Both the position numbers and the translations under genes were made by a program. Shown in pieces: positions 1 to 64,000 of a stretch of 64,000 nt of DNA. How positions within the stretch are numbered: position 1 is the first letter of the stretch; each line of letters begins with the position of its first letter. The notes under the pieces were generated by a model. It was not told the origin of the DNA. It saw nothing but the letters and a program-made list of their open reading frames with translations, and did not search any database. This DNA is from a virus (Duplodnaviria > Heunggongvirae > Uroviricota > Caudoviricetes). The DNA is taken from IMG/VR virus record IMGVR_UViG_2851938318_000001; one strand, given 5' to 3'.

Positions 1-3000
1 ACGTTGAGTGTTTGGGTTGAGTGATCCGCCAGGGCGTTTCTCTTGCGCGATAGTCTCAAGCGCGATTGCTTTCATCCGTTGAGCGGCATTGTTCCATATG
101 CTTTCTGTATCGCCGGATTCAGTTGTGCTACCGTCACTATGGACGTTGATCTCAATTGATACCGGAGAAAGAACATTTCCTCCTCCACTCATACCATCGG
201 TACTGAGCGTTACAGGGATTGTTCGACCATCAGGCAATGGAACATACGCCTCATTCATAGAACCTTCCCCAAACAACGCTAATTGAGGCGAGTTAGCAAT
301 ACCGCCTTTCTGGTATGCCCGGAGCGGGATCACGCCGTCTTTTCCGAATATTCCTCCATTTGCAAACTTCGGGATTGCAGGAATGCCTTTAGTTCCGTCA
401 GCCACACTGCTGGTTGTGGTTTTAGCAGAGCTTGATGTCACACTATCGAAACCACCGCCAGCCCAAGCTGAAACAAGACCAGATGCAACCGTTGCTCCAA
501 AACTCAACCACTTATTACCAGAGCCGGAAGCATTAGCTCCAAGCATTGCAAACGCGGCAGACAGCGCGCCGGTAACAGAGCTGAGGTTCTGCATCGAGAA
601 GATGGAGTCCTTCACGGCTTTTGTCTCGGCATCTTTGGCTTCAGTACTATCAAATAGCCCTGATACCCAGCTACCAATCGCATTTGTTGCAGTGCCAATT
701 GCGCTGGTGGTCTGCTGTGTTGTTTGCCCCAATCCAGTTACCGAACTGGACGTCTCCTTCGTGGCTTCTCCTACCGACTTGTCACCGTTAACAGTGTTGC
801 CCATTCGTACCCCTTGATTGGCAACGGCGGAAGCAACCCCGGTCAGCAAATTACCACTCTGTGAACTACCAGCTGCGGTGGTTCCCATCCCCAACATGTT
901 CATTAGAGGCAGCGTGATCTGCGACTTCACGACCATATTGGTGATATCTTTCAAAATGGACTGAGACAGGCTGGAGAAGCTCATCTTCCCGTTAATAACG
1001 AAATCAGTCAGGACATCAGTTAAGCCACTAAACAAATCAGTCCAGGTGCTTTCGATCTGCTCTGCCAGGTTTTCGTATTCCAGTGCCAACTTCTGCGTCG
1101 CAGTCCCCGTCTCTTTAATAAGCGCGGTATTGCCAGCAGCAATAAGTTGATTGATTTTCTTTGTATAAAGCGCCACGACTTTAGGATCAGACGCCTTATC
1201 ACGAAGTTCTATCAACGCTTTGAGATTGCGGTTGTAGGTGTCTTCGAAATCAGCAACTTTCTCTTCACGAGACGGCGTATAGCCAGCACTAATAATGGAA
1301 TCTGATTCCGGTGCCCAAGTGGAGATCATCTGCTCAACATTGCGGCGATTAAACATCTCGCGATATTCAGGTGTCGCATTTTTGAGGTCTTCAAGACGTT
1401 TTTTCGCCTTGTCGATCATCTCTTGAGTGATGAACTCGTTAGGAACCGCATTAGCCAAATCTGTCAGCGATTTCGTTGTATCGCGAAGAGACTGATCAAA
1501 CGATACCGTAGCCTTAGAGCTTTCACCCATTTGCCCCATAAGCTGATCGGCCTTGTCCAGAGCCTTCTGGTATCCGGCTGCCAGTTTCTGTTGCGCTGCC
1601 TGTTCCTTCTTGGCCGCACGCTGCGAGGCGTTAGCTGATCGTTGGGCTGCTTTCTCGGCGGCTGCGGCATCCTGTTCACGAGCTTTAGTCAGTGCGGCAA
1701 TGGCTGCGGCACGCTCTTCATCGCTCATTTTCTCCAGAGAGCTGGCGCTGGATGCTTTCTGCAAATTAAGCTGCGTCTTGAGTTGTTTAGGCCCAATAAT
1801 CGGCTTACCTTCGAAGTCCATCATCGGAGTGCCGTCAGGCAGAGTACGCTGATAAGTCGCAGAATCCATCTGGTTTCGCATATATTGCGCCAGCGCCTTC
1901 TGAGCTGCTTTATCAGTTGTACCTAACCCCAGAACATCTCCATTGATTGACACTAAGCCATTACCACTTTTGGCCGCGTTATCCCTCTTAAACTCTGCCT
2001 GAGTCAGTTCCTGAGCAACGACTTCCAAATGCTCCTGATAGCCACGAATACTTCCTTGCAGTTTCTGAATCTGCTCGGTATTTCCTTCCTTTTTCGCTTT
2101 TTCAAGCTGATCATTAAGAGTCGCGATTTGCTTCTCGGTCGCATTCTTACGAGAAGAAAGTGAATCAACCAGTTTTTGCGCAGGCTCCAGATAGCTTTTG
2201 TTTACCGTTTCACGTAACGGTGCCAATAGCTTGTTCTTTTCGTCATCCGAAAGTGAACCGTCATCCTTGATTTTCTGGATTTTCTCCAGAGCCTCCTGAC
2301 GAGCTTTCACGAACGTTGCCGCAAAGTCTCTATTCTCTTCGAGTATTTTCTCTATCTGGGATTCTGCCGTCTCTTTTGCCAGACGTTTGGCTACAGCCAA
2401 ATCCCCTCTGGCAATAGTTTCATTGGTTTCATCGCGTTTCTTACGAAGTTCATTTAGCTCATTTTCTATTCGCTTACGTTCATCATGATTAATCTTTACT
2501 GTAGTTCCGGCCATACCCGGCCCATAAACCACCTTTTCGCCAGATTTTAACTCTTGTTCCTTTTGCGTGATTTGTTGCTCAAGACGCGCTTTATACTCGG
2601 CCATCTGTGCACGTTTAGCCGCCGTCATCGCTTCTGGTATTTTCCTAATCTCGTCAACGACCTTTGAAGTTTCGCTACGAAGCATGGTCATATACGTGAT
2701 TAAGCCAGCAACAGCGGTCATTGCAGCAGTGAAAACAAAACCTATCGGATTCGCCGCAATAAACGCAGTCAGGCCAGCAAAAGCGCCTTTAAGCCCCGTA
2801 ATCGCCCCACGGATGGCGAAAATAAGAGAGGGGATCGGAGCCAGCCCCATACGTGCCGCACGATTGAATCGAGTTACTGCTGTAGCGCCGAGGTTAAATG
2901 GAGTCTGTATGGCGGTCGCCATCGTGGCAAAGGTGCTAACCATCTGGCTGCCAGCACCAACTACCCCCATGATCCCTGCTCGCATCAGTTTGAACGCAAC

Positions 3001-4560
3001 CATCGCGGCCACGACCTTACCGAGATTAATTACCAGCTCTTGGTTCTTTGCTAACCATTGAGCAAGCTGACGCAACCCATCGATTGCCGTCGTTAACCCC
3101 GAACCTAAAGAATTGGCAAACGAAATCCCTTCGGCGCTATTCATGATTGAAGCCAGTTCTTTCATCCCCTTTGATAGAGAATCCAGATATCCGGCCTGAC
3201 CAACTCGATCAGCAAATAACGTGAATGACGTCTGAAGTTGCGCCAGCGCACCTGTGTAGGTTTGCATCATGTCTTTCGCTGCGTTCTCGTTCTCCGCACG
3301 CAGACCAACAAACATCAGAGACAACGCCTGTTTTGCCTCAACCGTACCGCTGGCAACAGCTTTAGTCAGTTCCCCCATAGTGATGCCTGCGGCATCTGCC
3401 ATTGCCTGCATCGCGTTAGGAACGGCTTCACCTAATTGCTGACGTAGCTCTTCCATTGACACAACGCCCTTACCGGACATCTGCTGAACGGCCACAGCCG
3501 CACGTTTCAACAGCTCACTATCACCACCAAAACGAGCAACGGAGTCCACCAGCGCCTTCAGAGAACCATCGGTTGGATCTAAGCCAGCAGAACGAAACTT
3601 CACGAAGGAATCTGTTAACGCCTGCATCGCGAACGGCGCATTTTGAGCCATGTCTACGATGTACTTCATATCATCAGCGGCAGCCTGGCCAGGGTTGGAC
3701 TTCTCCTTATTCAACCCTCGAAGCATCACCCGCATACGTTCCATTTCGGCCGCAGCTTCAACAATAGGCTTCTGCCACCCAAACATGATGTCAGTAACCG
3801 TTCTGGCTGCATCTCCGATCTCGCCAAGCAGGAAAATGTTGCCACGAAGGCCAGAGAACATACCTCCTTCGTTATTTTTACCGCTGTGACCAGAAGCGCC
3901 GCTACGCTGCCCGCTACCACCATCGCCACTTCCAGATGTACGAACGCGTACCGGCTTGCTAATCAGTTGCTGACGTCCGATAACTTCGTCCATCTGCTCA
4001 CGAACCTTTTTCAGTCCCTCGGCAGCCTGACTCGTTGTGACCCCCCAATTACTGAGTCGCTTCGTCGTGGTATTAAGGCGCGTATTCATGCCACTCACGG
4101 ACGCAGATGCTTCTTTGACCTCCGTTCCAAAGCGGCTTGCGCTTTTGCTTGCATAGGTCGCCCAATCAGAGAAATCATTTAGCTCTGATTGCACTTTACG
4201 TAATGACGCAGTGAGTTTATCTACTGAAGAAGTTGTCGTATCGACGCGCTCAATCAGGGCTTTAAGACCAGAATTGAGGCTGGTGATGTTGCCACGCATT
4301 TTACGCGTAGCATCTGAAGCAAGCTCAAAACCGGCAGCTACATCCTGTAGTTTATCTGCCGTAGAATCGAGCTTGCTTTCCAGAACGCCAATGATACGGG
4401 CGACCGAACCCAAAGAGCGTTCAAAGGTTTGGATTTTTTGAGCAGGCTTTGTTACCTGCTCACCAAATCGAGTAAGCAGTTTCCCCGCACGATCGATTGA
4501 CGCTGTAAACTGTTTGTCTTCCAGCGACAGGATAAACTCTACGTTTTGTGACATTCCCTT
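1..4560 (-). CDS. tail tape measure protein (partial, continues beyond window start)
   Basis: ATG at 4560 (MSQNVEFILSLEDKQF...); minus-strand frame open to position 1 (checked at window start); only short antisense ORFs on + strand; sits directly downstream of tail chaperone pair. Confidence 0.65.
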
Positions 4561-4561
4561 G

Positions 4562-4831
4562 TCATCCTCTGCCAAATATTTGCATCAGTTGCTCTTTGGC
4601 GTCAGGGTCTGCCTTATCCTGGCTTGGATCGTAGACTTTATCTGTTACGACTGGTCTTCCAATCCTGAGTTGCAAACCCTCCATGAACGCCTTCACAGCC
4701 TCGCCATCCGCCTGGGACGCACGAGCGACTTGTAAGTTGCGGACATCCTCTTCCGCACGCAGACGGTCTATATTGCGACTGAGCATCCAGAACATCGTGA
4801 GAGGGATGTTCAATAGCTCTAATGGCGACAC
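4562..4831 (-). CDS. tail assembly chaperone, frameshift-extension ORF (gpT-like)
   Basis: ORF in alternate frame between chaperone and tape measure; classic G/GT arrangement; slip site not defined. Confidence 0.4.
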   Translation of the reverse strand: MSPLELLNIPLTMFWMLSRNIDRLRAEEDVRNLQVARASQADGEAVKAFMEGLQLRIGRPVVTDKVYDPSQDKADPDAKEQLMQIFGRG

Positions 4832-4911
4832 AGCGTAGTGAGCAACTACACGACTGAAATAGAATCCGAGATCTATTGAAACGGTCCTTGTCCCGGATTC
4901 ATCGCGGGAAA

Positions 4912-5229
4912 TTACTTTGCCCCTTCGCCAGCCGCTTTTTCGTTTTCTTCATCAATCACTTCCATAGCGAAGGTGAAGATCTGCTGGAGTTGCGGAACAG
5001 TCAGTTTTTCAAGAACTTCGTCAGGTACTGAAGGGATAACCTTACGAACCAGATCTGCATAAGCTGTCACTTGCTCAACAGGAGACATGTTCATGAGATC
5101 TTTACCTTCCATCTGCTTGATGGAAACGAACAGACCTACCGTCATTTCAACGATGGGATATTCCTGACCGCCAAATTTGATGCTTTTCTTCGGAGGCAGA
5201 ATGGAATCGAGATCGAGTAATTTGGTCAT
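4912..5229 (-). CDS. tail assembly chaperone (gpG-like)
   Basis: 105 aa acidic protein between major tail protein and tape measure. Confidence 0.5.
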   Translation of the reverse strand: MTKLLDLDSILPPKKSIKFGGQEYPIVEMTVGLFVSIKQMEGKDLMNMSPVEQVTAYADLVRKVIPSVPDEVLEKLTVPQLQQIFTFAMEVIDEENEKAAGEGAK

Positions 5230-5284
5230 TGGTTAAAATCCTTTTAAAAGAGAGGCCCATCCTGAGCCTCTGCTTAATTACTGA

Positions 5285-6067
5285 TTAATCTGCGGGGTTA
5301 ATCGTTACTGACTTAGTAGCCTTCTTAGAACCGCTATTGCTGGTGAAGGAGATGTTTGCAGTACCCTGCGCCACACCACGTACCAGACCCGTTTGATCTA
5401 CCGTGGCCTTTTCCTGGTCTTCGGATTCCCAAACACCGGTTTTGTCTGCGGCATCAGCTGGAGTGATTTCGGCTGTCAGTTGCACAGTTTCTCCAGCTTT
5501 TACGGTTGGAGATTCCGGTGTGATCGACACAGTTTTTACCGGTTTGGGACCGCTCATTTTGCCCAGAACGCCTTCATCATCCGGGTATGCGCTGAACTGA
5601 ACAGAGAACACACGAACATCATCAGACTGGTAGGTCATAGTGAAGTTGCCCGCGGTTGCCGCTTTCGGAATGGTCAACACATAGTCGGTGGTGTCCTGCG
5701 GAGTCAGAACCAGCTCCTTCGCCACATCGATCAGGTTGACGCCCTGTGCAGATGTGATCGTGACAGAGTTGTCATCTTCGCTCAGAGTAGAACCGGGCAT
5801 CAGGTCAACCATGTTTTGGAGTACAGACTCAGCCAGAGGCGCGGTGATGGTAATGTTGCGCCCCTGAACTAATTCGGAAATTACGGTCTGCCCCAACTGA
5901 TCGACGGTGACTTTCAGCGTTTCAGTGGCTACTTCAACCTGAACACCACCTTTGGTGTAACCCAAATCCACACCACCAAACGACACCTTACAGGCACCAA
6001 GTTTGATGTTTTTTACATGGGTATTAGACATTGATGGAAAACTCCTTTTTCCGTTAATTCTACGCAT
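5285..6067 (-). CDS. major tail protein with C-terminal Ig-like (Big_2) domain
   Basis: C-terminal segment TVSITPESPTVKAGETVQLTAEITPADAADKTGVWESED...ATVDQTGLV matches Big_2 pattern; position upstream of chaperones. Confidence 0.7.
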   Translation of the reverse strand: MRRINGKRSFPSMSNTHVKNIKLGACKVSFGGVDLGYTKGGVQVEVATETLKVTVDQLGQTVISELVQGRNITITAPLAESVLQNMVDLMPGSTLSEDDNSVTITSAQGVNLIDVAKELVLTPQDTTDYVLTIPKAATAGNFTMTYQSDDVRVFSVQFSAYPDDEGVLGKMSGPKPVKTVSITPESPTVKAGETVQLTAEITPADAADKTGVWESEDQEKATVDQTGLVRGVAQGTANISFTSNSGSKKATKSVTINPAD

Positions 6068-6105
6068 TCATTGCGCTAATGGTAAGTATATACTTACCTA
6101 TTGAC

Positions 6106-6612
6106 TTAATTCAATAAATAGCCAGCAAATTCAACAGGAATGCCTGCTTCTATTAATGCCCCATCATTTTTGGGATAAATGATTGGCATCGCCATCGGTC
6201 GTACAAGTCGAAAATAAACACCACCAGATTCCGTTTCCTCTACTGGAAACATCTCAATGATTTTATTGGCTTTCTCAACCGTCGTAGTAATTGACGAACC
6301 ACGCACAATGATTGTGAATGATTCGTGATAAAAGCCCTGTAGCTCATGATCGATGCAGATGCCGGTATTTGGGTTAATAAGCAAGACGCCAGATTTCACA
6401 TTGGCAGGCAAGTAGTGACAGAAAATGTCAGTCCCGACCGTGCCAATCTTTGCCTTCTGCATCAAACTTGCAAACGCTTCGATAAACACATTAACCTCTC
6501 GTAAAACCGGCTTTTCTGGCAGCCTCAAGAATCGCTTCTGAGAACTGCTTCTCGCTAATTTCCACCGCTCTTTCCAGAAAGTGTGGCCCAACACGAGGTT
6601 TAACACCGGCAA
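6106..6612 (-). CDS. tail completion / tail terminator-like protein (start probably internal)
   Basis: position in head-tail joining block; overlaps upstream ORF so true start likely a downstream Met. Confidence 0.35.
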   Translation of the reverse strand: MPVLNLVLGHTFWKERWKLARSSSQKRFLRLPEKPVLREVNVFIEAFASLMQKAKIGTVGTDIFCHYLPANVKSGVLLINPNTGICIDHELQGFYHESFTIIVRGSSITTTVEKANKIIEMFPVEETESGGVYFRLVRPMAMPIIYPKNDGALIEAGIPVEFAGYLLN

Positions 6613-6964
6613 TTGGTGGATTTGTCACGTTCTTCATTCGAGAAAGATAACCGAGTCGATATTTACCCAGCTCCATGTACTTAGCATAGTCACCTACTTC
6701 TACGCCCGGATGCCCCTGACGTGGTTTTGCTCCAGACACAGAAAGCTCAATGCGCAGCCCTGAATAACCTTCTTTAATCACCCTGGCAAAGATAGCTGTC
6801 TCCAGAGATCCGGTTTCCAGCGGAGCCATTGCACGGCTGAGACGCTCAACCAAACGCGCCAGCTTTTCCATGTCCCGAATAAGATATCGCTTAAATGCTT
6901 TCTGGCTGTTGTTGAGTCTATTCCCCGCACGTTTGAACTGATGCGCATCGTATTTCAGACCCAT
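6491..6964 (-). CDS. head-tail joining / neck protein
   Basis: co-directional ORF in connector block. Confidence 0.4.
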   Translation of the reverse strand: MGLKYDAHQFKRAGNRLNNSQKAFKRYLIRDMEKLARLVERLSRAMAPLETGSLETAIFARVIKEGYSGLRIELSVSGAKPRQGHPGVEVGDYAKYMELGKYRLGYLSRMKNVTNPPIAGVKPRVGPHFLERAVEISEKQFSEAILEAARKAGFTRG

Positions 6965-7395
6965 ATATTCGCCCCCACTTCAAGATGCCCAGGTCTTCCT
7001 CGTAGCCCCCAGCGACGATGAACACTGGACACCTTTAATTTTTGACCTTCAAGGATCAGCACATCATCAAGTTGTACAGCCGCTTCTAAAGGGACAACTA
7101 ACACAGCATCAAACAACTCCAGACTCGCCTTACCACGGCTACCAGAGCTATCAGCACGAACTGACGATTTCTCATTACTCTGTTCGAACTTAACCACGCC
7201 GACATTCGTCTTCCTGACGAATTGCAATTGCGCCTCGCCGTAAACGTTCTTTGCGCCAAAGCGGTAGATCGCAATTTCTGTTTGCCATGAAATATTCATG
7301 CTCTCTCCCTGTTGTTGTCGGTCGCTCTCATTACTGGCCAAAAACCATTTCGACCAAAAGTAAATAATGCGACTAGCGTTACGCACGGCGAACAA
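6955..7395 (-). CDS. head-tail connector protein
   Basis: co-directional overlapping ORF in connector block. Confidence 0.4.
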   Translation of the reverse strand: MFAVRNASRIIYFWSKWFLASNESDRQQQGESMNISWQTEIAIYRFGAKNVYGEAQLQFVRKTNVGVVKFEQSNEKSSVRADSSGSRGKASLELFDAVLVVPLEAAVQLDDVLILEGQKLKVSSVHRRWGLRGRPGHLEVGANIWV

Positions 7396-8212
7396 TCATA
7401 CGGTTGTTAATGTAACTGACCAGCAAGCGCCAGGTACTGCGAGCCACATGCACGTTTGCAGCTTTACCGGTACGGTACATGTTGGTTGTTTCACCGATGG
7501 ACTCTGACAAAATGCCATCTTCTCGTGCTGCGGCAACATCATTGCCATTTGCGATCTCACACGCTTCGTTGACAACGGCAAGCATCAACGCTTCTTTGAA
7601 GTAGTCAGGGAACTCTTCAAACTTCTCCTGCGTCATCTTTTCCCAATCGACTAAATCATGCCGGTACGCTCCGTCTGCTCCCCACGGAATGTCATACACA
7701 TTCAGCATATTTTGAGGGCGATCGTATCGGTCAAAGTCGATACGTAGAATTTTGCGGATTGAGAACGGTAAAGTTTTAATTCGTCTGGTAGCCTCAATGA
7801 GACGCTTGCGCATTAAGCCTTCACCATCCGACAGCAAAGTGTCCCCATTCAGCATATCGATCGCCTGCATTTGAGCATCAGCGACAGTTGCAAACGACTG
7901 TTCTGGTATCGACAGTTCAAAACTATTCAGCAGAACATACATTTGCCGCTCTTCATGCGTCAGACCCGATGCAACAGCCTTCACAATGACGTACCGCAGA
8001 TCGCGTTCTTTCTCAGAGAGCAGGTTATATTCAGCCGACACGACAACCGGAATCGACATTTGCCCGCTGGTAATTTCTAGCGGCTCGCCATCAACGAGAA
8101 TAGCCCCGGTGCTGTCCTTTACTGTGTAGGTGGCAGATTCGATATCCAGCACGTTGAAGGCAAATGAAAGAGAAACAGCTTCACCGCTACGATACGAGTC
8201 GATCTGCGCCAT
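7379..8212 (-). CDS. virion structural protein (head-tail region)
   Basis: 277 aa ORF, overlapping neighbours by a few bp. Confidence 0.4.
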   Translation of the reverse strand: MAQIDSYRSGEAVSLSFAFNVLDIESATYTVKDSTGAILVDGEPLEITSGQMSIPVVVSAEYNLLSEKERDLRYVIVKAVASGLTHEERQMYVLLNSFELSIPEQSFATVADAQMQAIDMLNGDTLLSDGEGLMRKRLIEATRRIKTLPFSIRKILRIDFDRYDRPQNMLNVYDIPWGADGAYRHDLVDWEKMTQEKFEEFPDYFKEALMLAVVNEACEIANGNDVAAAREDGILSESIGETTNMYRTGKAANVHVARSTWRLLVSYINNRMIVRRA

Positions 8213-8646
8213 TACTCACCGCCTTGTGCTTTCAGGATGCCTTCAATCATCTCGACAATTCCTTTCGCTTTAACACCAACCTGATTACCAATAACTCGTA
8301 GACCGGCAATACCTTCGTTGTCTGCAATGGACTCCAGCTCTTCTCGTGTGAAAGTCTGGATCTGTTTGGCCGGTTCATCTGGTGTCCCACGTTTCATTGG
8401 CACAATGTCAGGCGCTACTGGCTCTGTAATCAGGTCTGCGGCCAATTCACCACGATCACTGTATGCGGCAGATGGGGAAACATTTTTTCCCTCTACTGTT
8501 GACGCTCGCATTGATGCACAAATTCTCTGCTGATCGATAAAAGGCAACTCCGCTACGGATACCCCGTTCTCGAACTGAACGCCGCACAGCATTCCCGAAT
8601 AACCGGAAAATTGCGGTTCTAATAAAACAATTTTTGCTGGTTTCAT
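8212..8646 (-). CDS. head completion / adaptor-like protein
   Basis: 144 aa ORF between Ig-like protein and connector genes. Confidence 0.4.
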   Translation of the reverse strand: MKPAKIVLLEPQFSGYSGMLCGVQFENGVSVAELPFIDQQRICASMRASTVEGKNVSPSAAYSDRGELAADLITEPVAPDIVPMKRGTPDEPAKQIQTFTREELESIADNEGIAGLRVIGNQVGVKAKGIVEMIEGILKAQGGE

Positions 8647-8690
8647 AACGCTTTCTCTCCACTTGGGCGGCTTTCGCCGCCCAATATCGG

Positions 8691-9611
8691 TTATTCCTGT
8701 GCGGCAGTGACCTCTACGGTCGCTGTCGCTTTGTGGCTACCATCTTGTGTAGTAACCTCGATTGTGGCAGTGCCAGCCGCAACACCAGTTACAACACCGG
8801 TTTCGCTGTCCACCGTTGCAAACTCGGTATTTTTGGATTCCCAAGTAACGGTTTTATTTGTGGCTCCTACCGGCTCGACATTTGCGGTCAGCTGAACAGT
8901 TTTGTTTGCCTCAACGGTTGTGCTATTTGGGTCGATTTCGACACCAGTAACAGCCACAACAGGCGCAGTTACTTCCACCGTTGCAGTTGCCTTTTTGCTG
9001 CCATCTTGGGAAACGATCTCAATCGTCGCAGTGCCAACTTCTACACCAGTTACGTTCCCGCTCTGGTCTACCGTTGCCTTATCTTCATTTTTGGAAGACC
9101 AGGTAACAGCCTTATTCGTCGCATTTGACGGCTGAACATTCGCTTTCAGACTGACTGATTTTCCTTTCTCAACAGAGGTTGAGTCTGGCGTTACCGTTAC
9201 GGATTGAACGGCTACCGGATTTACGGTGACTTCCACTGAAGCGGAAAGCTGGGTTTCCTGATCAGTTGCAGTAATTTTTACTTTGCCTGGGGCTACGCCA
9301 GTTACTAATCCAGTGCCGTTAACGGTTGCAATTTGATCATTGGCTGACTTCCAGGTGAATGAACTGGCACTCTTACCCATAGTAATACCTGCACTAAGTT
9401 GAACAGTTTTCCCAACCAAAACTGACGGTGAAGCCGGGGTTATGTTTACGGATTGGGAGAAGGGAACCGCCTGCAAACAAGCAGATAGCTGACTTTGTTG
9501 TCGCTCGGTTAAAGGTTCATCGGAGATAGAATTGGTAAATCCGGCACGGCACATATGCCCCGTAAAATCCGAAAATGCCTCTTCCGTAATCTTCATCTTT
9601 TGTTCTGGCAT
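8691..9611 (-). CDS. Ig-like (Big_2 x3) virion decoration protein
   Basis: three tandem Big_2-like repeats (e.g. VTVTPDSTSVEKGKSVSLKANVQPSNATNKAVTWSSKNEDKATVDQSGNVTGV). Confidence 0.6.
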   Translation of the reverse strand: MPEQKMKITEEAFSDFTGHMCRAGFTNSISDEPLTERQQSQLSACLQAVPFSQSVNITPASPSVLVGKTVQLSAGITMGKSASSFTWKSANDQIATVNGTGLVTGVAPGKVKITATDQETQLSASVEVTVNPVAVQSVTVTPDSTSVEKGKSVSLKANVQPSNATNKAVTWSSKNEDKATVDQSGNVTGVEVGTATIEIVSQDGSKKATATVEVTAPVVAVTGVEIDPNSTTVEANKTVQLTANVEPVGATNKTVTWESKNTEFATVDSETGVVTGVAAGTATIEVTTQDGSHKATATVEVTAAQE

Positions 9612-9614
9612 TTC

Positions 9615-9645
9615 TCGCTCCTACAAAAAGGGTGGGCGTATAGCC
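9615..9645 (-). terminator. strong rho-independent terminator downstream of capsid gene
   Basis: aaaaa-gggtgggcgtatagcccaccc. Confidence 0.65.
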
Positions 9646-9684
9646 CACCCTTTAACATAGATAATTACTTATCTACTGCACTGA

Positions 9685-10560
9685 TTAAATTTTTACATTG
9701 GTCAGTGCAGCGATAGCCTTATCGTGCTTATTCGCCAGAGAGCAGTACCACTTCACACGGGTACGTACTGCGTCTTTGTTCTGTACAGTACCAATGTTTT
9801 CAACAACGATACCTGCGTTGTCGCCGCCATACAGACCAGTAACGCCGTTCTCTTCTGACAGATGCAGGCAGTAGATGCTTGCTTTGCCAGAATCGGTCGG
9901 GATGAAGTCGTTGATGATGAACGGAACGCCGTTGTGACACAGCATCGGACGACCGAAGTTCTCCATCATGATTTCAGACGGACCTACGTTTACTGTACGC
10001 AGCAGCGCACGGTAAGCACGCAGGTGCTCTGAACGCATCATGATGCAGTCAGCACCAAGATCTTTCACCGCATCGACCAGTTCGTCGAACATGGAGAAAG
10101 TCATAGATGCACCTGCGATGTCGATCTTCTGATCTTCATGCATCAGGCGTGGAATACCGTCGAACGCTTTGTTGTTGGAGCTGGAGTCACCCAAAATCAG
10201 GTTGCGGCGGAACGCACGAGCCAGACCTTTAACTTTCTGACGAACCTGAATAGCCAACTGGTTATTGGTGTCGGCCATAGTGGTTGCCAGGAATTTATCA
10301 ACGTCTACGTCACCAGCCAGAATACGCAGTTTCGCAACGCATTCTTCGAAGGTTGCTGCACCTTCAGGGATGGTGTCGTTAACGTCGATGAAGGTAGCTT
10401 CACTCAGCGTTTTTTCACGGTTGTACAGATATGCCTTTGAATTAATTTTCATAAAAGGCAAGATGGCAAACAGGTCATCGCGATCGATGATAGTTTCGAT
10501 CACACCCTGTTCAAGTTCGTTGTTAGACAGCTTTTCAGCTTCTTCACGCAGTAATGGCAT
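9685..10560 (-). CDS. major capsid protein (putative)
   Basis: 291 aa ORF between scaffold-like gene and decoration protein; strong terminator downstream. Confidence 0.5.
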   Translation of the reverse strand: MPLLREEAEKLSNNELEQGVIETIIDRDDLFAILPFMKINSKAYLYNREKTLSEATFIDVNDTIPEGAATFEECVAKLRILAGDVDVDKFLATTMADTNNQLAIQVRQKVKGLARAFRRNLILGDSSSNNKAFDGIPRLMHEDQKIDIAGASMTFSMFDELVDAVKDLGADCIMMRSEHLRAYRALLRTVNVGPSEIMMENFGRPMLCHNGVPFIINDFIPTDSGKASIYCLHLSEENGVTGLYGGDNAGIVVENIGTVQNKDAVRTRVKWYCSLANKHDKAIAALTNVKI

Positions 10561-10585
10561 CTATCAATTCCCTTTGATTTAGATG

Positions 10586-11473
10586 TTACTTAAGTCCAAT
10601 TTTCCCCAGACCGGAGGCCAACTTATCCATAGTCGACTTGTTCTTCGGTTGGGATATTGTGTAGGTCGATTTGGAATGTGAGCCTACACCCTGCTTGGCT
10701 TCGCTACGCATCAATGCGTCAGCTTCCGGATCTGCCCGCACAATGCGTTCAATCGCGGATTCAAACGGCAACGGCTTACCTTCACCGTCAACCAGAACAG
10801 CTCGTTCTTTATGACCTGCCGGTTTGTCATAACCCACTACGCTACCGTCTTCACCCACTTCAAAATGAGAACCGTAGATCACGCGGGCTTTTGCCGGAGT
10901 CATCAGAACTTTGTCACGTAGGAAGAGAGAGTTACTGAAGGAAGCGCCCACGGTCATCTCGACTAATTGAGATTTCAGTGATGCGTTTTCACTTTCCAGT
11001 GCTGCATAACGTTCGTCACGCTGTGCCAGCTCTGCCTGGTGTGCTTCGATCATCTGTTTTTTAACAGCATCGAACTCACCACGACGCTCCAGTTCAGCTT
11101 GCTCCGCCTCACGACGTGCATTTTCTGCGGCCTGTTCAGCTTCTAAAAGCTGGCGAGCACGCGCCGGGTCGATATCACCGTACTGAGCAAGCTGATCGGC
11201 CAATGTGCGCTCTTTCTCTTTGCGCTTCATGTTCTCTTTCAGCAGTTCAGCACCAGCTTTCTTGGTTTTACGAAGTTCGGCCAGTAACTCTTCATGAGTC
11301 ATGCCAGCGTATTCGTCATCACCCTTCGGCTGCTCTTTTTGTTCACCCTGTTTGTCAGGATTTTGTGTACTCTGCTCATTATCAGCAGCTACACCGCCAG
11401 CGCCTCCACGCTCATGCGCTTCAGCAACATTCATCAGACCACGACGGGCCAAAAGCATTTGCCACAGTTTCAT
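10586..11473 (-). CDS. scaffolding protein (putative)
   Basis: charged, coiled-coil-rich (AELLKENMKRKEKERTLADQLAQ...) protein between portal and capsid. Confidence 0.45.
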   Translation of the reverse strand: MKLWQMLLARRGLMNVAEAHERGGAGGVAADNEQSTQNPDKQGEQKEQPKGDDEYAGMTHEELLAELRKTKKAGAELLKENMKRKEKERTLADQLAQYGDIDPARARQLLEAEQAAENARREAEQAELERRGEFDAVKKQMIEAHQAELAQRDERYAALESENASLKSQLVEMTVGASFSNSLFLRDKVLMTPAKARVIYGSHFEVGEDGSVVGYDKPAGHKERAVLVDGEGKPLPFESAIERIVRADPEADALMRSEAKQGVGSHSKSTYTISQPKNKSTMDKLASGLGKIGLK

Positions 11474-11494
11474 AAAAATTCCCTTTGTTACTTA

Positions 11495-13069
11495 TCACTC
11501 GTTCTCTTGAGTAGATGAGTCCCCATTCCCTCGGGGTTGATCTTGCCCGCTTTCTTGGGCCGCGCCTTGATCATAAGTAAGTACTGACTTATTTTCAAGG
11601 GTATTTAGATCATTTTTTGGCGGAAAATTCAAGAGATCTTTATCAAATTCCTTCTTCATCGCCTCAGTGATGTTCGGGAAAATCTTCTCAATAAGCATTT
11701 CCATCTGGTGACGACGTACAGAGTCCGGTGCCTGGAGTAATGACAGTTTCTCGGCAACAGAAAATTCATCAGTAAGGCCACGAATATCAAAACTTTCTGG
11801 ATACGCAATTAAAGAGTGGTCTTCGTCCAGATCTACCCCCATCCATTTCGCAACCAGTAGCATGATTTGGCGTTCAGCCCTTTCCAGACGCTCTGCTTTT
11901 GTGACAAGCAAGCTATTTACACGCTGGAAGTCATACATTTTTGCGGCACCAGATGAGTTATCGATTCCCTGTGCGTTGTCCTGCTTCGTTCGCTCACCAG
12001 CTACACCAACTGAATGGTAGATTTCGTTAATCACCGTCTTAATCGTAGTGATGATCATCTGAGCTTGTTTCGGGTCTGGTGACAGATAAAACGGCTGGTT
12101 TCCACCTTCAGAATCGTAGGTGAAGACTCGCTTTGTGCCCATTTCAAGCACTTTAGTGTGGTTTTCATCACCAGGTAAAAGCGACTGTACCGGTATAGCC
12201 AACTGGCTAAATGTCTGATCCTGAATAATGGCATCAAGGTTTGACAGATAGTTTGCAACCGCACGATCAAGATAAGCGATATCATCGATCAACGATGGGC
12301 TGAAATACGGTGATTCGCTTTCTCCAATACAATCAACAGGAAACACAGGAACTACGCCGAGATTATGCGCACCGCTATCCTCTAAAATAACTTTTGCCTG
12401 ACGGCGACCTGCTCCACCAGCGCCCTTCTTCACTTCCTCACGGAACAGATACCACTCGTTTTGTGTCCACAGACGATAACGTTGGTATTCCTGACCTGTA
12501 GAAGTAAAAGGATCTGCGTCATCACGAGCGACTTCCACAATTAACGCCCACAACATATTCCCGTCGTCGTCCCATGCCACATCCAGCATTTGCTGAGGTG
12601 AAATCCAGTAGGCGTAGGCGCGAGCATCTTTCTTTTTCTCGTCAGCTACTGACTCAACATCACCACTCATCGTGCTATCGACAACAACCCATATGCGACC
12701 GTAAATAGACGACTGCAAATCAATAGCGGCCATAAATGAGTCAATAGAGGCATTCTGGCGGGTCGCACGTTTCCAGAAATTGCGGATCTGCTCTGGTGCC
12801 TCTTCGATATTTCTATGAATGTCTTCTTTAAAGAGATATTTGTTGATGAGGTTTACCACCTCACGAGTGTGGTTGAAGCGATAAGCACGCTCAACTCGCT
12901 CCTTAAACTCCTGATCTCCCTCTTTAAAGTAACGAAAGATATTGTCTGTAAACCAACCACGCCCGCCAGCGTAAGTGCTGGCGAGGAAGTCCCAATGTTC
13001 TTTTTTCTTTTCGTATTCCGGGTGGCGTCGCGCCACCAGATCCTTAATTTGTTTGTCGTTCAATTCCAT
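11495..13069 (-). CDS. portal protein
   Basis: 524 aa ORF directly downstream of terminase large subunit, acidic C-terminus. Confidence 0.65.
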   Translation of the reverse strand: MELNDKQIKDLVARRHPEYEKKKEHWDFLASTYAGGRGWFTDNIFRYFKEGDQEFKERVERAYRFNHTREVVNLINKYLFKEDIHRNIEEAPEQIRNFWKRATRQNASIDSFMAAIDLQSSIYGRIWVVVDSTMSGDVESVADEKKKDARAYAYWISPQQMLDVAWDDDGNMLWALIVEVARDDADPFTSTGQEYQRYRLWTQNEWYLFREEVKKGAGGAGRRQAKVILEDSGAHNLGVVPVFPVDCIGESESPYFSPSLIDDIAYLDRAVANYLSNLDAIIQDQTFSQLAIPVQSLLPGDENHTKVLEMGTKRVFTYDSEGGNQPFYLSPDPKQAQMIITTIKTVINEIYHSVGVAGERTKQDNAQGIDNSSGAAKMYDFQRVNSLLVTKAERLERAERQIMLLVAKWMGVDLDEDHSLIAYPESFDIRGLTDEFSVAEKLSLLQAPDSVRRHQMEMLIEKIFPNITEAMKKEFDKDLLNFPPKNDLNTLENKSVLTYDQGAAQESGQDQPRGNGDSSTQENE

Positions 13070-13095
13070 TTGAATAACCTTAGATAATTACTTAC

Positions 13096-14352
13096 CTATC
13101 GAGAACCACCAAGAATAACACGGTTTTTGACTGGATACCTACGATGTACTGGATAGCCCAATGCGTCTGCACTATGCTCAATGCCACCTGTCTTATCCAT
13201 ATCTCGTGTTCCAGGCTTGTAGATGACCTTTTCCAGTGAATCAATCAAATGCTTGCACTTCGGATCGATATACAGCCGGATATCTCCAGATGCGGTCATC
13301 AGCATTCGGTTAACAGCATTAACACGATCCGCAATTGGCGGGTGCTTTTTCGAATAATCGACACGTAAGAATCCCTTCTCTTTGAATATGTCTACGTCAG
13401 ACTCCCCGCGAGCATGTTGGCGATAAGCACCTGCCGGATCTGGAAATACCGTTATCTGTGATTTCCAGCGCCAGAAGCGCCTCTCAAGCTCATCACAAAC
13501 CTCTGCCGTGTTAGAGGAAAAGAGCACCAATTCATCAATTGCCCATAGCTCACCATTTGGCTGAGGTTGCAAAATTACGGAAGACATCGGGTCAATGTTG
13601 AAGTCCTGTCCTACCCATATAGGCAACCGAGGGTTGAACTGAAGCGGTTTAACATGCACGTTTCGATCGAACGGGTAGTAAACGCGCCCGGACATATTTT
13701 CAAAGCTGGCCAGGTACTCCTGAGCGAACGATTTAGGGTCCATATCGTTCTTAGCAGCTTCAATTTCCGCCGTAGGCACAAACGGCGAATCAGCAGTTAC
13801 AAACTGCCAGCTCTTCCACTGTCCCTTTCTTTGCAGCTCTACGTTCTGGCCTATAGTCCACAGTTTGTGAAATTCCGAGAAGCCTTTTGGCGTACCAATA
13901 ATCAGTGCACCGCCGCGTGTCGATGAAAGAGTAGGTCGTAACACCTTGTACCAGGTGTCAGCCTTCATATCCTGAAATTCATCAAGCACTACAAAATGCA
14001 ACGCTACGCCGCGCAGAGTGTCAGGTTTATCAGCTCCTTTGAGGGCGATCTCCGAACCGTTCTTCAACACGATTGTCATCGTGGTGTCGTTCTTTTTCCT
14101 AACCCACTTACGGGGCAGAACTTCCTGTAGATCGTCCCACAAAATCTGGCGAGCCATCTGGTAAGTAGGAGCGACATACCAGACCCTTTGCTTTTTTTCC
14201 TTTGCCGCCGCACGAATAATAGTGGAGATCGACAACCGGGATTTTCCCCAGCGTCGACCAGCACAAACAACTTTAAATCGATGCGGAGACTGGAAGACTT
14301 TCATCTGTCCAGAATGCAGTTGCACAAGACTGAGCGAGGACGGGATTGCCAT
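13096..14352 (-). CDS. terminase large subunit
   Basis: Walker A CAGRRWGKS, Walker B VVLDEFQD; start overlaps TerS stop. Confidence 0.85.
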   Translation of the reverse strand: MAIPSSLSLVQLHSGQMKVFQSPHRFKVVCAGRRWGKSRLSISTIIRAAAKEKKQRVWYVAPTYQMARQILWDDLQEVLPRKWVRKKNDTTMTIVLKNGSEIALKGADKPDTLRGVALHFVVLDEFQDMKADTWYKVLRPTLSSTRGGALIIGTPKGFSEFHKLWTIGQNVELQRKGQWKSWQFVTADSPFVPTAEIEAAKNDMDPKSFAQEYLASFENMSGRVYYPFDRNVHVKPLQFNPRLPIWVGQDFNIDPMSSVILQPQPNGELWAIDELVLFSSNTAEVCDELERRFWRWKSQITVFPDPAGAYRQHARGESDVDIFKEKGFLRVDYSKKHPPIADRVNAVNRMLMTASGDIRLYIDPKCKHLIDSLEKVIYKPGTRDMDKTGGIEHSADALGYPVHRRYPVKNRVILGGSR

Positions 14353-14984
14353 TATTCGTCCTCCCCTTCACTTCCATCATCTGTCGCATCAAATTCGCTT
14401 AGAGCTTCTTCTTCCAACGTCTCAAGCAATTCGTCATCGATGATTTCAGGCTCGTCGTCTTCCTGACGTAATTTCGCCACCTGGGAAGGCGTAAGCTCAC
14501 CAAATACCAGGTTCGGAATTTCTTCCTCGTCATTTTCCGCATGATCCATGCCCAATGCTTTGGACGAAACTTCAAAGCATTTTGCAAGGGTATTACTGGC
14601 TCTCTGTAAGCTCTTGAGAGAACCCTCAATCGCCCCTAAAGGCTTACCCTCACGTTTGGCCGTAGTGACTTCGACCATCACCATCTGCCCCAACGCATAC
14701 GCCCAGCCGTCATAACGTGTACGACGTTCTTCTATCTTTTCCGCACGGGCTTTAGCGCGAAGCTCTGCGTCAGATTTAAGAGACTCACGAACCATCTTCC
14801 CAACAGAGTCCGCGCCTTTCTCTAATCCTCGCTTTTTGAAATGTCTGGAGAGTGTTTCACGACGAATGCCGTACTCTTCCTCCAGCTTTGAGAGTGTATA
14901 TTCGCCTGACGTCCATTTGGCTTCAGCTTCGGCCCACTCCGCTGGTGTCAGGCGAGTTTTTACCTCGTCTTTTTCGACAGTCAT
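14352..14984 (-). CDS. terminase small subunit (putative)
   Basis: 210 aa with N-terminal HTH-like region and acidic C-terminus, immediately upstream of TerL. Confidence 0.55.
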   Translation of the reverse strand: MTVEKDEVKTRLTPAEWAEAEAKWTSGEYTLSKLEEEYGIRRETLSRHFKKRGLEKGADSVGKMVRESLKSDAELRAKARAEKIEERRTRYDGWAYALGQMVMVEVTTAKREGKPLGAIEGSLKSLQRASNTLAKCFEVSSKALGMDHAENDEEEIPNLVFGELTPSQVAKLRQEDDEPEIIDDELLETLEEEALSEFDATDDGSEGEDE

Positions 14985-15182
14985 AGATCCCTCTAAAACA
15001 CACAGAGCGCGTCCATGCGCTCTAAAACAACTTGTTTACTGCATCTGCTAACCAACTTGTTTTCTGGTGTGTCTAATTAGGTCTGGGCATGTCTTACTAA
15101 GCCTGCTTCTGTATATATATTTAATAAGTTACTTATTATTTATATATACAGAAGCAGGTCTTTAAATAACGTCCCAGACCGA

Positions 15183-15449
15183 TTACATCACCAGTAACTT
15201 CGCTTTGGCTCGACCTAAAGTGGTTAACCCAAGAGTCCGGCGGTGATAGCGATTGTCACTGCGTTGGCGCGTATGCCCTTTCTCCACCAGCCCCTTTTTT
15301 ATCAGAGCGCGAATTGAGAACTGGATACTTTGCTTTGTTGTCTTGTACGGCAAAACTTCAAGCAATTCGTCCAGATCAAGTAGATGACCTCGCTCATAAC
15401 CGAGATTGAGCGTTTTGATGATGTCCTTTTGTTTGTCGGTTAACGTCAT
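15183..15449 (-). CDS. small winged-helix DNA-binding protein (putative)
   Basis: 88 aa basic protein; first gene after an overlapping four-gene operon. Confidence 0.35.
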   Translation of the reverse strand: MTLTDKQKDIIKTLNLGYERGHLLDLDELLEVLPYKTTKQSIQFSIRALIKKGLVEKGHTRQRSDNRYHRRTLGLTTLGRAKAKLLVM

Positions 15450-15458
15450 GGCAAATCC

Positions 15459-16349
15459 TTATGCCGGTAAAGCAATTTCTAACGGTTTATCCAAAGGTTG
15501 TTTGTCGAATGCCAGCAGTGGCAGCGTGTCAGGCAGTCGACGACCAAAGTCAGGGTTTCGATACACACCATACAACGGAGACGTAAAGCTCAGGTTGTGA
15601 ATGTCCTTGAGCAGCTTCACAATGCTGGCCTCGTCCACCAGACTGTCGGCAATGTCCTGAATCGTCGTGCCACGATTCCGCCCAGCTTTTGCCAGGGAAC
15701 TGTTCTTGTGGTAGTCCGCCACCAGATCACGCAGTGCACGGCGACGACGTGACTCGCTCATTGCGAACAACTCTTTGACGATCGCCTCGTTATCACCCGG
15801 GTCGGAGCGGAAATGGCGCTGGAACACACGCAGTGCACTTTCATAGCTCTTCGGTCGCTCAGGGCGGATGAACTTGAACCCTGCTTTCATGGCGAAGGGA
15901 TTGTATTTGCTCATCGAGGATTGGATCTCAATGATTGGCCGGTCATGCATCCTGCTAACCAGGTTAATCATTCGATAAGAGACGCCTACGCCACGGTACT
16001 GAGTATCCACAACTGAGCGGCTGATCACCGCAAAGTTGTTATTCACGTACCGGCCCCAGTACTGGTTAGCCACGGTGGTATTGGTGGTTGGTTTCAACTT
16101 AGGAAACATGCGATGGCGAGGTGCCAGCAGAAGTTTCGGGTAAGCCATAACCACGACGCCCACCAGACGGTCATCCAGTTCGCAGCGATAGTATGTTGGC
16201 GCGAAAGGTTTGCCGTCTGTTTTGTAGTGAAGCGACTTAAGAGCGTGCCAGTCCTCTACAGTTCCCTTTGTGACAGTCATTCGCTCCAGAAAGTCCAGAT
16301 GACGCGGAAACTCTTCAGGGCGGTAGCGTTTAATGATGATGTCCGTCAT
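15459..16349 (-). CDS. GNAT-like acyltransferase domain protein (putative)
   Basis: motif VVDTQYRGVGVSYRMINLV resembles GNAT motif A (R/Q-x-x-G-x-G/A). Confidence 0.35.
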   Translation of the reverse strand: MTDIIIKRYRPEEFPRHLDFLERMTVTKGTVEDWHALKSLHYKTDGKPFAPTYYRCELDDRLVGVVVMAYPKLLLAPRHRMFPKLKPTTNTTVANQYWGRYVNNNFAVISRSVVDTQYRGVGVSYRMINLVSRMHDRPIIEIQSSMSKYNPFAMKAGFKFIRPERPKSYESALRVFQRHFRSDPGDNEAIVKELFAMSESRRRRALRDLVADYHKNSSLAKAGRNRGTTIQDIADSLVDEASIVKLLKDIHNLSFTSPLYGVYRNPDFGRRLPDTLPLLAFDKQPLDKPLEIALPA

Positions 16350-17011
16350 GAATGGACCTCATCATAACTACCATTGTGATATTCCACCTTCACGCGTTCT
16401 TTGTAGTGCTTGGTGATCTGCATATCCGGGCGCAGCGCGTTCTTCAGGTCTTCGTGAGTCGTCGCCACCATTACCGTCGCACCAACCTTTCGAGCGGCAC
16501 GCTGGAGGTTAGATGCCACAACCTGAGCGGTTACACGGTCTAGAACAGCACCGAACTCGTCAGCAGCCCACACTTTAGCGCCTGACTCAATCAGTTTGGC
16601 AATCTTGAGACGATATTTCTGACCGTCTGACATTTCAGAAGGCTTGCGAACAAACAGATATGCATCGTTCAGACCAGCCATAGATAACAACCCAAGCGCA
16701 TCGCTGGTCGTTTTGCCCAACTGATCGATGACGTTAACCTCATTATCGAAGGTAAAATCATCGATGGAGGCTACAGACAGCCCTTCATCCTTCATCTGGC
16801 GTTGCAGCTCGCGCAACACAACGGATTTACCTGAACCGGATTGGCCGGTGATGTACACCACATCGCCCTGCTTCACTTCCAGCTCCAGATTGTCGTAAAG
16901 CGTCCACTCTTTTTCGTCCAGGCCAAGCCCGAACGACTCAGCGATTTCCAACGTGCGCGTGGTTTTATTTACGCGTGTCTGAAACGATACGTTGATGATG
17001 TATTTACTCAT
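16346..17011 (-). CDS. ABC-type ATPase (soluble)
   Basis: Walker A GQSGSGKS, signature-like SDGQKYRL, Walker B VWAADEFGA, H-loop TTHEDL. Confidence 0.55.
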   Translation of the reverse strand: MSKYIINVSFQTRVNKTTRTLEIAESFGLGLDEKEWTLYDNLELEVKQGDVVYITGQSGSGKSVVLRELQRQMKDEGLSVASIDDFTFDNEVNVIDQLGKTTSDALGLLSMAGLNDAYLFVRKPSEMSDGQKYRLKIAKLIESGAKVWAADEFGAVLDRVTAQVVASNLQRAARKVGATVMVATTHEDLKNALRPDMQITKHYKERVKVEYHNGSYDEVHS

Positions 17012-17709
17012 GCAGCCATCTCCCCGGAAGAGATCTTCTCCGCATATGCCACAAATGCGTCTACCCCGCTTTCTCCCGTCATTTCTTCCATATGGGCAAG
17101 CAAATCACCAACAACAATGGCAGAGCCAGCAGGGAGCGTTTTAAAGCCCAATACGTCGACAACACGTACTTCTTCCGCTGCAACTTCACGACTGATCTCG
17201 GTGTGTTCATCCTTCTGTCGTTTAGTTTCTTCGCCAAGATCGATAACTAGCGAGTCGGTGTCCATTTCTTCTGTCATACTGCCAACGAGAACATTCAACT
17301 CACGCTCTTCAAAGCCGAAAACCTCGATATCGTCCAGAACAAGCGACTCAAGCTCTTTCTGTAGCTTAATTGCATCGTAATCAATGCTGGCAAGTCGGTT
17401 ATCTTCAAGGCGCTTCGCACGAACCTCGTCATCACTGAGATCATCGCGAACAATAACCGGTACGCGCTCAAGTCCAGCAAAAATTGCAGCCTCACGGCGG
17501 CCGTGGCCAGTAATAATTACGTCGTTCTTATCGACCGTAATTGGCTGGTCAAATCCGCGCTTTTTAATGGCTGCGGCCAGATCTCGGATCTGCTGTTCAT
17601 CATGCTTTTTGGCATTCATCTCATAGGGAATAAGATCTGCCGGGTCGCGATATACGATTTCAAACTTTTTGGTCATTACATACGCTCCTTGTAGTAGTCG
17701 ACCAGCCAC
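17008..17709 (-). CDS. ParB-like nuclease domain protein
   Basis: ParB/Srx motif ITGHGRREAA; 4-bp overlap with downstream ATPase gene. Confidence 0.55.
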   Translation of the reverse strand: MAGRLLQGAYVMTKKFEIVYRDPADLIPYEMNAKKHDEQQIRDLAAAIKKRGFDQPITVDKNDVIITGHGRREAAIFAGLERVPVIVRDDLSDDEVRAKRLEDNRLASIDYDAIKLQKELESLVLDDIEVFGFEERELNVLVGSMTEEMDTDSLVIDLGEETKRQKDEHTEISREVAAEEVRVVDVLGFKTLPAGSAIVVGDLLAHMEEMTGESGVDAFVAYAEKISSGEMAA

Positions 17710-18374
17710 ACCAGAGCCTCACCAGCGTTCTCCATTTCATTACCGGTGTTAATAGCCTGCTCTTTGATGATGTTTTTTATGGTTTCTGCAACACGATCTG
17801 ACGCATCGAAAGTTACTTTGAAGCGCATGGTCTGATGTTCCGCCCCCACACGTTCGGTTTTCTCTCGTTTGTCGGTATCGACAGGCTCATCACTACCACG
17901 AGACAACGCCTCCAGTGCTTCAAGGTCGATTGCCGCCTCTTTTGCTAAAACCATCGAGATTTCGTCGTCATACGGGGCGATTTCAGACAGTTGATAGTCA
18001 AGTTCTGACTGAATTTCTTCAATGAAGCGTTGCAATGCGATTTGGTCGTCTTCACCGTATCGCTCGTTGTCCACCAGTGACATCTGTTTAGCTACGACAT
18101 CGCTAATTTTGCCCACAGAAAGCACCGGAACCGTTGAAATTCCTTGCTCAATAGCAGCACGCCAGCGATGTTCGCCGCCGAGGATTTCAAAAAATCCATC
18201 TTCAAGTTCACGAGCCAAAATTGGCTTAAAAAAGCCCAATTTTTCGATAGAACCTTTCAGTTTTTCAAAATTCTGCGCACCAACCGAATTGGTGTTCCAG
18301 GTATTCGGGCGAAGGTTGGCAACATCAACCTGCAAAATCGTGATTTTTACATCCATTTTATTGCTACAATCCAC
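17676..18374 (-). CDS. ParB-like nuclease domain protein
   Basis: ParB box ILGGEHRWRAA; ORF-track start is GTG at 18374, internal ATG at 18356. Confidence 0.55.
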   Translation of the reverse strand: MDCSNKMDVKITILQVDVANLRPNTWNTNSVGAQNFEKLKGSIEKLGFFKPILARELEDGFFEILGGEHRWRAAIEQGISTVPVLSVGKISDVVAKQMSLVDNERYGEDDQIALQRFIEEIQSELDYQLSEIAPYDDEISMVLAKEAAIDLEALEALSRGSDEPVDTDKREKTERVGAEHQTMRFKVTFDASDRVAETIKNIIKEQAINTGNEMENAGEALVWLVDYYKERM

Positions 18375-18438
18375 TAAGTAATTACTTACTTATTATAATA
18401 GCCAAATAACATACAAAAGGCACTAAGGAAAGAGGTTT

Positions 18439-19998
18439 ATGACTGTTCGGATTGTATCTAACGCAGTAAATGCGCTTATTTCTGGCGCAGATGACAAGGT
18501 AAAGCAACTGGTGCAGCAAATGTTGAGCTACGAAGTCGAGACTGGCGACTGGAAGGGCACAAGCACGATGTTCAACTGGAGTAAAAACTCGTTCCCTGCT
18601 GGCTTTGCCAAGCCTGTAGCAGCGAACTTGAACAAGGCGGGCATCAAATGTGTTCATATCCGCAAAGACAAAGCCCCGGCGCTTGGTAAACCAAATCCGG
18701 CGGTTAACCCATTCCCATACAATCCTGATTATGCGTATCAGGATCAGACTGTGGAAACACTGGTTCGAGAGGGAATGATGATTGCGCAGATCGCTACTGG
18801 TGGCGGGAAATCTAATGTTGCCTGCAAAGCAGCTGCACGTATCGGTCGAATGACATTATTTTTAACAACCCGCTCTGTTCTGATGTTTCAGATGGCCGAA
18901 AACTTCCAGAGATCCATCGACTACCGCGCCGAAAATGGCGAACCGTGGTTAAAAGACCAAAAGGTTGGAGTAATTGGCTCGGGTGAGTTCCAGGTATCAC
19001 GACATATCAACGTCGCTACAGTTCAAACTCTTGCAAGTTTCCTTGAAGAACCACCACGCGATGCAACTCCAGATAAGAAAAGCTACCACCTCAAACGTCG
19101 GGAGTTGGTGAAACGCTTCCTTTCAAGTGTCTCTCTTCTTATTCTGGAAGAGGCGCATGAGTCTTCAGGCTCTAATTTCTATGACATTGCCAGATTATGT
19201 GCGAACGCAGACTATCGCCTGGCGCTTACGGCAACGCCGTTCATGAAGGATTCTACGGAAGCCAACATGCGTCTGATGGCTGTAGCCGGGCGAATTGAAA
19301 TAAAAGTCACGGAAAAGTACCTGATTGATAGAGGAATTCTGGCAAAGCCATACTTCCTTTATCATAAAGTTGCCTACAAACCGGACGAGGTCAGAATCAA
19401 GGCAGAACTTGCTAACAAACACCTCAATTTTAGAGTAGGTATGAGCACTGCCTACCAAAAGGCTTATCAGTTGGGGATCGTGTATAATTTGGGACGTAAC
19501 GAGGCCATTGTGCGCGAAGCATTGCTCTATAAGCAACACTCTCTCAACTGCATGACTCTGGTTCGTCTTAAACGCCACGGGCAAATCCTGATGGAGATGA
19601 TGAAGGAGTCCGGTCTTAGAGTTGACTTCATCTATGGGGAATCGAACCAGGCGACAAGGCAAGCAAAGCTGAACAGTTTAGCGTCTGGTGAAATAGATGT
19701 TTTAATAGGCTCGACTATTCTGGATGTCGGTGTTGATGTGCCAAGCGTTGGTGCGGTCATTCTTGCTGGTGGCGGGAAAGCAGAAGTTGAAATGAGACAA
19801 CGTGTCGGTCGTGGCTTACGAGCCAAGAAGAATCAGGCAAACGTGTGTTTTATCACTGATTTCATTGACATTAGCAACAAATACCTGTTGTCTCACTCTT
19901 ATGAGCGAAAACACATCATCGACACTACACCTGGCTTTGCAGAAGGTGTATTGCCAATTGATGGCACATTCGATTTTGGAGTTCTGAAACGAGATTAG
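18439..19998 (+). CDS. superfamily-2 helicase (DEAD/SNF2-like)
   Basis: motif I IATGGGKS, motif II LILEEAH, motif VI QRVGRGLRA. Confidence 0.75.
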   Translation: MTVRIVSNAVNALISGADDKVKQLVQQMLSYEVETGDWKGTSTMFNWSKNSFPAGFAKPVAANLNKAGIKCVHIRKDKAPALGKPNPAVNPFPYNPDYAYQDQTVETLVREGMMIAQIATGGGKSNVACKAAARIGRMTLFLTTRSVLMFQMAENFQRSIDYRAENGEPWLKDQKVGVIGSGEFQVSRHINVATVQTLASFLEEPPRDATPDKKSYHLKRRELVKRFLSSVSLLILEEAHESSGSNFYDIARLCANADYRLALTATPFMKDSTEANMRLMAVAGRIEIKVTEKYLIDRGILAKPYFLYHKVAYKPDEVRIKAELANKHLNFRVGMSTAYQKAYQLGIVYNLGRNEAIVREALLYKQHSLNCMTLVRLKRHGQILMEMMKESGLRVDFIYGESNQATRQAKLNSLASGEIDVLIGSTILDVGVDVPSVGAVILAGGGKAEVEMRQRVGRGLRAKKNQANVCFITDFIDISNKYLLSHSYERKHIIDTTPGFAEGVLPIDGTFDFGVLKRD

Positions 19999-20000
19999 TT

Positions 20001-20279
20001 ATGAGCGAAAAGAAAACAACTTATTGCCAAGTGGCATTGTCTGATAAAGCCAATGAAAAACTTGGAAAATTTCAAATAAAACTCAAAGAGAAAAAAATCA
20101 AGATGTCTAAGGCTGAAGTTATCAATGCCATTCTGGAGACGATGACTATGGCTGAATTTGACAAAGTCACATCTGCCGTTGGGGTTTCCGCTAAGACGCG
20201 TGAGAAAATCATGCGCATCTATGAGAACTCCAATATGACAAAAAAAGATCTAGAGGAAATACTGAGCAGGTTGCCGTAA
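20001..20279 (+). CDS. hypothetical protein
   Basis: 92 aa ORF starting 3 bp after helicase stop. Confidence 0.4.
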   Translation: MSEKKTTYCQVALSDKANEKLGKFQIKLKEKKIKMSKAEVINAILETMTMAEFDKVTSAVGVSAKTREKIMRIYENSNMTKKDLEEILSRLP

Positions 20280-20311
20280 CATTTCATATTTACCCCCTAT
20301 CTACTAAATCT

Positions 20312-20911
20312 ATGATGTGCTCACTTGTTAGAAAGGAGCACATCATGAGTTGGTTAAAAGAATTATCATTTGTTGACACCACTGGCGCTAAGAAAAATCA
20401 TTCTTTCTGGAAAGTCAGCGATCCTTCTGATTTTCTTGTTGGTGCTAATGCTGCTTTTGAATTGCTTAACTTTTATCAACGTTATCCTGAAATGAAACAC
20501 AGTCCACTCCTGTACAGAATAACAAACGATATGAATAGGTCTGGTTTATTATCAAGTGAGTCAGCGAAAGGCTTTTTTAGCAAAATTACGCCTCACATAT
20601 CATTCGATGCAGCAAACGAAATTGATTATCTATCCACAAAATCTCAAGAACAATTATCTGTGCCACCTGAGAAAAAAGAAAGACGAATTGCCAGCATTGA
20701 AAATATATCGAAAGAGCTTCGCACAACAACGTTGAGGCTGCTGAACTTTCTTACGCTACTTAATTGGATAGATGATCAAACATTGATTCCATCAACCGAT
20801 GCGTTGGATAACAGAGTCCTTAGGCTGAACAAAAAATCGCAATTTGGTTTTGTGTTCACCAAAAAAGGTGAAGATTTAATCAAAAGAAAATATAGATTAT
20901 TGAATGATTAA
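20312..20911 (+). CDS. hypothetical protein (AT-rich gene; likely start near 20345)
   Basis: 199 aa ORF followed by perfect 10-bp-stem hairpin at 20919-20946. Confidence 0.4.
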   Translation: MMCSLVRKEHIMSWLKELSFVDTTGAKKNHSFWKVSDPSDFLVGANAAFELLNFYQRYPEMKHSPLLYRITNDMNRSGLLSSESAKGFFSKITPHISFDAANEIDYLSTKSQEQLSVPPEKKERRIASIENISKELRTTTLRLLNFLTLLNWIDDQTLIPSTDALDNRVLRLNKKSQFGFVFTKKGEDLIKRKYRLLND

Positions 20912-21296
20912 TAGTCTACATGCAGGTGTATGAGAGCACCTGCATGTGACATTCATCACATTTTTGAATGTATATACCTTCGGCTGAAAAAAGATCTTGA
21001 TAGGCTGAATGATATTTGTAGGCTTCGCCTCCGAAGAAATTCGGAGGATATATGCGACAATTTATAAAAACGTGTGACCTAAGAAATATAGTAGATGATA
21101 TTGCATGTGATGAAATTAGCAAAAAAGAGAAGAACAAAAACGCCAATTAACGCTATCTACCTATAAATCTGAAGAGTTCAATAGGATACATATCTGAAAC
21201 ACGCCCTCGACAATACCAAAAAGATTTGTCGAGGGCGTCGGGCTTTCCCTATGTCTGAACGATTAAATTTTACAGCAATTAAATATTTTGTATATG

Positions 21297-22097
21297 TTAT
21301 TCTTCTGGTGGTACGACAAAATCGTCGAGCTTATTCTTTTCGTCCCGAAGCAACCTGATTTCTTCTTCTGTTATGCATTTGTCATAATCTGTTTGTTCAG
21401 AATGGCACAGCGCAACTGCGAATGGATAGCCGGTGTAAGACAGCCCTCTAACAGGTTCTAATTCACCGTTGTCTTTTTTCCTAAATTTGTAAAAGTCAGG
21501 AGTGTCATAATTGGTGACGCTAACAAGAGCATATTTATCATTTTCTCTTGCATACACTTCACTAACACCTCTCGATTCTCCCAACTCTCTACTCACATAT
21601 GTCGAATCACTTGCAGCATCAAACACAGCCTGACCTAATGGAGTTTTTTTTAAATCATCTATTTTCTCTTTTTCTTTCCTGATTTTAGATTCGTTTTCCA
21701 GATAAAGTTTCACACCATTTTCTTTACATGCTAGATTTTGGCGTTCAAAACGTAATCGTTCACTTGCCGAGTTGGTACTTTTATCCATTGTAACGAATAC
21801 AATCGGGTTACGTTCACGAACATCAAAGATGTGTGCATTGAATGCGGTCGCACCTGTATAGGCGTTCAAGACGTTTTTGCCATTCACCTCTCCACATACC
21901 ATATATGAATAGCTATTTTCACCTAACTGAATAGCTCGCATATTCGTGAACCGACCAGCATCAGGATCTAGCAGTGTAGAGCGAATATCCTTTTCAACTA
22001 GATTTATGACTCGCTCTTCATCAGAATCACAACCTGTTAATAGTAAAGCCGCTATTAACAATGCTAATGAGTATTTTTTATTCACCCCATTCTTCAT
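21297..22097 (-). CDS. lipoprotein (moron-like)
   Basis: signal peptide plus lipobox (LALLIAALLLTGC); AT-rich; convergent with flanking + strand genes. Confidence 0.6.
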   Translation of the reverse strand: MKNGVNKKYSLALLIAALLLTGCDSDEERVINLVEKDIRSTLLDPDAGRFTNMRAIQLGENSYSYMVCGEVNGKNVLNAYTGATAFNAHIFDVRERNPIVFVTMDKSTNSASERLRFERQNLACKENGVKLYLENESKIRKEKEKIDDLKKTPLGQAVFDAASDSTYVSRELGESRGVSEVYARENDKYALVSVTNYDTPDFYKFRKKDNGELEPVRGLSYTGYPFAVALCHSEQTDYDKCITEEEIRLLRDEKNKLDDFVVPPEE

Positions 22098-22199
22098 GAA
22101 ACTTATTCCATAATCAATTTTTGGTGGAATGTACGGTTAGTCTGTCTACGCATCATAGAGATGTATATAATGACCAAAAAAGACTTAAAAAGGTAGACT

Positions 22200-22721
22200 A
22201 TGGTTAAAGACATCACCTACGGCATACCGGCTGAAGTCTGGCCGCGAGACTACGAACATGCTGAAAACATACTTATGTTCTGGCGGAAGAACAACATTCC
22301 TGTAAGAGTCACGCTTGAAGACGGTCAGGTGTTTTGCATGTACGTTCAGGGGACAATGCCTTCCCGCAATAAGCTAGATTTATGCCCGCTTCCATATGAT
22401 AAAGAAAATCGTATAAGACTCCCACTTGAGCGCATTAGCACAATTGAATCAGGTGTAATCGATGGCATTGCTCGCGAGTTCAAAGGTAGGCTAACAATAC
22501 ATCCAGACTATGTTGACAATCAGCCATCACGCCGTGACTTTTTTGCGATATGTCGCAAGGCTTATCAAAACGACCAATCTATAAGGGTCTACATGGCAGA
22601 CGGTCGTGAAATAGAAGGGGTGTCAAGAGGCGTTGATGCTTGCCAGGTCACTCTTAAGTTAGAAGACGGCAGAAAAATACTTGTTTTCTTCGATTGGGTT
22701 GAACGAATCCTTCCTTTTTAA
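22200..22721 (+). CDS. hypothetical protein
   Basis: 173 aa ORF followed by hairpin terminator at 22725-22760. Confidence 0.45.
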   Translation: MVKDITYGIPAEVWPRDYEHAENILMFWRKNNIPVRVTLEDGQVFCMYVQGTMPSRNKLDLCPLPYDKENRIRLPLERISTIESGVIDGIAREFKGRLTIHPDYVDNQPSRRDFFAICRKAYQNDQSIRVYMADGREIEGVSRGVDACQVTLKLEDGRKILVFFDWVERILPF

Positions 22722-22913
22722 ATCTATAAGGGTAATAACCGGCTAAGTCCGGTTATTATTTTACATGCCATTCATTTAAAACTCTTTCAATGCTACGCTG
22801 TATAAATATATAAGGTTAAAAGCCTGAATTGATTATTTATTTAGGGAACACCTTCGACGATCTCGCTTTTATTTCTAGGACTTTCATCCCTGCAAAAAAT
22901 TTAAAAAAAACAC

Positions 22914-22941
22914 TTGCAATCTTTTTTCACGTATCGATAAT
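22914..22941 (+). promoter_or_regulatory. sigma70-like promoter (TTGCAA-16-GATAAT)
   Basis: -35/-10 hexamers about 70 bp upstream of 23008 ORF, within AT-rich intergenic region. Confidence 0.4.
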
Positions 22942-23007
22942 TGAACTCGTCGAAAGCGAGCTAGCTAACGACAGTAAAAAATAAATTCATTTTAATTTTT
23001 CGTAAGG

Positions 23008-23667
23008 ATGTCCATCATGGCTAACATTATCATTTCTAAAAAATCCATCATTGAAGCTGCTTCCATTGTATCCGATGAACTGCGCGAAAAAGCAGATCTG
23101 GCAACTCAAACATATAACGAACATTATAAAAATGGTACGCACACTAAAGCAGACAAAGCAAATATGCAAGCTGCGACCACTAAACTTGCTTACTTCATCA
23201 ACAACGTTGTAAACGCTGTTGAAGACGAAAAATTATGCTCTGTTTTCTACTATGCAATTAAAGCAAGCAAACAAGCGCCAGAAGTATTTTTCCGTGATGC
23301 AATGACTAATAGTTATTCACTGGAAAAACTGGTTTATCTGGTTAAATCCATTAAAGCTGGTAAATGTGTTTATTCCGTCGCTGATATGTCAGGATCTCGT
23401 GTATTCGCTTTAATCGATATGATTAACGACGAGATCGACACGTTCACCAATGGCGCTGTTTTCGATTTAATGAATGAAGCTAAAAAAGCGTGTGAAATTA
23501 AATTGGACGCTGGATATACTCAAGCCAACCAGTTGATCAATCTTTGCGAACGTCTCGGACTTGTTGAAAAAGTCAAAGGAGCTGGGAGCGCCAAAGCTGG
23601 TACGCAGCAATATCGCTTCATTAAAAATGATTTCTACAATTATTTAGCTGATGCTTTCAAAGCGTAA
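23008..23667 (+). CDS. hypothetical protein
   Basis: 219 aa AT-rich ORF with RBS taaggatg; terminator hairpin 23678-23700. Confidence 0.45.
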   Translation: MSIMANIIISKKSIIEAASIVSDELREKADLATQTYNEHYKNGTHTKADKANMQAATTKLAYFINNVVNAVEDEKLCSVFYYAIKASKQAPEVFFRDAMTNSYSLEKLVYLVKSIKAGKCVYSVADMSGSRVFALIDMINDEIDTFTNGAVFDLMNEAKKACEIKLDAGYTQANQLINLCERLGLVEKVKGAGSAKAGTQQYRFIKNDFYNYLADAFKA

Positions 23668-23677
23668 TTAATGGAAT

Positions 23678-23700
23678 CAAGCGCCCACTTTGGGCGCTTT
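23678..23700 (+). terminator. rho-independent terminator
   Basis: gcgcccactttgggcgc followed by ttt. Confidence 0.55.
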
Positions 23701-23920
23701 AAAGGAGCTTTCAAAAATGGTCAGCTATGACAAGATCCGCGCGGAATATCGCGCAAAGTATCGCGCTTATAAACTGGAATTAATCGATGATTTGATCGCG
23801 CAACGCGACCAATTAAATTTTACGTTTTCTGATTTGCTTAACAGTAAACGAGATTGTAAGCGTAAACGTGAATATTTACGTTTAAGCGCATTAATCGGAA
23901 AACTGCAAAATTCTATTTAA
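23690..23920 (+). CDS. hypothetical small protein (likely start 23707)
   Basis: RBS aaaggag precedes ATG at 23707 (MVSYDKIRAEYRAKY...). Confidence 0.4.
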   Translation: MGALKELSKMVSYDKIRAEYRAKYRAYKLELIDDLIAQRDQLNFTFSDLLNSKRDCKRKREYLRLSALIGKLQNSI

Positions 23921-23940
23921 TTTTTTTAAGGAGCTTAATC

Positions 23941-24168
23941 ATGGTTATTTTCATCTCTGGCGTAAATATCAATAATCATACTCTTGTTTATGATATTGCT
24001 GGTTTAGCTGGATATGCTCTAAGTTCTGAAGTGGTTGATGAAACAACGTTTAAAATAAACATCAATGACGTAGAACATAGAGCGCGCGTAGGAATCAATG
24101 AAGCTGATGTTACTTTAATGCTTCAAGAATTTTTAAACGCTGGCTTTAATATTCACTTAGAAAAATAA
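23941..24168 (+). CDS. hypothetical small protein
   Basis: 75 aa ORF with RBS aaggag; followed by two hairpin terminators. Confidence 0.4.
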   Translation: MVIFISGVNINNHTLVYDIAGLAGYALSSEVVDETTFKININDVEHRARVGINEADVTLMLQEFLNAGFNIHLEK

Positions 24169-24176
24169 AAACAATA

Positions 24177-24201
24177 GCGCCCACTATGGGCGCTTTTTTT
24201 C
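24177..24201 (+). terminator. rho-independent terminator
   Basis: agcgcccactatgggcgct hairpin followed by T7 run. Confidence 0.7.
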
Positions 24202-24225
24202 GTTTCCAATACTCCCACCATAACG

Positions 24226-24250
24226 CGCCAATGATGGCGCGTTTTTTATT
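24226..24250 (+). terminator. rho-independent terminator
   Basis: cgcgccaatgatggcgcg hairpin followed by tttttt. Confidence 0.65.
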
Positions 24251-24619
24251 GTCTTTAACTCACTCCAACAACATAAAAATAAGCACCAAAATAACGCCAT
24301 AGACGCGCTTTTATATCCTTGCCAGTACATACCCATTACTTAACACATTAACGCGCTTAAAACGCGTTATAGCGCATAGTTAATCATTGGCTTTTAGTCT
24401 TGCTATGTAATCCGCGTTTAATTGTCGGCGCGGATCGGCATTTTGTGTTGTTCTGTATCCGCTCGCGTATTATGTGCGCGTGATTTTTCACATAATCACA
24501 CCACTTAATCACGTATGTGATTACGCTACGAAAGAAATCTGGATGTCTCAGGCGACGAAAGTCATCATAATTTTCCCCGCTCGCCTGTCCGACAACCGCT
24601 GGTTGGATTCCACCAGCTT

Positions 24620-24770
24620 CCCGATGTTTTTTCTACACAAAGGCGAATGCAGCCGTTTCCCGAAAAAATCCTGGCCGTTCCCCGTCGGCTCATGAATACG
24701 TTCCTCGCCGTTTCTGAAAATTTCCCTGCGGCAGCTGGTGGCTATAGAGAAAGGGCCGTTTCTGGCCCTC
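24620..24770. repeat. degenerate iteron-like array (CCGTTTCC / GCCGTTTCTG units)
   Basis: at least 4 units: cagccgtttcccgaaaa, ggccgttccccgtcgg, cgccgtttctgaaaa, ggccgtttctggcc. Confidence 0.55.
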
Positions 24771-24777
24771 TTCTCAG

Positions 24778-25260
24778 TTACACGCCATCAAGGATGTGGA
24801 TGCGGTTGCTTGCGTATACATTCAGCATAAAGTTAGCGCAAAACAGTTTCCATGTGTCAACGCCAGCGGTATACGTAATATTTTTGCATTTAATTGCATT
24901 GTTGGCGATCCGCATCCCCTGCGATACTGCTTCATCGTCGGAAAATTTGAACGACGATTGAGTTTTAATCCAGACAGAAATCTGCGTAGCGAACTCAATC
25001 AGCTTGGACTGGCAGAATCGCCCGGAGCGCACCGGAAAGACGAACGTTCCGAATCCAGAATTTACCACATACGCTTTCTCAAATACCCGCGAGTAACGAC
25101 GATTACCAATGATGTCACGTGCAATAATGCATTTTTCTTGTGCTGACAGTTCTACCGTCTCATTGTCGCGCCATGCACCAAGTACTCGTTTTTCAATGTC
25201 AGAGAACGTTACAGCGATATTGCCATGTGCGGGTGCGTTTACAGTAGCGATAAAATTCAT
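24778..25260 (-). CDS. hypothetical early protein
   Basis: 160 aa ORF preceded by conserved promoter/operator unit. Confidence 0.5.
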   Translation of the reverse strand: MNFIATVNAPAHGNIAVTFSDIEKRVLGAWRDNETVELSAQEKCIIARDIIGNRRYSRVFEKAYVVNSGFGTFVFPVRSGRFCQSKLIEFATQISVWIKTQSSFKFSDDEAVSQGMRIANNAIKCKNITYTAGVDTWKLFCANFMLNVYASNRIHILDGV

Positions 25261-25277
25261 GATTAATTCCTTATCGT

Positions 25278-25314
25278 AAATAACAAATTGTTTTCTTGTT
25301 GTTGTTAATTATCG
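25278..25314 (-). promoter_or_regulatory. conserved early promoter/operator unit
   Basis: plus-strand aaataacaaattgttttcttgttgttgttaattatcg (rc: CGATAAT...AAGAAAACAAtTTGTT). Confidence 0.55.
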
Positions 25315-25433
25315 CTGTACGAATAAGGCGTCAAAGTTGAAAACTACGGTAGCCGGACGGGAACAGGTGGGTTTGTCGGTTGCCTGGAGGTAAGAGGTTG
25401 GTGTTTTTAGCCTGCGGGAAACAAGATGGTCAT

Positions 25434-25460
25434 TTAAGGCCACCAGCATTGGTGGCCTTA
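25434..25460 (-). terminator. rho-independent terminator
   Basis: aaggccaccagcattggtggcctt. Confidence 0.55.
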
Positions 25461-25464
25461 TTCT

Positions 25465-25752
25465 TTAGTGGAGTAGAGCGATGTCGATGGTATCCCCTGA
25501 ATCATCCACACGGATCATCAGCATGGCGAAGGCGTTTAGTGGATAACTGGCGTGCCATTCAGGGAAGCGGTCATCTCGCATGAAGTCAGCAATGTCGTAA
25601 ACGCAGCCCTCAAAGTGGAAGAATCGCGTGCTTACCTGCTCGTCATAATCCACATGATCCATTTCTTGCTGTTCTGTTTCCGGCAAGTCCAGCCATGATT
25701 CGAGGAATACATTTTGTGCTTTGGTGGTAATGGTGAAATCAGTCATGAGCAT
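25465..25752 (-). CDS. hypothetical early protein
   Basis: 95 aa ORF with conserved promoter unit upstream and hairpin terminator downstream. Confidence 0.5.
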   Translation of the reverse strand: MLMTDFTITTKAQNVFLESWLDLPETEQQEMDHVDYDEQVSTRFFHFEGCVYDIADFMRDDRFPEWHASYPLNAFAMLMIRVDDSGDTIDIALLH

Positions 25753-25765
25753 ATCCTAACTGCGT

Positions 25766-25798
25766 AAACATGTTGTTTTCTTGTTGGTGTAATTATCG
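25766..25798 (-). promoter_or_regulatory. conserved early promoter/operator unit
   Basis: aaacatgttgttttcttgttggtgtaattatcg. Confidence 0.55.
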
Positions 25799-25905
25799 CA
25801 GTGTAGATAAGGCATAAAAGAAGTTAATACAGGCTGAATACGCAAGAAAGGTTCTGGAAGTTGATAGCTAGGTTTCAAACTAACCTTCGGTTATTAAAAG
25901 TCATT

Positions 25906-25935
25906 TAAGGCCACCAGCGTTAACTGGTGGCCTAT
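25906..25935 (-). terminator. rho-independent terminator
   Basis: aaggccaccagcgttaactggtggcct. Confidence 0.55.
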
Positions 25936-25938
25936 ATC

Positions 25939-26238
25939 TCATTGCTTTCGATGTGCTGCAACGAACTCTTTCAACGTTTCTAGCGCATGATAAAGACCGA
26001 CGATATTTGAGCCGTAGTCGATGCAAACAGGGGAAAGTGATGTCTTCCCGTCGTGCGATGAATATGCCGATGTGGTAGTTGCAGGGTAATCGTGGCGATA
26101 GCAAACCGCAGTTTTTGGGTGTCGCAGATACGCTATCCCTCTTTCAAGATCATAAATTGCGCGTCGCAGGTCATGCTCCTGCGCTCTGGTCAATTTTGCC
26201 ATCGTAATACTCTCACTTAATGCGGCAAAGCCAGCCAT
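25939..26238 (-). CDS. hypothetical early protein (true start probably near 26202)
   Basis: 99 aa ORF; its first codons lie inside a duplicated segment. Confidence 0.4.
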   Translation of the reverse strand: MAGFAALSESITMAKLTRAQEHDLRRAIYDLERGIAYLRHPKTAVCYRHDYPATTTSAYSSHDGKTSLSPVCIDYGSNIVGLYHALETLKEFVAAHRKQ

Positions 26239-26477
26239 GATTCGAGGAATACATTTTGTGCTTTTGGGGTAATGGTGAAATCAGTCATCGTGCCCCCCAT
26301 CTCCTGCAACTGTGCAACGGTGATATCTGGACACAGCCCGTCGATCCACACCCACACGTCAATGATGCTGTCACCGGCTTCAAAATGGTGAAATGCGCGC
26401 TCAAGCTGCTGATTGTTATCCACAGGCTCATTTGCTAGCTGCGCCCAGATTTGCTGGACTTGAGTAATAGTTTTCAT
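26217..26477 (-). CDS. hypothetical early protein with C-terminus derived from a duplicated segment
   Basis: C-terminal MTDFTITPKAQNVFLESWLALPH duplicates the N-terminus of the 25465..25752 product. Confidence 0.45.
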   Translation of the reverse strand: MKTITQVQQIWAQLANEPVDNNQQLERAFHHFEAGDSIIDVWVWIDGLCPDITVAQLQEMGGTMTDFTITPKAQNVFLESWLALPH

Positions 26478-26486
26478 CTGCTTTCC

Positions 26487-26513
26487 TCTTGTTTTCTTGT
26501 TGTTGTAATTATC
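26487..26513 (-). promoter_or_regulatory. conserved early promoter/operator unit (left palindrome arm degenerate)
   Basis: cttgttttcttgttgttgtaattatcg. Confidence 0.5.
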
Positions 26514-26556
26514 GAAGTTTAGATAAGGCAGAAAATAAATTGTTATCGGGCATAAG

Positions 26557-26583
26557 AAAATGGCGCGGTTTACGCGCCATTCA
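26557..26583 (-). terminator. rho-independent terminator
   Basis: aaaa-tggcgcggtttacgcgcca. Confidence 0.6.
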
Positions 26584-26590
26584 AAGAGGA

Positions 26591-26986
26591 TTAAGCGAAT
26601 ACGCTTTCAGGGATTAAGGTGTCGGCAGGAATGCCAGAGGTAATGCGCAGGCCGTACTGACCAATCCAGGTGGTGCTGGTGTTCAGGCTGGAGGTGAATA
26701 CGGAATTAACCATACTCATCATGGTTTCAAACACCTCTTCATCAACCTGGCGGAAGTAGTTCTCGATTTTCAGCAGCAGTGGGTCAGTTGCATCGAGAAT
26801 GGACTGGTATTGAGTCGCGTACTCGCCGCCGGAGGCATCACCTTTACGCACGATCGTACTGGCCTGGACTTCGGCACCAGTTTCGGTGTTGTACGTAACA
26901 ACGGTGATTTTTGCCACATTCTTACCTTCGGCAGTTTCAGAGGCATAGTAAACATCAACTGTCAGTTTTTCGCGTTTAACGGTCAT
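26591..26986 (-). CDS. hypothetical early protein
   Basis: 131 aa ORF; terminator hairpin 26557-26583 downstream. Confidence 0.5.
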   Translation of the reverse strand: MTVKREKLTVDVYYASETAEGKNVAKITVVTYNTETGAEVQASTIVRKGDASGGEYATQYQSILDATDPLLLKIENYFRQVDEEVFETMMSMVNSVFTSSLNTSTTWIGQYGLRITSGIPADTLIPESVFA

Positions 26987-27112
26987 TTCACTCTCCGTAG
27001 TGTATTGGTTATTTTTCTATTTTATAGTCGTAGGTATGTACTTACAATACAAAAAAGCCCCGTAAGGATGGCGGGGCTGTCGTACTGTCGACTAATTACC
27101 ACTTGCACATTA

Positions 27113-27454
27113 TCAGGCTATTGCCATCACTGATGCTCTCTGAATTTCTTGCTGGGCCACGCGGTTAACTTCCATCAAAGCCAGTTCGAGCTGATGTTCC
27201 GGCCACATTCTTTGAAATGCCACCCAGCCTTTTCCACGCTGGCGGCGAACATTCATTACATAACGAGTAAAGGTGTTTTTATCGAAAGACACCGCGGTTT
27301 CACGGAACAGACGAATAGAGGTTCCATTGGCAACGATGTCCAGCAAAGTTAATTGAGCAACCAGTGCAGGCTTCTCTTTTCTCTTCTGGTCTTTGTCCAG
27401 ACCAAGAACCAATGATTTTTTCATCACAACTCCGTAAACAACTTGTTTTCTCAA
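27113..27454 (-). CDS. hypothetical early protein (likely start 27424, MKKSLVLG...)
   Basis: ORF-track start lies inside the promoter unit; internal Met has RBS. Confidence 0.45.
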   Translation of the reverse strand: MRKQVVYGVVMKKSLVLGLDKDQKRKEKPALVAQLTLLDIVANGTSIRLFRETAVSFDKNTFTRYVMNVRRQRGKGWVAFQRMWPEHQLELALMEVNRVAQQEIQRASVMAIA

Positions 27455-27469
27455 TGGCGTAAATAATAC
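27435..27469 (-). promoter_or_regulatory. conserved early promoter/operator unit
   Basis: aaacaacttgttttctcaatggcgtaaataatacc. Confidence 0.5.
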
Positions 27470-27577
27470 CAGTAAGAAAACGGCTACAAAGCATATTGAT
27501 CAGGTGCATGAGCGATATGCAGGTTCTTCCCTGCGGCTACAGATTAAGTTAAGCCAGCAATGCTGGCTTAGATTGGT

Positions 27578-27928
27578 TTACGCGAATACCTCAAGAAACT
27601 CCTGAACGTCCCAATGCTGGACGAGGTGAAGATAGACCTTAGAAATCACGTCATTCTCGCTATCGCATGTGAAGTAGTACTTCTGGCTGCGGTTGTATGT
27701 GTCCACACAAAATTCGCTCATATCCATAAAGTCAGCATCTTCACCCAGGTCGCAAATCATCAAAGCAGGTGCGTCATCACGAGTCATCAGCTCAAGCACC
27801 CACCGCGAATTGATCAGAGTGGAAGACCAACCTTCTAACTCATAAAACTGATCAAACTCTTTTTGAGTTAATTTCTTGATTTGGTTGATGTCGATATGTG
27901 CAAACATAAAGCAATCCTTAAACAACAT
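27578..27928 (-). CDS. hypothetical early protein
   Basis: 116 aa acidic ORF directly downstream of promoter unit. Confidence 0.5.
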   Translation of the reverse strand: MLFKDCFMFAHIDINQIKKLTQKEFDQFYELEGWSSTLINSRWVLELMTRDDAPALMICDLGEDADFMDMSEFCVDTYNRSQKYYFTCDSENDVISKVYLHLVQHWDVQEFLEVFA

Positions 27929-27952
27929 GTTTTCTTGTTGGTGTTATTATCG
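27920..27952 (-). promoter_or_regulatory. conserved early promoter/operator unit
   Basis: aaacaacatgttttcttgttggtgttattatcg. Confidence 0.55.
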
Positions 27953-28279
27953 TAATAACGCACAGGCGAAAAAGGATTTTATTCCGGTGAATGTGGTTTT
28001 GGCAGTGAGTTTTCAGGTTCAGTACCGAGTACACTTTTTACATTATTCTGATTTAGTGGCCGAAGGTGGCTGGTGGACAGAATAATCCTCTCCCCGAAAA
28101 CCTACTGAAATCGATTGTGACCCGCTGACTGTCTGGCACAATTACGCTGTAGCTGGGCATTCAGAGGGAATCCAGCGGTAAGCAAGTCCGCCTGCACGTG
28201 AGCGCCTCTCTTCTTCCCGCACATTGCAGGTGGGTAGCCGCAACTCTCCCTCTCGCTATACCGGTACGCCGCCGTTCCT

Positions 28280-28410
28280 GAACCGGCATTGAGCCTTTTC
28301 CCGAAATCCACACAGGCAACTCGACCGTTTCCCTGAAAACCTCCAGCCGTTCCCAAAGGCAACCCAGCCGTTTCTGTAGCGGGATGCAGCCTTTCCCCTG
28401 TATGGACCGA
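28280..28410. repeat. degenerate iteron-like array (CCGTTTCC units), second copy
   Basis: about 6 units: cgccgttcctgaacc, agccttttcccgaaa, cgaccgtttccctgaaaa, cagccgttcccaaagg, cagccgtttctgtagc, cagcctttcccctgta. Confidence 0.55.
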
Positions 28411-28559
28411 AGGCTGACCGTAGGGGTGTTACGGGGGATAAAATCAGGAGTTGAATAAATACGAAAAAGGAGGCGACCCCCCTCCTTCCCTCCCCACTTA
28501 TACATACCTGGCTTCTTCGCTATACATGTTGTGTTTTCTTCGTGTTTTATCTGTCTCAA

Positions 28560-29280
28560 CCTCTCTATAGGCGTTAATGCTCACACCTTCCAGAACGTTC
28601 TATACGGCGACTAATTCTGTTGGTGAATTGGGTGTGTTGTTCTCTCTGTCGGTGTAAATGGTTTCGTTAGTTTTGCGGTGGTTCTTCTGTGGGATGTTCT
28701 CGTCGTTTTGGTGATTGTTCTTCTCCGTGTATGGAGTAAAGGCAGGTGGGCGATTCCTTTCGTTATTGTGTTTGAGTTGTTTGTCTGGAGTGTGTGAAGG
28801 GCTTTTGTAGTTATTCGTGTATTGGGTAATGGCGTTTCCCGTGATTGTTATGTTTCGTGTCTTTTGGGATTGAGAGAATCCTTGCGGTTACAGGCTTCGT
28901 TGGGGTTTCAGTGATTCTGGTGTTTCTTCGCTGTTTGGGTAATGGCGTGTCGTGGGTATCGCGCGTATGGAAGTTTCGAATTGCCTGTGAAAGTTAGGTT
29001 GGTTGTCCGGTAGCCTGCCATAAAGAGGTTGGTTGTTTTTGGAATGGCATATGTGTTATTTGGTTGTTTTGTTATACCTGAAAATAAGTTGTTTATATGG
29101 TTGTGTAACGCAACGGGAGCGATTTTGAGCGTGTGTTTTTGTTGGTAGTGTGTTTGGTCGTCTGTGGTGAAAATTGGACGCTGTGGCGCTGTCTGCTGCG
29201 TAGAATTACGGGTATAAGCAGTGATGTGTGAAAACGTCAATTTTTTAGACCAAATCGGGTGAAAGCGTTGATGTTTCGTT
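28560..29280. other. ORF-free region with extreme GT (plus) / CA (minus) strand skew
   Basis: about 0.7 kb almost devoid of C and A on the plus strand; only low-complexity ORFs; promoter unit at 29290-29326 points into it. Confidence 0.5.
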
Positions 29281-29289
29281 GATCTGTTA

Positions 29290-29326
29290 TTCAGTTGTTT
29301 TCTTATTGGTATAAACAACTATAACC
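29290..29326 (-). promoter_or_regulatory. conserved early promoter/operator unit (drives GT-skew region)
   Basis: ttcagttgttttcttattggtataaacaactataacc. Confidence 0.45.
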
Positions 29327-29437
29327 TATTGATATTTAAGGATGTGATTGCAGGTATAGAATGGGGGTAGTGGCGATCAACGGATTCTTATAGAAAAGAA
29401 TCAAATTGTGACCGCCATTATCAATGAGTTGCAACCG

Positions 29438-30007
29438 TTAGTTGTTCAGATAAACATTTGGAACACGGACGTAGAAGTTCCTGTCGCCGGTAAGTTCCAG
29501 AGTAATGTTAATGTCATTACCATTGTCTAGTGTAGCCGTTGCTCTATAGAACTTATCCGTCACCTTGTCCTCTATTGTCACCTTCATACATTTTGGTGCA
29601 GTCGAACCGTTATTCTCTTTCAGAATAGTTGTCACGAGAGGGCAGGCTGCTTCTTCAAGAGCAACCTCGTCCTTGTGTGGGATGCCGATGAAGATAACCC
29701 AAGCCAGCGACGCAACGATTATGATAAATGGCACTCTGCTGCCTTTTGTAATAGTCGCGCGCTTCCAGAGATAGACAGGCAGGAGGAATACCCCCCATAG
29801 AATTGAAGGTGGTTCACAGCCAGACTCCGATAGAGCCATTCTGTCAGCTACTAACAAACCGATGGTAGTTACACCCCCAATTATAATAGCGTAATTGGTA
29901 TACTCTTCCGGCGATACTCCAAAGAAGAAAGGCATGAACGCTAGAATCCACGCATAAATGTTATTCAGAGGTTTTGTTTGTTGGTTCTGGGTTTCCATCA
30001 CATCCAT
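29438..30007 (-). CDS. integral membrane protein
   Basis: 189 aa with about 4 hydrophobic helices (e.g. IYAWILAFMPFFFGV, IIIGGVTTIGLLVA). Confidence 0.5.
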   Translation of the reverse strand: MDVMETQNQQTKPLNNIYAWILAFMPFFFGVSPEEYTNYAIIIGGVTTIGLLVADRMALSESGCEPPSILWGVFLLPVYLWKRATITKGSRVPFIIIVASLAWVIFIGIPHKDEVALEEAACPLVTTILKENNGSTAPKCMKVTIEDKVTDKFYRATATLDNGNDINITLELTGDRNFYVRVPNVYLNN

Positions 30008-30160
30008 TCCATCACATAAAAATCGCGTTTATATATTATCAATTTTCTCACTTGTATAACCTAAATACGCATCCGTTTATCAATCCACCTTCCACAAACA
30101 TCAGCTTTAGCTATGAAAAATAACAATCTCAAAGTGAAAACCATTATCATAGGATAACGA

Positions 30161-30346
30161 TTAGATGAGATGGTCTAATTCATCATCTATCATTGCTTTA
30201 ACACTTGAGTCATTAACCCCGTATTGATTTATGAACCGTTTCAGCTCCGGTGAAAACTGAAGGTAGATATCGTGAGCGTTTTTCACTGTAGGTTCAACGC
30301 CACGCATTTCAAGCGCCTTTAGTAGATATGAGTCTTCTTTAAGCAT
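30161..30346 (-). CDS. hypothetical small protein
   Basis: 61 aa ORF co-directional with neighbours. Confidence 0.3.
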   Translation of the reverse strand: MLKEDSYLLKALEMRGVEPTVKNAHDIYLQFSPELKRFINQYGVNDSSVKAMIDDELDHLI

Positions 30347-30382
30347 AAATTCTCCGTTGTCTAGTATGAAGCGATTGCCGGA

Positions 30383-30691
30383 TTACCATTGCCAGCACTC
30401 TAGCCCTTCAACGACCGGTGCACCACAATCAAAATGTACAGAGTCAAAGCCTACATCAAGTACTTTCTGAATGTTCGCAATCGCGCCCTCGGATATACCA
30501 TATCGACGCAACTCATCTTTCCAGTCATCGTCCTGTAACCCAGCGTGGACAATGCAACCGTACTCAATTTGTGAAACCCAATCCAGCTCATTGCTTGCGA
30601 TCATGAATCGGCGAGCATCTTCCTCTGATGTATGAGATGAGCTGATCAATGCCACCTGGTAGGCTTGGGTAATGTTCAACATTTCAACCAC
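30383..30691 (-). CDS. hypothetical early protein
   Basis: 102 aa ORF directly downstream of promoter unit at 30695-30727. Confidence 0.45.
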   Translation of the reverse strand: MVEMLNITQAYQVALISSSHTSEEDARRFMIASNELDWVSQIEYGCIVHAGLQDDDWKDELRRYGISEGAIANIQKVLDVGFDSVHFDCGAPVVEGLECWQW

Positions 30692-30694
30692 TCC

Positions 30695-30765
30695 AAAACA
30701 AGTTGTTTTCTTATGTGGTTTATTATCTCCATCAACAAAAGGCAGAAAACAAATTGTTTTAGGTA
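30695..30765 (-). promoter_or_regulatory. conserved early promoter/operator unit with upstream element
   Basis: aaacaagttgttttcttatgtggtttattatc ... aaaaggcagaaaacaaattgtt. Confidence 0.55.
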
Positions 30766-30796
30766 CTGTGTAAATCAGAAGGGATTGTGTCTATAT

Positions 30797-30823
30797 GAAA
30801 ATGCCCGGCGTGTTGCCGGGCAT
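30797..30823 (-). terminator. metG rho-independent terminator
   Basis: aatgcccggcgtgttgccgggcatt hairpin with U-run in minus-strand transcript. Confidence 0.7.
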
Positions 30824-30843
30824 TGCGAAGAGAGGTTGTTTAA

Positions 30844-32877
30844 TTACTTAACCTGGTGGCCAGGTTTAGCACCAGCATCCGGGCTTAACAGGAAGATATC
30901 TTTCCCGCCGGGGCCAGCAGCCATCACCATGCCTTCAGAGATACCGAAGCGCATTTTACGTGGTGCCAGGTTAGCCACCATAATGGTGTGACGACCAATC
31001 AGTGCCTGTGGATCTGGATAAGCGGAACGGATGCCTGAGAAGACATTACGCTTTTCACCACCGAGATCCAGCGTCAGGCGAAGCAGTTTGTCAGAACCTT
31101 CTACAAACTCTGCGTTTTCAATCAGCGCCACGCGCAGGTCAACTTTGGCGAAGTCGTCAAAGGTGATAGTTTCCTGAATCGGGTCGTCAGCCAGTGGGCC
31201 AGTTACCGGTGCGGCTGTGGCTTTCACTTCTTCTTTGGATGCTTCCACCAGTGCTTCAACCTGCTTCATATCGATGCGGTTATACAGTGCCTTGAACGGA
31301 TTCACTTTATGGCCCAGCAGCGGTTGCTGGATACCATCCCAGGTCAGTTCTGTATTCAGGAATGCTTCTGCACGTTCAGTCAGTTTCGGCAGTACCGGCT
31401 TCAGGTACGTCATCAGCACGCGGAACAGGTTAATGCCCATAGAGCAAATCGCCTGCAGATCGGCATCGCGTCCTTCCTGCTTCGCCACCACCCACGGAGC
31501 CTGTTCATCGACATAGCGGTTAGCCAGGTCAGCCAATGCCATGATTTCACGGATAGCTTTACCAAATTCGCGGCTTTCCCACGCTTCACCAATCACTTCA
31601 GCGGCATCAGTGAAGGTTTTGTACAACTGCGGGTCAGCCAATTCGCTTGCCAGCACGCCGTCAAAACGCTTGTTGATAAAGCCCGCATTACGAGAGGCCA
31701 GGTTAACCACTTTGTTCACGATATCGGCATTCACGCGCTGAACGAAATCCTCCAGGTTGAGATCGATATCATCAATGCGCGAAGAGAGTTTCGCAGTGTA
31801 GTAGTAACGCAGGCTGTCGGCGTCAAAATGATTCAGCCAGGTGCTGGCTTTAATAAAGGTGCCGCGAGACTTGGACATCTTCGCGCCGTTCACCGTCACA
31901 TAGCCGTGAACAAACAGGTTGGTCGGCTTGCGGAAGTTGCTGCCTTCCAGCATGGCAGGCCAGAACAGGCTGTGGAAGTAAACAATATCTTTACCGATGA
32001 AGTGGTACAGCTCGGCGGTGGAGTCTTTCTTCCAGTATTCATCGAAGCTGGAGGTGTCGCCGCGTTTGTCGCACAGATTCTTGAAGGAACCCATGTAGCC
32101 AATCGGCGCGTCCAGCCAGACGTAGAAATATTTGCCCGGTGCGTTCGGAATTTCAAAACCGAAGTACGGCGCATCGCGGGAGATATCCCACTGTTGCAGA
32201 CCAGATTCAAACCACTCCTGCATTTTGTTTGCCACCTGCTCCTGCAACGCACCGCTGCGGGTCCATGCCTGCAACATTTCGCTGAAAGAAGGCAGATCAA
32301 AGAAGAAGTGTTCGGAATCACGCATTACCGGCGTAGCACCAGAAACTACCGATTTCGGCTCGATCAGTTCAGTAGGGCTGTATGTCGCGCCGCAGACTTC
32401 ACAGTTATCGCCGTATTGATCCGGCGCTTTACATTTCGGGCATGTGCCTTTCACAAAACGGTCCGGCAGGAACATGCCTTTTTCCGGGTCGTACAGCTGA
32501 GAGATGGTGCGGTTTTTAATAAAACCGTTCTCTTTCAGGCGAGTATAGATAAGCTCGGACAACTGACGGTTCTCTTCGCTGTGCGTCGAGTGATAGTTGT
32601 CATAGCTGATGTTAAAGCCTGCAAAATCAGTCTGGTGTTCCTGACTCATTTCGCCAATCATCTGTTCCGGTGTGATACCAAGCTGCTGTGCTTTCAGCAT
32701 GATCGGTGTGCCGTGGGCATCGTCGGCACAGATGAAATTAACCTCGTGGCCGCGCATTCGCTGGTAACGAACCCAGACATCAGCCTGGATGTGCTCCAGC
32801 ATATGGCCGAGGTGGATTGAGCCGTTAGCGTACGGCAGCGCGCACGTCACCAGAATTTTCTTCGCGACTTGGGTCAT
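30844..32877 (-). CDS. metG: methionyl-tRNA synthetase (E. coli chromosomal type)
   Basis: protein from [31 protein letters not shown]... with KMSKS motif, recognised as E. coli MetRS; ORF-track start 33006 is upstream extension. Confidence 0.95.
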
Positions 32878-33034
32878 AGTAGGCATTACTTCTTTGTAGT
32901 GAAAAGGGGCTTGATAGTAACAAAATGGCCTTATGTCTGCCATGTGATAACAGCATTTCTCATAAATGATTAAATGCCGTAGCTGGAGTACACTACAAGG
33001 CGACAATTGCGCAAATTAAAATAAAGGAGACGGG

Positions 33035-34135
33035 ATGAGCGAGTCCAAATCGCCGGATGCCCTGAGAGCAATGGTAGCCGGTACGCTGGCTAATTTTCAG
33101 CACCCAACCCTGAAACACAATCTGACTACGCTTAAAGCGTTACACCATGTTGCGTTGATGGATGACACACTGCATGTCGAACTAATCATGCCTTTCGTGT
33201 GGAATAAGCCTTTTGAAGACCTGAAAGAGCAATGTAGTGGTGATCTGCTCCGTATCACTGGCGCAAAGGCTATTGACTGGAAGCTGTCGTACAACATTGC
33301 CACGCTTAAGCGCGTCAAAAACCAACCAGGCATTAATGGCGTGAAGAACATTATCGCCGTCAGCTCAGGCAAGGGCGGCGTTGGTAAATCCTCCACGGCG
33401 GTAAACCTGGCACTGGCGTTGGCTGCTGAAGGTGCGAAAGTTGGTATTTTGGATGCCGATATCTACGGGCCATCAATTCCAACCATGCTTGGCGCGGAAA
33501 ACCAACGTCCAACCTCACCGGACGGTACTCACATGGCACCGATTATGTCTCATGGACTGGCAACCAATTCAATTGGTTATCTGGTAACTGACGACAATGC
33601 GATGGTGTGGCGTGGTCCGATGGCGAGCAAGGCGTTAATGCAGATGTTGCAGGAAACTCTATGGCCTGATCTGGACTATCTCGTTCTCGATATGCCGCCG
33701 GGTACTGGTGATATTCAGCTGACGCTGGCGCAGAACATTCCTGTAACTGGTGCTGTTGTGGTAACTACGCCGCAAGATATCGCGCTGATCGATGCGAAGA
33801 AAGGCATTGTGATGTTCGAAAAAGTCGAAGTGCCGGTACTGGGTATCGTCGAAAACATGAGTGTGCATATTTGCAGTAACTGCGGTCATCACGAGCCAAT
33901 TTTTGGCACCGGTGGCGCACAGAAGCTGGCCGAGAAATACAACACGCAGTTGTTAGGCCAAATGCCACTTCATATCTCTCTTCGTGAAGATCTGGATAAC
34001 GGAACACCAACCGTTATTAGTCGTCCAGATAGCGAATTTACGGCTATTTATCGTGACCTCGCAGATCGCGTTGCTGCCCAAATGTATTGGCAAGGTGAAG
34101 TAATACCTGGCGAAATCGCATTCCGCGCAGTGTGA
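33035..34135 (+). CDS. apbC: Fe-S cluster carrier ATPase ApbC/Mrp (E. coli chromosomal type)
   Basis: P-loop AVSSGKGGVGKSS and CxxC (CSNCGH); divergent from metG as in the E. coli chromosome. Confidence 0.93.
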   Translation: MSESKSPDALRAMVAGTLANFQHPTLKHNLTTLKALHHVALMDDTLHVELIMPFVWNKPFEDLKEQCSGDLLRITGAKAIDWKLSYNIATLKRVKNQPGINGVKNIIAVSSGKGGVGKSSTAVNLALALAAEGAKVGILDADIYGPSIPTMLGAENQRPTSPDGTHMAPIMSHGLATNSIGYLVTDDNAMVWRGPMASKALMQMLQETLWPDLDYLVLDMPPGTGDIQLTLAQNIPVTGAVVVTTPQDIALIDAKKGIVMFEKVEVPVLGIVENMSVHICSNCGHHEPIFGTGGAQKLAEKYNTQLLGQMPLHISLREDLDNGTPTVISRPDSEFTAIYRDLADRVAAQMYWQGEVIPGEIAFRAV

Positions 34136-34141
34136 TAAAAA

Positions 34142-34160
34142 GGTGGTGCAATGCACCACC
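34142..34160. terminator. hairpin between convergent apbC and humD-like gene
   Basis: ggtggtgcaatgcaccacc perfect stem. Confidence 0.5.
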
Positions 34161-34172
34161 TAAACAGTTCTC

Positions 34173-34562
34173 CTACATCACAGGACAATCATCAAACTCG
34201 CCACTTCTTGCGTCGTTGATAATGTGAGTGATCACACCAAACACGGCATTGCTGCCCGTGCATCCATCATCATCCTTTGGCAATGCTTCCTTCTTACCAG
34301 TTCTTAAATCCTCCAGATGCTGACGTGGATACTTCCGGTATCTTTTTACGCGATATTCCCCATCCAGAGCACATACAAGAAGAGATCCATCAACAGGAGT
34401 GAGTGAGGAATCGACCACCAGCAATGCACCCTGCAATATTCCCTCACGATGATGGCTGTCTGCCGCCCTCATGAAGTAGGTCGCTGAAGGATGTCTAATT
34501 ATCTGCTGATCAAGAGAAATACGGCTCTCAGCATAATCCGCCGCAGGAGAAGGGAAGCCCAT
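34173..34562 (-). CDS. UmuD'-like protein (HumD-like, no UmuC partner in window)
   Basis: starts GFPSPAADY...HPSATYF (UmuD' core); begins at the position of the UmuD cleavage product. Confidence 0.7.
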   Translation of the reverse strand: MGFPSPAADYAESRISLDQQIIRHPSATYFMRAADSHHREGILQGALLVVDSSLTPVDGSLLVCALDGEYRVKRYRKYPRQHLEDLRTGKKEALPKDDDGCTGSNAVFGVITHIINDARSGEFDDCPVM

Positions 34563-34578
34563 AATACTCGCCTCTTAA

Positions 34579-34598
34579 TACTGTATATACATACAGTA
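34579..34598 (-). promoter_or_regulatory. LexA (SOS) box
   Basis: TACTGTATATACATACAGTA, 1 mismatch from consensus CTGT-N8-ACAG box, 17 bp upstream of humD-like ATG. Confidence 0.7.
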
Positions 34599-34897
34599 TA
34601 TGTTGAAGCTATATATTTTTGAACTCTATCTCTTAAAAAAGATGTTAATAAGATGCTAACTATTGAAAGGCATAAATATATACAATTCCAACAAACGTTA
34701 TTTTTAACAAATTTTTTCTCTCTGTTGACTTTTGCGAAAGCCTTGTCTGGCCTAAATTGCGCGGAAGCTACTTTTTCCTTCCTGAGTTATCCACAGAGTT
34801 ATGCACTTGCATGCATAACCTATACACACTATCTTAATTCGCAAGACACTGATGTTGCGGTATTGAAGGTTCATTGGGTTAAAAATAGACATTAAAA

Positions 34898-34926
34898 AGC
34901 CCAGTTGACTAGGCTGGGCTTTTTAA
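34898..34926. terminator. bidirectional rho-independent terminator
   Basis: aaaaagcccagttgactaggctgggcttttt. Confidence 0.6.
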
Positions 34927-35224
34927 AAGGAAACAGAGTTTGCGGCTCTGTTCCTGAGCCATAAGTATCTGGCGACTGAATTAAGATTAACCGAATGTAC
35001 TGGATTCATCAAGAAACGTTGAGTGGTCATACCAGGTAATAATGACCATTTACTAAACATCGTTGTTCTCAAAGAAGATTTAAGTCCAGGTTTTTGGTGA
35101 CTCTAAAACCTTACCTTAACTCGAAATCGTGCCGTAAGTATCTGGCGACTACAGATATTGCAACTGCAAAGGCAAGCCCAAAGGTATTTGCAGCTAGGCG
35201 CGATAAAACTAAGTGAGGCCTGTT

Positions 35225-35308
35225 ATGGTTAACTTACTGTTCAAAATCGTGCCGCCGATGTTCGCGATTATCAAAGCGATCATTGAGTACGTAAACCAGC
35301 GTCCATAA
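35225..35308 (+). CDS. small hydrophobic peptide (27 aa) candidate
   Basis: SD gtgagg then ATG; MVNLLFKIVPPMFAIIKAIIEYVNQRP; hairpin terminator downstream; upstream 16-bp direct repeats. Confidence 0.25.
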   Translation: MVNLLFKIVPPMFAIIKAIIEYVNQRP

Positions 35309-35363
35309 CGCTAGTTGCTACAGGCCCCATCAAGAGCATGGGGCCTCTTTATCGTACTATTGC

Positions 35364-35990
35364 TTATTTTTTACGGACTGAGTTGTTCACTGCTCTGGCA
35401 ATCTTCTCCCGCAATTGCTGCGTTCCGTGGTACTGAACCGCAATATCTCTCAACTCGTTCACCAGTTCTCGAATCTGGTGATCTTTAAGCTCATTATTTG
35501 GGTGATGGGTAACAACTCTGGTTAATTCACCCTTGTCTTTTGCTCTTACGTATGCAGCTCTTGTGCATTCGACCCATGTATTACCGCCTACATTAACTTC
35601 GTAGATTAGGCTGGACTTATCTGTCAATTCGGAACAAATACGGGCCGTGGTCTGGCAACTAGAGCATTCGCAGTTATCGCGGAAACCGTGATCTACCGGT
35701 CGAGAAAGAGGTTTAACTTTTTCATCCAACTTCATCACAGCATCGTGATAAGCGTTCCAGCCGTCATCTTTACCAAGTTGATAAATCTCTGAAGGCTCCA
35801 TGTAGTCTATATCGCAACCTTCTTCATCCGATCTATCTGGTCGCTTCCCTGGTAATCGCTCATAAAAACGATTTCTGTCTCGACGTTCGGCTCTCAGTGC
35901 TAACGCAAGAAGTTGCTCAAGCGAGGTATTTGCACCAGCAATAATTTCATTGAGAATATCTTCTGTGAGATCTTTCGCTACCGTGCTCAT
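35364..35990 (-). CDS. hypothetical protein (Cys-rich)
   Basis: 208 aa ORF with several CxxC-like pairs. Confidence 0.4.
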   Translation of the reverse strand: MSTVAKDLTEDILNEIIAGANTSLEQLLALALRAERRDRNRFYERLPGKRPDRSDEEGCDIDYMEPSEIYQLGKDDGWNAYHDAVMKLDEKVKPLSRPVDHGFRDNCECSSCQTTARICSELTDKSSLIYEVNVGGNTWVECTRAAYVRAKDKGELTRVVTHHPNNELKDHQIRELVNELRDIAVQYHGTQQLREKIARAVNNSVRKK

Positions 35991-36370
35991 TTATCTCTCT
36001 CAGTATGTTGCGATGGCGTAAATTTGACGACATCAAATATTTTGGATGGCATCAACTTTATCCGCGAGCTTAGTTCGGCTCTTCTCTGTAATGCGGTTAA
36101 TAATGTTTTCGTTCTGACGCCTTCGTGTATCCTCATCCCTGGCACAAGAACTACATCGCAGGGGAGATGCTCAGGTGACAAATCATTTTGGGCATCGCTA
36201 ATCAGTCGTGTAATCTCTCTTTCAAGCCGACCGCCTAGCTCTGTTTTAGTGCAATGTTCTGACCAATCGCCAGCCTCAAGCAGCGCGAGAATGCTTAAAA
36301 TATCGTCCAATAGATCAGTGGTATTATCGACTTCCTTCTGAAACTCACCGGCTACTGATTTATGCATCAT
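35987..36370 (-). CDS. hypothetical protein
   Basis: 127 aa ORF, 4-bp overlaps with both neighbours. Confidence 0.4.
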   Translation of the reverse strand: MMHKSVAGEFQKEVDNTTDLLDDILSILALLEAGDWSEHCTKTELGGRLEREITRLISDAQNDLSPEHLPCDVVLVPGMRIHEGVRTKTLLTALQRRAELSSRIKLMPSKIFDVVKFTPSQHTERDK

Positions 36371-37284
36371 TCGTCATCCTCATCCGAGTCATCCTCATCA
36401 CAGGATGAGAGTAGTGGGTTAGTCATTCGCCCTACTTGAGTGGCGTAGCCACGCCGACAGAGATTGCGCAGCACACTGTATATTTCGAACATCTCGGTTC
36501 GTTCATCGCCAACATCAAGCTCAGATGCTATAGCGTGGCATTCAGTCGCGAGAGCCGATATTTTCTGAAATAACTCTGCATTATTCACTGTTCGACTCCT
36601 GCGGCGTTCTGGTAGTGGCATCCAGTGTGTGACATTGCTAATCAGACCATATTCATTAGTTTGAGGATGGTTGCCGTTATCGTCTCCGTATTTAAGACTC
36701 TCCATAAAGCCATAATGCCTATCACCATTAACGCTCACAAAGCCGTAATAAGCTGGTATAACGCCGATCTCACACGTAATCAGCAAAGGAAAACCAGTTC
36801 TCCAATTTAACTCGCCGATTACAGGCATTCGCTCACTACAGCTTATCCAACCATCCTTAATGCAATTATCTTGACTCTGAAGCATAGCGGCACGACAGGC
36901 GTTCCAGCCTCTCACCTCTGCAATAGCGGCAACAGCATCAACCGCGTACATGCTAAGAGGATTAGGCATTGGTTTTTCTTCCGGTACTACTGGCACTGGA
37001 GGGGCGGCGTATACTTCAATTGTCCCATTATCAATAGGCCATTCTCCATCCTTGAGGTAGTCACTTGTGCCGTCAACTTGCTGTTCTGCAATGTGGAATG
37101 CACCTATTGGTTTTGCCTCAAGCGAGGCCAGTGCAATTCGTGCCAGTTTTAGATCTCGTGCAACCATCTCAATAACAACTTTGCAGTCCGCACCTTCTTT
37201 ACTAACACGTCCTTTCAAGTCTTCCAGATAACTAACGCTTTCGCGTGCATGGGAGATTAACTGTTCTTTGGTTAAGGTGGTCAT
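36367..37284 (-). CDS. hypothetical protein with DUF551-like C-terminal region
   Basis: C-terminal segment ...THWMPLPE resembles DUF551 family of lambdoid early-region proteins (from memory). Confidence 0.4.
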   Translation of the reverse strand: MTTLTKEQLISHARESVSYLEDLKGRVSKEGADCKVVIEMVARDLKLARIALASLEAKPIGAFHIAEQQVDGTSDYLKDGEWPIDNGTIEVYAAPPVPVVPEEKPMPNPLSMYAVDAVAAIAEVRGWNACRAAMLQSQDNCIKDGWISCSERMPVIGELNWRTGFPLLITCEIGVIPAYYGFVSVNGDRHYGFMESLKYGDDNGNHPQTNEYGLISNVTHWMPLPERRRSRTVNNAELFQKISALATECHAIASELDVGDERTEMFEIYSVLRNLCRRGYATQVGRMTNPLLSSCDEDDSDEDDE

Positions 37285-37505
37285 TAGGCAGCTCTCTCAA
37301 CAACAAGCAATTCGTCGTAGTCATAATCCGTTTCGGAACCATCCGTACCGAACAGAGTCACTTTGTCACCTTCCATCCAGAAAGATTTAACCGCACATCG
37401 TTTGCCTTTAGATGTTATGACCACATCACCTGGGGTTACATCTTCAGCGCGAACTTCTACTGTTCTCATAATGCTGACCCTCTTTGGTGAAAACGCCTGA
37501 TGCAA
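37284..37505 (-). CDS. hypothetical small protein
   Basis: 73 aa ORF. Confidence 0.3.
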   Translation of the reverse strand: MHQAFSPKRVSIMRTVEVRAEDVTPGDVVITSKGKRCAVKSFWMEGDKVTLFGTDGSETDYDYDELLVVERAA

Positions 37506-38010
37506 TACTGTTTATGATGCTGTCAGTACAGGGAGTAGAAAGCTGGGCATCTCCAGCTATTTTCATGACTTCGACATTCGCATATCGAATACCGAGGTGT
37601 ATCAGACCTGCTATACCTGACTTAAGTCGAACATTTTCCATAAACAGATCCTTTTCCCGCTGTTTAACGGTCTCCAGCTCAACACGCAGTTTCTCAAGCG
37701 TTAGGGCCATCTCTACGTTCTCCTGCTCAAGACGTCGGATGTGTTGCTGTCTTTTATCCAGTTCGTCCAGCAGTGCAATCACATCGGGATCACTATCATC
37801 AACTACTGTTACGCGTGATTTTTCATAATGTTCGTCTGCAAAAGTACGCCCTATCTTAAAATATCCGTCATCACTCTCACCGGAACAGGCATAAACAACA
37901 TGTGCTCCAGATATGCGCTGTATTGACATTTCCTCGCCACAAACAGAGCATTTAGGCGCTGGTTTTGGTGAATAACGTTCACGTAACGTCAGGTAGTAAA
38001 TCTCATTCAC
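37444..38010 (-). CDS. coiled-coil protein (Ea22-like?)
   Basis: N-terminal Cys pairs plus central coiled coil (LDELDKRQQHIRRLEQENVEMALTLEKLRVELETVKQREKDL). Confidence 0.35.
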   Translation of the reverse strand: MNEIYYLTLRERYSPKPAPKCSVCGEEMSIQRISGAHVVYACSGESDDGYFKIGRTFADEHYEKSRVTVVDDSDPDVIALLDELDKRQQHIRRLEQENVEMALTLEKLRVELETVKQREKDLFMENVRLKSGIAGLIHLGIRYANVEVMKIAGDAQLSTPCTDSIINSIASGVFTKEGQHYENSRSSR

Positions 38011-38462
38011 TGTTTATTTCCTGTACGAAGCTCAGCGGCAAAAGCTACTGCGTGATCATGATGTTCAAGTGTGTATGCGCACTCAGCAAACATCTCCACG
38101 CCCTGCGCACGTACTTCAGCCAGAAAAGCATCGGTGGCTGGAGTCTCCGTTAATTCGCTAACCCAATTATCTCCGTGTTCCTCGGCACACATCGCATCGA
38201 ATGCTCGCTCAGATTCTTTCAGGGCTGCATTCTCCGCCGCTAATGCGTCTCTCTGCGCCCGCAACTTCTCAATTTCAGCAGCCATGTAGTAACCAACCAT
38301 AGCGAAGACGGCAAAAGAGTTGTCTGCCTCATCAGGCGACACTGAGGCCATTAGCAGGCCATCGTAAAAATCGTGACTCCCATTGGTGATCGCCACCGCA
38401 TAGGAGTCGTGGTTCTCGCGCTTGTGAATGAGAACTACGGGATTTTCGATTTTGTTACTCAT
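38007..38462 (-). CDS. hypothetical protein with coiled-coil segment
   Basis: 151 aa ORF; partial promoter-unit match upstream (38495-38540). Confidence 0.4.
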   Translation of the reverse strand: MSNKIENPVVLIHKRENHDSYAVAITNGSHDFYDGLLMASVSPDEADNSFAVFAMVGYYMAAEIEKLRAQRDALAAENAALKESERAFDAMCAEEHGDNWVSELTETPATDAFLAEVRAQGVEMFAECAYTLEHHDHAVAFAAELRTGNKQ

Positions 38463-38600
38463 GTGTTTTTCTCTTCTTTGCTGTTACATAAGCACTACCA
38501 AGTGCTGGTTTATTTTCACAAATAAGAAAAGGTAGAAAACAATTTATTTAAGGCCATAAGTTATGGCCTTTATTTATTCATGCAGAAGGATTTGTAGCGC

Positions 38601-38981
38601 CTAATTGCCGTATAAAATGGGTTGAGGTGCTTGCCAGTAAGCTCCACCGTCCCATGTGAACCCCATGCGAATAAGAGTGTTTATTGCGGCTTTGGTAGAC
38701 TCTGATTCGACGCTGACTTTTCGAAACTCTTGAACCTCTTTCGCCAACTTGTATGTAATTGTGCAGGGGACGATTGCAGCCCAGCCTTTCTCATGACTGT
38801 TAATGACCATCTGGATGTGACCATCCAGAATAGGTTGATCAGGCATGTTATTGAAAACGTCTGCCTGTTTTTGAATGTGAAGAAAAAGCCTTGCCAGCTC
38901 CATTTGCTCACTACGAGACAAGGGATTATCAAGAGGGCTTTTTGCAAAAGCTGCTATACGCTGTGCATCAATGCCAAACAT
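38601..38981 (-). CDS. hypothetical protein
   Basis: 126 aa ORF. Confidence 0.4.
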   Translation of the reverse strand: MFGIDAQRIAAFAKSPLDNPLSRSEQMELARLFLHIQKQADVFNNMPDQPILDGHIQMVINSHEKGWAAIVPCTITYKLAKEVQEFRKVSVESESTKAAINTLIRMGFTWDGGAYWQAPQPILYGN

Positions 38982-39685
38982 CAGCGCACCTCACCATCTT
39001 TATGGCTGGAGTTAACTTCCGTCATTAAATGTCTGACGTAATCGACAAGAGAGCCGCCTGGTGGAATCTGGCATTCCTCAACTAACTGGAAGTAGATATC
39101 CGCTGCATTACGTGTATTGCTACCCGCGCATATTCTTTCTTCCCGAAGTGCATGAAGCTCGTTGATCAAACGGTCACACTCTCCGTTACGCTGATCCACA
39201 ACAGCCTCAAGTTCTGCGACGCGTTCACCTGGCGTCTTACCTTCTTTGCGTTGGATGGTAACGACGAAATCGCCAATTGCAGGGACGTTGTAATCCAGCT
39301 CAAGGTAGTTTTTGGCACCGCTGCGGACGAACTCACCCGCGAACATGGTGGCGAACATCGCAGAGGCCACTTCGCCGTTGAAAAGTGACTCCAGATCTAA
39401 CGGAGTCCCGGCAGCAAGAGCCTCTTTTGCTGTATCCATTGCATCCATGAACCGATCAAACTCACTAGCGCGCTTTTCCAGGTCTTTCCATTGCTCGCTC
39501 CAACGTTTGGCAACGAAGTCTATGAATGTTTTCGCGGATTCATCAAAATTCCCCTCAAACTTAACGATGCCTTTATCAATAATGATCTGGCCTACCGCAT
39601 CCTCTGCATAACCTTTCAATGTAAACTTGAAAGGAAAATCAGAATGGCCTGTGACGTTAAAATGCTCTAACTGGAGGTTGTTCAT
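38981..39685 (-). CDS. hypothetical protein
   Basis: 234 aa ORF, start adjacent to AT-rich palindrome. Confidence 0.4.
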   Translation of the reverse strand: MNNLQLEHFNVTGHSDFPFKFTLKGYAEDAVGQIIIDKGIVKFEGNFDESAKTFIDFVAKRWSEQWKDLEKRASEFDRFMDAMDTAKEALAAGTPLDLESLFNGEVASAMFATMFAGEFVRSGAKNYLELDYNVPAIGDFVVTIQRKEGKTPGERVAELEAVVDQRNGECDRLINELHALREERICAGSNTRNAADIYFQLVEECQIPPGGSLVDYVRHLMTEVNSSHKDGEVR

Positions 39686-39746
39686 GTGTTTTTCTCTTAT
39701 CGTTTAGTTACTACATTCTTACACAAATTAAGTAAGTATTTACCTA

Positions 39747-41432
39747 TCATTTAACGCGTTTGAAAACGTATACGCTGACTGTGATCCCGGTATCTTCAAA
39801 CTCGTTGGTAAACGACTTCCCTCTGGCATAAACGTAATTATCCATCGTCATCCAGTCCAGTATTGGCGCAGTGCCCGGCAATACTGCTACAAGACGCCCT
39901 CCGACTTTCAGATGCCCCAGCGCAGCAAGCGTGTGTTCTCTATGACGACCAAGCGAGTACGGCGGGTTCATAACGATTTTGTCGAACTGATAACCTGCGT
40001 TGTCCTCAGACCACTTTATGAAGTCGCAGCAAATCGTGTTCGTATACCCTTTTCCACGCAGGATATCAGCGAAGAGAGGTGCGATTTCTATGCAAGTAAC
40101 ATCTTCCAGATCGGCGTTAATATAGGCCAGAAGATCCCCACGTCCGGCTTGAGGCTCCAACAGCTTCTCACCAGGCTTCAATTCAGTGGCTCTGGCAACG
40201 TACTCAGCAATCAAGCGTGGGGTAGGGTAGAACTGGTGTGATTTTGTATCCGGTATTAAACCGGTAGCCACAATCGTATTTAGCGTATGGCCGATGTCAT
40301 ACGGGAACTGCCAGTGCTTTTTCTCCTGCACGCCGCCAATGAAGCTCAGTGTGCGCTCAAGCTCTTCCACCTGCGACTTCTGGAGAGCTGAATCAGAGAA
40401 GTACCATACGCCTTTGTCTTTGCTTAATCGCCCGTCACGAAGCGCAGTGCGAACCGGCACGGAGATCGTCTTCTGGATTAACCCGAACTGCTTTGGTGCC
40501 CGTGTTTTTGGCGCGGTGCGACATGGCGCGGGGATTGCAGCAGGCATACTGTAAGCCAGCACCTCATTCAACTTCCAGGCCACGTCAGGATGTATTTCAA
40601 AGTGAACGTTGCCGTTCTTGAACATCTTCACGCGCATTAGATTTCCATCGACGTTCATCCAGTCACCGGTCTGGCAGTCGTTTGCCCGATACGCAGCTGA
40701 TAGCACCTCAGCAGTGCGGTTGATGGTAATAAATTCTTTGTGCGCGAAGAAATGAAGCAAGACACGCAGATCGTCGATATAGTCCTCTTTGCGATAGTTC
40801 ACACTAACGCTGTCCCGCCAGAAATCAGAAATGCAGTCAGCGATTATCAGACGTTCGCTGAAACCGTTTGTCTTATTTGTCTTGTGCGCAGGACTCAGCG
40901 CCTTAAACAAGCCATACACGCGCTCAGAGAGATATTTGTGCCTGTCATTCAGCAAATTAAGCATCGTGGGTATGACCGTTTCTGCTTTGAACTCCGGTAC
41001 ACCAACGAACTCTTTAACCTTCATCTGGTAGCCGGTTCTGTCAGTTTTGATGACTTCCTGTTTGCCCTCTATAAACTGCTCGCGCCACTCATCTCGACGG
41101 GAAGCAGGCATGATCAGCAAAACGTTAGTCATGTCCGTGACCTTCCTCCAGTACTCGGCCCAAATATTCTGTTTCACCCATTCCAGATCGACTTTATCCA
41201 ACCAACCTCGATTTAAACGCGAGCGATCTTCATCTGGTCGATGGTTTAGTCTCAGCAGGCGATTAATCATGTTGTGGCGTTCGTCGCCATAAACGAAGTC
41301 GTGTACCTGATACATGAAGGCGATCTCTTTCTCGCACTCGGCCACAATTTCGTGGATGACGTTCATTTCCTGCCGATAGTCGATAGCAGTGTTTGAGTTG
41401 GCATCGTCGATGATGGAAAGGGCTGTATTCAT
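39747..41432 (-). CDS. DNA N6-adenine methyltransferase with large N-terminal domain
   Basis: motif I LEPQAGRGDLL followed by motif IV NPPYS near C-terminus. Confidence 0.6.
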   Translation of the reverse strand: MNTALSIIDDANSNTAIDYRQEMNVIHEIVAECEKEIAFMYQVHDFVYGDERHNMINRLLRLNHRPDEDRSRLNRGWLDKVDLEWVKQNIWAEYWRKVTDMTNVLLIMPASRRDEWREQFIEGKQEVIKTDRTGYQMKVKEFVGVPEFKAETVIPTMLNLLNDRHKYLSERVYGLFKALSPAHKTNKTNGFSERLIIADCISDFWRDSVSVNYRKEDYIDDLRVLLHFFAHKEFITINRTAEVLSAAYRANDCQTGDWMNVDGNLMRVKMFKNGNVHFEIHPDVAWKLNEVLAYSMPAAIPAPCRTAPKTRAPKQFGLIQKTISVPVRTALRDGRLSKDKGVWYFSDSALQKSQVEELERTLSFIGGVQEKKHWQFPYDIGHTLNTIVATGLIPDTKSHQFYPTPRLIAEYVARATELKPGEKLLEPQAGRGDLLAYINADLEDVTCIEIAPLFADILRGKGYTNTICCDFIKWSEDNAGYQFDKIVMNPPYSLGRHREHTLAALGHLKVGGRLVAVLPGTAPILDWMTMDNYVYARGKSFTNEFEDTGITVSVYVFKRVK

Positions 41433-41535
41433 AATTGCACCATTAAGAAGTGATTTGTTTAATGGTGCAATTATTTCAAAAATGAAAAGGTACTAAATAG
41501 AAATAAACAGGCAATCCTTCAAATAAAGGCATTGG

Positions 41536-42434
41536 CTAATCATACTTGGAGGTATTTATCACCAGAATTTTGTTTGTATAAATCTTCTTAATATCCCATG
41601 TGACATTACCGGAATACCATTGACCGTTATATACTTGGTTTCCAGTTGCACCTGTCATTGTTACATAGACAGGTCTGTCGTAATCGGTTCGTCTATAGTT
41701 ATATACCCCAACCATAGCAGGCATTACCGCACATGGATACCCCATATCTATTGTAAATTGAGGGTCAGAAATAGTGATAAGTTTCGCATCAAGGGGCATC
41801 ATCTCACCGTGATACACCATTGCGCCTGCGCTGTTATACATGGCAATGCCATAGCCAGAATGTGGTAACACCATATCAGAAAAAGCATAAACTGTTATTG
41901 TTCCGGGGCTACCATTTACCTGATGCAATCTGAGAGCATTGTATCCGTTACTATGCTCATGAATAAACATCATGTTCGCCTTATTACTGCTTTTTATGAA
42001 GAAAAAGCATGATTTGTTTGATGGAATTGATGTTTGAAAAACAGAACCTTTAGATGTAGACATTGTCCCTTTATTAATCAGATTTTGCGGAGTAAATTCT
42101 GGACTCATCCACAAACTTCCATCTGATTGTGTAATTGACATCCCGAACATAATTATCCCCAGTATGTGTATATGTAAGAACCAAGCCCCGTATATAAATT
42201 TGACCAACTAACCGTATTTCCATTAATAGTAACTGTTGGAACAGGTAAATTAATGTAGTTGTCGTTGTTAAGAGGCATCAATGACCACACGGCATGTAGC
42301 GATTTACCCGGTGGCGGATTGGAGTACGTCTTAGAGCCTGATGACGCAGTAAATCGATCAAGAAAAAAAATAGGAGTAAGGAAGCCAGTAACGTTAATTC
42401 CTTTATTGTTGTAAATCCCTGTACCGTATGCCAT
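41536..42434 (-). pseudogene. low-GC Tyr/Asn/Gly-rich gene, apparently frameshifted or two overlapping ORFs
   Basis: ORFs 42153..42434 and 41536..42207 overlap in different frames; markedly AT-rich. Confidence 0.3.
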
Positions 42435-42489
42435 TTTTCATCCTTGTTTTTTATCAACACAATATGGCCGATCATGCGGCCATATCAGA

Positions 42490-43059
42490 TCAATTAGAGC
42501 TTTGAAAGGCTTTGTGTGGCTGTGTTGCGAGGTTATGTCGATGGCTTAACTCACGCATCATGTCTTCAAGCCGACTCTTTGTGTCGTCGAGTTGGTCGGC
42601 CATTGCTCCCAAAAGCTGACGAACGGCCATCGGATCATCGCTGTTTAGTGATGGCATTTTATAACCCGCCTGAGAAGACATAAGATTGAACGCAGACATC
42701 AACATCGTTAGAGAGGATTTAAGCCCAGCAATTTCACGATCTTTGCTGGCAATAATCGCCTCACTCTTGTTAGTGTCATCAGTTCGTTGAGTCTCGCTCA
42801 CCATATCCAAAGTCGCCTGCAACTTATCAGCGCGCTCTTTTTCAGCAAGATAATGAACACCGAAATGATGTGCTAAAGCTACAACCTGAGTTGGCTCTTC
42901 AAAGGTGGACTCAAAATTAAGTGCTGTAACCACTCTCTCAAATATGGAAACGTCTTCTATTCCTCGAAGAATGGCTAACATTTTGACCAGTTCATTAGCA
43001 TCCATTTCTTCGAATAAGGCGTTTTGTTCATCAGCTATCGCTTTGCATTTCTTGCACAT
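42490..43059 (-). CDS. hypothetical early protein
   Basis: 189 aa ORF directly downstream of promoter unit. Confidence 0.45.
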   Translation of the reverse strand: MCKKCKAIADEQNALFEEMDANELVKMLAILRGIEDVSIFERVVTALNFESTFEEPTQVVALAHHFGVHYLAEKERADKLQATLDMVSETQRTDDTNKSEAIIASKDREIAGLKSSLTMLMSAFNLMSSQAGYKMPSLNSDDPMAVRQLLGAMADQLDDTKSRLEDMMRELSHRHNLATQPHKAFQSSN

Positions 43060-43077
43060 GTGTTTTTCCTAATGCTT

Positions 43078-43112
43078 AAACAAGTTGTTTTCTTATTGGC
43101 TTTATTGTGATG
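43078..43112 (-). promoter_or_regulatory. conserved early promoter/operator unit
   Basis: aaacaagttgttttcttattggctttattgtgatg. Confidence 0.5.
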
Positions 43113-43356
43113 TGGCATAAAAGGGGAGCAAGCTAAACGTAAAGGTGCAAACTCTCTATTTCGGTCAACGAAACACAAGGGCCATTTGGCCCTTGTCATT
43201 AACACGTTGCTTTACGGACTAGCGGATAAGCGAAGTAGATCGCCAGACCAATGAGGACGCCATCAGAAATGACAGACATCATCTTTCCCGTAAAATCCAC
43301 CAACACCGCCATCACCAGAAGAGCAATGACGGTCACAAGCCGGAATCTCTCAAGCA

Positions 43357-43782
43357 TTAGAGATAAGCATCCAGTGACAACTGAAGCGCCTGTGCGATCT
43401 TTTTCAGTGCCAGCTCTTCTTGTTCGCCAATACCGTCTTGGTCGGCAATATCAAGGCACAGACACAGTACATCTACTGCATCATTAGTCCCGGCCACATC
43501 AGCCAGCTCACGTAAAGCCTGGGCATTAGCGCGGCGCGGTGAGGCTTCGTATTGAGCACGGATATTGGCGCTCATTTGGGCAATCTCACCAGCAAACGGA
43601 GAAAACGCAGGCAGAGCTGCAATTGTTTTCTCAAGAATGGAAATTTCCTTTGCGTCGCATGTGCCATCGGCATAGGAGATCATGTACGCGCCCCACACGG
43701 TGGCTTCAACCGCATCTCGGTTCTCCATTTTTTTGACCTCGATAACAGCTTTACGAGTTTTCTTTTTGAATAAACCTAACAT
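43357..43782 (-). CDS. TerB-like domain protein (putative)
   Basis: two ADG/QDG-x-D/E segments (YADGTCDAKEISILEK, DQDGIGEQEELALKKI) resembling TerB metal-binding motifs. Confidence 0.35.
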   Translation of the reverse strand: MLGLFKKKTRKAVIEVKKMENRDAVEATVWGAYMISYADGTCDAKEISILEKTIAALPAFSPFAGEIAQMSANIRAQYEASPRRANAQALRELADVAGTNDAVDVLCLCLDIADQDGIGEQEELALKKIAQALQLSLDAYL

Positions 43783-43805
43783 GTGCTTTCCTTTTGTTAT
43801 TTGTT

Positions 43806-43828
43806 AAAACAAGTTGTTTTCTAGTTAC
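43806..43828 (-). promoter_or_regulatory. conserved early promoter/operator unit (core palindrome)
   Basis: aaaacaagttgttttctagttac. Confidence 0.45.
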
Positions 43829-43875
43829 ATGAATTGCTTACGAAAAGACGGTCAATGCATATGCACTAACAACCG

Positions 43876-44073
43876 TCAGAAATAACCAAGTACCGAACCG
43901 ACTGGAAAAACAAAAATCCCAACAACACGAGCCAAGGTCATACCAGCCTGAAACTGGAGATCACCAGAGCAAACGAGTTTTACAATGTTCGATACCCAAC
44001 CGGCGGCCATGAGAGCTATGAAAGCCAGAATCGCCAGCCAAGTTTTTCCAAAGTGATTTGAAAACCAGTTCAT
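43876..44073 (-). CDS. small membrane protein (2 TM)
   Basis: 65 aa with two hydrophobic helices. Confidence 0.4.
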   Translation of the reverse strand: MNWFSNHFGKTWLAILAFIALMAAGWVSNIVKLVCSGDLQFQAGMTLARVVGIFVFPVGSVLGYF

Positions 44074-44321
44074 ACAACCGCCTTAGTCACAGCATGATCC
44101 TGAGTAACTGGATGAACTTGAGGTATCGCATCCACCGTCATCCCATCCAGAGTGACAGGACGCTCTACTGGAGTGGTGGTAATTGTCGTCGACGGAGGTG
44201 TGGTGATGGATGAACCCGGCATCAAAAGGCTCTGGCCGGCTGGAACGGCTACCGTCGCCAGTGAAACTATAATGAGAACGTAGGCCATTGGTTTCAGCCT
44301 CTTTCTTTGAAAATTTTCCAT
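44070..44321 (-). CDS. small membrane-anchored protein
   Basis: 83 aa, N-terminal TM helix then Thr/Pro-rich segment. Confidence 0.4.
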   Translation of the reverse strand: MENFQRKRLKPMAYVLIIVSLATVAVPAGQSLLMPGSSITTPPSTTITTTPVERPVTLDGMTVDAIPQVHPVTQDHAVTKAVV

Positions 44322-44722
44322 TCGAACTGTCCTTGTTGTTTTTCTCCTTCACTAAAGGCCGTGTACTTTTCGCTTCGCGTGAAGAACCAGAGGTAACAAT
44401 CGCCCCCACGTTCGCAACAACTGACGCTTGCTTATCTAAACGTTCATTCAGCAACCGAACGGCAGTCTCTAGTTCATCAAGACGTGACAGAACACGACCG
44501 CTAAATAATTCGGCCAAAATTTGACGTAGTGAACGAGGACGTTTAGTTGCAGAAGTGAAATAGGTTTGACGTGCCATGTGGACTCCATCCAGTGTCAGAA
44601 AGAGTTGCGGCTGGCGATTGCCAGCCGCCTTTCTCGTTCCATCCTGGAACTGTGTCTTACCGACACATTGTCATCCTGACGCCGATAAGATACATGATTT
44701 AAAATGATAGGTAAACACTTAC

Positions 44723-45370
44723 TTACTGCTTGTTGTAAACAAAACCAATATCTTTCTTGTGAGGCATATCTGCTGCGGAAAAAGCTGCGATCTTCGCGAG
44801 TCGATCACATATTTCATTTTCACGATGCCCGGCGTGACCTTTAACCCACTTCCAGCGAACATTATGTCGACTTGCAGCCTCATCCAGACGCTTCCACAGA
44901 TCAACATTCTTTACCGGTTTTTTGTCAGAAGTCACCCATCCATTGCGTTTCCACCATTTCATCCACTGTGTCATGCCGTTTTTCAGATACTGGCTATCAG
45001 AGTGCAAAATAACGTTGCATGGATATTTCAAACGCTCCAGCCCGATAAGTGCCCCCATCATCTCCATGCGGTTATTGGTGGTGCTATGAAAACCATCTGA
45101 GAACTCGCGTTCCTCACCACGATACTGGAGAACTATACCGTAACCGCCCGGGCCACCCGGATTTTTAAGGCAAGAGCCATCACTGAAGATTTTCACGGTT
45201 TTAAGCTGGGGATTGAACTCTACGACAGGCGTTGTGGAATTGGTGCGGGGAGAATTTTTGTTTTTGGCTTTTTTGCGAGTTTTTTCTTGCGATCGGGCTG
45301 GTGTCTTCGTCGTCATATAAACTCCTGAATCAAGCGCCGCGCCGATTTTTTTCCTCGCGCGTGCGCACAC
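44723..45370 (-). CDS. rnhA: ribonuclease HI with basic N-terminal extension
   Basis: near-colinear with E. coli RNase HI ([38 protein letters not shown]). Confidence 0.85.
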
Positions 45371-45900
45371 GCGTGCGTGTTAATAATTATTAAAATAAAC
45401 AAATTACTTCCCAGAACAGGTTTTTATAAACCTGAACTGAACGAACGAAGTGAGTGAAGTTCACCTCGAACGAAGTGAGAGGTTGTCTTTTCAGGTAATA
45501 TTCTCCCAGGGAGGTGAGTATAAAAATCCCTCACCAACCTGGTCGTTTCATAACCTGAAAAGTTATGGCCTAAGTCTACTGCCAGCTTAGACTTGGGAAG
45601 TTATGGATGACAGCACCCCAGAACCGAGATCTTCCCACACTTTATGAAGGGGAGTACTGGATTCAACCTCTCGAAACACCCCAGACTCGACAATCATAAA
45701 GTGACCCTTGTCTCCGCTCACTTTGGTTCCCCCTTACCCGACACCTAAACGGCACCGGTTCTACGCTGGTAGTGAGCTTTTTTAAACCTGACGCCAGTGA
45801 CGCTTACCCCCACCCATCAGGTCGAGTCTCCAGTCTACGACTGGAAACTATCAGATCTTAGCACTTACAATTCATTTTATGAATAGTTTGTACTTATCTA

Positions 45901-46155
45901 TCATTTCGATTGATTATTTTCTCGACCATGTAGTTGAACATTCAAGGCAAACACCTCGTTGATCAACTCACCTAAAAGCTGTTCAACAAGTTCGCGATGC
46001 TCCCCAAGATGCAAGCACTTAATTGCCCATTCGTACAAGTTGAAAGCCTGCTCGCGGTCTTTCATCATTTCACGGGCCTGGGCCAGAAAATCGCTCTCTA
46101 CGAGCGCAACGACATTAGTCGGGTATGACATGTTAGTTTCCTTAAAGTGATTCAT
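45901..46155 (-). CDS. hypothetical small protein
   Basis: 84 aa ORF. Confidence 0.35.
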   Translation of the reverse strand: MNHFKETNMSYPTNVVALVESDFLAQAREMMKDREQAFNLYEWAIKCLHLGEHRELVEQLLGELINEVFALNVQLHGRENNQSK

Positions 46156-46316
46156 AAAATCGATTTTAAAGCGTCTGGGAAGGGGTTCTAGTGGATTCTG
46201 TAGTGATGTTCAGGTCTGGAGTCTCTGATACAAAACAGCCTGCTTCCGTATATTAATAATTAATATGTAGTTATTTATATATACAGAAGCAGGCTAATTA
46301 CAGACGCCAGAACAAA

Positions 46317-46910
46317 CTAAGCAGCCTTCTTTGATGGTCTTTTTTTCCTGATCACATTCGCAGGATCATACCCTCCCAGACTTTTCATGACGTCCAAAGG
46401 GATCTTGCTTATAGAGTGCCCAGCGTCCTGACAGAATCCTCGAAAAACAACGAGCATACTGCCACCTGGGTTGATGTTTACTTCTACCTGACCCAGATTG
46501 ACGTCAGGCTCGACAAACGCTACGCGGCCACCAGACAGAATAATCGTCTCATTCGCACACTCTGTTGCACGCTCATACCACTTTGTATCTAGGGATTGAG
46601 GAATTAGCATCACTGTTGTAACTCCGCGAGCCTGCTCACGTATAGCCGCATCAATCCAGGGGGAGATTTTGGAGTAGGGTGGATTGAGGAAGGCAATTGT
46701 ACCTGGCTGTCCCCATTCAGATTTCAAAGCATCACGCTCAACGCCTATGAAATTAGGCAGCTTTGCATTGTCCTTGTTGCAGGCAACGTCAACATCAAAT
46801 GTCACTCCAAGATAACGTTGAATGGCAGAAAACAGCCAGTCAGGTGTTCTCCAGAGGTCACGAAGAGAGTTGTCGCGCTTTCGCTGTTTGATTTTTTCGG
46901 CTGCAATCAT
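46317..46910 (-). CDS. phage Dam-type DNA N6-adenine methyltransferase
   Basis: FLNPPYS motif, about 200 aa. Confidence 0.7.
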   Translation of the reverse strand: MIAAEKIKQRKRDNSLRDLWRTPDWLFSAIQRYLGVTFDVDVACNKDNAKLPNFIGVERDALKSEWGQPGTIAFLNPPYSKISPWIDAAIREQARGVTTVMLIPQSLDTKWYERATECANETIILSGGRVAFVEPDVNLGQVEVNINPGGSMLVVFRGFCQDAGHSISKIPLDVMKSLGGYDPANVIRKKRPSKKAA

Positions 46911-47093
46911 CTTCTTTCTCGATAGGTAAGTAAATACCTATTTTTGCATTTGATTTTATGTCTGGCAATCAAATAAAACGCGCCAGAAATGCAAACGAGA
47001 AGCTCTCTGGCGCGTTTTTGTGGTGCTGGGTATGTGATTGGCTTACCCAGCACTATAAAGCTCTCTATGGGCTTTATTTTCAGTAGGGGAACG

Positions 47094-47903
47094 TCATCCA
47101 ATAGTGTACTCCGCGACAAACTTCTTAACGATCGGTGATTCTTCGTTCAATGTTAGATTTCCACCGCCTCTAACGGCAATTCCTGTCGCTGGAAATACAG
47201 CCATCATTTGCCCAGCCTGAGTTGACGCAGTGTTAAGCGGATACGGTTTTTCTGGATTGCTCATTAAAGCAATCTTAATACTATTACTTGTAGCCTTCTT
47301 TTCTGTGAGAAGGTGTCTCATGGAAATTACCGTGTAAACACTAATATCTGGACCTCCGCTAAACCAATTAAGAAGGTTTAATATCTTATCCTTTGCTTTG
47401 ACAGGCGCGTTATCGTAAGCGTCTAAGAAAATATCTTTTTCTAAGCCCGCTTTATTGAAAAACGAATCATCTTTATCACTTAAAGTAAAACGAGGACCTC
47501 TTGCAGTACGAGCTTTTTTATTTGTATTGCTATCATTTGACTGTTGAACTTTTAATTCATCATTAACCTCAACACACTCTTCAACCTCAATAAATCCCAA
47601 TTGTTCTGGCTCGTTTTCGGCAGCTTCAACACTTTCAGCGTTAATTACGTTTATAGGCTCATGCGCTAACTCCAACTCATTTAAAGCAGAGCTGAAATCA
47701 CCTGCTTTTTCTTCATTGAACAGTTCTTCGGCAACATCATCAGAACTCATGGCTACGCCAGCATCTAGGCCGAGCAGCAGATCGTCAATATCATCAGTAT
47801 TTTCAACCTGTGCAGCTTTTTTTACTGGTTCATCAAGTGATTGCAACATGGCTGTCAGCTCGTCCAGATCATCATTTGTCATTACATTTTCAACCGAACT
47901 CAT
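47094..47903 (-). CDS. hypothetical protein with highly acidic N-terminal half
   Basis: 269 aa; N-terminal 120 aa rich in D/E. Confidence 0.4.
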   Translation of the reverse strand: MSSVENVMTNDDLDELTAMLQSLDEPVKKAAQVENTDDIDDLLLGLDAGVAMSSDDVAEELFNEEKAGDFSSALNELELAHEPINVINAESVEAAENEPEQLGFIEVEECVEVNDELKVQQSNDSNTNKKARTARGPRFTLSDKDDSFFNKAGLEKDIFLDAYDNAPVKAKDKILNLLNWFSGGPDISVYTVISMRHLLTEKKATSNSIKIALMSNPEKPYPLNTASTQAGQMMAVFPATGIAVRGGGNLTLNEESPIVKKFVAEYTIG

Positions 47904-48023
47904 GTAAGTCTCCTTCTGTTTGGTTACATTTGCGTTTCGATGGCTACATTTTGACTAAACCTATCAGGCGGAAAAGTATTAAATACAGGCAGGAAATGAT
48001 TGAAAGGCGACTGTTCTTTAAAA

Positions 48024-48060
48024 GAAAGCCTACTTTAAACTTTTTAAAGTAGGCTTTTGT
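48024..48060. terminator. bidirectional hairpin terminator
   Basis: aaagcctactttaaa-c-tttaaagtaggcttt with flanking A/T runs. Confidence 0.6.
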
Positions 48061-48625
48061 TTTACACAATTTCAGAGGGTAATTTAAAAAATCCGTACTT
48101 ATTACGTGCCTTAAAGAAGCATTGCATCATTAAGTTTGTGTCATATAAGGCACTATGTGCTTTGGCATGATCGTATATAAAGCCAAGAGAGAAGGCCAAC
48201 TCTTCAAGGCGGGGACGTTTACCGTCTTCTGTGGCCCACAATCCCGATAACATAGTATCTATAACAGGAACTTCTGGCAGTCTTACTCCATACCCTGAAA
48301 ACTCGTGTCGAATAAATGGTATATCAAATGCTTCGCCGTTATGAGCAACCCACACACTACATGCCCCCATATAAGCGCCAATTTCGCTGGCATGATTTGA
48401 CAACAAAGGTTCAGCTGCGAGCTGTTCCAATGAAATGCCATGAACGGCTTGAGCTTTCGGATCTATGTTTCTGCGAGGGTTAAAACGCATCTCCAGACTA
48501 TCAATATGTCTCTGTGTCTCCAGTTCATAGCGGGTAATTGCGATTTCAATAATTTTATGACCAGCAAGGAAATCCAGTCCCGTTGAACCGCCCCGGGTTT
48601 CCTGGAGAGTGTTTTATCTGTGAAC

Positions 48626-49516
48626 TCAGGCTGCCAGATCATCGTTTCCGATGGAAGCATAATAAGCTTTTTCTGCTTCTGCCGGAGGAGTATGGCCCAG
48701 CCTTCCCAGCAATCGTCGATTGTTATACCAGTCCACCCACGTTAGTGTGGCCAGTTCCACTTCTGCACGGTTTTTCCAGCTCTTACGGTGTATTACCTCC
48801 GCTTTGTAAAGACCATTGATGCTCTCAGCCATCGCGTTGTCATACGAGTCGCCTGTACTCCCTGTTGATGCCAGTAATCCGGCTTCTTTTAGTCGCTCCG
48901 TATAGGCCAGTGACACATACTGAGAGCCTTTATCGCTGTGATGGATGGTGCCAGACGGACGACGGGCCCACAACGCCTGCTCCAGCGCATCCAGCACGAA
49001 TGTCGTTTCCATAGACGATGAGACCCGCCACCCCACGATGTATCCGGCAAACACATCAATGATAAACGCCACATAGACGAAGCCCTGCCATGTGCTGACG
49101 TAAGTAAAATCAGCCACCCACAGCTGGTCAGGTCGTTCTGCCACGAACTGACGGTTTACGCGGTCGCCTGCGGCAACGGCTTTCCGGCTGATGGTCGTAC
49201 GGACCTTTTTACCCCGGAGAACACCGGCAAGTCCCATAACCGCCATGAGACGTGCCACTGTACATCTGGCCACCCTGATTCCTTCCCGTAACAACTGACG
49301 CCAGACTTTACGCACACCGTACACCTGATGATTTTCATCGTATACGCGCTGTATCTCTCTCTTCAGCCAGTCGTCGTGCTGCGCACGGGCACTGCGTTTA
49401 TCCGGATGATGTCGCTGTTGCTGACAATGGTAATACGTTGACGGGGCAATATGCAGTTCGCTGCATACCGGTCCGACCCCGTACTGCTCACGCAGCTTAT
49501 CCAGCAGTGGCATCAT
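48626..49516 (-). CDS. IS629-type transposase OrfB (DDE)
   Basis: overlaps orfA in -1 frame; DDE integrase-like sequence. Confidence 0.85.
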
Positions 49517-49839
49517 TTTTTCCAGAGGCGGTCGAACTCCGCCTTCGCAAAATAAGCGGAAGCCTGGCGAAGGATATCGTTACTGCGGCGCAGTTCACGA
49601 TTTTCACGTTCCAGCTCTTTCAGACGCTGACGTTCAGCGCTGGTGAGCCCACCATCACCGCCCCCGGTATCCCGCTCATGCTGGCGAACCCAGACACGCA
49701 GAGTCTCCGGCGTACAGCCAATCTTTGGGGCAATGGAACAAATTGCCGCCCACTGTGAGTCATATTCATCCTGACTTTCCAGAACCATACGAATCGCCCG
49801 CTGACGGACTTCGGGGGAAAAACGAGTATTTTTAGTCAT
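49513..49839 (-). CDS. IS629-type transposase OrfA
   Basis: [31 protein letters not shown]... recognised as IS629/IS3411 OrfA. Confidence 0.9.
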
Positions 49840-49941
49840 CCTGTTTACCTCTTTCTCAGGGAGTTTAGTCTCCAGGATTTCCGGGGCGGTTCACGTAGAC
49901 TCGATATCGATGCCTGCAACAATCGTTGTCATCAGAACTCC

Positions 49942-50361
49942 TTACAACTTCTTAGCGCCCTTAAGTAGTGCGCTACGTACAAATTGAGCCGCTTTTTTCA
50001 AAGTTTCTTCACTGGTTTCACAGACAATCGGATCTTTCCACTTACCTGACACAGTGTTGAGAATATTGATTTGGTTGCTATCCAGACAAACAGAGATATA
50101 AAGCACCGTGCCACCAGCCAGCATCAAATGCATAGGAAACAGAGGCTTTTTACTGCCTTCACTGAACTGAGACATGGCGATGTTAATGGCTTCACCCACT
50201 TGTGTACCAACAAGCCCCTGCGCAGTTTCGAATATGGCACGAATAGCCAGACGAGCCTCTCGATCGCTCATAAGCGACCGGGAATGTTCGTCCGCTACAC
50301 GAATCAAAGCCTCTGTTGTTTTCCGATCCAGTTCATCTTCAAGCAACATTTCACTAAACAT
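49942..50361 (-). CDS. hypothetical protein
   Basis: 139 aa ORF ending 10 bp before exonuclease start. Confidence 0.4.
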   Translation of the reverse strand: MFSEMLLEDELDRKTTEALIRVADEHSRSLMSDREARLAIRAIFETAQGLVGTQVGEAINIAMSQFSEGSKKPLFPMHLMLAGGTVLYISVCLDSNQINILNTVSGKWKDPIVCETSEETLKKAAQFVRSALLKGAKKL

Positions 50362-50422
50362 TTTTTATCCTTAACCAATTTTGAGAGTTTTATTGTCGCA
50401 ATGTCGAAGAGGCGAACAATTT

Positions 50423-51067
50423 CTAATGAACGGTCACTCGGCCACAGAACCGGTTTTCTATCTTTTCTACAGCGTTATCTAGCATTCTCATCACTGATCT
50501 GGCTCTTGCTTCAACTGTGCGATACCGGTTGGAAACGACGAAGGTTTGCAGATCTCCCCTTTGCGGATGCAGGTGAATTTTTGTCAGTTCCCCGCACATC
50601 AACGCATCAATACGAGCGACATACAGACGGTCTAATGATGCTCGTTGTGACCGCAAGTAATCTCGCTCTGAGAGAGCGACCCCCGGGCGTAGGCCAGCAA
50701 TGGCGTTAAAGTTTGAAATAGCAGTTTTGTGGCAAAACTTTTCGATATCGAGGGCTAACTCAATACACCGATCTTCATTTGTATGGCCGACCAAATCCAA
50801 CGTGTAGGCCATAACATCAGCAGGTGTGCGATCGATAACAAAGCCTTCAACACCACGCGTAAGTAGCTCTATATGCTTTGCTATTTCCATTTGAATCTGA
50901 AGCCGCTCATATAGAGGCATAGAATCACCTACTCGAACACCGAGGCGGCTCATCAAACTTCCGACACCAGCATCCACGTAAGGGATTCCGTAATGTTTGT
51001 CGATATATTTAGCCAGGGTTGTTTTCCCACTGCCCTGAGCACCAGTGATCCCAATCCGGTAATCCAT
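50423..51067 (-). CDS. P-loop NTPase, possible (d)NMP kinase
   Basis: Walker A GITGAQGSGKTTLA near N-terminus; adjacent to DHFR. Confidence 0.45.
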   Translation of the reverse strand: MDYRIGITGAQGSGKTTLAKYIDKHYGIPYVDAGVGSLMSRLGVRVGDSMPLYERLQIQMEIAKHIELLTRGVEGFVIDRTPADVMAYTLDLVGHTNEDRCIELALDIEKFCHKTAISNFNAIAGLRPGVALSERDYLRSQRASLDRLYVARIDALMCGELTKIHLHPQRGDLQTFVVSNRYRTVEARARSVMRMLDNAVEKIENRFCGRVTVH

Positions 51068-51543
51068 TACGACCTTCTGTATACGATCTGCGAAAAGCCA
51101 GGCTCTTCCTCGCTGGCTCGTTGGGTATAAGCTGTTTCAACAGGCACAAAGCCTAAATTACGCATCATGCTTGCCGGGAAGAATGCATCGGCGTTTGGCA
51201 CATCAACGCCGATGTGGGAGAGCCAAATCTCTTCAACATGCGGCATGAATAGCGAGTAAATTTGTTCCCCGCCAATCACCCACACAGGCTCTGGTAATCG
51301 CAACACATCATCCACACCAGCAGGGTAGAATCCATTTGGTACAAAGCCATGAGAGCGCGTCAAAACGAGGTTATGACGCTCTGGAAGAGGGCGTTTGAGA
51401 CTTTCCATCGTTTTACGCCCCATAACGACAGTGGCGTTTTTGGTGAGTCTCTTAAATAGCTTCAGATCGGTAGAACAACGCCAGGGCAGTTCGTTCGCTA
51501 TGCCGATCTCATAGTTACGGCCAACAGCAGCTATCATCTTCAT
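51067..51543 (-). CDS. folA: dihydrofolate reductase
   Basis: MKMIAAVGRNYEIGIANELPWR...VMGRKTMESL...VWVIGGEQIY matches DHFR motifs. Confidence 0.8.
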   Translation of the reverse strand: MKMIAAVGRNYEIGIANELPWRCSTDLKLFKRLTKNATVVMGRKTMESLKRPLPERHNLVLTRSHGFVPNGFYPAGVDDVLRLPEPVWVIGGEQIYSLFMPHVEEIWLSHIGVDVPNADAFFPASMMRNLGFVPVETAYTQRASEEEPGFSQIVYRRS

Positions 51544-51953
51544 TTGCTCACCTCATAGATGACCGGTCTATGATGAGAGTCAGCTAAAGCGGCACGGAGT
51601 CGAGGATCGTGCACCAGCGCAGCGATAAGCAGATCGCCTTTATGCTCCGCTAATGTGCGCTTAATATGCTTCTCATAACTAGTGCTATTCGGTACGAGAT
51701 GAAGCCAGTCGTAATCAACACCAAAATCTTTCAGCCATCGTTTAGTGGGCGCTTCAAGAGTTTCAGAGCGGCTACTGATAAGCACCACTTCAGCCCCTGA
51801 GCGAGCAAAACCACGCAACATACGGCTGGTGGGGAAAATGAGTTCATCACCGGCAATGAATTGGCCTGCATCCGAGTCAGATACAGATTTACGATGGCTG
51901 GTATTTGCCAGCACACCTTCAATTTCGCATAAGACATACATACCTCTTGCCAT
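51540..51953 (-). CDS. hypothetical protein (nucleotide-metabolism neighbourhood)
   Basis: likely start MARGMYVLCEIEGV overlapping thyA stop. Confidence 0.3.
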   Translation of the reverse strand: MARGMYVLCEIEGVLANTSHRKSVSDSDAGQFIAGDELIFPTSRMLRGFARSGAEVVLISSRSETLEAPTKRWLKDFGVDYDWLHLVPNSTSYEKHIKRTLAEHKGDLLIAALVHDPRLRAALADSHHRPVIYEVSK

Positions 51954-51954
51954 A

Positions 51955-53085
51955 TCACACCGCCACTGGAACCTTGATCCACGGTAGAGGGGCATAGCCA
52001 AGAATAAGAATCTCGTCCCATTTGAAATCATCCAGCTCAGACCATTCATTAGGGAAAATAACGACCGGATCTGAATGCTCTGGAGCCTGTCGTTGCATTA
52101 GCTCACGCACACTTTCCATGTGGTTATTGTACAAATGCACGTCAAAGCCAAAATGCACAAATGCACCGGCCATGTGACCCGTAATCTTCGCGAGAAAATG
52201 AGTGAGAATGCCATAGCCAGCAATATTGAATGGCATACCAACAAAAGTGTCTACGCTACGCTGTACGAGGCAGGAGTTGAGGATGCGTTTGGGGATTCCA
52301 AGTTCATCCAGTTCAGCTTCAGTAACACTGCCGTCCATCTCCAGATCGTATAGCATCTTGGTGTAGATAGACTCGTAACCGAGGCGACTGTGTTGAAGAC
52401 CAATGTCAGTTGCCATCGTTAAACGGGTTTCAAAATCCAGCTCACGACTCCACAAAGAGAAGACAAAGTGGCAAGGTGGCAGTTTCATATCCTCAAGCTC
52501 GCCTACGTTCCATGCGTTAAGCATGATGCGACGATCGGTAGGGTTCGTGCGCAGTGTATCGACAATACGCTGTAGCTGATCGATTTCACGGGACAGCACT
52601 ACGCGATCTTCACTGATACCCAGGTATCCCTCGACTTTGTACCCGCGTTCACGGAAAGTATCGATCTTGCTCAGATATTCACTATGGCTCACGATGCGGG
52701 TATCTTCCCATCGACGCCACTGCTTACCGTAAACCGGCCCCAAATCGCCATTCTCATCGGCCCATGCATCCCAAATCTTAACGCCGTTATCCTTGAGAAA
52801 TTGGATGTTGCCCGTGCCTTTCAGATACCACTCAAGTTCGACAAGCAGTGGCTTAAGATTTACTGCCTTTCCAGAAATAAGCGGCACAGTCCCACCAGTA
52901 AGCATGTAGTAAGAGGGAACGTAGCAGGTGCTTAAAGTACCAGTGCCTGTGCGATCATCAGCCTGCACGCCGCTTTTAAGCACCGTCTCAATAACTTTTG
53001 CATACGATGCGTTTGTTACCTGACCGTTCGTATGCTCACGATTCAAAAGGAGTGACACAAAAACCTCACAAAGATAAGTAATCAC
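51955..53085 (-). CDS. thyA: thymidylate synthase (with two insertions relative to E. coli ThyA)
   Basis: IWDAWADENGDLGPVYGKQWR, RRIMLNAWNVGELEDMKLPPCH (catalytic Cys), GMPFNIAGYGILTH, HLYNNH; colinear with ThyA. Confidence 0.8.
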   Translation of the reverse strand: MITYLCEVFVSLLLNREHTNGQVTNASYAKVIETVLKSGVQADDRTGTGTLSTCYVPSYYMLTGGTVPLISGKAVNLKPLLVELEWYLKGTGNIQFLKDNGVKIWDAWADENGDLGPVYGKQWRRWEDTRIVSHSEYLSKIDTFRERGYKVEGYLGISEDRVVLSREIDQLQRIVDTLRTNPTDRRIMLNAWNVGELEDMKLPPCHFVFSLWSRELDFETRLTMATDIGLQHSRLGYESIYTKMLYDLEMDGSVTEAELDELGIPKRILNSCLVQRSVDTFVGMPFNIAGYGILTHFLAKITGHMAGAFVHFGFDVHLYNNHMESVRELMQRQAPEHSDPVVIFPNEWSELDDFKWDEILILGYAPLPWIKVPVAV

Positions 53086-53134
53086 TTATTCATTAAGTGA
53101 GTTTACATTTATTGAGGGAACAAGGCCAGATAGA

Positions 53135-53168
53135 TAAAAAAATGGTGGCCTATGGCCACCAAAAACGA
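53135..53168 (-). terminator. rho-independent terminator
   Basis: aaaaaaa-tggtggcctatggccacca-aaaa. Confidence 0.6.
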
Positions 53169-53229
53169 ATAGTTGTTTCAGGAATTTAACGCGCTAACAC
53201 AATATACATAGATAGATAACTACCTACAA

Positions 53230-54099
53230 TTATTTTTTGATCATTCCGTACATTGCTGAGGCTTTAGCTTGCTCAACAAAGGAGGATAAATCGACATCAC
53301 TATAGGTTGGAGACTTCAGAATCTTTCCATCGGAAATTCGAAAACCGATCATCTTATCGGTACCATCAGCATGGCGAAATCCCAGGTCTGAAGAGTCGTA
53401 TTTGCAGTTGGCCACAGCCTGGCGACGTTCCTCGACATCAGCAGGCCATAATTTTGTCATGTTAGACCGGTGAATTTCGCCAACCAGCTCGACTACATTG
53501 ATACCGAGGAAATCAGCCAGTCGATAGGTCATCATGCACGCCACATAGATTTTGTTCATGACACGGCGCAGTTCCTGAATCAGCTCAGAATCCTTAACAG
53601 TCTTGTTCTCAAGTTTATCTGCCAGCTCTTCGAGCATACATGACGCCTCACGAGCTTCCTGAAATGGCATTGCCATATCATCGAAAACAGTGTTACCGGG
53701 CACAAAAATTGTCTGCATAAAGCGATCAATGCTCTGTTCCTGCGTGTAATAGGTCATGCCGGTAGAAATACCACCTTTGATGGCGACCATCGTACCAACA
53801 CCAACGTATAAAAAGTCGGCCATTGCATCCAGCAGTTGCTCAATATCCCCATTCATTGCAGCTGGAATACCTTCCACTACAGCTTCTTCATGAATCAGGC
53901 TTGCACGGAGACGAAGCAGCTCTGGTGTCGGCATAACGCGTCTCGGATGCTGGAAGAGTTCATGAAACTGATCGACCATCTTGTAAATACTTTCAGTGGC
54001 TACACCATGGCCTTCATGCAACTCATATGGTTCTGGCTTAAATCCAATGAGTCGATCGGTGGCAAGTTTCAGGTGGTCAGTCAGTTTGGTAAAGTTCAT
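53230..54099 (-). CDS. hypothetical protein, possibly all-alpha NTP pyrophosphohydrolase (MazG-like)
   Basis: two EExxE/D-containing helical segments; location in nucleotide-metabolism operon. Confidence 0.25.
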   Translation of the reverse strand: MNFTKLTDHLKLATDRLIGFKPEPYELHEGHGVATESIYKMVDQFHELFQHPRRVMPTPELLRLRASLIHEEAVVEGIPAAMNGDIEQLLDAMADFLYVGVGTMVAIKGGISTGMTYYTQEQSIDRFMQTIFVPGNTVFDDMAMPFQEAREASCMLEELADKLENKTVKDSELIQELRRVMNKIYVACMMTYRLADFLGINVVELVGEIHRSNMTKLWPADVEERRQAVANCKYDSSDLGFRHADGTDKMIGFRISDGKILKSPTYSDVDLSSFVEQAKASAMYGMIKK

Positions 54100-54176
54100 G
54101 CTAGTTTTGTTCCTTCTTAATTCTTGTGATCCATTGTGGCCCAGCGTTGCCAGGCCACATAATGCTTTGTATCGGT

Positions 54177-55319
54177 TTACAGGTCTGCAAACTGGCTTAG
54201 AGAAGCCTTATCCACGGTAGAATCGATCTGACCTACCAGATATGTGCTTTGCTCTGCCTCTTGTGGTGCAATTTGCAGTGTGTCGGTTAACAACCACTTG
54301 TTCATCCAGACCAGCGGATCAGTGGTAACTTCTGGAAATAAAGCCTTCAGGCCAAGACGATTCATAGCCAGATTGGTTCGGTATTTTACATAGGTCTTCA
54401 GAATATCCGCGTTTAAACCAATCATCGAACCGTCTTTGAAGAGATAGTCTGCCCAGTTCATTTCTTGTTCGGCGACTGATTTCATGGTGTCGTAAATGAC
54501 GTTTTCTTCATCAGCAGCAATCTCTTTCCACAATAAACCTTCGCGACCGGTACGCATGAAGCGGATCATGCGTTCAGTTCCTTCGCAATGCAGAGCTTCA
54601 TCACGGGCAATAAAGCGCATAATTTTGGTGTTACCCTCAAGCAACTTCCGTTCGCCAAAGGCAAACGTACATGCAAAACTTACATAGAAACGGATCGCCT
54701 CAAGCGCATTAATGGACACCAACGTGCGGAAAAGCTGACGATGCAAAGGGTATGGCTCCCAGCCATATTCATTTACGTACAGACGTTCAAACTCTTTCTC
54801 ACCTAACGACTGGCGCTCGCAGGTCATCCCATAAAGCCTGTCATATTCAGCAGAGATACTGATCGCTCGGTTGATGATTTCTTCATCCGTAACAATACCG
54901 TCAAAAACAATGCTCGGATCGTCCACCATGCCACGAATAATGTGGGTGTAGCTGCGGCTATGGATAGTCTCAGAGAAAGACCATGTTTCAACCCACGTTT
55001 CCAGTTCAGGAATAGAGATAAGCGGCAGCAGCGTTGCATTTGGGCTACGTCCCTGAACTGAATCGAGTAACGTTTGATAACGGAGATTGCTCAGAAAAAT
55101 GTGACGTTCGTGGTCCCGCAGCTTCGTGTTGAAGTCGATACGATCGCTCGAAATATCAACTTCTTCCGGCCGCCAGAAGAAAGACAATTGACGTTCAATC
55201 AACTTTTCAAAATCACGGTATTTTTGCTGATCGTAACGTGCCACGTTGACAGATTGTCCGAGGAACATAGGCTCTTTGGTTGCATCATTAGCACCCAAAC
55301 GGAACGTTGAATATGACAT
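54177..55319 (-). CDS. nrdB: ribonucleotide reductase class Ia beta subunit
   Basis: near-colinear with E. coli NrdB ([28 protein letters not shown]-like, [16 protein letters not shown]). Confidence 0.9.
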
Positions 55320-55349
55320 GTGTTTTTCCTTTTTCTTTTTTGGTGCGTT

Positions 55350-55382
55350 TAAACAAGTTGTTATCTTATGTGTTTAAACAAG
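55350..55382 (-). promoter_or_regulatory. conserved early promoter/operator unit upstream of nrdB
   Basis: aaacaagttgttatcttatgtgtttaaacaagg. Confidence 0.5.
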
Positions 55383-55425
55383 GCTTACAAATCAAAGAGA
55401 AGGTGGGGATATCCCCCACCATATG

Positions 55426-57741
55426 TCAGATTTTGCAGGCTCCGTCGCACTCATCTTCTGGCTCGACGGCTACAGCTTGCGTCAGTGGATTCTGCGGTTC
55501 GTCGTCATCACGCTTTCCTGCCCCATCTCTGGTGTTGTGGTAGTAAAGCGTTTTAACTCCCATCTTGTAGGCGAGAAGCAAATCTGACAGTAGCGTCATC
55601 ATTGGGACTTTATCGCCTTCAAAGCGAGAAGGGTCATAGTTGGTATTGGCTGAAATAGCCTGGTCAAAGAACTTCTGGATGATCGCCACCTTTGTCAGAT
55701 AGCCGCGGTTGTCCGGCATATCCCACAGGTATTCATACTGTTCCTTCAGTTTTTCAAACTCAGGCACGACCATCTTAACGATGCCGTCCTTAGAAGATTT
55801 CACCGACACCGGGCCACGAGGCGGTTCGATGCCGTTGGTGGAATTAGTGATCTGGCTGGAAGTCTCGCATGGCATTTGTGCCGTCAGTGTGGAGTTGCGA
55901 AGGCCGTATTTTGCAATACGTTCACGCAGTTCTTCCCACGGCATCTTTAACTCAAAGTTGGTTTCGCCACTTTCGTCTAATGAAGAACGGTAATGGTCGA
56001 TCGGCAACTGACCAATTGCGTACTTGGTCTGCTCAAACCAGTCACACTCACCTTTTGCTTCAGCAAGTCGGCAGCTGGCATCAAGAAGGTAATACTGGAT
56101 AGCTTCGAACGTTTCATGCACCAGTTTATTGCCAGCGGTATCAGAATAACGAACGCCATTCTTTGCCAGGTAATAAGCAAAGTTGGTTACACCAATTCCC
56201 AAGCTACGACGAGCTTTGGCAGGCACTTCGGCTGCCTCCATCGGATAGTCTTGATAATCCAGTAACGAATCCAGTGCAGCAACGGCATAGAACGCCACCT
56301 CTTTAAGAGACTCCAGTGAACGGATGGCTCCGAGGTTAAAAGCGGATAAAGTGCATAGCGCGATCTCACCGTTCGGGTCGTCGGTAAATGCCAGTGGACG
56401 AGTGGGTAGAGTGATCTCCATGCACAGGTTTGACTGGCGAACAGGTGCAAGAGCAGGAATGAAAGCGCCATGCTCGTTAATATGATCGACGTTCGCAATA
56501 TAAATTCGGCCCGTGGACGCTCGTTCCTGCATCAGAGATGAGAACAGCTCAATGGCAGGTACTGACTTCTTGCGAATTGAATCATCGGCTTCGTATTTAT
56601 GGTACAGCTTTTCAAACAGCTCCTGGTCTGTGAAGAAGGCTTCGTACATATCAGGCACATCATGCGGGCTGAACAGAGTGATGTTCTCGCTTCTGACGAG
56701 TCGACGGTACATTAGACGGTTACTCATGACGCCGTAATCAAGATGGCGAACGCGGTTTTCATCAATACCACGGTTATTTTTCACCACCAGCAGACTTTCA
56801 ACTTCAAGATGCCAGATCGGGTAAAACGCTGTTGCTGCGCCACCACGAACACCACCTTGCGAACAAGATTTAACAGCCGTCTGGAAATGCTTCAGGAATG
56901 GAATAACTCCAGTATGGGTGGCTTCACCATTGCGGATCTCGCTGCCCAGCGCACGGATACGGCCAAAACCAATACCAATTCCAGCACGACGTGAAACGTA
57001 GTCGATAATTGCGGCTGAAGCTGCACTAATCCCTTTCAGACTATCGCCAGACTCAATCAGCACACAACTGGAGAACTGACGGGTTGGAGTACGGACGCCG
57101 GCCATGATTGGTGTGGGCAGAGACAGTTTGAACGTACTTGTAACGTCATAGAAACCTTTGACCATCTCCATACGTGTTTTGCCAGCGCAGTCGTCTTCCC
57201 AATTCTGGAACAGACACATGCCTACCAGCATATAGATATGTTGCGGCCCCTCATGAATCTCACCAGTAACACGGTTTTGAACGAGGTATTTGCTTTGCAA
57301 CTGCACCGTAGCTGCATAGCCAAAAAGATCGTCACGTTTCGGCTTAATGTAATTGCCGAGTTCTTCGATCTCTTCAAACGAATAATGTGTCAGCAAATCC
57401 TTGTCATAAACGCCCTTGTTAACGTTCTTGACAATGTGTTGGTAGAAGTTCGGATAGTCGTAACGACCGAAGGCATCTTTGCGGATTTTAAAAATGTTCA
57501 GGCGGGCAGCCACCTGTGAGTAATTTGGTGCTTCTGGTGAGATCAAATCAGCGGCAGATTTAACCAAAGCCTCATGCAACTGGCTGGTGGTAATCCCATC
57601 AAAAATGCTGGCCGCAGCTCCCATTGCTACAGCGGATGCGCTTACACCACGAATGCCTTCTACGCCATACATTACGACGCGGTTGTATTTTTCTTCGGAT
57701 AACGGCTCTGTTTGGCCGTTACGTTTTACGATGCTTATCAT
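55426..57741 (-). CDS. nrdA: ribonucleotide reductase class Ia alpha subunit
   Basis: near-colinear with E. coli NrdA (VTGEI, PTPIM.GVRTPTRQFSSCVLIE, SCSQGGVRGGAAT, NLC.EI, C-terminal CxxxC). Confidence 0.92.
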   Translation of the reverse strand: MISIVKRNGQTEPLSEEKYNRVVMYGVEGIRGVSASAVAMGAAASIFDGITTSQLHEALVKSAADLISPEAPNYSQVAARLNIFKIRKDAFGRYDYPNFYQHIVKNVNKGVYDKDLLTHYSFEEIEELGNYIKPKRDDLFGYAATVQLQSKYLVQNRVTGEIHEGPQHIYMLVGMCLFQNWEDDCAGKTRMEMVKGFYDVTSTFKLSLPTPIMAGVRTPTRQFSSCVLIESGDSLKGISAASAAIIDYVSRRAGIGIGFGRIRALGSEIRNGEATHTGVIPFLKHFQTAVKSCSQGGVRGGAATAFYPIWHLEVESLLVVKNNRGIDENRVRHLDYGVMSNRLMYRRLVRSENITLFSPHDVPDMYEAFFTDQELFEKLYHKYEADDSIRKKSVPAIELFSSLMQERASTGRIYIANVDHINEHGAFIPALAPVRQSNLCMEITLPTRPLAFTDDPNGEIALCTLSAFNLGAIRSLESLKEVAFYAVAALDSLLDYQDYPMEAAEVPAKARRSLGIGVTNFAYYLAKNGVRYSDTAGNKLVHETFEAIQYYLLDASCRLAEAKGECDWFEQTKYAIGQLPIDHYRSSLDESGETNFELKMPWEELRERIAKYGLRNSTLTAQMPCETSSQITNSTNGIEPPRGPVSVKSSKDGIVKMVVPEFEKLKEQYEYLWDMPDNRGYLTKVAIIQKFFDQAISANTNYDPSRFEGDKVPMMTLLSDLLLAYKMGVKTLYYHNTRDGAGKRDDDEPQNPLTQAVAVEPEDECDGACKI

Positions 57742-57758
57742 GTATCACCAAATAAAGA

Positions 57759-57780
57759 GGGCCACTAAATATAGTGGCCC
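57759..57780 (-). terminator. hairpin terminator between RuvC-like gene and nrdA
   Basis: gggccactaaatatagtggccc. Confidence 0.55.
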
Positions 57781-57814
57781 ATGTTAATAGATAAGCACTT
57801 ACCTATCAATGAAA

Positions 57815-58384
57815 TCAAATGAGAGACTTAAGAACATCGCGCACCTGGCGGAACTGATCTGTTTGCATACCGGTATGGATGGCAGCCACCGCATCAGCCA
57901 AATGTTCGTTTTTGTTCACGAGAACATCCTGTCCAGATTGCTTACGACGCAGCCACGGTGCTTTAGGGTGTTTTTTCGTAGCCCACTGGATAATCTCTTC
58001 TTTCGATGTAGTAAGTTTATTGCCGACAAAATGCTTGATTTCGTTTGGAGTAACCTGGATCAATGGCTTATCCACACACGCAAGTACACCGATACAAATA
58101 CCGTAAGACGTCTGCGAACGAGAGTTTTGGCTCCCAACCGGTAGCTCACAAAAAACCATATTTGCCTTATCAATGATTGGCTTCGCAACACGCCATATTT
58201 CACTGGCGCGGCGCAGATCGTCACTGTTCACACGAACGGTCTTTTTGTTACTCCCCGCTTTAGTCTCAACAAGAGTAAGGCCGTGAATCTCAAGTTCGTC
58301 CGTCTCAAGGTCTAAAGTGCCCACAGCAAGCCCAAAGTTGCTCATTGAGGGATCAACACCAACTACGCTGATTTTTTTACTCAT
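57815..58384 (-). CDS. RuvC-like Holliday junction resolvase
   Basis: N-terminal ISVVGVDPSMSNFGLAVG resembles RuvC catalytic start; about 190 aa. Confidence 0.55.
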   Translation of the reverse strand: MSKKISVVGVDPSMSNFGLAVGTLDLETDELEIHGLTLVETKAGSNKKTVRVNSDDLRRASEIWRVAKPIIDKANMVFCELPVGSQNSRSQTSYGICIGVLACVDKPLIQVTPNEIKHFVGNKLTTSKEEIIQWATKKHPKAPWLRRKQSGQDVLVNKNEHLADAVAAIHTGMQTDQFRQVRDVLKSLI

Positions 58385-58393
58385 ATAGTCTCC

Positions 58394-59137
58394 TTACCAT
58401 GTTCCCCATATAGGGTTTTCCAATAATCTCGCCTCCAACGAATTGGCTACTATTGCCGTTTGCAACGTTGGTTGGGGATAGTTTGCAAAGTCTGAATACT
58501 CATTTTCCTGCGTGACACGTTTATCTGCGGCATGTTTAACACCACTTGCTATGAAATGACGCATGATGCCCAATAGCCTCCGACTGTCTGCACTATCGTT
58601 TGCTAAAACATGAGGGAGCTGAAGTTCGATTTCTACCATTTCTCCATACTTACCAACAAACTGTAGTTTGTCCGCACTGTACTTTTTATCCCTCCTTTGG
58701 ATAAGGAAACCAGTAAAAGCATCACCTGGCGATGCCAAACTATCCACCCGCTTATTGGCAAGTCGAATAAGGTTCGTGAAAGCCATACAGTGATGCGCAC
58801 CCATTCCCCCAAAGAACCCTTCGCTATTAATGTTAAGATCTTCAGTTTCATGGGATGCAATAAACCCAGGCCCGACGTTGGGAAGATATCCCCCCTCAAC
58901 AAAAGGATTAATCAGGATCGGCGCAACACATCCAGGTGGTAGTGATTTCAAACTTTGCATCAATGGCGTCTCGGATATTAGACCAAGCAACGCGGCGAAT
59001 TGTACTCCGTCAATATTGTTGCTGCCCCACAGAATACGTGGAGCCGCACCATTGGAAGTATGCCCATTGATCAGTTTTATCGACTGCATCACTGCAAATA
59101 CCTGCAAAAACTGCGAGCGGCTTAATTTAAACGACAT
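58394..59137 (-). CDS. hypothetical protein
   Basis: 247 aa ORF overlapping SbcC-like start. Confidence 0.4.
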   Translation of the reverse strand: MSFKLSRSQFLQVFAVMQSIKLINGHTSNGAAPRILWGSNNIDGVQFAALLGLISETPLMQSLKSLPPGCVAPILINPFVEGGYLPNVGPGFIASHETEDLNINSEGFFGGMGAHHCMAFTNLIRLANKRVDSLASPGDAFTGFLIQRRDKKYSADKLQFVGKYGEMVEIELQLPHVLANDSADSRRLLGIMRHFIASGVKHAADKRVTQENEYSDFANYPQPTLQTAIVANSLEARLLENPIWGTW

Positions 59138-61043
59138 AGCTGCGCCCCTCTTTAACTTCCAGCGTAATAGTTTCCCGGAACCATGACTTCATCTCTTTAT
59201 GGGAGATAATCAGCACAGTACCTCGCTCGCGAGCTTTGGACTCCAGAATACCCATGAGGCGTTCAAGACCGGCTGTATCGAGTGCATCGTCAATTTCGTC
59301 GCCGATAAACAAATCGATGTTTTTACTCGCCCGGTTACTAACCAGATCCTGCAATGCCAAAGAACACGCAATGCGAACCTTCCGCTTCTCACCACCAGAG
59401 AGGGTCTGGAACGACTTACTTGAACCTTTCTTCTGCACACTAATGTTGAATTTGTCGCGATACTCACCTTTTTTAGTGACATCCATCGTCGACCACTCAG
59501 CAGTAATATTCCCGTCAGACAACGTATTGAGATACTCGGCAGTGCGTGTATTCAGGAAAGGCGTAACAGACGTCAAAATATGAGAACGCACCCCGGCAGG
59601 AGAGTAGACCTGACGAGCTTTTTCCAATAGCAACGTTTGTTCCTGAATAGCCTTCAACTCATCTTTTAAGGACTTGAAGGTAGACTTACTGGATACCAAG
59701 TTATCTTCGTGTCTGGCGATAAGAGCAATAAACGGATTAATCTCTTTTGATATACGATCGACCTCAGTACGAGCACGAGTCACAAGAGACTCAATAGCAA
59801 CAACCTCCTTCTCACGATGACGCAAAGATGAGAGTTGTTTCGTAAGCTCTTCAATCCGGGCAATGATAGCCGTTACATCAGGTGTCGTTTTAACAAGGGC
59901 AGACTCAATGCTTAACGCTTTCTCAAGATTCGTTTTGTGTTTAGCCATTGCCTCTGCAAGTGTCTTCGCCTGACCAATTTCCTGACGTGCTTGTTCAATG
60001 AAACTCTCCTTCACCGTTGATAGATCTTCTTCGCAGTAGGCTTTGCCACAAGTAGGGCATGGTGATCCCACTTTAGTACCAACCTCTTCTGCTTTGGTCT
60101 TAAAATTACGCGCGCGGTTCATTGCATCAGCCTGACTATTTTCTGTAGCTTTGATGCTTGCCCGAATATCAGTTATCGCACCACGAACTTTGAGCAACTT
60201 GGCGTCATGTTCTTCTTTTGAGGCTAACTTTTTGCGCTCACTTTCGATTGCCTTCTCGGTATCACGTATCTGTTCGGGAAGAGTGCGGATCTCAAGTTCA
60301 ACTTCCGTTAACTCAACTTCGGCACTGGCCAGCCCAGCCAGGGCATCGTCATAACGTTTAGAACGCTCTTGCTCCCATGATTCAGAGGAGGCTTTCGCTG
60401 ACTCAATTTCTGACTGTGTTGCCTCAATGGTCGAGATTGTCGACTCCAATTTGGTTTTAACCACATCCATACGTGCGGCAGCTGCATTAGCTCGCTCACG
60501 AGCAATAGCGTAGGCGCGTGTCAGTCTGTCAACGCCAGCGGCTTCTTCTACGATGGTTTTGAGGTTTTTGTCGGACATTCCAGGTAAATCTGGCATAGCT
60601 TCTTGGCTCGCATAGATGGAAGCCATGAAAACCTCTTTAGATGCACCGATCAGACGCTCGACGAACTCCTGCGTCAGCGCATCTTTGCCTTTCGTCATAT
60701 CGCCATCTTCACCACGAACGATAAGACGATTTTTGAACTCTTTGTGTTTACGGTGACGAATGATTGCGTATCTCTTGCCTTCATCCTCGATGGTTACTGC
60801 AACACGACAGTTCTTTTCATGGTCGGTAGACAACACATCGTCACCCTTCACACCATGAGCTGTTTCGCCATAAAGACACCACATCAGGCTATTCATTAGA
60901 GTTGACTTTCCAGAGCCATTACTTGATGCGGAACTATCATCACTATTAACACCCTGAATAAGCACTAAACCACGCTGATCTAACTCGACCTCCGCGCTGG
61001 CGATAGCCATAAAATTCTCAACCTGGAGCTTTAAAAACTTCAT
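59127..61043 (-). CDS. SbcC/Rad50-like recombination ATPase
   Basis: Walker A GSGKSTL, long coiled coil with central CxxC hook (CPTCGK), signature LSGGEKRK, Walker B LFIGDEID. Confidence 0.8.
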   Translation of the reverse strand: MKFLKLQVENFMAIASAEVELDQRGLVLIQGVNSDDSSASSNGSGKSTLMNSLMWCLYGETAHGVKGDDVLSTDHEKNCRVAVTIEDEGKRYAIIRHRKHKEFKNRLIVRGEDGDMTKGKDALTQEFVERLIGASKEVFMASIYASQEAMPDLPGMSDKNLKTIVEEAAGVDRLTRAYAIARERANAAAARMDVVKTKLESTISTIEATQSEIESAKASSESWEQERSKRYDDALAGLASAEVELTEVELEIRTLPEQIRDTEKAIESERKKLASKEEHDAKLLKVRGAITDIRASIKATENSQADAMNRARNFKTKAEEVGTKVGSPCPTCGKAYCEEDLSTVKESFIEQARQEIGQAKTLAEAMAKHKTNLEKALSIESALVKTTPDVTAIIARIEELTKQLSSLRHREKEVVAIESLVTRARTEVDRISKEINPFIALIARHEDNLVSSKSTFKSLKDELKAIQEQTLLLEKARQVYSPAGVRSHILTSVTPFLNTRTAEYLNTLSDGNITAEWSTMDVTKKGEYRDKFNISVQKKGSSKSFQTLSGGEKRKVRIACSLALQDLVSNRASKNIDLFIGDEIDDALDTAGLERLMGILESKARERGTVLIISHKEMKSWFRETITLEVKEGRSYVV

Positions 61044-61318
61044 ATAACACCTCTGATACCGTGTGTTAGCTTTTGGCCTTCTTTCAATCTGAACTCCGTA
61101 TGCGCCGGGAAGGATCTGCGCCTCAATACGCCTTTTCTTGTTAACCTTCCAAGATAAAACGCTACGGGATTTCCTTGTGGCGGGTAGGGCTTGTGAAACA
61201 TCACCGTCTGGCCTCGTTCAAGTCTTTTCATCGTGATGGCAAAGTCTCGAAAGCTCCCATAACGACTTTGCTTCACACAGCCTCCGAACTCTCCGCTTCG
61301 GTGAGGATTTCCTGACAC
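61040..61318 (-). CDS. hypothetical basic protein
   Basis: 92 aa ORF between SbcD- and SbcC-like genes. Confidence 0.3.
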   Translation of the reverse strand: MSGNPHRSGEFGGCVKQSRYGSFRDFAITMKRLERGQTVMFHKPYPPQGNPVAFYLGRLTRKGVLRRRSFPAHTEFRLKEGQKLTHGIRGVI

Positions 61319-62358
61319 AAAATATCCAATTTGCTCAGATCAAATCCGCCGTCAGTATCGTGGACAATCTTGCAATAAGCAGATACCGACTCTCCCAGGC
61401 TATCGATTTTGCTGGTTTCAGTTGTGCTGGCTGTCCCTTCCATCATTGATGACTTACGGATGAAGTTGCACACGACACCTTTTGCACCCATTGTTTTGAG
61501 GATGTTCTGGTACTTAATGCCTTCTTCATCGTTCTCAATTACGGCGCGGAAACGCACGTAGTTGCCGCGAATTTGGTCATCAGCAACATCATCTTCCAGG
61601 TTAATGAATTTAGGCGCACTGGTTTCGTAGTGACTGAAACTGCCGTCCGGGTTTACGATCATGTAGCCAGCCAGAGATCCAACATCTCCCCAATTTTGAT
61701 GAGTCAGTGCACCGACACTGATAACTCCAGGAATGACCTCTTTGTGGTTGTGGTAATGCCCACTAAGCACGAGACGAAAGCCGATATCCTTTAACTCCTG
61801 CGCATCGATACCGACGTCAGGCATTGTTGGAATGGCTTTGTTAATGGATGTATGGATAACAACGTCATGATTATCACCTTCTACGCTCTTACGTAATGCT
61901 TTCAGATCGCTGATAAGCTCCGCATGATTGTTACGCCAGCTAATCAGGTGGACAGTCACATCACCAATTTTTATTGAGTGTGGGCGCTTGCCACATACGA
62001 TTACCACGCCGATAGAACTCAGCGATGCTGCTGCGTTGGCGCTATATACTGAATCGTTGGTTTCAAGATCGTGATTACCGGCCAGCATTACTACTGTCAG
62101 ATCAAGCTCGTTGATAATCCACTTGTACGTTTCAGTTACGTAATGCAAAACAGAAGGGGACACAGTTCCTCGGACGTGAAATGTATCACCGGCAACCAAC
62201 ATGTACTTACAACCGGCCTTCTTCATGGCGATGGCTGCTTCTTTCGTTGCTTCCAACTGTATTTCAAGTCTGGAGTTAAGCCCCTCAGCGTTCGTCGTGG
62301 AGAACGCATCCCATTTGTGGTAGTGGCAGTCAGAAATGACGCCGTATGGCAAAGTCAT
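61273..62358 (-). CDS. SbcD/Mre11-like nuclease (calcineurin-like phosphoesterase)
   Basis: metallophosphatase motifs DCHYH, GDTFH, GNHD; paired with SbcC-like gene. Confidence 0.8.
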   Translation of the reverse strand: MTLPYGVISDCHYHKWDAFSTTNAEGLNSRLEIQLEATKEAAIAMKKAGCKYMLVAGDTFHVRGTVSPSVLHYVTETYKWIINELDLTVVMLAGNHDLETNDSVYSANAAASLSSIGVVIVCGKRPHSIKIGDVTVHLISWRNNHAELISDLKALRKSVEGDNHDVVIHTSINKAIPTMPDVGIDAQELKDIGFRLVLSGHYHNHKEVIPGVISVGALTHQNWGDVGSLAGYMIVNPDGSFSHYETSAPKFINLEDDVADDQIRGNYVRFRAVIENDEEGIKYQNILKTMGAKGVVCNFIRKSSMMEGTASTTETSKIDSLGESVSAYCKIVHDTDGGFDLSKLDILCQEILTEAESSEAV

Positions 62359-62612
62359 GTGTTTTTCCTTTGTGGTTATTTTGATACAAATTCTAAGAGC
62401 AATGAGGAGGTAAACAACTATGCATAACGGTATGTTAGGAATGAAACGAGCGCCTTAATATACAAAATTTATAAGTAAGTATATACCTATTTATCGTGGC
62501 GCAACTTTGCTTGTCTGTATGACTAAAAATAAGACTGGATCACTGTAGAACGCTATGAGAGCTATTTTGAGGGGGCGTAGATTCTATCTACGCCAATATA
62601 CGATCTGGAGGG

Positions 62613-63257
62613 TTACAGCGCGTCAGTGGGCTTTTTACGCGCTGCATTTATGCTTATGACGCCAGCTTTAGGACGTGGATCGACAAGGTTCAGTTCTTCT
62701 TCGCTATGGTATTCAAGGTCGAACTCACGTTTTACATGTCTGATGTAGATTGCAGTGAGCAGGCTATCTTTGGTCAGGAAGTGTCCGTAGGATTTGCGGA
62801 TCACTTCTTCAACCTTCTCGATTTTCTCACCACCCATGCAGAGGTGATTAAACCGGCTGTGTTTCCGCAACATCTCGTCAACTGGGCCTGAGTAAACCTT
62901 GTCTACTTTCCCAAAACGAATGATTTTTCCTGTATCTGCGGATACAAGGCAAATCAGTTTGTCTGGTGATAAACGATCTCGCCACGTTACTCCTGAACGG
63001 AGTGTGTTGAAGTAGGGCGCATCCAATCCGATGATCGGTTTACGAAATGCGAGCAATGGAACGTACCTGATACAACTATTCAAATGAAAGTTCACACCAG
63101 CCTTATCAAGTTTAATTCTGGTTTCGTAGATCGGGCACTTCGCCGCTATACCGCAGATATCACAAAGTAACTTCTGCTTATTCAGGTTGGAATTTGATTC
63201 GATAGTGTAGGAGCCGTCCTCAAGACGACGAACCCAGCGCGTGCGTTTTAGATCCAT
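62613..63257 (-). CDS. hypothetical protein with CxxC...C cluster, adjacent to origin-like repeats
   Basis: 214 aa; CDICGIAAKC motif; start faces the iteron region. Confidence 0.4.
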   Translation of the reverse strand: MDLKRTRWVRRLEDGSYTIESNSNLNKQKLLCDICGIAAKCPIYETRIKLDKAGVNFHLNSCIRYVPLLAFRKPIIGLDAPYFNTLRSGVTWRDRLSPDKLICLVSADTGKIIRFGKVDKVYSGPVDEMLRKHSRFNHLCMGGEKIEKVEEVIRKSYGHFLTKDSLLTAIYIRHVKREFDLEYHSEEELNLVDPRPKAGVISINAARKKPTDAL

Positions 63258-63344
63258 AATCGTTTTTTCAGTAGTTATTGGCCGATGCTACGATAACTCA
63301 TTAGGCATACCTTAATCTGCATTTGCCTGTTTTACTTATCCCAG

Positions 63345-63420
63345 TTATCCACTGGATAGATCCAAATAAGAGATCCCAAGTAAGATCAAATAGAAGATCC
63401 AAAGAGATCCCCGATCGCCT
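63345..63420. repeat. DnaA-box-like site plus phased AAGAGATCC-type repeats (about 11 bp period)
   Basis: ttatccact at 63345; taagagatccc / aagtaagatc / aatagaagatcc / aaagagatcccc. Confidence 0.5.
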
Positions 63421-63454
63421 CTAGCCGTTGCGGTTACTGGTCTGAAAGGGTGTT

Positions 63455-63565
63455 GCCATCCACTATGGAGAGCAAAGAAACCTCTGTAGAGAGCTGAATA
63501 ACCGCTATGAAGAGTAAAACAACCACTCTGGAGAGCTGTATATATCCACTGTAGAGAGTAGAGCA
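63455..63565. repeat. iteron array 1 (5 x about 21 bp, core AWCCRCTRTRGAGAG)
   Basis: atccactatggagagc, aacctctgtagagagc, aaccgctatgaagagt, aaccactctggagagc, atccactgtagagagt. Confidence 0.75.
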
Positions 63566-63730
63566 CATTGTCTTTTATGGATAACTTAATGACTTAATTC
63601 TTCATTAACATACTGATATACATAGATATATTTTAAACTCTACTCTTAGTCATGATTCTTATGTCCTTAAATATCCACAGAAGAGTAGAGTTACCTGTTC
63701 TTGAAATCCTCTGATTTTTATCCACAGGCC
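63566..63730. promoter_or_regulatory. AT-rich spacer with DnaA boxes (origin-like)
   Basis: TTATCCACA at 63718-63726, ATATCCACA at 63673-63681, tatggataa at 63576; inverted agagtagag repeats. Confidence 0.55.
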
Positions 63731-63734
63731 CGAT

Positions 63735-63800
63735 CCAGTAATTCAGATCACAAAGAGAACCAAAGAGACCCATAAAGACCCAATAAGATCCCCGCCCACC
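63735..63800. repeat. second set of phased AAAGAGAMC repeats
   Basis: caaagagaacc / aaagagaccc / ataaagaccc / aataagatcccc. Confidence 0.5.
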
Positions 63801-63838
63801 TCAAACCGTTGTGCCATCTGCCTTCAGACATGATCGAT

Positions 63839-63962
63839 ATCCACTATAGAGAGCGAATAATCCACTATAGGGAGCAAAGCAACCACTATAGAGAGGAGAA
63901 AAACCACTATAGACGGTAGGATAACCGCTGTGATGAGTGCTACTATCCACTGTAATCAGCAA
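63839..63962. repeat. iteron array 2 (6 x about 21 bp)
   Basis: atccactatagagagc, atccactatagggagc, aaccactatagagagg, aaccactatagacggt, aaccgctgtgatgagt, atccactgtaatcagc. Confidence 0.75.
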
Positions 63963-64000
63963 AGGCCACCAAAGCCGTCGAATAACAAGAGACATTTGGA

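What the first reader, a model, noticed from the sequence alone, without database searches (positions are those of the whole stretch)
20312..24168. AT-rich moron-like block including a 266-aa lipoprotein on the opposite strand
Genes here are visibly lower in GC than the phage backbone. The lipoprotein (lipobox LTGC) is convergent with its neighbours and bounded by AT-rich spacers and hairpins, typical of acquired superinfection-exclusion or receptor-blocking morons. The downstream small genes (23008-24168) carry their own sigma70-like promoter and strong terminators.
Basis: inference. Interest (0 to 1): 0.45.

Follow-up and report, generated by a model that had tools for sequence, protein, structure and literature searches.

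The report
Phage-plasmid cargo slot carrying a lipoprotein
The AT-rich block is real, but only its left third is swappable cargo, including a lysogen-expressed envelope lipoprotein of unknown, probably protective, function; the rest consists of core, tightly regulated genes found in essentially every SSU5/pHCM2-type phage-plasmid.

Summary
The window is an E. coli SSU5/pHCM2-type phage-plasmid, 97% identical here to phage Cyrano (pLF82). Genes at 20001-24168 have GC 0.33-0.39 against a mean of 0.46. The 266-aa ORF has a textbook lipobox. Strong hairpins and terminators bound the units.

The block is composite.
- Cargo (about 20284-22205): this lies in a recombination hotspot with at least 12 architectures in 84 related loci, and 64 of 84 hold an exported protein. 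The lipoprotein occurs in only 60 of about 830 family plasmids. It is under purifying selection. Published RNA-seq of its 98%-identical Cyrano orthologue shows expression in the lysogen. It therefore fits the moron definition.
- Core genes: the FljA-family gene (830 plasmids, half from non-flagellate hosts) and the 219-aa gene (814) are universal. The low GC of the 219-aa gene is ancestral in all lineages. It is silent in the lysogen and sits behind a promoter/operator region that is invariant across the family. It is not a moron.

The lipoprotein is predicted to be periplasmic. Asp at +2 suggests inner-membrane retention. It has two cystatin/NTF2-like domains. Its function is untested, and exclusion or immunity-type binding is my best guess.

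Overall this is an ordinary kind of feature with some interesting regulatory detail.

The parts
20001..20279 (+). 92-aa gene (PHROG 1466). It is a near-universal family gene (absent or undetectable in the most divergent clade) and forms the left flank of the cargo slot. It is low in GC only in the E. coli clade.
   Evidence: Detected in all related loci except the four of the most divergent (helicase about 70%) group. GC is 0.381 in the E. coli clade against 0.45-0.47 in others. The Cyrano orthologue CYRAN_117 is 12-fold above background in the lysogen.
20312..20911 (+). 199-aa accessory gene (PHROG 13473) of unknown function. The likely true start is 20345, giving 188 aa.
   Evidence: Present in 23 of 84 loci and 177 plasmids. 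dN/dS is 0.12-0.26. It is weakly expressed in the Cyrano lysogen. There are no Pfam, NCBIfam or PADLOC hits. The AF2 model was unusable at pLDDT 41.
20918..20948 (.). Perfect 13-bp-stem hairpin immediately after the 199-aa gene. It lies in a segment (20899-21025) shared even by loci that lack that gene.
   Evidence: Free energy -21.8 kcal/mol. Homology blocks 20899/20934/20946-21025 occur in L027, L032 and L055.
21052..21150 (+). 32-aa remnant of a 377-aa HNH endonuclease gene. The N-terminal ~20 and C-terminal ~13 codons are joined at a 15-nt repeat (21101-21115).
   Evidence: The intact gene is in L028 and matches Pfam HNH at E = 3e-6. Overlapping homology blocks in L028 share window 21101-21115 at both junctions. 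Sequence read.
21201..21238 (.). Long hairpin 59 nt downstream of the lipoprotein stop codon. It is the likely terminator or insulator between the convergent genes.
   Evidence: Free energy -26.6 kcal/mol on the + strand and -29.9 on the - strand.
21297..22097 (-). 266-aa lipoprotein (PHROG 20234), the accessory cargo gene. It has a signal peptide and lipobox LTG|C23, with Asp at +2. The mature protein is 244 aa with two helix-plus-sheet (cystatin/NTF2-like) domains and four further invariant Cys residues.
   Evidence: Found in 60 plasmids. dN/dS is 0.08-0.14. The Cyrano orthologue is expressed in the lysogen.
22098..22199 (.). 102-bp AT-rich divergent spacer (GC 0.32) between the lipoprotein and fljA. 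It carries a conserved TGTATA(T)AAT -10-like element about 30 nt upstream of fljA.
   Evidence: Homology to slot variants resumes only at 22206-22209, so this spacer belongs to the cargo.
22200..22721 (+). 173-aa FljA-family protein (Pfam PF03614 'repressor of phase-1 flagellin'). It is a core gene whose alleles are swapped as a module.
   Evidence: Pfam E = 5e-81 over the full length. Found in 830 plasmids including 341 Klebsiella, 62 Yersinia and 6 Shigella. Breakpoints lie at 22206-22209 and 22719. dS = 1.3 between alleles within the E. coli clade. Moderately expressed in the lysogen.
22729..22762 (+). Intrinsic terminator-like hairpin with a T-run directly after fljA.
   Evidence: Free energy -15.3 kcal/mol, followed by TTTT.
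22840..22972 (+). Family-invariant control region of the 219-aa operon. It comprises box TTTAGGGAACACCTTC (22840-22855), box TTTATTTCTAGGAC (22868-22881), -35 CTTGCA (22913-22918), -10 GATAAT (22936-22941) and the leader dyad GTCGAAAGCGAGCTAGCTAACGAC (22949-22972).
   Evidence: Alignment of 13 diverse loci and 49 unique sequences. The boxes are unique in the window. In the dyad 93% of cells are paired against 12-39% for shifted controls, and two pairs show compensatory changes.
23008..23667 (+). 219-aa core gene (PHROG 1513) of unknown function. Its low GC is ancestral and it is silent in the lysogen.
   Evidence: Found in 814 plasmids. GC is 0.38-0.40 in all five lineage groups. CYRAN_113 is at background level. 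dN/dS is 0.08-0.21.
23680..23700 (+). Terminator hairpin AGCGCCCACTTTGGGCGCTTT. It is copy 1 of a 21-nt direct repeat that flanks the small-gene cassette.
   Evidence: family D1. It coincides with the homology breakpoint at 23710.
23717..23920 (+). 67-aa gene (PHROG 6145, mis-named 'MIT/CorA transporter' in databases). It is a replaceable small cassette. The listed TTG start at 23690 lies inside the hairpin.
   Evidence: The PHROG match starts at residue 10 of the 76-aa ORF. Presence is patchy. Breakpoints lie at 23710 and 23924.
23941..24168 (+). 75-aa gene (PHROG 1585). It has the lowest GC of the block (0.325, GC3 0.22) and occurs as variable alleles (42-100% identity).
24176..24243 (.). 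Two strong intrinsic terminators that close the rightward transcription unit. The one at 24176-24196 is bidirectional and is copy 2 of the 21-nt repeat. The second is at 24222-24243.
   Evidence: Rfam gave only sub-threshold sRNA-terminator look-alikes here.

Best explanation
The AT-rich block is a mosaic of two kinds of genes in an SSU5/pHCM2-type phage-plasmid.

(1) Cargo. Window ~20284-22205 is exchangeable cargo in a recombination hotspot. The hotspot lies between a near-universal 92-aa gene and the third codon of a core FljA-family gene. In this element the cargo consists of a 199-aa cytoplasmic protein of unknown function, the stump of an HNH endonuclease gene, and a 266-aa lipoprotein gene on the opposite strand.

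The lipoprotein is a true moron:
- It is accessory.
- It is low in GC.
- It is insulated by hairpins.
- It is transcribed in the lysogen while virion genes are off.

Its product is exported and lipidated at Cys23. The Asp at +2 in the Escherichia/Salmonella/some-Enterobacter clade predicts retention on the periplasmic face of the inner membrane. The mature protein consists of two disulfide-stabilised cystatin/NTF2-like binding domains.

Inferred, not shown: it acts as a lysogenic-conversion envelope factor. It would bind and neutralise something that arrives in the periplasm, most likely the DNA-delivery apparatus of a superinfecting phage, or otherwise an envelope-targeting enzyme or toxin.

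(2) Core genes. The FljA-family gene, the 219-aa gene and the terminator-flanked small genes downstream are not morons. The first two are core genes of the whole family. The 219-aa operon is AT-rich in every lineage and silent in lysogeny. It is driven by a promoter with family-invariant upstream boxes and a leader dyad. That makes it a repressed phage operon.
For: Identity of the element: 100% to an E. coli plasmid and 97% to phage Cyrano over this region.

Hotspot: 86 helicase-anchored loci were fetched, of which 84 (window and Cyrano/SSU5 loci included) gave a readable slot, with at least 12 slot architectures. Eleven are empty, 43 hold a ~140-aa lipoprotein in either orientation, 10 hold this lipoprotein, 7 and 4 hold two other signal-peptide proteins, and 9 hold no recognisable exported protein. 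Breakpoints recur at 20254-20283, 21025, 22206-22209 and 22719.

Accessory versus core counts in 72,556 plasmids: lipoprotein 60, 199-aa gene 177, FljA-like 830, 219-aa gene 814.

Real genes: dN/dS is 0.08-0.26 for all four.

Lipoprotein features: lipobox, +2 Asp or Lys depending on clade, and invariant C68, C124, C231 and C241.

The N-domain family has 2,240 representative clusters of small exported proteins. The two-domain form is limited to 2-3 clusters.

Expression (PMC9928086 S1 Table, log2(fpkm+5)):
- Lipoprotein: 4.8 in overnight LB, 8.0-9.3 in growing and intracellular bacteria. It ranks about 9th of 123 Cyrano genes at 6 h in medium. Structural genes are at about 3-4.
- FljA-like: 4.2 rising to 7-8.
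- 92-aa gene: 6.8 rising to 9-9.9.
- 219-aa gene: 2.5-3.7, reaching 5.6 late.

Ancestral low GC of the 219-, 76- and 75-aa genes in all lineages where they occur.

Invariant control region.
Against: - No experiment or homology links the lipoprotein to exclusion or immunity. There are no Pfam, NCBIfam or PADLOC hits, and the fold is generic.
- The authors of the LF82 study did not list it as a moron, because it is only 2.9-fold above background in overnight LB.
- Its rise in medium and macrophages is shared by many Cyrano genes, so it may partly reflect growth phase or plasmid copy number.
- Orthologues differ at the sorting residue (Asp against Lys at +2). That is awkward for a single site of action.
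- Carriage does not track the phage's own receptor-binding alleles. The Cyrano-type J C-terminus (99-100%) occurs with the lipoprotein (L009, L015) and without it in at least 10 loci carrying other cargo. One lipoprotein-positive locus (L028) has a 78% J allele. The Cyrano-type fibre tip occurs both with it (L015) and without it (L014).
- No promoter for the lipoprotein was identified by the consensus scan.
Confidence: 0.45

Rival explanations
1. One reading: the whole 20312-24168 block is one recently acquired, AT-rich moron island. The lipoprotein and the downstream small genes would all be autonomous lysogenic-conversion genes.
For: There is a contiguous run of low-GC genes. The block has its own promoter-like site and strong terminators. 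Almost the entire flanking backbone is on the opposite strand.
Against: The FljA-like and 219-aa genes are present in 830 and 814 plasmids and in every sufficiently long related locus, down to 70% helicase identity. The 219-, 76- and 75-aa genes have GC 0.38-0.40 in every lineage where they occur, and fljA has backbone GC. The 219-aa gene and its downstream neighbour are silent in the lysogen. Homology breakpoints divide the block into at least five independently exchanging modules.
Confidence: 0.05
2. The lipoprotein is a host-fitness or virulence factor rather than a phage-exclusion factor. It might aid envelope robustness, serum or macrophage survival, or adhesion, in the manner of lambda Bor or plasmid TraT.
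For: Its orthologue is about 20-fold higher in cell-culture medium and inside macrophages than in overnight LB in the pathogenic strain LF82. It is carried by a subset of gut and clinical Escherichia, Enterobacter, Cronobacter and Salmonella plasmids. The same J and fibre alleles occur with and without it, which argues against a role tied to the phage's own receptor.
Against: It has no similarity to Bor/Iss, TraT, Lom/Ail or any virulence family. Induction occurs equally in medium without macrophages. The predicted inner-membrane retention in the E. coli clade does not suit a surface-exposed factor.
Confidence: 0.2
3. The lipoprotein is a periplasmic inhibitor or immunity protein against an enzyme or toxin (protease, muramidase, bacteriocin or contact-dependent effector) and not against phage.
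Confidence: 0.2
4. The lipoprotein serves the phage-plasmid's own life cycle, for example lysis timing, spanin-like function, virion release or plasmid maintenance. On this view it is not cargo in the functional sense.
For: It is adjacent to and divergently transcribed from a core regulator, with a similar expression profile. It has diverged in step with host genus (98%, 72-75%, 53%), which suggests long residence in some lineages.
Against: It is absent from about 93% of family members, which are otherwise complete. Rz and Rz1 spanins are encoded elsewhere in Cyrano. It is expressed in the lysogen while the lysis genes stay near background.
Confidence: 0.08

Closest known systems
Phage morons encoding envelope lipoproteins that exclude superinfecting phage: T5 Llp; Cor of phi80/N15/HK022; Ltp of Streptococcus phage TP-J34 (from my own knowledge of the literature)
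   Same: It is an accessory prophage gene encoding a lipoprotein. It is expressed during lysogeny, low in GC and bounded by hairpins. If it is retained in the inner membrane, its topology resembles Ltp, a lipoprotein on the outer face of the cytoplasmic membrane that blocks DNA entry.
   Different: There is no sequence or PHROG relationship to these proteins. It is three times larger than Llp or Cor and has two cystatin/NTF2-like domains. No exclusion phenotype has been tested. Carriage is not coupled to the phage's own J or fibre alleles, unlike the receptor-matched Llp and Cor.
Phage Cyrano (pLF82) CYRAN_115 'putative membrane lipoprotein' and the other members of PHROG 20234
   Same: This is the same gene at 98% amino-acid identity and in the same position. 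Transcript data exist for it.
   Different: Nothing functional is known about it. The published study did not class it as a moron, because its LB-overnight level fell below their cut-off.
SSU5_122-type ~140-aa lipoprotein, the commonest occupant of the same slot
   Same: It occupies the same slot between the 92-aa gene and fljA and is also a lipoprotein.
   Different: It is unrelated beyond the signal peptide. It gives only a weak DUF2846-like signal. It is usually on the + strand.
Salmonella FljA, the post-transcriptional repressor of fliC (mechanism as cited in PMC2652032)
   Same: The 173-aa protein matches the family model over its full length at E = 5e-81. As in fljB-fljA, it often lies directly downstream of a gene for a variable exported protein.
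   Different: It is only about 39-42% identical to chromosomal FljA proteins. No flagellin gene is linked to it (Cyrano gene list). It is universal in phage-plasmids of Klebsiella, Yersinia pestis and Shigella, which make no flagella. No fliC-leader-like sequence is present in the window.
Colicin M immunity protein Cmi (PDB 2xgl) and the cystatin/latexin inhibitors
   Same: They share the helix-on-curved-sheet fold. Cmi is also a membrane-anchored periplasmic protector.

Membership tests
Bacterial lipoprotein (Lgt/LspA/Lnt substrate) | Positively charged n-region, hydrophobic h-region and lipobox [LVI][ASTVI][GAS]C within the first ~35 residues | tested here: met
   MKNGVNKKYS (net +3), LALLIAALL (mean hydropathy 3.2), L-T-G-C23. 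The lipobox Gly and Cys are invariant in 8 orthologues.
Bacterial lipoprotein (Lgt/LspA/Lnt substrate) | Actual lipidation, globomycin-sensitive processing and membrane localisation, including the +2 Asp inner-membrane retention rule | not testable with these tools
   Only the sequence signal is available. It is Asp-Ser at +2/+3 here and Lys at +2 in three of the eight aligned orthologues (P0006, P0008 Cronobacter, P0009).
Moron (accessory, autonomously expressed prophage gene) | Present in some close relatives and absent from others at the same position | tested here: met
   Lipoprotein in 10 of 84 loci and 60 of ~830 plasmids. 199-aa gene in 23 of 84 loci and 177 plasmids. NOT met by the fljA-like gene (830) or the 219-aa gene (814).
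Moron (accessory, autonomously expressed prophage gene) | Transcribed in the lysogen independently of lytic genes | tested here: met
   This comes from published RNA-seq of the 98%-identical Cyrano orthologue, not from this element. log2 values are 8.0-9.3 against about 3-4 for structural genes, but only 2.9-fold above background in overnight LB. NOT met by the 219-aa gene or the gene downstream of it, which are at background.
Moron (accessory, autonomously expressed prophage gene) | Own promoter and terminator | tested here: inconclusive
   Strong hairpins lie 3' of the gene. No consensus promoter was found in the 102-bp divergent spacer.
Moron (accessory, autonomously expressed prophage gene) | Base composition deviating from the backbone | tested here: met
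   GC 0.388, GC3 0.315, z = -1.7. The Cronobacter-type orthologues are at 0.47, close to their backbone.
Cor / Llp / Bor-Iss / TraT exclusion or serum-resistance lipoproteins | Sequence membership in the family (Pfam or PHROG model) | tested here: not met
   No Pfam family matched at E <= 0.01. The PHROG hits are only to unknown-function families 20234, 2320, 36625 and 35207.
Cor / Llp-type self-receptor masking | Carriage coupled to the phage's own receptor-binding protein type | tested here: not met
   The 99-100% Cyrano-type J C-terminus occurs with the lipoprotein (L009, L015) and with other cargo in at least 10 loci. L028 carries the lipoprotein with a 78% J allele. The same fibre tip occurs with it (L015) and without it (L014). 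The sample is small and not phylogenetically corrected.
FljA / Flag1_repress (PF03614) | Full-length match to the family model above the gathering score | tested here: met
   270.9 bits against a cut-off of 24, covering residues 4-170 of 173.
FljA / Flag1_repress (PF03614) | Genetic linkage to an alternative flagellin gene (fljB, flkA or flnA type) | tested here: not met
   No flagellin appears among the 123 Cyrano genes or next to the gene in any of 84 loci.
FljA / Flag1_repress (PF03614) | Represses translation of fliC mRNA | not testable with these tools
   Indirect evidence argues against this as the conserved role. 409 of the 830 carrier plasmids are from Klebsiella, Yersinia or Shigella. 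The window contains no fliC-leader mimic.
Known anti-phage defence systems (PADLOC) | Match to a defence-system protein model | tested here: not met
   Eight proteins of the block were scanned. The only hit was a non-significant SspC match at E = 0.004 for the 199-aa protein.

The most novel reading that the evidence does not exclude
The FljA-family protein is not a flagellin repressor here. It is a core RNA-binding regulator of SSU5-type phage-plasmids. Its target would be the adjacent, family-invariant leader dyad of the silent 219-aa operon, making this an immI-like translational switch that gates an antirepressor-type or early function. The slot just upstream of it would be a dedicated hotspot for envelope-protein cargo, and the cargo would supply the regulator's promoter. 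This would parallel the fljB-fljA arrangement, in which a variable surface-protein gene is coupled to a post-transcriptional repressor.
Probability: 0.2. Interest if true: 0.6.

Novelty: new member of a known kind. Interest (0 to 1): 0.32.

Why it matters
SSU5/pHCM2-type phage-plasmids are common in clinical Enterobacteriaceae. About 830 of 72,556 sequenced plasmids belong to the family, including pHCM2 of S. Typhi and pMT1/pFra of Y. pestis.

A defined hotspot that usually holds an exported protein gives a concrete place to look for lysogenic-conversion and exclusion functions in these elements. A specific gene is now known to be expressed in a pathogenic lysogen.

The analysis also shows that low GC alone misclassifies genes. 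Two thirds of this 'moron-like' block are ancient core genes. One of them is a flagellin-repressor homologue that cannot be repressing flagellin in half of its hosts. It sits next to one of the most conserved non-coding elements of the family.

Tried and rejected
- The 199-aa protein as a KilA-C/ANT-type DNA-binding protein. This was a recollection from its C-terminal sequence pattern. It got no support from a permissive Pfam scan of 8 members or a profile search of PDB sequences. The AF2 model from the permitted shallow alignment was unusable at pLDDT 41. The idea remains untested.
- A fliC-leader mimic as a target for the FljA-like protein. The E. coli K-12 fliC leader gives only chance-level 9-12-mer matches in the window.
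- Known RNA families and tRNAs in 19500-25500. None reached threshold. The sub-threshold sRNA hits at 24166-24250 are just the terminators.
- Defence-system models (PADLOC) and NCBIfam. Nothing significant.
- Sequence links from the lipoprotein, the 92-aa, 219-aa and FljA-like proteins to solved structures. None. Foldseek against PDB for the lipoprotein gave no hit at E <= 1e-3.
- The afdb50 fold library was unavailable.
- Relatedness of the 266-aa lipoprotein to the SSU5_122 lipoprotein in the same slot. Only the signal peptides align.
- Coupling of lipoprotein carriage to J or fibre alleles. Not seen.
- A conserved RNA structure over the whole 219-aa leader. It is weak, at -2.8 kcal/mol. Only the 24-nt dyad is supported, and a DNA operator cannot be told from an RNA hairpin.
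- Literature linking SSU5-type elements with fljA. None found. One 2026 preprint on an SSU5-type element could not be opened.

Full report
WHAT THE ELEMENT IS

The 6.5 kb around the finding is 100% identical to an E. coli plasmid (NZ_CP028430.1). It is 97% identical to Escherichia phage Cyrano (pLF82) and 78% identical in part to Salmonella phage SSU5. In total 775 plasmid records match, almost all of them non-mobilisable and about 100-115 kb long. The window is therefore an SSU5/pHCM2-type phage-plasmid. The block lies downstream of two ParB-like genes and a DEAD-box helicase. It is one of the few stretches transcribed rightward.

THE OBSERVATION

It is confirmed.
- GC is 0.366-0.386 in the four 1-kb windows from 20001 to 24000, against 0.42-0.53 elsewhere.
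- Gene by gene, GC is 0.325-0.388 (z = -1.7 to -3.1 against 85 ORFs) and GC3 is 0.22-0.38. The single exception is the gene at 22200-22721, with GC 0.446.
- The 266-aa ORF on the minus strand has a canonical lipoprotein signal: n-region charge +3, a hydrophobic core, and lipobox LTG|C23.
- It is convergent with the 199-aa gene but divergent from the next gene.
- Spacers have GC 0.31-0.36 and contain strong hairpins at 20918-20948, 21201-21238 and 22729-22762.
- Terminator-like sites are enriched (10 against 3.5 +/- 1.5), with very good ones at 24176-24194 and 24222-24243. Promoter-like sites are not enriched (14 against 14.5).

CORE VERSUS ACCESSORY

I anchored on the helicase and fetched 86 related loci, 6 from genomes and 80 from IMG/VR. 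I then scored each gene of the block by tblastn.
- The FljA-family gene and the 219-aa gene are present in every locus that extends far enough. That includes the most divergent group, with helicase 70-72%, FljA 35-39% and the 219-aa protein 48% identical. The 92-aa gene is detected in all but that most divergent group.
- The 199-aa gene is in 23 of 84 loci and the lipoprotein in 10 of 84.
- Across 72,556 plasmids the counts are: FljA-like 830, 219-aa 814, 199-aa 177, lipoprotein 60. The 60 comprise 43 Escherichia, 9 Enterobacter at about 73% identity, 6 Cronobacter at about 53%, 1 Salmonella at 72%, and one partial Klebsiella match.
- All four genes are under purifying selection, with dN/dS 0.08-0.26.

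THE SLOT

Between the end of the 92-aa gene and the start of fljA there are at least 12 architectures.
- 11 loci are empty.
- 43 hold a ~140-aa lipoprotein of the SSU5_122 type, on either strand.
- 10 hold the 266-aa lipoprotein, always on the minus strand.
- 7 hold a 119-aa signal-peptide protein that shares the LLDPD...NAYGAYTG motif with the N-domain of the 266-aa protein.
- 4 hold a 196-aa signal-peptide protein.
- 9 further loci hold only proteins without a recognisable export signal (162-aa and 67-aa ORFs). 204-aa and 162-aa proteins also occur alongside exported cargo.
- One locus holds a 377-aa HNH endonuclease (Pfam E = 3e-6).
- In total 64 of 84 loci carry at least one exported protein here.

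The window keeps a 32-aa stump of the HNH gene (21052-21150). It was produced by deletion between 15-nt repeats.

Homology to close relatives breaks repeatedly at the same places:
- 20254-20283.
- 21025.
- 22206-22209, which is the third codon of fljA, so the fljA upstream region travels with the cargo.
- 22719, the fljA stop codon.
- 23710 and 23924.
- 24197.

The breakpoints at 23710 and 24197 coincide with the two copies of a 21-nt terminator hairpin (23680-23700 and 24176-24196) that flank the small-gene cassette. Within the E. coli clade, fljA alleles differ at saturated synonymous divergence (dS 1.3) although the adjacent helicase is 99% identical. This is classical modular mosaicism.

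COMPOSITION RE-EXAMINED

The 219-, 76- and 75-aa genes have GC 0.38-0.42 in every lineage where they occur, whatever the backbone GC (0.45-0.50). For the 219-aa gene that includes the most divergent group (0.400 against 0.487). The fljA gene tracks the backbone. The 92-aa gene is AT-rich only in the E. coli clade. The lipoprotein is at 0.39 here but 0.47 in the Cronobacter-type lineage. Low GC is therefore a mark of cargo only for the left part of the block. For the right part it is an old, conserved property.

EXPRESSION

Misson et al. (PMC9928086) published RNA-seq of LF82, the natural Cyrano lysogen. In their S1 Table the lipoprotein orthologue CYRAN_115 (98% identical) gives these log2(fpkm+5) values:

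| Condition | Replicate 1 | Replicate 2 |
|---|---|---|
| Overnight LB | 4.98 | 4.68 |
| 1 h in medium | 7.87 | 8.17 |
| 6 h in medium | 9.21 | 9.15 |
| 1 h in macrophages | 9.43 | 9.24 |
| 6 h in macrophages | 8.67 | 8.78 |

Structural genes sit at about 3-4. The lipoprotein ranks about 9th of 123 Cyrano genes at 6 h in medium. It missed the authors' moron list only because that list used overnight LB, where it is 2.9-fold above background against a 5-fold cut-off.

Other genes of the block:
- The FljA-like gene (CYRAN_114) rises from 4.2 to 7-8.
- The 92-aa gene (CYRAN_117) is a listed moron, at 12-fold.
- The 199-aa gene is low (3-5.9).
- The 219-aa gene (CYRAN_113) is at background (2.3-3.9) until late in macrophages, when it reaches 5.6. 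The next downstream gene (CYRAN_112) stays between 2.3 and 4.9.

These data come from a close relative, not from this exact element.

THE LIPOPROTEIN

The full-length family is tiny: 9 clusters among 5.8 billion proteins, all on phage-plasmid-sized contigs.

The alignment shows invariant Cys at positions 68, 124, 231 and 241. The +2 residue is Asp in five of the eight aligned orthologues (the window protein, P0002-P0004 and the Salmonella protein P0005) and Lys in P0006, the Cronobacter protein P0008 and P0009. By the established +2 rule for Enterobacteria (my own knowledge), Asp predicts inner-membrane retention and Lys predicts Lol-dependent transfer to the outer membrane.

AlphaFold2 gives a confident model (pLDDT 83, pTM 0.73) with two helix-plus-four-strand-sheet domains joined by long helices.

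Fold comparisons:
- Foldseek finds no significant PDB relative.
- BFVD returns small phage lipoproteins of 110-123 aa.

A profile search of 1.84 billion representatives finds 2,240 clusters. Nearly all are ~110-140-aa exported proteins matching residues ~7-100 (KDPxSAxF...CGxVNAKNxxGGYxG motif). None has a Pfam assignment to that domain. Only 2-3 clusters have the two-domain form. One relative sits on a phage-like 50-kb contig.

Function therefore cannot be read from homology. I infer a periplasmic binder acting in the lysogen, and protection against incoming phage or envelope-targeting proteins is the most likely purpose.

One prediction of a receptor-matched, Llp/Cor-like role failed. The Cyrano-type J C-terminus (99-100%) occurs both with the lipoprotein (L009, L015) and with other cargo in at least 10 loci. 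L028 has the lipoprotein with a 78% J allele. The same fibre tip occurs with it (L015) and without it (L014). The sample is small, and the alternative cargo proteins could be functional analogues, so this weakens the idea but does not exclude it.

THE FljA-FAMILY GENE

It matches PF03614 over its full length at E = 5e-81. It is about 39-42% identical to chromosomal FljA proteins. FljA proteins block fliC translation post-transcriptionally (as summarised in PMC2652032).

Here no flagellin gene is linked to it. Of the 830 carrier plasmids, 409 are from Klebsiella, Yersinia (pMT1/pFra-type plasmids of Y. pestis) or Shigella. Those hosts make no flagella (my own knowledge). The conserved role in this family is therefore unlikely to be flagellin repression.

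THE 219-aa OPERON

Upstream of 23008 lies a control region that is more conserved than the proteins around it. Its parts are:
- Box TTTAGGSAACACCTTC.
- Box TTTATTTCTARGAC.
- -35 CTTGCA, then 17 nt, then -10 GATAAT.
- A leader dyad RTCG-AA-AGCG-loop-CGCT-AA-CGAY.

Many positions are invariant even in the 70%-helicase group. The boxes occur nowhere else in the 64-kb window.

In the dyad 93% of cells are paired, against 12-39% for shifted controls. The outer pair shows AU<->GC compensation and an inner pair shows GC<->AU compensation. One variant has ATCAG...CTGAT. Most pairs never vary, however, and a DNA operator would show the same symmetry as an RNA hairpin.

Together with the silence of this operon in the lysogen, this identifies a repressed phage operon rather than free-standing morons. 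The adjacency of an expressed RNA-binding-family protein suggests that it is the regulator, but nothing proves that. I record this only as the most novel reading not excluded.

VERDICT

It is accessory, compositionally distinct, insulated and expressed in lysogeny. The block as a whole is not an acquired island.

The kind of thing is well known: a cargo hotspot in a temperate phage with an envelope lipoprotein. The gene is already annotated in Cyrano. What is new here:
- The definition of the slot and its bias toward exported proteins.
- The re-reading of public expression data.
- The conserved control region next to a flagellin-repressor homologue that cannot be acting on flagellin in half its hosts.

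Interest is modest.

Noticed in passing
window 22840-22972: The control region upstream of the 219-aa gene is invariant across the whole phage-plasmid family. It has two upstream boxes, -35 CTTGCA, -10 GATAAT and a 24-nt leader dyad with compensatory changes. It is unique in the window and more conserved than the flanking proteins.
   Followed up: yes
window 22200-22721: An FljA-family 'repressor of phase-1 flagellin' is a core gene of about 830 plasmids. About half of them are from non-flagellate Klebsiella, Yersinia pestis and Shigella, and none has a linked flagellin gene. Its alleles are exchanged exactly at the gene boundaries.
   Followed up: partly
window 23680-23700 and 24176-24196: The same 21-nt terminator hairpin (AGCGCCCAC-W-TTGGGCGCTTT) flanks the 67-aa/75-aa gene pair. 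It coincides with homology breakpoints, which suggests that terminator copies act as recombination joints for small-gene cassettes.
   Followed up: partly
window 21052-21150 (intact copy in L028, slot-relative 1057-2190): A 32-aa stump of a 377-aa HNH endonuclease gene, formed by an in-frame deletion between 15-nt repeats (ATTGCATGTGATGAA).
   Followed up: partly
window 23690-23920: Database annotation of this small soluble protein as a 'MIT family metal ion transporter CorA' (SSU5_119, PHROG 6145) is evidently a mis-annotation. The protein is 67 aa with no membrane segment. The mechanical TTG start at 23690 lies inside a terminator hairpin, and the real start is probably the ATG at 23717.
   Followed up: partly
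fljA-219-aa spacer in related loci (e.g. L010 12862-13459, L040 13371-13998): This spacer comes in two size classes, about 300 nt (as in the window) and about 600-640 nt. Some relatives therefore carry an extra ~300-bp insert between the fljA terminator and the conserved control region. I did not examine its content.
   Followed up: no
window 25465-25752 and 26217-26477: Two neighbouring minus-strand ORFs share a repeated segment (MTDFTIT.KAQNVFLESWL). This indicates a local duplication in the region of small genes to the right of the block.
   Followed up: no
window 34653-34895, 41536-42434, 47094-47903: Other low-GC genes in the window (z = -1.4 to -2.4) could be further cargo or further ancestral AT-rich core genes. 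The present case shows that composition alone cannot tell which.
   Followed up: no
PMC9928086 S1 Table, Cyrano sheet: Many Cyrano genes rise together from overnight LB to growing or intracellular conditions: the toxin-antitoxin pairs, the LexA-like peptidase CYRAN_98 and CYRAN_40. Part of the lipoprotein's apparent induction may therefore be a general growth-phase or copy-number effect.
   Followed up: no

Follow-up and report, generated by a model that had tools for sequence, protein, structure and literature searches.

Two non-coding arrays of the repeat GCCGTTTCC(C), at 22-bp spacing, flank a variable set of small early genes within the window (the whole 64,000-nucleotide stretch of DNA analysed), which belongs to an SSU5-like phage-plasmid with ~96% identity to the E. 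coli phage Cyrano (pLF82). These arrays (hereafter referred to as A and B) probably work at the DNA level and not through an RNA or a protein product, each forming a row of asymmetric 10-13 bp putative recognition sites placed at two, sometimes three or four, helical turns. Our preferred explanation, held tentatively with a probability of roughly 0.3, is that together they constitute a bipartite iteron-type element serving a second, lytic-phase replication function. Phage-plasmids of the SSU5-like family are frequent in clinical Enterobacterales, >700 PLSDB plasmids containing the arrays or the neighbouring gene. They bring resistance and virulence cargo with them and count Yersinia pestis pMT1 and the pHCM2-type plasmids of Salmonella Typhi among their members. 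In the literature searched, no paper was found on the lytic origin, centromere or early-gene control of these elements, and the two arrays, conserved but unannotated and next to a 0.9-kb tract with no conserved ORF, are obvious places to look for such functions.

Anatomy and phasing of the arrays

The core common to both arrays is the asymmetric sequence (C)AGCCGTTTCCC, on the plus strand. Each unit, of ~22 bp, consists of a conserved asymmetric core of 10-13 bp, C-y-r-GCCGTTTCCC, and a poorly conserved spacer, and the units are spaced at 22 bp, or at 31-34 or 44 bp. A sequence-only reading of this DNA had placed two arrays in the same orientation at about 24620-24770 and 28280-28410; both are present at about those coordinates, and the degenerate units of ~20 bp that it described are indeed the repeat units, refined here to ~22 bp with a 10-13 bp core. 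The features of the region are listed in the table.

Coordinates of the arrays and neighbouring features in the window
Feature	Position	Strand	Remarks
Candidate binder, 219 aa	23008..23667	+	Predicted N-terminal helical bundle and C-terminal winged-helix-like domain
Two conserved terminator hairpins	24176..24243		End plus-strand genes; first flagged on both strands; column identity 0.92-0.94
Chi site, left flank of array A	24610..24617	-	Kept in three Klebsiella relatives
Array A, three phased units	24648..24728	+	Cores 24652-24661, 24674-24683 and 24707-24716; spaced 22 and 33 bp
Conserved block AATTTCCCTGCGGCAGCTGGTGG	24719..24741	+	Half-unit-like TTTCCCTGCGG, then Chi site 24734-24741; column identity 0.95
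Terminator hairpin of minus-strand gene 24778..25260	24745..24773	-	Loop bears a fourth motif copy (24755-24763)
Variable cluster, seven small genes	24778..27928	-	Most with a repeated promoter-like/leader module
Chi site between array B and first promoter module	28069..28076	+	Conserved in relatives, including lineage L132
Isolated degenerate unit CCTCTCCCCGAAAACC	28087..28102	+	Conserved in Escherichia and Klebsiella relatives
Array B, six phased units	28268..28402	+	Cores start at 28271, 28293, 28324, 28346, 28367 and 28389; spaced 22, 31, 22, 21 and 22 bp
Terminator-like hairpin	28463..28488	-	Immediately upstream (minus sense) of array B; block conservation 0.87-0.90
G+T-rich (plus strand) conserved DNA adjoining array B	28500..29437		~0.9 kb; degenerate repeats ~100 bp apart

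With at most one mismatch, the 9-mer gave 25 matches, versus 13.5 +/- 3.9 in shuffles. Ten of the 18 window matches to the degenerate motif [GA]CC[GT]TT[TC]C[CT] fall within 272 nt (Poisson P ~1e-10 and 6e-16, for a motif defined after the fact). A matrix built from array A alone placed three B units as its top non-A matches in 128 kb of strand, and the matrix from array B alone returned A1 as the top match of the whole window. No further cluster of the motif was found in the window or in 99 of the 108 kb of Cyrano. In the tandem-repeat and motif check proposed with the sequence-only reading, the arrays were recovered by matrix and motif analysis but not reported by Tandem Repeats Finder, which misses them because only half of each unit is conserved. 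Among 126 non-redundant spacings across relatives, 67 were of 22 bp, six of 21 or 23 bp, 32 of 31-34 bp and seven of 44 bp; the arrays thus display the direct repeats of ~17-22 bp, phased at about two helical turns, by which iteron origins are recognised. Because the spacing corresponds to whole helical turns, copies of a protein would line up along a single face of the DNA, where cooperative binding would be possible, each array providing a putative docking row for copies of one sequence-specific DNA-binding protein.

Both arrays sit in short islands bounded by predicted terminators. The hairpins at 24176-24243 and 24745-24773 enclose an island of ~500 bp around array A, with no gene call inside. 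The hairpin at 24745-24773 has the sequence GGGCC-GTTTCT-GGCCC and was the sole helix kept by alifold; since its stem changes in relatives are compensatory (GGGGC...GCCCC), the fourth motif copy, at 24755, is better read as terminator. Six of the seven cluster ORFs match PHROG families of unknown function and none has a Pfam match. The arrays do bracket this early-gene cluster, as had been proposed, but the description was incomplete, in that copies of the promoter/leader module are also present beyond array B, at 29082 and 29288. The tract adjoining array B has no conserved ORF and is also present in lineage L132.

Conservation and the coding and RNA readings

Comparison with related phages, another check suggested at the outset, revealed family-wide conservation rather than repeats peculiar to this DNA, with both arrays kept in Escherichia, Klebsiella, Salmonella, Enterobacter and Cronobacter relatives. 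Lineage L132 keeps both, though the neighbouring proteins there are only 31-51% identical, and in Yersinia pMT1 array A is kept and array B is absent. Array A is a local conservation peak (column identity 0.89-0.95, versus 0.58-0.70 in the flank) and its geometry is fixed across all relatives. Array B has two to six units in relatives, whole units being gained or lost through 22-bp indels: one such unit is missing from PhiR41_1, and in one relative the array begins with a near-copy of that relative's own A1-A2. The distance between the arrays ranges from 1.5 to 4.2 kb, with variable cargo between them. A drifted motif (GGCGTTTTGAAA, GGGAAAACGTTCCCTTTCC) was found at the same position in the AT-rich distant relative L134. 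Both arrays are also retained by a 52-kb derivative devoid of virion and replisome genes, a case uninformative on the replication reading either way.

The arrays mark the edges of a region in which small early genes are exchanged, and can therefore guide comparative studies and the correction of spurious gene calls such as CYRAN_103 and CYRAN_104. The ORF spanning array B (28161..28559) was considered as a gene and rejected, since it splits into two frames even in Cyrano, which is 96.7% identical, whereas control genes stay in one frame. CYRAN_104, annotated in Cyrano, was rejected as a protein-coding gene: the ORF lies in two frames in Cyrano and PhiR41_1, with 22-bp and 1-bp indels among relatives. 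These frame breaks and indels inside the arrays bear out the earlier view that ORFs predicted across them are spurious, and the RefSeq annotation is mostly without gene calls there.

It is very improbable that the arrays function at the RNA level, as a repeat transcript sponging an RNA-binding protein or as a signal for anti-termination or termination. The minus-strand units hold GGGAAAC, loosely resembling GGA-type motifs, but roughly one unit in four has no intact GGA. In the gene direction, each array comes after a terminator, and the tract beside array B would yield a C-rich, G-poor RNA of the composition typical of Rho loading sites; however, no promoter-like site driving either array was found, and the spacings of 31-34 bp suit helical phasing better than a tandem RNA unit. 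There was no conserved RNA structure or covariation over the arrays on either strand (the alifold covariance terms were unfavourable) and a search of the arrays against Rfam returned no family, so that the covarying structure, dedicated promoter and family match of a structured or sponge RNA are lacking. Lysogen transcripts over array B have low read counts (PMC9928086, supplementary table). The proposal that the arrays are sites for a DNA-binding protein is upheld in part and is the reading that the indirect evidence favours most, through the phasing, the conserved asymmetric core, unit turnover, the absence of an ORF or RNA structure and the low array B transcript; from these observations, we infer protein binding.

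A proposed bipartite replication element and competing explanations

Under the preferred replication reading, array A, with its invariant 22/33-bp geometry, would be the primary site, and array B, in which whole units come and go, would be an auxiliary site reached by DNA looping. The function would be separate from that of the P1-like RepA oriR at 63.3-63.95 kb, the iterons of which (63.46-63.95 kb, CCACTATAGAGAGC) are unlike the array motif. A second origin had been among the options of the sequence-only reading, and in its classical form it would lack the usual companions, all of which oriR possesses: no DnaA box (at most one mismatch) lies within ~700 bp of either array, the arrays are 40-49% A+T with no tract for AT-rich unwinding, and GATC sites do not cluster at them, the 28-29 kb interval containing none. 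The replisome genes of the element (DnaB-like helicase, primase and Pol III alpha) are located 35-60 kb from the arrays, a distance that counts against a replication role.

The most likely binder, as a candidate suggested by predicted domains and gene position, would be the element's own 219-aa protein, the helical bundle of which would support dimers or tetramers able to bridge A and B. Its gene is next to array A in every lineage seen, but little weight can be placed on this, as gene order is collinear along the entire backbone; moreover, unlike usual rep genes, it is neither between nor directly beside the repeats, a placement that also speaks against the replication reading. The strictness of the core despite strongly diverged proteins could point instead to a host factor. 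Recruitment of a conserved Enterobacterales protein, such as a response regulator or nucleoid-associated factor, would account for a core that is unchanged in lineages where the identity of every neighbouring element protein has fallen to 31-70%, in hosts that all belong to the Enterobacterales. We nevertheless consider it distinctly unlikely, as the motif has drifted in the AT-rich L134, which is what co-evolution with a binder encoded by the element should produce, and we know of no E. coli regulator consensus that fits GCCGTTTCCC.

An architectural or regulatory loop is possible, if also doubtful: a bridging protein, perhaps the 219-aa candidate, might join A and B and loop out the early-gene cassettes with no role in replication, thereby silencing, co-regulating or insulating the cluster from neighbouring transcription. 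Long-range operator loops are known from lambda OL-OR and from the flanking sites of 186 CI. Such a loop is consistent with variable cargo held between fixed flanks, with the near-identical promoter-like/leader modules of the bracketed genes, with the terminator-like hairpins that both arrays abut at the edges of transcription units, and with a predicted helical bundle suited to oligomerisation. However, neither array overlaps a promoter module (B1 lies ~280 bp from the nearest), the degenerate module copies beyond array B fall outside the loop, and 22-bp direct repeats are more typical of iterons than of operators. Moreover, silencing of the cluster is incomplete in the lysogen, in which the candidate-binder gene is barely expressed (PMC9928086, supplementary table). 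A composite of these ideas, which we regard as unlikely, is that the arrays and the neighbouring helical-bundle/winged-helix family, found in these elements only, make up an undescribed bipartite cis element that clamps and loops out the hypervariable early-gene cassette region and might also act as a lytic origin, with priming through the neighbouring 0.9-kb G+T-rich tract, the strand bias of which would favour R-loops if transcribed rightward. The element also encodes a UvsW-type helicase and an RNase H.

The arrays might instead be a dispersed partition centromere bound by the type Ib par system of the element (a 222-aa ParA and a 119-aa partner), which we judge rather unlikely. The partner, with its basic tail and ribbon-helix-helix-like core, resembles a ParG-type centromere-binding protein by sequence, but this core was assigned by eye and the partner has no Pfam or PDB match. 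Between genera its identity stays at 90-100%, matching the invariance of the DNA core, and there is no repeat array next to the parA and partner genes in Cyrano. Transcription-shielded islands would suit a centromere, and the phage-plasmid N15 has centromeres placed among phage genes. Yersinia pMT1 lacks both the partner and array B; this correlation reflects a single evolutionary event, however, and pMT1 retains an intact array A without that par system. The par genes are ~65 kb from the arrays, which are thus neither adjacent to nor upstream of parA, as an autoregulated type Ib centromere would be. In Cyrano 1-50000, there were no motif copies of at least 12 bits beyond chance singles and none upstream of parA, the usual site of autoregulation by type Ib partners. 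Known ribbon-helix-helix centromeres have periods of 4-11 bp, unlike the 22-bp period with a 12-bp asymmetric core. Finally, a pac site had been among the earlier suggestions; as such, the arrays would be recognised by the small terminase subunit. Phased repeats do flank the cut site in P1 and SPP1 pac, but two arrays 3.6 kb apart with variable cargo fit no single pac site, and this suggestion is extremely improbable because the terminase genes (at about 13.7-15.2 kb of the window) lie ~9.5-13 kb away, not adjacent as is usual for such sites.

Comparison with known systems

The array 9-mer also occurs in lambdoid ori iterons: in the O-type genes of IMG/VR prophages (e.g. L013), GCCGTTTCC recurs at ~22-24 bp spacing, up to ~48 bp. 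These iterons differ from the arrays in being dyad-symmetric (GAGCCG...CGGCTC) and in lying inside the initiator gene, and the O-like protein of these prophages has no similarity to the 219-aa protein; we judge the resemblance to be coincidental. The arrays share with N15 sopC-like sites and type Ib centromeres (parH, parC1/parC2 and pSM19035 parS) a placement of repeats at a distance from other phage-plasmid genes, or to either side of them, together with a partition system that has no obvious adjacent site, but the N15 sites are single inverted repeats. The likeness to the iterons of RepA, RepE, TrfA and pi lies in direct repeats of ~22 bp, with an asymmetric core followed by a variable spacer, and in repeat copy numbers that differ between relatives. 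In the candidate binder, a single winged-helix-like domain is predicted to follow a helical bundle, unlike the two-winged-helix Rep fold.

Bipartite precedents are provided by the satellite phage-plasmid P4, the ori and crr of which lie 4.5 kb apart and share octamer (type I) repeats recognised by the alpha protein, and by P1 incC/incA and R6K gamma with alpha/beta. Unlike these systems, the arrays bracket unrelated small genes rather than an initiator gene; neither a rep nor a primase gene lies beside them, they are devoid of AT-rich tracts and DnaA boxes, and they have a candidate binder in place of an established initiator. The motif is common to both loci, and pMT1 persists with array A only. 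The arrays nonetheless resemble all three systems in having one short asymmetric repeat clustered at two sites separated by a few kilobases, one of fixed geometry and the other presumably auxiliary, and, as for P4, the element that carries them is both a phage and a plasmid.

Two phased repeat arrays and their conservation

The sequence-only reading had described two repeat arrays in the same orientation, flanking a cluster of seven small genes (24778-27928). This description was borne out, and the cluster genes lie on the minus strand. The core GCCGTTTCC, or a variant of it with one mismatch, occurs on the plus strand both in array A (near 24648-24728) and in array B (near 28268-28402). Successive units are 22, 33 and 48 bp apart in array A and 22, 31, 22, 21 and 22 bp apart in array B. 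A degenerate form of the motif has 18 matches in the window, 10 of which lie inside the 272 nt of the two arrays. With a weight matrix built from array A alone, three units of array B scored highest in 128 kb of strand once A itself was set aside, and the top match of the entire window to a matrix built from array B alone was A1, the first unit of array A. Matrix and pattern scans revealed no further clusters of the motif in the window, or in the scanned 99/108 kb of Escherichia phage Cyrano. For 90 distinct units from relatives, all picked by the matrix itself, information content was confined to about 10-13 bp (C-y-r-GCCGTTTCCC), the other 10 bp or so being nearly free. Tandem Repeats Finder reported neither array when run on the window, because the units are half-degenerate. 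The fourth “unit” of array A (24755) is the loop of a hairpin (GGGCC-GTTTCT-GGCCC) ending gene 24778..25260, read as a terminator because changes in its stem are compensatory in relatives.

The region around the arrays is 93-97% identical to Cyrano (pLF82 of E. coli LF82), CMS-2020a and PhiR41_1, and 67-78% identical to Klebsiella phage-plasmids and Salmonella phage SSU5, identities that place the window within an SSU5-like phage-plasmid. Gene order is collinear with that of Cyrano, but reversed (position w of the window corresponds roughly to Cyrano 123727 - w). Comparison with related phages upheld the arrays, both of which were present, in the same orientation, in every SSU5-like relative examined. 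Both arrays were found together at 24 of the loci, and the distance between them was 1.5-4.2 kb, except in one derivative with IS100 inserted between the arrays. Array A forms a local conservation peak (column identity of 0.89-0.95, versus 0.58-0.70 in the flank), and its geometry of 22 + 33-34 bp is kept in most relatives, with only two units scoring in several Klebsiella elements. Array B, by contrast, has two to six units in relatives and displays whole-unit indels (PhiR41_1 is short of one 22-bp unit). In the contig of one relative, array B starts with a near-copy of that contig's own A1-A2, suggesting that the arrays exchange sequence and that their units are equivalent. Among 126 non-redundant spacings, 67 were exactly 22 bp, six were 21 or 23 bp, 32 were 31-34 bp and seven were 44 bp. 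In PLSDB, 766 plasmids carry array A, 55 of them from Yersinia (pMT1), and 713 carry array B, with no Yersinia plasmid among them; in pMT1, IS1541 adjoins a truncated cluster. In the diverged Klebsiella lineage L132, with neighbouring proteins only 31-51% identical, array A still contains CAGCCGTTTCCCGAAA and array B both CCCCGTTTCCC and GGCCGTTCCCC, and the AT-rich distant relative L134 has a drifted motif at the A position (GGCGTTTTGAAA and GGGAAAACGTTCCCTTTCC, twice each). Both arrays are retained in a 52-kb deletion derivative.

Coding capacity, transcription and surroundings of the arrays

The ORFs predicted across the arrays had been suspected of being spurious, and their frames do break in relatives. 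ORF 28161..28559 (CYRAN_104 in Cyrano) already falls into two separate frames in Cyrano and PhiR41_1, and ORF 28908..29318 is split in relatives that include SSU5. In the same comparison, control genes kept a single frame. RefSeq annotation mostly shows no gene over the arrays. Judging from these frames, arrays A and B are not coding. An RNA-level element also appears unlikely. Rfam, searched in both gathering and E-value mode, yielded nothing beyond chance-level matches, which fell on terminators. When the two arrays were folded as a consensus of diverse relatives, on each strand, the terminator hairpin was the sole structure retained, and the covariance terms were unfavourable for both strands. 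By these criteria, the arrays are not a recognisable structured RNA. Nor are they an abundant transcript in the lysogen: published LF82 RNA-seq data show floor or near-floor levels for the features that cover the G+T-rich tract and array B (PMC9928086, supplementary table).

Coordinates of the arrays and associated features
Feature	Coordinates	Strand	Remarks
Array A, core starts	24652, 24674, 24707, 24755	+	GCCGTTTCC and one-mismatch variants
Array B, core starts	28271, 28293, 28324, 28346, 28367, 28389	+	GCCGTTTCC and one-mismatch variants
Terminator hairpins flanking array A	24176-24243; 24745-24773		two, conserved; terminator of the cluster
Terminator-like hairpin adjoining array B	28463-28488	-	array B directly after hairpin
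Upstream module, five genes	25281-25336, 25765-25833, 26481-26549, 27436-27491, 27919-27987	-	55-70 bp
G+T-rich tract right of array B	28500-29437		about 0.9 kb; conserved, without conserved ORF
Chi copies beside arrays	24610-24617; 24734-24741; 28069-28076	-; +; +	kept in Klebsiella relatives and L132
P1-like plasmid origin adjoining repA	63330-63950		21-bp iterons, DnaA boxes, GATC repeats
Type Ib ParA and 119-aa partner	29307-30334 of Cyrano (L130)		outside window

Both arrays lie in islands bordered by predicted terminators. About 130 bp to the left of array A, at 24506-24523, there is a perfect palindrome (TAATCAC-GTAT-GTGATTA), with an extra copy of ATAATCAC just upstream; from its sequence it looks like an operator, and it is partly conserved in relatives. 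Chi (GCTGGTGG) is about sevenfold over-represented, with 15 copies in the 64-kb window versus about two expected. The cluster varies in gene content between relatives, and searches of Pfam, PHROGs and NCBIfam with the cluster and its neighbours left all seven cluster proteins without an assigned function. Most of its genes are preceded on the minus strand by a near-identical module (...CGATAATTACACCAACAAGAAAACAACATG) made up of a -10-like GATAAT element, a conserved leader and the start codon ATG. This module also occurs in L132, and in degenerate form at 29082-29108 and 29288-29314. Two copies are not followed by an ORF. The module can be likened to the promoter/stem-loop cassettes shuffling small early genes in T4-type phages. 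A 66-nt segment present at 25681-25746 and 26223-26288 (94% identity between copies) serves as the 5' end of two distinct small genes, pointing to mosaic N-termini generated by recombination within the cluster. The plus strand of the G+T-rich tract, which is also present in L132, contains 12-14% A and 9-14% C per 100 nt over most of its length, together with degenerate repeats about 90-113 bp apart (GTGTATGGAGTAATGGC). The block at 28696-28735 is the best-conserved non-genic stretch of the region, and the Cyrano ORFs in the tract (CYRAN_103 and CYRAN_104) lose their frame in relatives.

Plasmid origin and rejected candidates

The suggestion that the arrays mark a second origin did not hold for an origin of the classical type, as no DnaA boxes, AT-rich tract or GATC clusters were found at either array. 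The plasmid origin has two sets of 21-bp iterons (CCACTATAGAGAGC) on either side of an AT-rich stretch, DnaA boxes at 63345, 63576, 63671 and 63718, GATC-rich 12-bp repeats (AGATCCAAATAA) and 10-bp repeats (CAAAGAGACC). GC skew tracked gene orientation and was uninformative as an origin indicator. A consensus DnaA box (TTATCCACA) at 34787 lies within roughly two tandem copies of a 12-bp repeat (GAGTTATCCACA, 34784-34806), to the left of the S24-peptidase gene. Packaging had also been proposed, but the terminase genes lie about 9.5-13 kb from the arrays, making a pac site unlikely.

A pattern scan of IMG/VR with the repeat motif returned SSU5-like contigs, coding Gly/Asn repeats and lambdoid ori iterons. 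In these unrelated lambdoid prophages (L013, 4590-4790, and similar IMG/VR contigs), GCCGTTTCC occurs within iterons mostly about 22-24 bp apart, beside a DnaA box. These iterons were rejected as relatives of the arrays, given their dyad-symmetric units, their position inside an O-like replication gene and the unrelated proteins, and the match was judged coincidental. The idea that array A is an upstream activator was dropped because relatives do not conserve the sigma-70-like promoter downstream of it (24591-24564). Close to array B, the genes labelled “MinD” and “MetRS” were likewise rejected as partition or replication genes. They encode a full-length methionyl-tRNA synthetase (30844-33006, minus strand) and a divergent Mrp/ApbC-type ATPase (33035-34135, plus strand), a host-like pair in the arrangement of the host metG-mrp locus; this segment is therefore probably captured host DNA and the “MinD”-labelled gene probably not a partition gene. 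At 49442-49558 (minus strand), the ALIL pseudoknot (Rfam RF01497) is matched over its full length with 121.5 bits. It is a frameshift-type signal of IS3-family transposases, and the match suggests that the window contains an insertion sequence. The product of gene 22200-22721 (plus strand) is a homologue of FljA, the phase-1 flagellin repressor (Pfam Flag1_repress, E = 5e-81). LF82 lysogens express this gene moderately, and it is likely to be a lysogenic-conversion gene.

Candidate binding proteins and interpretation

Only the gene for a 219-aa protein (23008-23667, plus strand) adjoins array A in all lineages, L134 and the 52-kb derivative included. In the AlphaFold model of this protein (pLDDT 84), a helical bundle at the N-terminus is followed by a domain of about 90 residues at the C-terminus, and Foldseek matches to ORC/Cdc6, MukE/F, RTP and PadR are weak but consistent. 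In the putative recognition helix, residues T171, Q172 and Q175 show no variation down to 31% identity. The family is restricted to these elements, and the transcript is near the floor in LF82 lysogens (PMC9928086, supplementary table). This protein is a candidate binder of the arrays. A second candidate is a 119-aa protein, the partner of the type Ib ParA that the element encodes outside the window.

We consider it probable (about 0.8) that the arrays are DNA-level, helically phased binding sites for one sequence-specific protein. Tentatively, they may constitute a bipartite iteron-type element, in which array A would be the primary and array B the auxiliary site, both would be bound by the neighbouring predicted winged-helix protein, and the whole would serve a second replication function, in the lytic phase. 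Almost equally likely, the arrays would act as a looping insulator or regulator of the cassette region. A dispersed partition centromere is less probable. In its favour, the 119-aa partner, with its basic N-terminal tail and ribbon-helix-helix-like core, is 90-100% identical across genera and is missing, like array B, from Yersinia pMT1, and no repeat array was found up- or downstream of the parA and partner genes in Cyrano. The lack of a motif copy upstream of parA counts against this assignment, as does the 22-bp period, which is not known from ribbon-helix-helix centromeres. Binding by a host factor is less probable still.

The arrays point to cis elements for which our literature search found no description, in a clinically widespread phage-plasmid family, and their non-coding status corrects spurious gene calls. 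The bipartite iteron-type reading is suggested by the iteron geometry of 22 bp, the fixed character of one array against the plasticity of the other, the sizeable adjoining tract that has no conserved ORF and the shielding by terminators, and it has precedents in the ori/crr of P4 and the incC/incA of P1. In kind, the arrays are iteron-like or centromere-like.

Follow-up and report, generated by a model that had tools for sequence, protein, structure and literature searches.

P1 is a plasmid prophage whose C1 repressor acts through ~20 operators at dispersed genomic positions. One asymmetric operator sequence recurs at the individual promoters of its lytic and accessory operons, the operators are single ('monovalent') or paired as an incomplete palindrome ('bivalent') according to the annotation of the P1 record, and the regulon is genome-wide and includes control of late functions. 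KorB of the IncP plasmid RK2 has a 13-bp 6-1-6 palindrome (TTTAGCSGCTAAA) at about a dozen replication, partition and transfer promoters; the centre of some KorB sites falls at about -39, and the -10 box is covered by some KorA sites. In mycobacteriophage L5 the gp71 stoperators, many short asymmetric intergenic sites with one orientation relative to transcription, down-regulate lytic genes of the prophage. T4-type phages carry the PeSL (promoter-early stem-loop), a promoter repeat of ~50-70 bp that together with hairpins flanks small ORFs whose function is unknown in a plastic region, where the cassette content varies between close relatives. FljA, known from Salmonella, works post-transcriptionally on fliC mRNA (PMC2652032; bioRxiv 10.1101/2025.10.27.684867).

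The window, the whole 64,000-nucleotide stretch of DNA analysed here, is an SSU5-type phage-plasmid with ~96% identity to Escherichia phage Cyrano. A control unit of ~40-70 bp, in which a promoter-like -10 box is followed by near-invariant AGAAAACAA and a short palindrome, precedes a dozen of its genes. This unit is best explained as a module of transcription control peculiar to SSU5-type phage-plasmids, and most likely marks one co-regulated gene set. We give a probability of about 0.5 to the reading that the units are sigma-70 promoters of the extended -10 type, with operators through which one dsDNA-binding repressor, encoded by the family, clamps them; if so, the network would be analogous to the P1 C1 or RK2 Kor regulons. 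With P1 the element shares the plasmid prophage state, one asymmetric site, single or paired, at each of many lytic and accessory promoters, and the genome-wide reach into late functions. However, no C1, Coi or Lpa homologue was found in the window, Cyrano, SSU5 or a Klebsiella relative (best tblastn E = 0.86), the P1 operator (ATTGCTCTAATGTATTG) is unrelated in sequence, and paired operators overlap in P1, whereas SSU5-type pairs stand on either side of the promoter at a distance of 51 bp. RK2 is similar in its 6-1-6 palindrome at about a dozen promoters and in ParB-family proteins (ParB_N), which the SSU5-type element encodes as well, but the sites are unrelated in sequence, the main SSU5-type site lies downstream of the predicted start point, and the two ParB-like genes show background expression in the Cyrano lysogen. 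L5 stoperators are likewise many, short, asymmetric, intergenic and of single orientation, but they belong to a host of another phylum and are mostly elongation blocks off promoters, whereas the SSU5-type site is locked to the -10 box. Unlike the PeSL, the SSU5-type repeat is also found in front of the late operon and of genes of the conserved core, and it includes a palindromic site that has a second copy at fixed spacing.

A weight matrix running from the -10 region through the palindrome found 10 strong sites in the window at 32-52 bits (maximum in 20 shuffles, 11.3 bits) and one weaker copy before terS (anchor 15065, 17.3 bits). The palindrome AAACAANTTGTTT, with at most one mismatch, has 13 matches in the window versus 0.45 expected, and 0 of 100 shuffles gave 13. 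This confirms the observation behind the original prediction, a unit repeated at least 10 times and also present upstream of nrdB; all copies listed there exist, including two palindromes before terS (15025-15037 and 15050-15062), while its interpretation is partly supported. All units are intergenic, share the minus strand with the gene behind them, and lie 14-34 nt before the start codon. Anchored at the first A of AGAAAACAA on that strand, the strong units lie at 25296, 25781, 26497, 27451, 27935, 29303, 30711, 43093, 43822 and 55366.

From 25 to 31 kb, single-gene cassettes follow one another, and every one of them has a control unit of its own and a hairpin behind the gene. The unit before gene 24778-25260 (25281..25315, 33.8 bits) consists of GATAAT (25313-25308), AGAAAACAA (25296-25288) and the palindrome AAACAATTTGTTA (25293-25281), with orthologues at SSU5 94522 and Kp 29079. 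Before gene 25465-25752 (25766..25800, 51.8 bits) the -10 is extended, TGcGATAAT with its hexamer at 25797-25792, and is followed by AGAAAACAA (25781-25773) and the palindrome (25778-25766). Gene 26217-26477 is preceded by 26482..26545 (37.7 bits), where an inverted upstream copy (TAACAATTTATTT, 26545-26533) is followed by GATAAT (26513-26508) and AGAAAACAA (26497-26489), and the ribosome-binding site GAGG takes the place of the second arm. At 27436..27470 (42.6 bits, gene 27113-27424) an extended -10, TGgTATTAT, precedes AGAAAACAA (27451-27443) and a perfect palindrome (27448-27436); at 27920..27954 (47.9 bits) GATAAT (27951-27946), AGAAAACAT (27935-27927) and the palindrome (27932-27920) stand before gene 27578-27907, whose likely start is the ATG at 27907 with AAGGA in front. 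The unit 29288..29322 (38.8 bits; AGAAAACAA at 29303-29295), with a poor -10 and without a second arm, heads a C/A-rich stretch without an ORF (28550-29290) and has orthologues at SSU5 90530 and Kp 25660. A complete two-site unit, 30696..30759 (43.1 bits), lies before gene 30383-30691: a perfect inverted upstream copy (30759-30747), GATAAT (30727-30722), AGAAAACAA (30711-30703) and a perfect palindrome (30708-30696), with 51 bp from centre to centre of the two sites.

Further units precede gene 42490-43059 (43078..43112, 45.8 bits; CACAAT as -10, AGAAAACAA 43093-43085, perfect palindrome 43090-43078) and the TerB/TciA-like gene 43357-43782 (43807..43841, 32.3 bits; weak -10 AGCAAT, AGAAAACAA 43822-43814, perfect palindrome 43819-43807). 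The nrdB unit (gene 54177-55319; 55351..55385, 41.7 bits), 3' of the terminator-like hairpin of nrdA, has AGATAACAA (55366-55358) and the palindrome (55363-55351) without a GATAAT in register, and is kept at SSU5 70216, Kp 7462 and in Y. pestis pMT. The leader of the late operon (15004..15081, minus strand) contains CCTAAT (15081-15076), AGAAAACAA (15065-15057) and palindromes at 15062-15050 and 15037-15025, followed by a hairpin (15023-15004), a T run and the terS ATG at 14984; its Klebsiella orthologue scores 31.6 bits. Before gene 38007-38462 the inverted upstream-type copy stands alone on the minus strand (38533..38549, AAATAAATTGTTT plus TCTACC), the downstream AGAAAACAA being lost in the window and kept in the SSU5 orthologue (85650). 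In front of the methylase-like gene (39747-41432) the unit is degenerate (41444..41478, minus strand, 8 bits), with orthologues of full strength at SSU5 82465 and Klebsiella 19221.

For family-wide statistics we collected 116 non-redundant units from relatives. The offset of the -10 hexamer is constant; 41 units have GATAAT, with other xATAAT or TATTAT variants also occurring, and TG at -15/-14 is found in 50/116 (43%) versus ~6% expected. Within the window only the units at 25781 and 27451 have this TG, a correction to the extended -10 originally proposed. A consensus scan called no canonical -35 and no complete sigma-70 promoter at any unit. The terS, helicase, nrdB and 29303 units have no A at the second -10 position or no -10 in register, and may not be promoters at all. 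If transcription starts ~7 nt past the -10, the asymmetric, partly palindromic 21-bp site, AGAAAACAAnTTGTTTA(A/C)GG, would span +5 to +25 with its centre near +14. Its near-invariant part is AGAAAACAA (predicted +5 to +13), while the second arm, TTGTTTA(AGG), matches at ≥5/6 positions in 93/116 units. The leader had been described as a perfect 6-1-6 palindrome: this applies to four of the 10 strong window units, four others have one mismatch, and the second arm is absent at 26497 and 29303. The palindrome is kept in relatives, but the single arm AGAAAACAA is the best-conserved part; no RNA folding is predicted for the leader palindrome and no compensatory changes were found.

An inverted copy of the 21-bp site lies 51 bp upstream in 27/116 units (23%), with an identical centre offset in 26 of the 27. 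It overlies the -35 position, is centred near -38 and retains its asymmetry on the opposite strand (GGYAGAAAACAAnTTGTTTAAGG). The conserved upstream element noticed before thus exists (30747-30759, 26533-26545, 38537-38549), not as a separate motif but as this inverted site copy. Units with a degenerate downstream second arm have the inverted copy more often than the others (10/23 vs 17/93), the pattern expected for cooperating sites.

Genes led by the unit are the terminase/structural operon (terS), parA, the replicative helicase, nrdB, cobT and accessory cassettes, so that the set is not only 'early' as had been assumed. Several T4-like replication genes also occur in the SSU5-type family. 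In RNA-seq of the Cyrano lysogen the unit-led genes are at background (5-25 versus a median of 9.8), with the exception of parA at 50 (PMC9928086, S1 table). The unit was found in all relatives, including diverged IMG/VR relatives and Y. pestis pMT, and the proposed comparison with related phages shows the blocks preserved and the flanks diverged among orthologous units from elements of E. coli, Salmonella, Klebsiella and Yersinia. Across eight trios of orthologues from E. coli, Salmonella and Klebsiella, AGAAA has an identity of 0.98, the -10 of 0.82, the -35-region block of 0.7-0.8 and the flanks of 0.36-0.5; paralogous units have 0.70 in the core and 0.33 in the flanks. Since the core is kept while flanks diverge in both comparisons, the alignments indicate selection instead of recent duplication, and the unit is under purifying selection across genera. 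Among 120 viral-contig matches to a 17-base pattern, all loci with more than one unit copy are SSU5 relatives, and 17 unrelated contigs have one chance match each. Promoter-like anatomy, purifying selection and lysogen silence together make the single shared factor of the original prediction a reasonable inference.

In the repressor reading, a sigma-70 promoter would lean on the GATAAT-like -10, often with a TGn extension and without a real -35. A single sequence-specific dsDNA-binding protein from the conserved core of the element would occupy the 21-bp sites, alone at +14 or flanking the RNA polymerase binding site on both sides, and would keep ~12 promoters in the window (at least 15 per genome) shut while the element is a plasmid prophage. 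Lac O1 sits at +11, and a site centred near +14 is at a place where repressors act; the promoter anatomy and a site in the predicted initial transcribed region are consistent with the operator-like placement suggested earlier. A candidate is a 92-aa protein (20001..20279, plus strand) with a possible ribbon-helix-helix (RHH)-like N-terminus, judged from its sequence pattern; its Cyrano counterpart, CYRAN_117, is highly expressed in the lysogen (PMC9928086, S1 table). It has no Pfam match and an AF2 model of low confidence, and it varies at likely DNA-facing residues although the unit motif is constant. Nor could another DNA-binding protein be tied to the site: SSU5 does not have CYRAN_45, the annotated Cyrano repressor, and the motif is missing from the region that controls CYRAN_45 itself, and the ParB-like proteins are silent in the lysogen.

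The far stronger conservation of the AGAAAACAA arm is unusual for the operator of a symmetric dimer and could reflect a role in RNA. An FljA-like protein with two Sm folds might bind the A-rich AGAAAACAA and the U-rich UUGUUUA as single strands in leaders by the ribosome-binding site, which would block translation and destabilise ~15 messages; we regard this as unlikely. The window does encode, at 22200..22721 on the plus strand, opposite to the units, a full-length FljA-family protein of 173 aa (Pfam PF03614, E = 5e-81) with two predicted tandem Sm/Hfq-like domains, a candidate binder whose relative is the translational repressor of fliC mRNA. Its phage-plasmid clade has only ~40% identity to a chromosomally encoded homologue from Atlantibacter hermannii (P0084) that bears the name "phase 1 flagellin repressor". 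As a core gene it recurs in 830 plasmid records, of which Klebsiella accounts for 341 and Yersinia for 62; both hosts are non-motile, which points to a target within the element itself. Expression of the gene is also seen in lysogens (Cyrano RNA-seq, PMC9928086, S1 table). The motif lies in 5' leaders, 14-34 nt before start codons and often abutting the ribosome-binding site (TTGTTTAAGGAG), and the leaders are unstructured as RNA, the preference of Sm proteins. However, the likeness to the Salmonella fliC leader (CAAGTTGT, TAAGGA) is not significant, being no better than that of 6-8% of shuffles, there is no likeness to the E. coli fliC leader, and the protein may merely silence host flagellin. 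Spacing is locked to the -10, whereas between the first A of AGAAAACAA and the start codon it ranges over 20-54 nt, and inverted copies at a fixed 51 bp that keep their asymmetry on the non-coding strand make no sense for a sense-RNA element, which favours recognition of dsDNA.

Lysogen silence counts against a repressor in so far as it is also expected from activator-dependent promoters, whose activator would not be made in the lysogen. The units would then depend on a protein encoded by the element, either an activator positioned near -38 or one of the late-activator or sigma-appropriation type, with the blocks as its recognition elements. Class II activators occupy the position near -38 at which the upstream site has its centre, no canonical -35 was called by the consensus scan, and orthologues keep a block at about -35 to -23 (TTTTCTGCCTT) even without the full upstream palindrome. 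The unit before the late operon, the T4-like replication genes and the P1 late promoters, annotated in the record as a -10 with a -22 element, point in the same direction. Positive control is nevertheless improbable in our view: the site present in all units, which is also the most strongly conserved, lies downstream of the predicted start point, a position typical of repressors, and TG-extended -10 promoters are normally activator-independent. The tblastn search for Lpa was negative in the four elements named above, and 40 window proteins scanned against Pfam gave no MotA/AsiA-type match.

We hold it to be just as improbable that no dedicated regulator exists and that the unit is a portable expression cassette, a promoter with an unstructured A-rich leader kept for driving newly acquired small genes, the repeat doubling as a homology patch for cassette shuffling as in the T4-type promoter-stem-loop repeats. 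The one-gene cassettes at 25-31 kb and the lack of leader structure would suit this, and whole cassettes differ between the window and Cyrano (25934-26520 and 29427-30382), one breakpoint falling at a unit. But the exact 51-bp inverted copy, the palindromic second arm and isolated copies between convergent genes (SSU5 87640) would be left unexplained, and units also front the conserved core genes nrdB, helicase, parA and terS. Paralogous units alike in the core alone are not recent copies, and with unit-led genes silent in the lysogen the cassette is not simply 'on'.

We consider it very unlikely, finally, that the site is bound by a nucleoid-associated protein or global regulator of the host which Enterobacterales share. 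Such a protein would explain an identical motif in elements from five genera, and the motif is constant in E. coli, Salmonella, Klebsiella and Yersinia while candidate element proteins diverge to 50-75% identity; CGATAATT presumably resembles the reported high-affinity H-NS motif. On the other hand, we know of no E. coli regulator whose consensus matches the site, and multi-copy loci among the 120 viral-contig matches belong exclusively to SSU5 relatives.

The repeated unit, in which a -10 box is followed by AGAAAACAA and a palindrome, is a real regulatory module found across the family of SSU5-type phage-plasmids. As the original prediction had held, the palindrome-bearing unit recurs well beyond chance: AAACAANTTGTTT is present 13 times in the window with at most one mismatch (0.45 expected), and a 37-bp weight matrix finds 10 sites at 32–52 bits and the terS site at 17 bits, compared to a maximum of 11.3 bits in shuffled sequence. 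All sites of the window are intergenic, lie on the minus strand and are directed toward the following gene, with 14–34 nt between the motif end and the start codon. Escherichia phage Cyrano (OV696614), which matches window positions 25000-31000 with 96.5% identity over 74% of the length, carries 15 copies, every one oriented along its genes. These copies precede parA, helicase, cobT, nrdB, tciA and accessory cassettes, and a copy in the window precedes terS, so that the term "early" regulon proved too narrow. The unit is also found in SSU5, in the first 50 kb of Klebsiella phage pJN2-26, in Y. pestis pMT and in diverged IMG/VR relatives with just 67–69% nucleotide identity. A 17-base pattern derived from it occurs in 120 viral contigs, 103 of them SSU5-like, while the 17 unrelated contigs have one chance match each.

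Region 25000-31000 also matches other E. coli SSU5-type phage-plasmids and, more distantly, those of Klebsiella. According to the Cyrano annotation and our scans, the window carries genes for terminase, head and ParB-like proteins, further uvsW, metG and nrdAB, and numerous small unknown ORFs, the majority on the minus strand. Phage-plasmids of this type are very common, including pHCM2 (S. Typhi), pMT1 (Y. pestis), Cyrano/pLF82 and numerous plasmids of Klebsiella and Enterobacter; a search for the backbone gave 711 plasmid records, distributed over Klebsiella, Escherichia, Enterobacter, Salmonella, Citrobacter and Yersinia. Among phage-plasmids with resistance genes, the literature searched also names the SSU5 type. 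Its lysis–lysogeny circuit has so far essentially hardly been described, and the literature searched yielded no published description of the motif or of any regulon of the family.

For the family set, 330 matches were reduced to 116 units differing by more than 10%. AGAAAACAA, whose first A on the minus strand serves as anchor and names each unit, is nearly invariant in this set, and the second arm TTGTTT is matched at five or more of six positions in 93 units. The -10 hexamer has a fixed offset (anchor-16 to anchor-11) and reads GATAAT in 41 units and mostly xATAAT or TATTAT in the remainder; T6 is kept in at least 80% and A2 in 50–80%. Family-wide the hexamer thus has the A at position 2 and the T at position 6 of a sigma-70 extended -10 element, with the terS, helicase, nrdB and 29303 units as exceptions. 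TG at -15/-14, one base ahead of the hexamer, occurs in 50 of the 116 units and in the window solely in units 25781 and 27451. A consensus scan of 24500-31500 called no unit with a canonical TTGACA-like -35 element 16–18 bp 5' of the -10, the nearest candidates being TTGTTT with a spacing of 19 bp or GTTTTC with one of 17 bp. If transcription is assumed to start ∼7 nt past the hexamer, AGAAAACAA would span +5 to +13 and the palindrome would be centred at +14. To our knowledge, none of the sigma-28, sigma-54, T4 late and T7-like promoter consensuses fits the unit, and no E. coli regulator consensus on our list fits the site.

Eight orthologous trios from the E. coli window, SSU5 and pJN2-26 were compared without gaps. 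Identity is 0.36–0.5 in the flanks, 0.7–0.8 at anchor-40 to anchor-26, 0.82 at the -10 hexamer, 0.98 at AGAAA and 0.83–0.90 across the remaining site; paralogous units within one genome share 0.70 in the core and 0.33 in the flanks. These alignments argue that the unit sequence is maintained by selection, not by recent copying.

In the transcriptome of strain LF82, which carries Cyrano, the first genes behind units reach 5–25 normalised counts at a prophage median of 9.8 (PMC9928086, S1 table), the exception being parA with 50 counts; the table holds gene-level counts without 5'-end resolution. Elsewhere in the same lysogen 133 counts were obtained for RepA, 96 for the putative repressor CYRAN_45 and 114 for CYRAN_117 (PMC9928086). 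Since promoters with a good and often TG-extended -10 yield background counts, they are silent in the plasmid state. This silence fits repression, but a requirement for an activator would be compatible with it too.

A conserved upstream element had been proposed to accompany several units. Copies are present at 30747-30759, 26533-26545 and 38537-38549, but they represent the main site in inverted orientation and not an element of their own. Such an inverted copy is found in 27 of the 116 units, in 26 of them with its centre exactly 51 bp away from that of the downstream copy, and for the same assumed start this would be near -38. The inverted copy has the same asymmetry as the main site, read on the opposite strand (GGYAGAAAACAAnTTGTTTAAGG). 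It is commoner where a ribosome-binding site has replaced the downstream second arm (10/23 versus 17/93), a correlation to be taken as indicative at most, since the units are phylogenetically related. A divergent promoter or small antisense RNA arising from the inverted copy was rejected, as that strand has neither an in-register -10 nor a consistent downstream ORF or terminator.

Folding of the leaders as RNA yields -0.6 to -2.9 kcal/mol with z-scores of -0.15 to +0.65, i.e. no better than shuffles, pairing between the arms is kept at 4 of 64 variant positions, and the Rfam scan of the window returned no family matching the unit, its sole match being an unrelated ALIL element. A structured cis-regulatory RNA is therefore excluded. 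On the same folds and the 4/64 variant positions, an RNA hairpin or an RNase III-type long stem joining upstream and downstream copies was rejected; at the centres of these copies, complementary bases occur in 13 of 26 units, with ∼10 expected by our own estimate. The best explanation of the inverted copies with their fixed spacing and kept asymmetry is that double-stranded DNA is recognised, with a single-stranded RNA site as a possible alternative. We favour, with a probability of about 0.5, a promoter–operator regulon of the kind known from P1 (C1) or RK2 (KorA/KorB), in which extended -10 sigma-70 promoters would be combined with operators for one repressor encoded by the element.

Two core genes are candidates for the factor. 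Both are located in an island at 18.4-24.7 kb on the strand opposite to the units, and this island is partly expressed in lysogens. The first, on the plus strand at 22200-22721, encodes a FljA-like protein that matches PF03614 with 270.9 bits (cut-off 24), residues 4-170 covering profile positions 1-170, and is thus a full-length member of the FljA family by profile search; AF2 modelling confidently predicts two Sm/Hfq-like domains. The gene is present in 830 plasmid records (among them Klebsiella, 341; Yersinia, 62), and its clade shares only ∼40% identity with a chromosomal homologue that bears the name phase 1 flagellin repressor. FljA represses fliC post-transcriptionally (PMC2652032; bioRxiv 10.1101/2025.10.27.684867), and for this reason binding of the FljA-like protein to leaders is an attractive minority hypothesis. 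The protein would read AGAAAACAA/UUGUUUA as a single strand, either in ∼15 mRNA 5' leaders or on the non-template strand where it is exposed in the early transcription complex. We consider this unlikely, since it leaves the inverted upstream sites unexplained and the resemblance between phage and fliC leaders is not significant: CAAGTTGT and (GA)TAAGGA(AAA) are common to the unit leaders and the Salmonella/Citrobacter fliC leader, but 64–76 of 1000 shuffles equal that likeness, and comparison with the E. coli fliC leader gave no signal. If true, a family known solely for silencing one flagellin message would provide the master post-transcriptional switch of widespread and clinically important phage-plasmids. 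Klebsiella and Y. pestis are non-motile, and such a role would explain why their elements retain the gene.

The second candidate is a 92-aa protein (20001-20279, plus strand; CYRAN_117 in Cyrano), whose N-terminus, judged by its sequence pattern, seems to resemble a ribbon-helix-helix motif. Its gene is present in 787 plasmid records. The protein has no Pfam match, its AF2 model is unreliable (pLDDT 57), and the residues likely to face DNA differ among orthologues. Autoregulation through AAGAAAACAACTTATTG at the start of the gene (20009-20025) was discarded, as the sequence is not kept in the SSU5 and Klebsiella orthologues. CYRAN_45, annotated as repressor in Cyrano, was rejected as well: its own control region carries GGTAAG/CTTACC repeats instead of the motif, and the gene is absent from SSU5, which has the unit. 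The S24 protein (34173-34562) was likewise rejected as a CI-type repressor: it belongs to a UmuD-like PHROG family and carries no DNA-binding domain.

Compared to the P1 and RK2 regulons, the SSU5-type unit has its own sequence and its own two-site geometry. P1 encodes a C1-family repressor, whereas tblastn searches with P1 C1, Coi and Lpa in the window, Cyrano, SSU5 and the initial 50 kb of pJN2-26 gave no match below E = 0.86, and the C1/Lpa system was dismissed as regulator for lack of homologues. The 17-bp C1 operator, read from the Olpa sequence, is ATTGCTCTAATAAATTT, while the SSU5-type site is AGAAAACAAnTTGTTTAAGG. In the KorB-type regulon of RK2 a ParB-family protein acts on a repeated 13-bp palindrome; the window encodes two predicted ParB_N proteins (17008-18374), both at background in the lysogen. 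Repeats of the T4-type PeSL kind would be expected to border segments that differ between close relatives. Here one breakpoint (26521) abuts a unit and the other breakpoints of the two cassette replacements between window and Cyrano fall at a hairpin or gene end. The replacements comprise whole gene cassettes, at 25934-26520 and 29427-30382. Near-identical hairpins, TTTAAGGCCACCAG...TGGTGGCC, with the T run on the opposite strand, close the 25.4-kb and 25.9-kb cassettes.

As a handle on the lysis–lysogeny circuit, the unit offers a 21-bp bait for finding its regulator, the set of transcription units that this regulator would control, a two-site architecture open to testing and revised starts for a number of small genes. 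The annotated starts of CYRAN_103, 105 and 110 lie inside or 5' of a unit; starts 20–35 nt past AGAAAACAA, each with a sequence resembling a ribosome-binding site, fit better, as does ATG 27907 over 27928 in the window.

Some further features of the window deserve mention. Directly past unit 29303 the minus strand is C/A-rich and G-poor for ∼750 nt without an ORF (28463-29303; plus-strand GC skew +0.4 to +0.48, AT skew to -0.55). This stretch, whose start is kept in SSU5 and the Klebsiella relative, runs up to a strong terminator-like hairpin (28488-28463) and may give a long non-coding RNA or serve for Rho loading. Immediately 5' of the terS unit lies a 101-bp near-palindrome (15080-15180) with two 50-nt arms of 76% complementarity, built on the word TATATACAGAAGCAGGC (4 matches, 0.01 expected), and a smaller copy of the inverted repeat is found at 46237-46295. 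The near-palindrome may serve as a packaging site, an origin or a bidirectional terminator. The terS leader on the minus strand contains, between the motif copies and ATG 14984, a GC-rich hairpin AGAGCGCATGGACGCGCTCT (15004-15023) followed by GTGTGTTTT. By its sequence this hairpin looks like an attenuator, and the late operon may therefore be under antitermination control. An IS3-family insertion sequence occupies 48626-49839 on the minus strand, with overlapping orfA (49513-49839) and orfB (48626-49516) and the Rfam ALIL frameshifting pseudoknot at 49442-49558 (121.5 bits). At 30844-34135, metG (MetRS) is divergent from a gene for an Mrp/ApbC-type ATPase (Pfam ParA/NUBPL, E = 2e-102), which is annotated as 'MinD' in Cyrano and expressed in the lysogen; the pair resembles the metG-mrp arrangement of the host chromosome.
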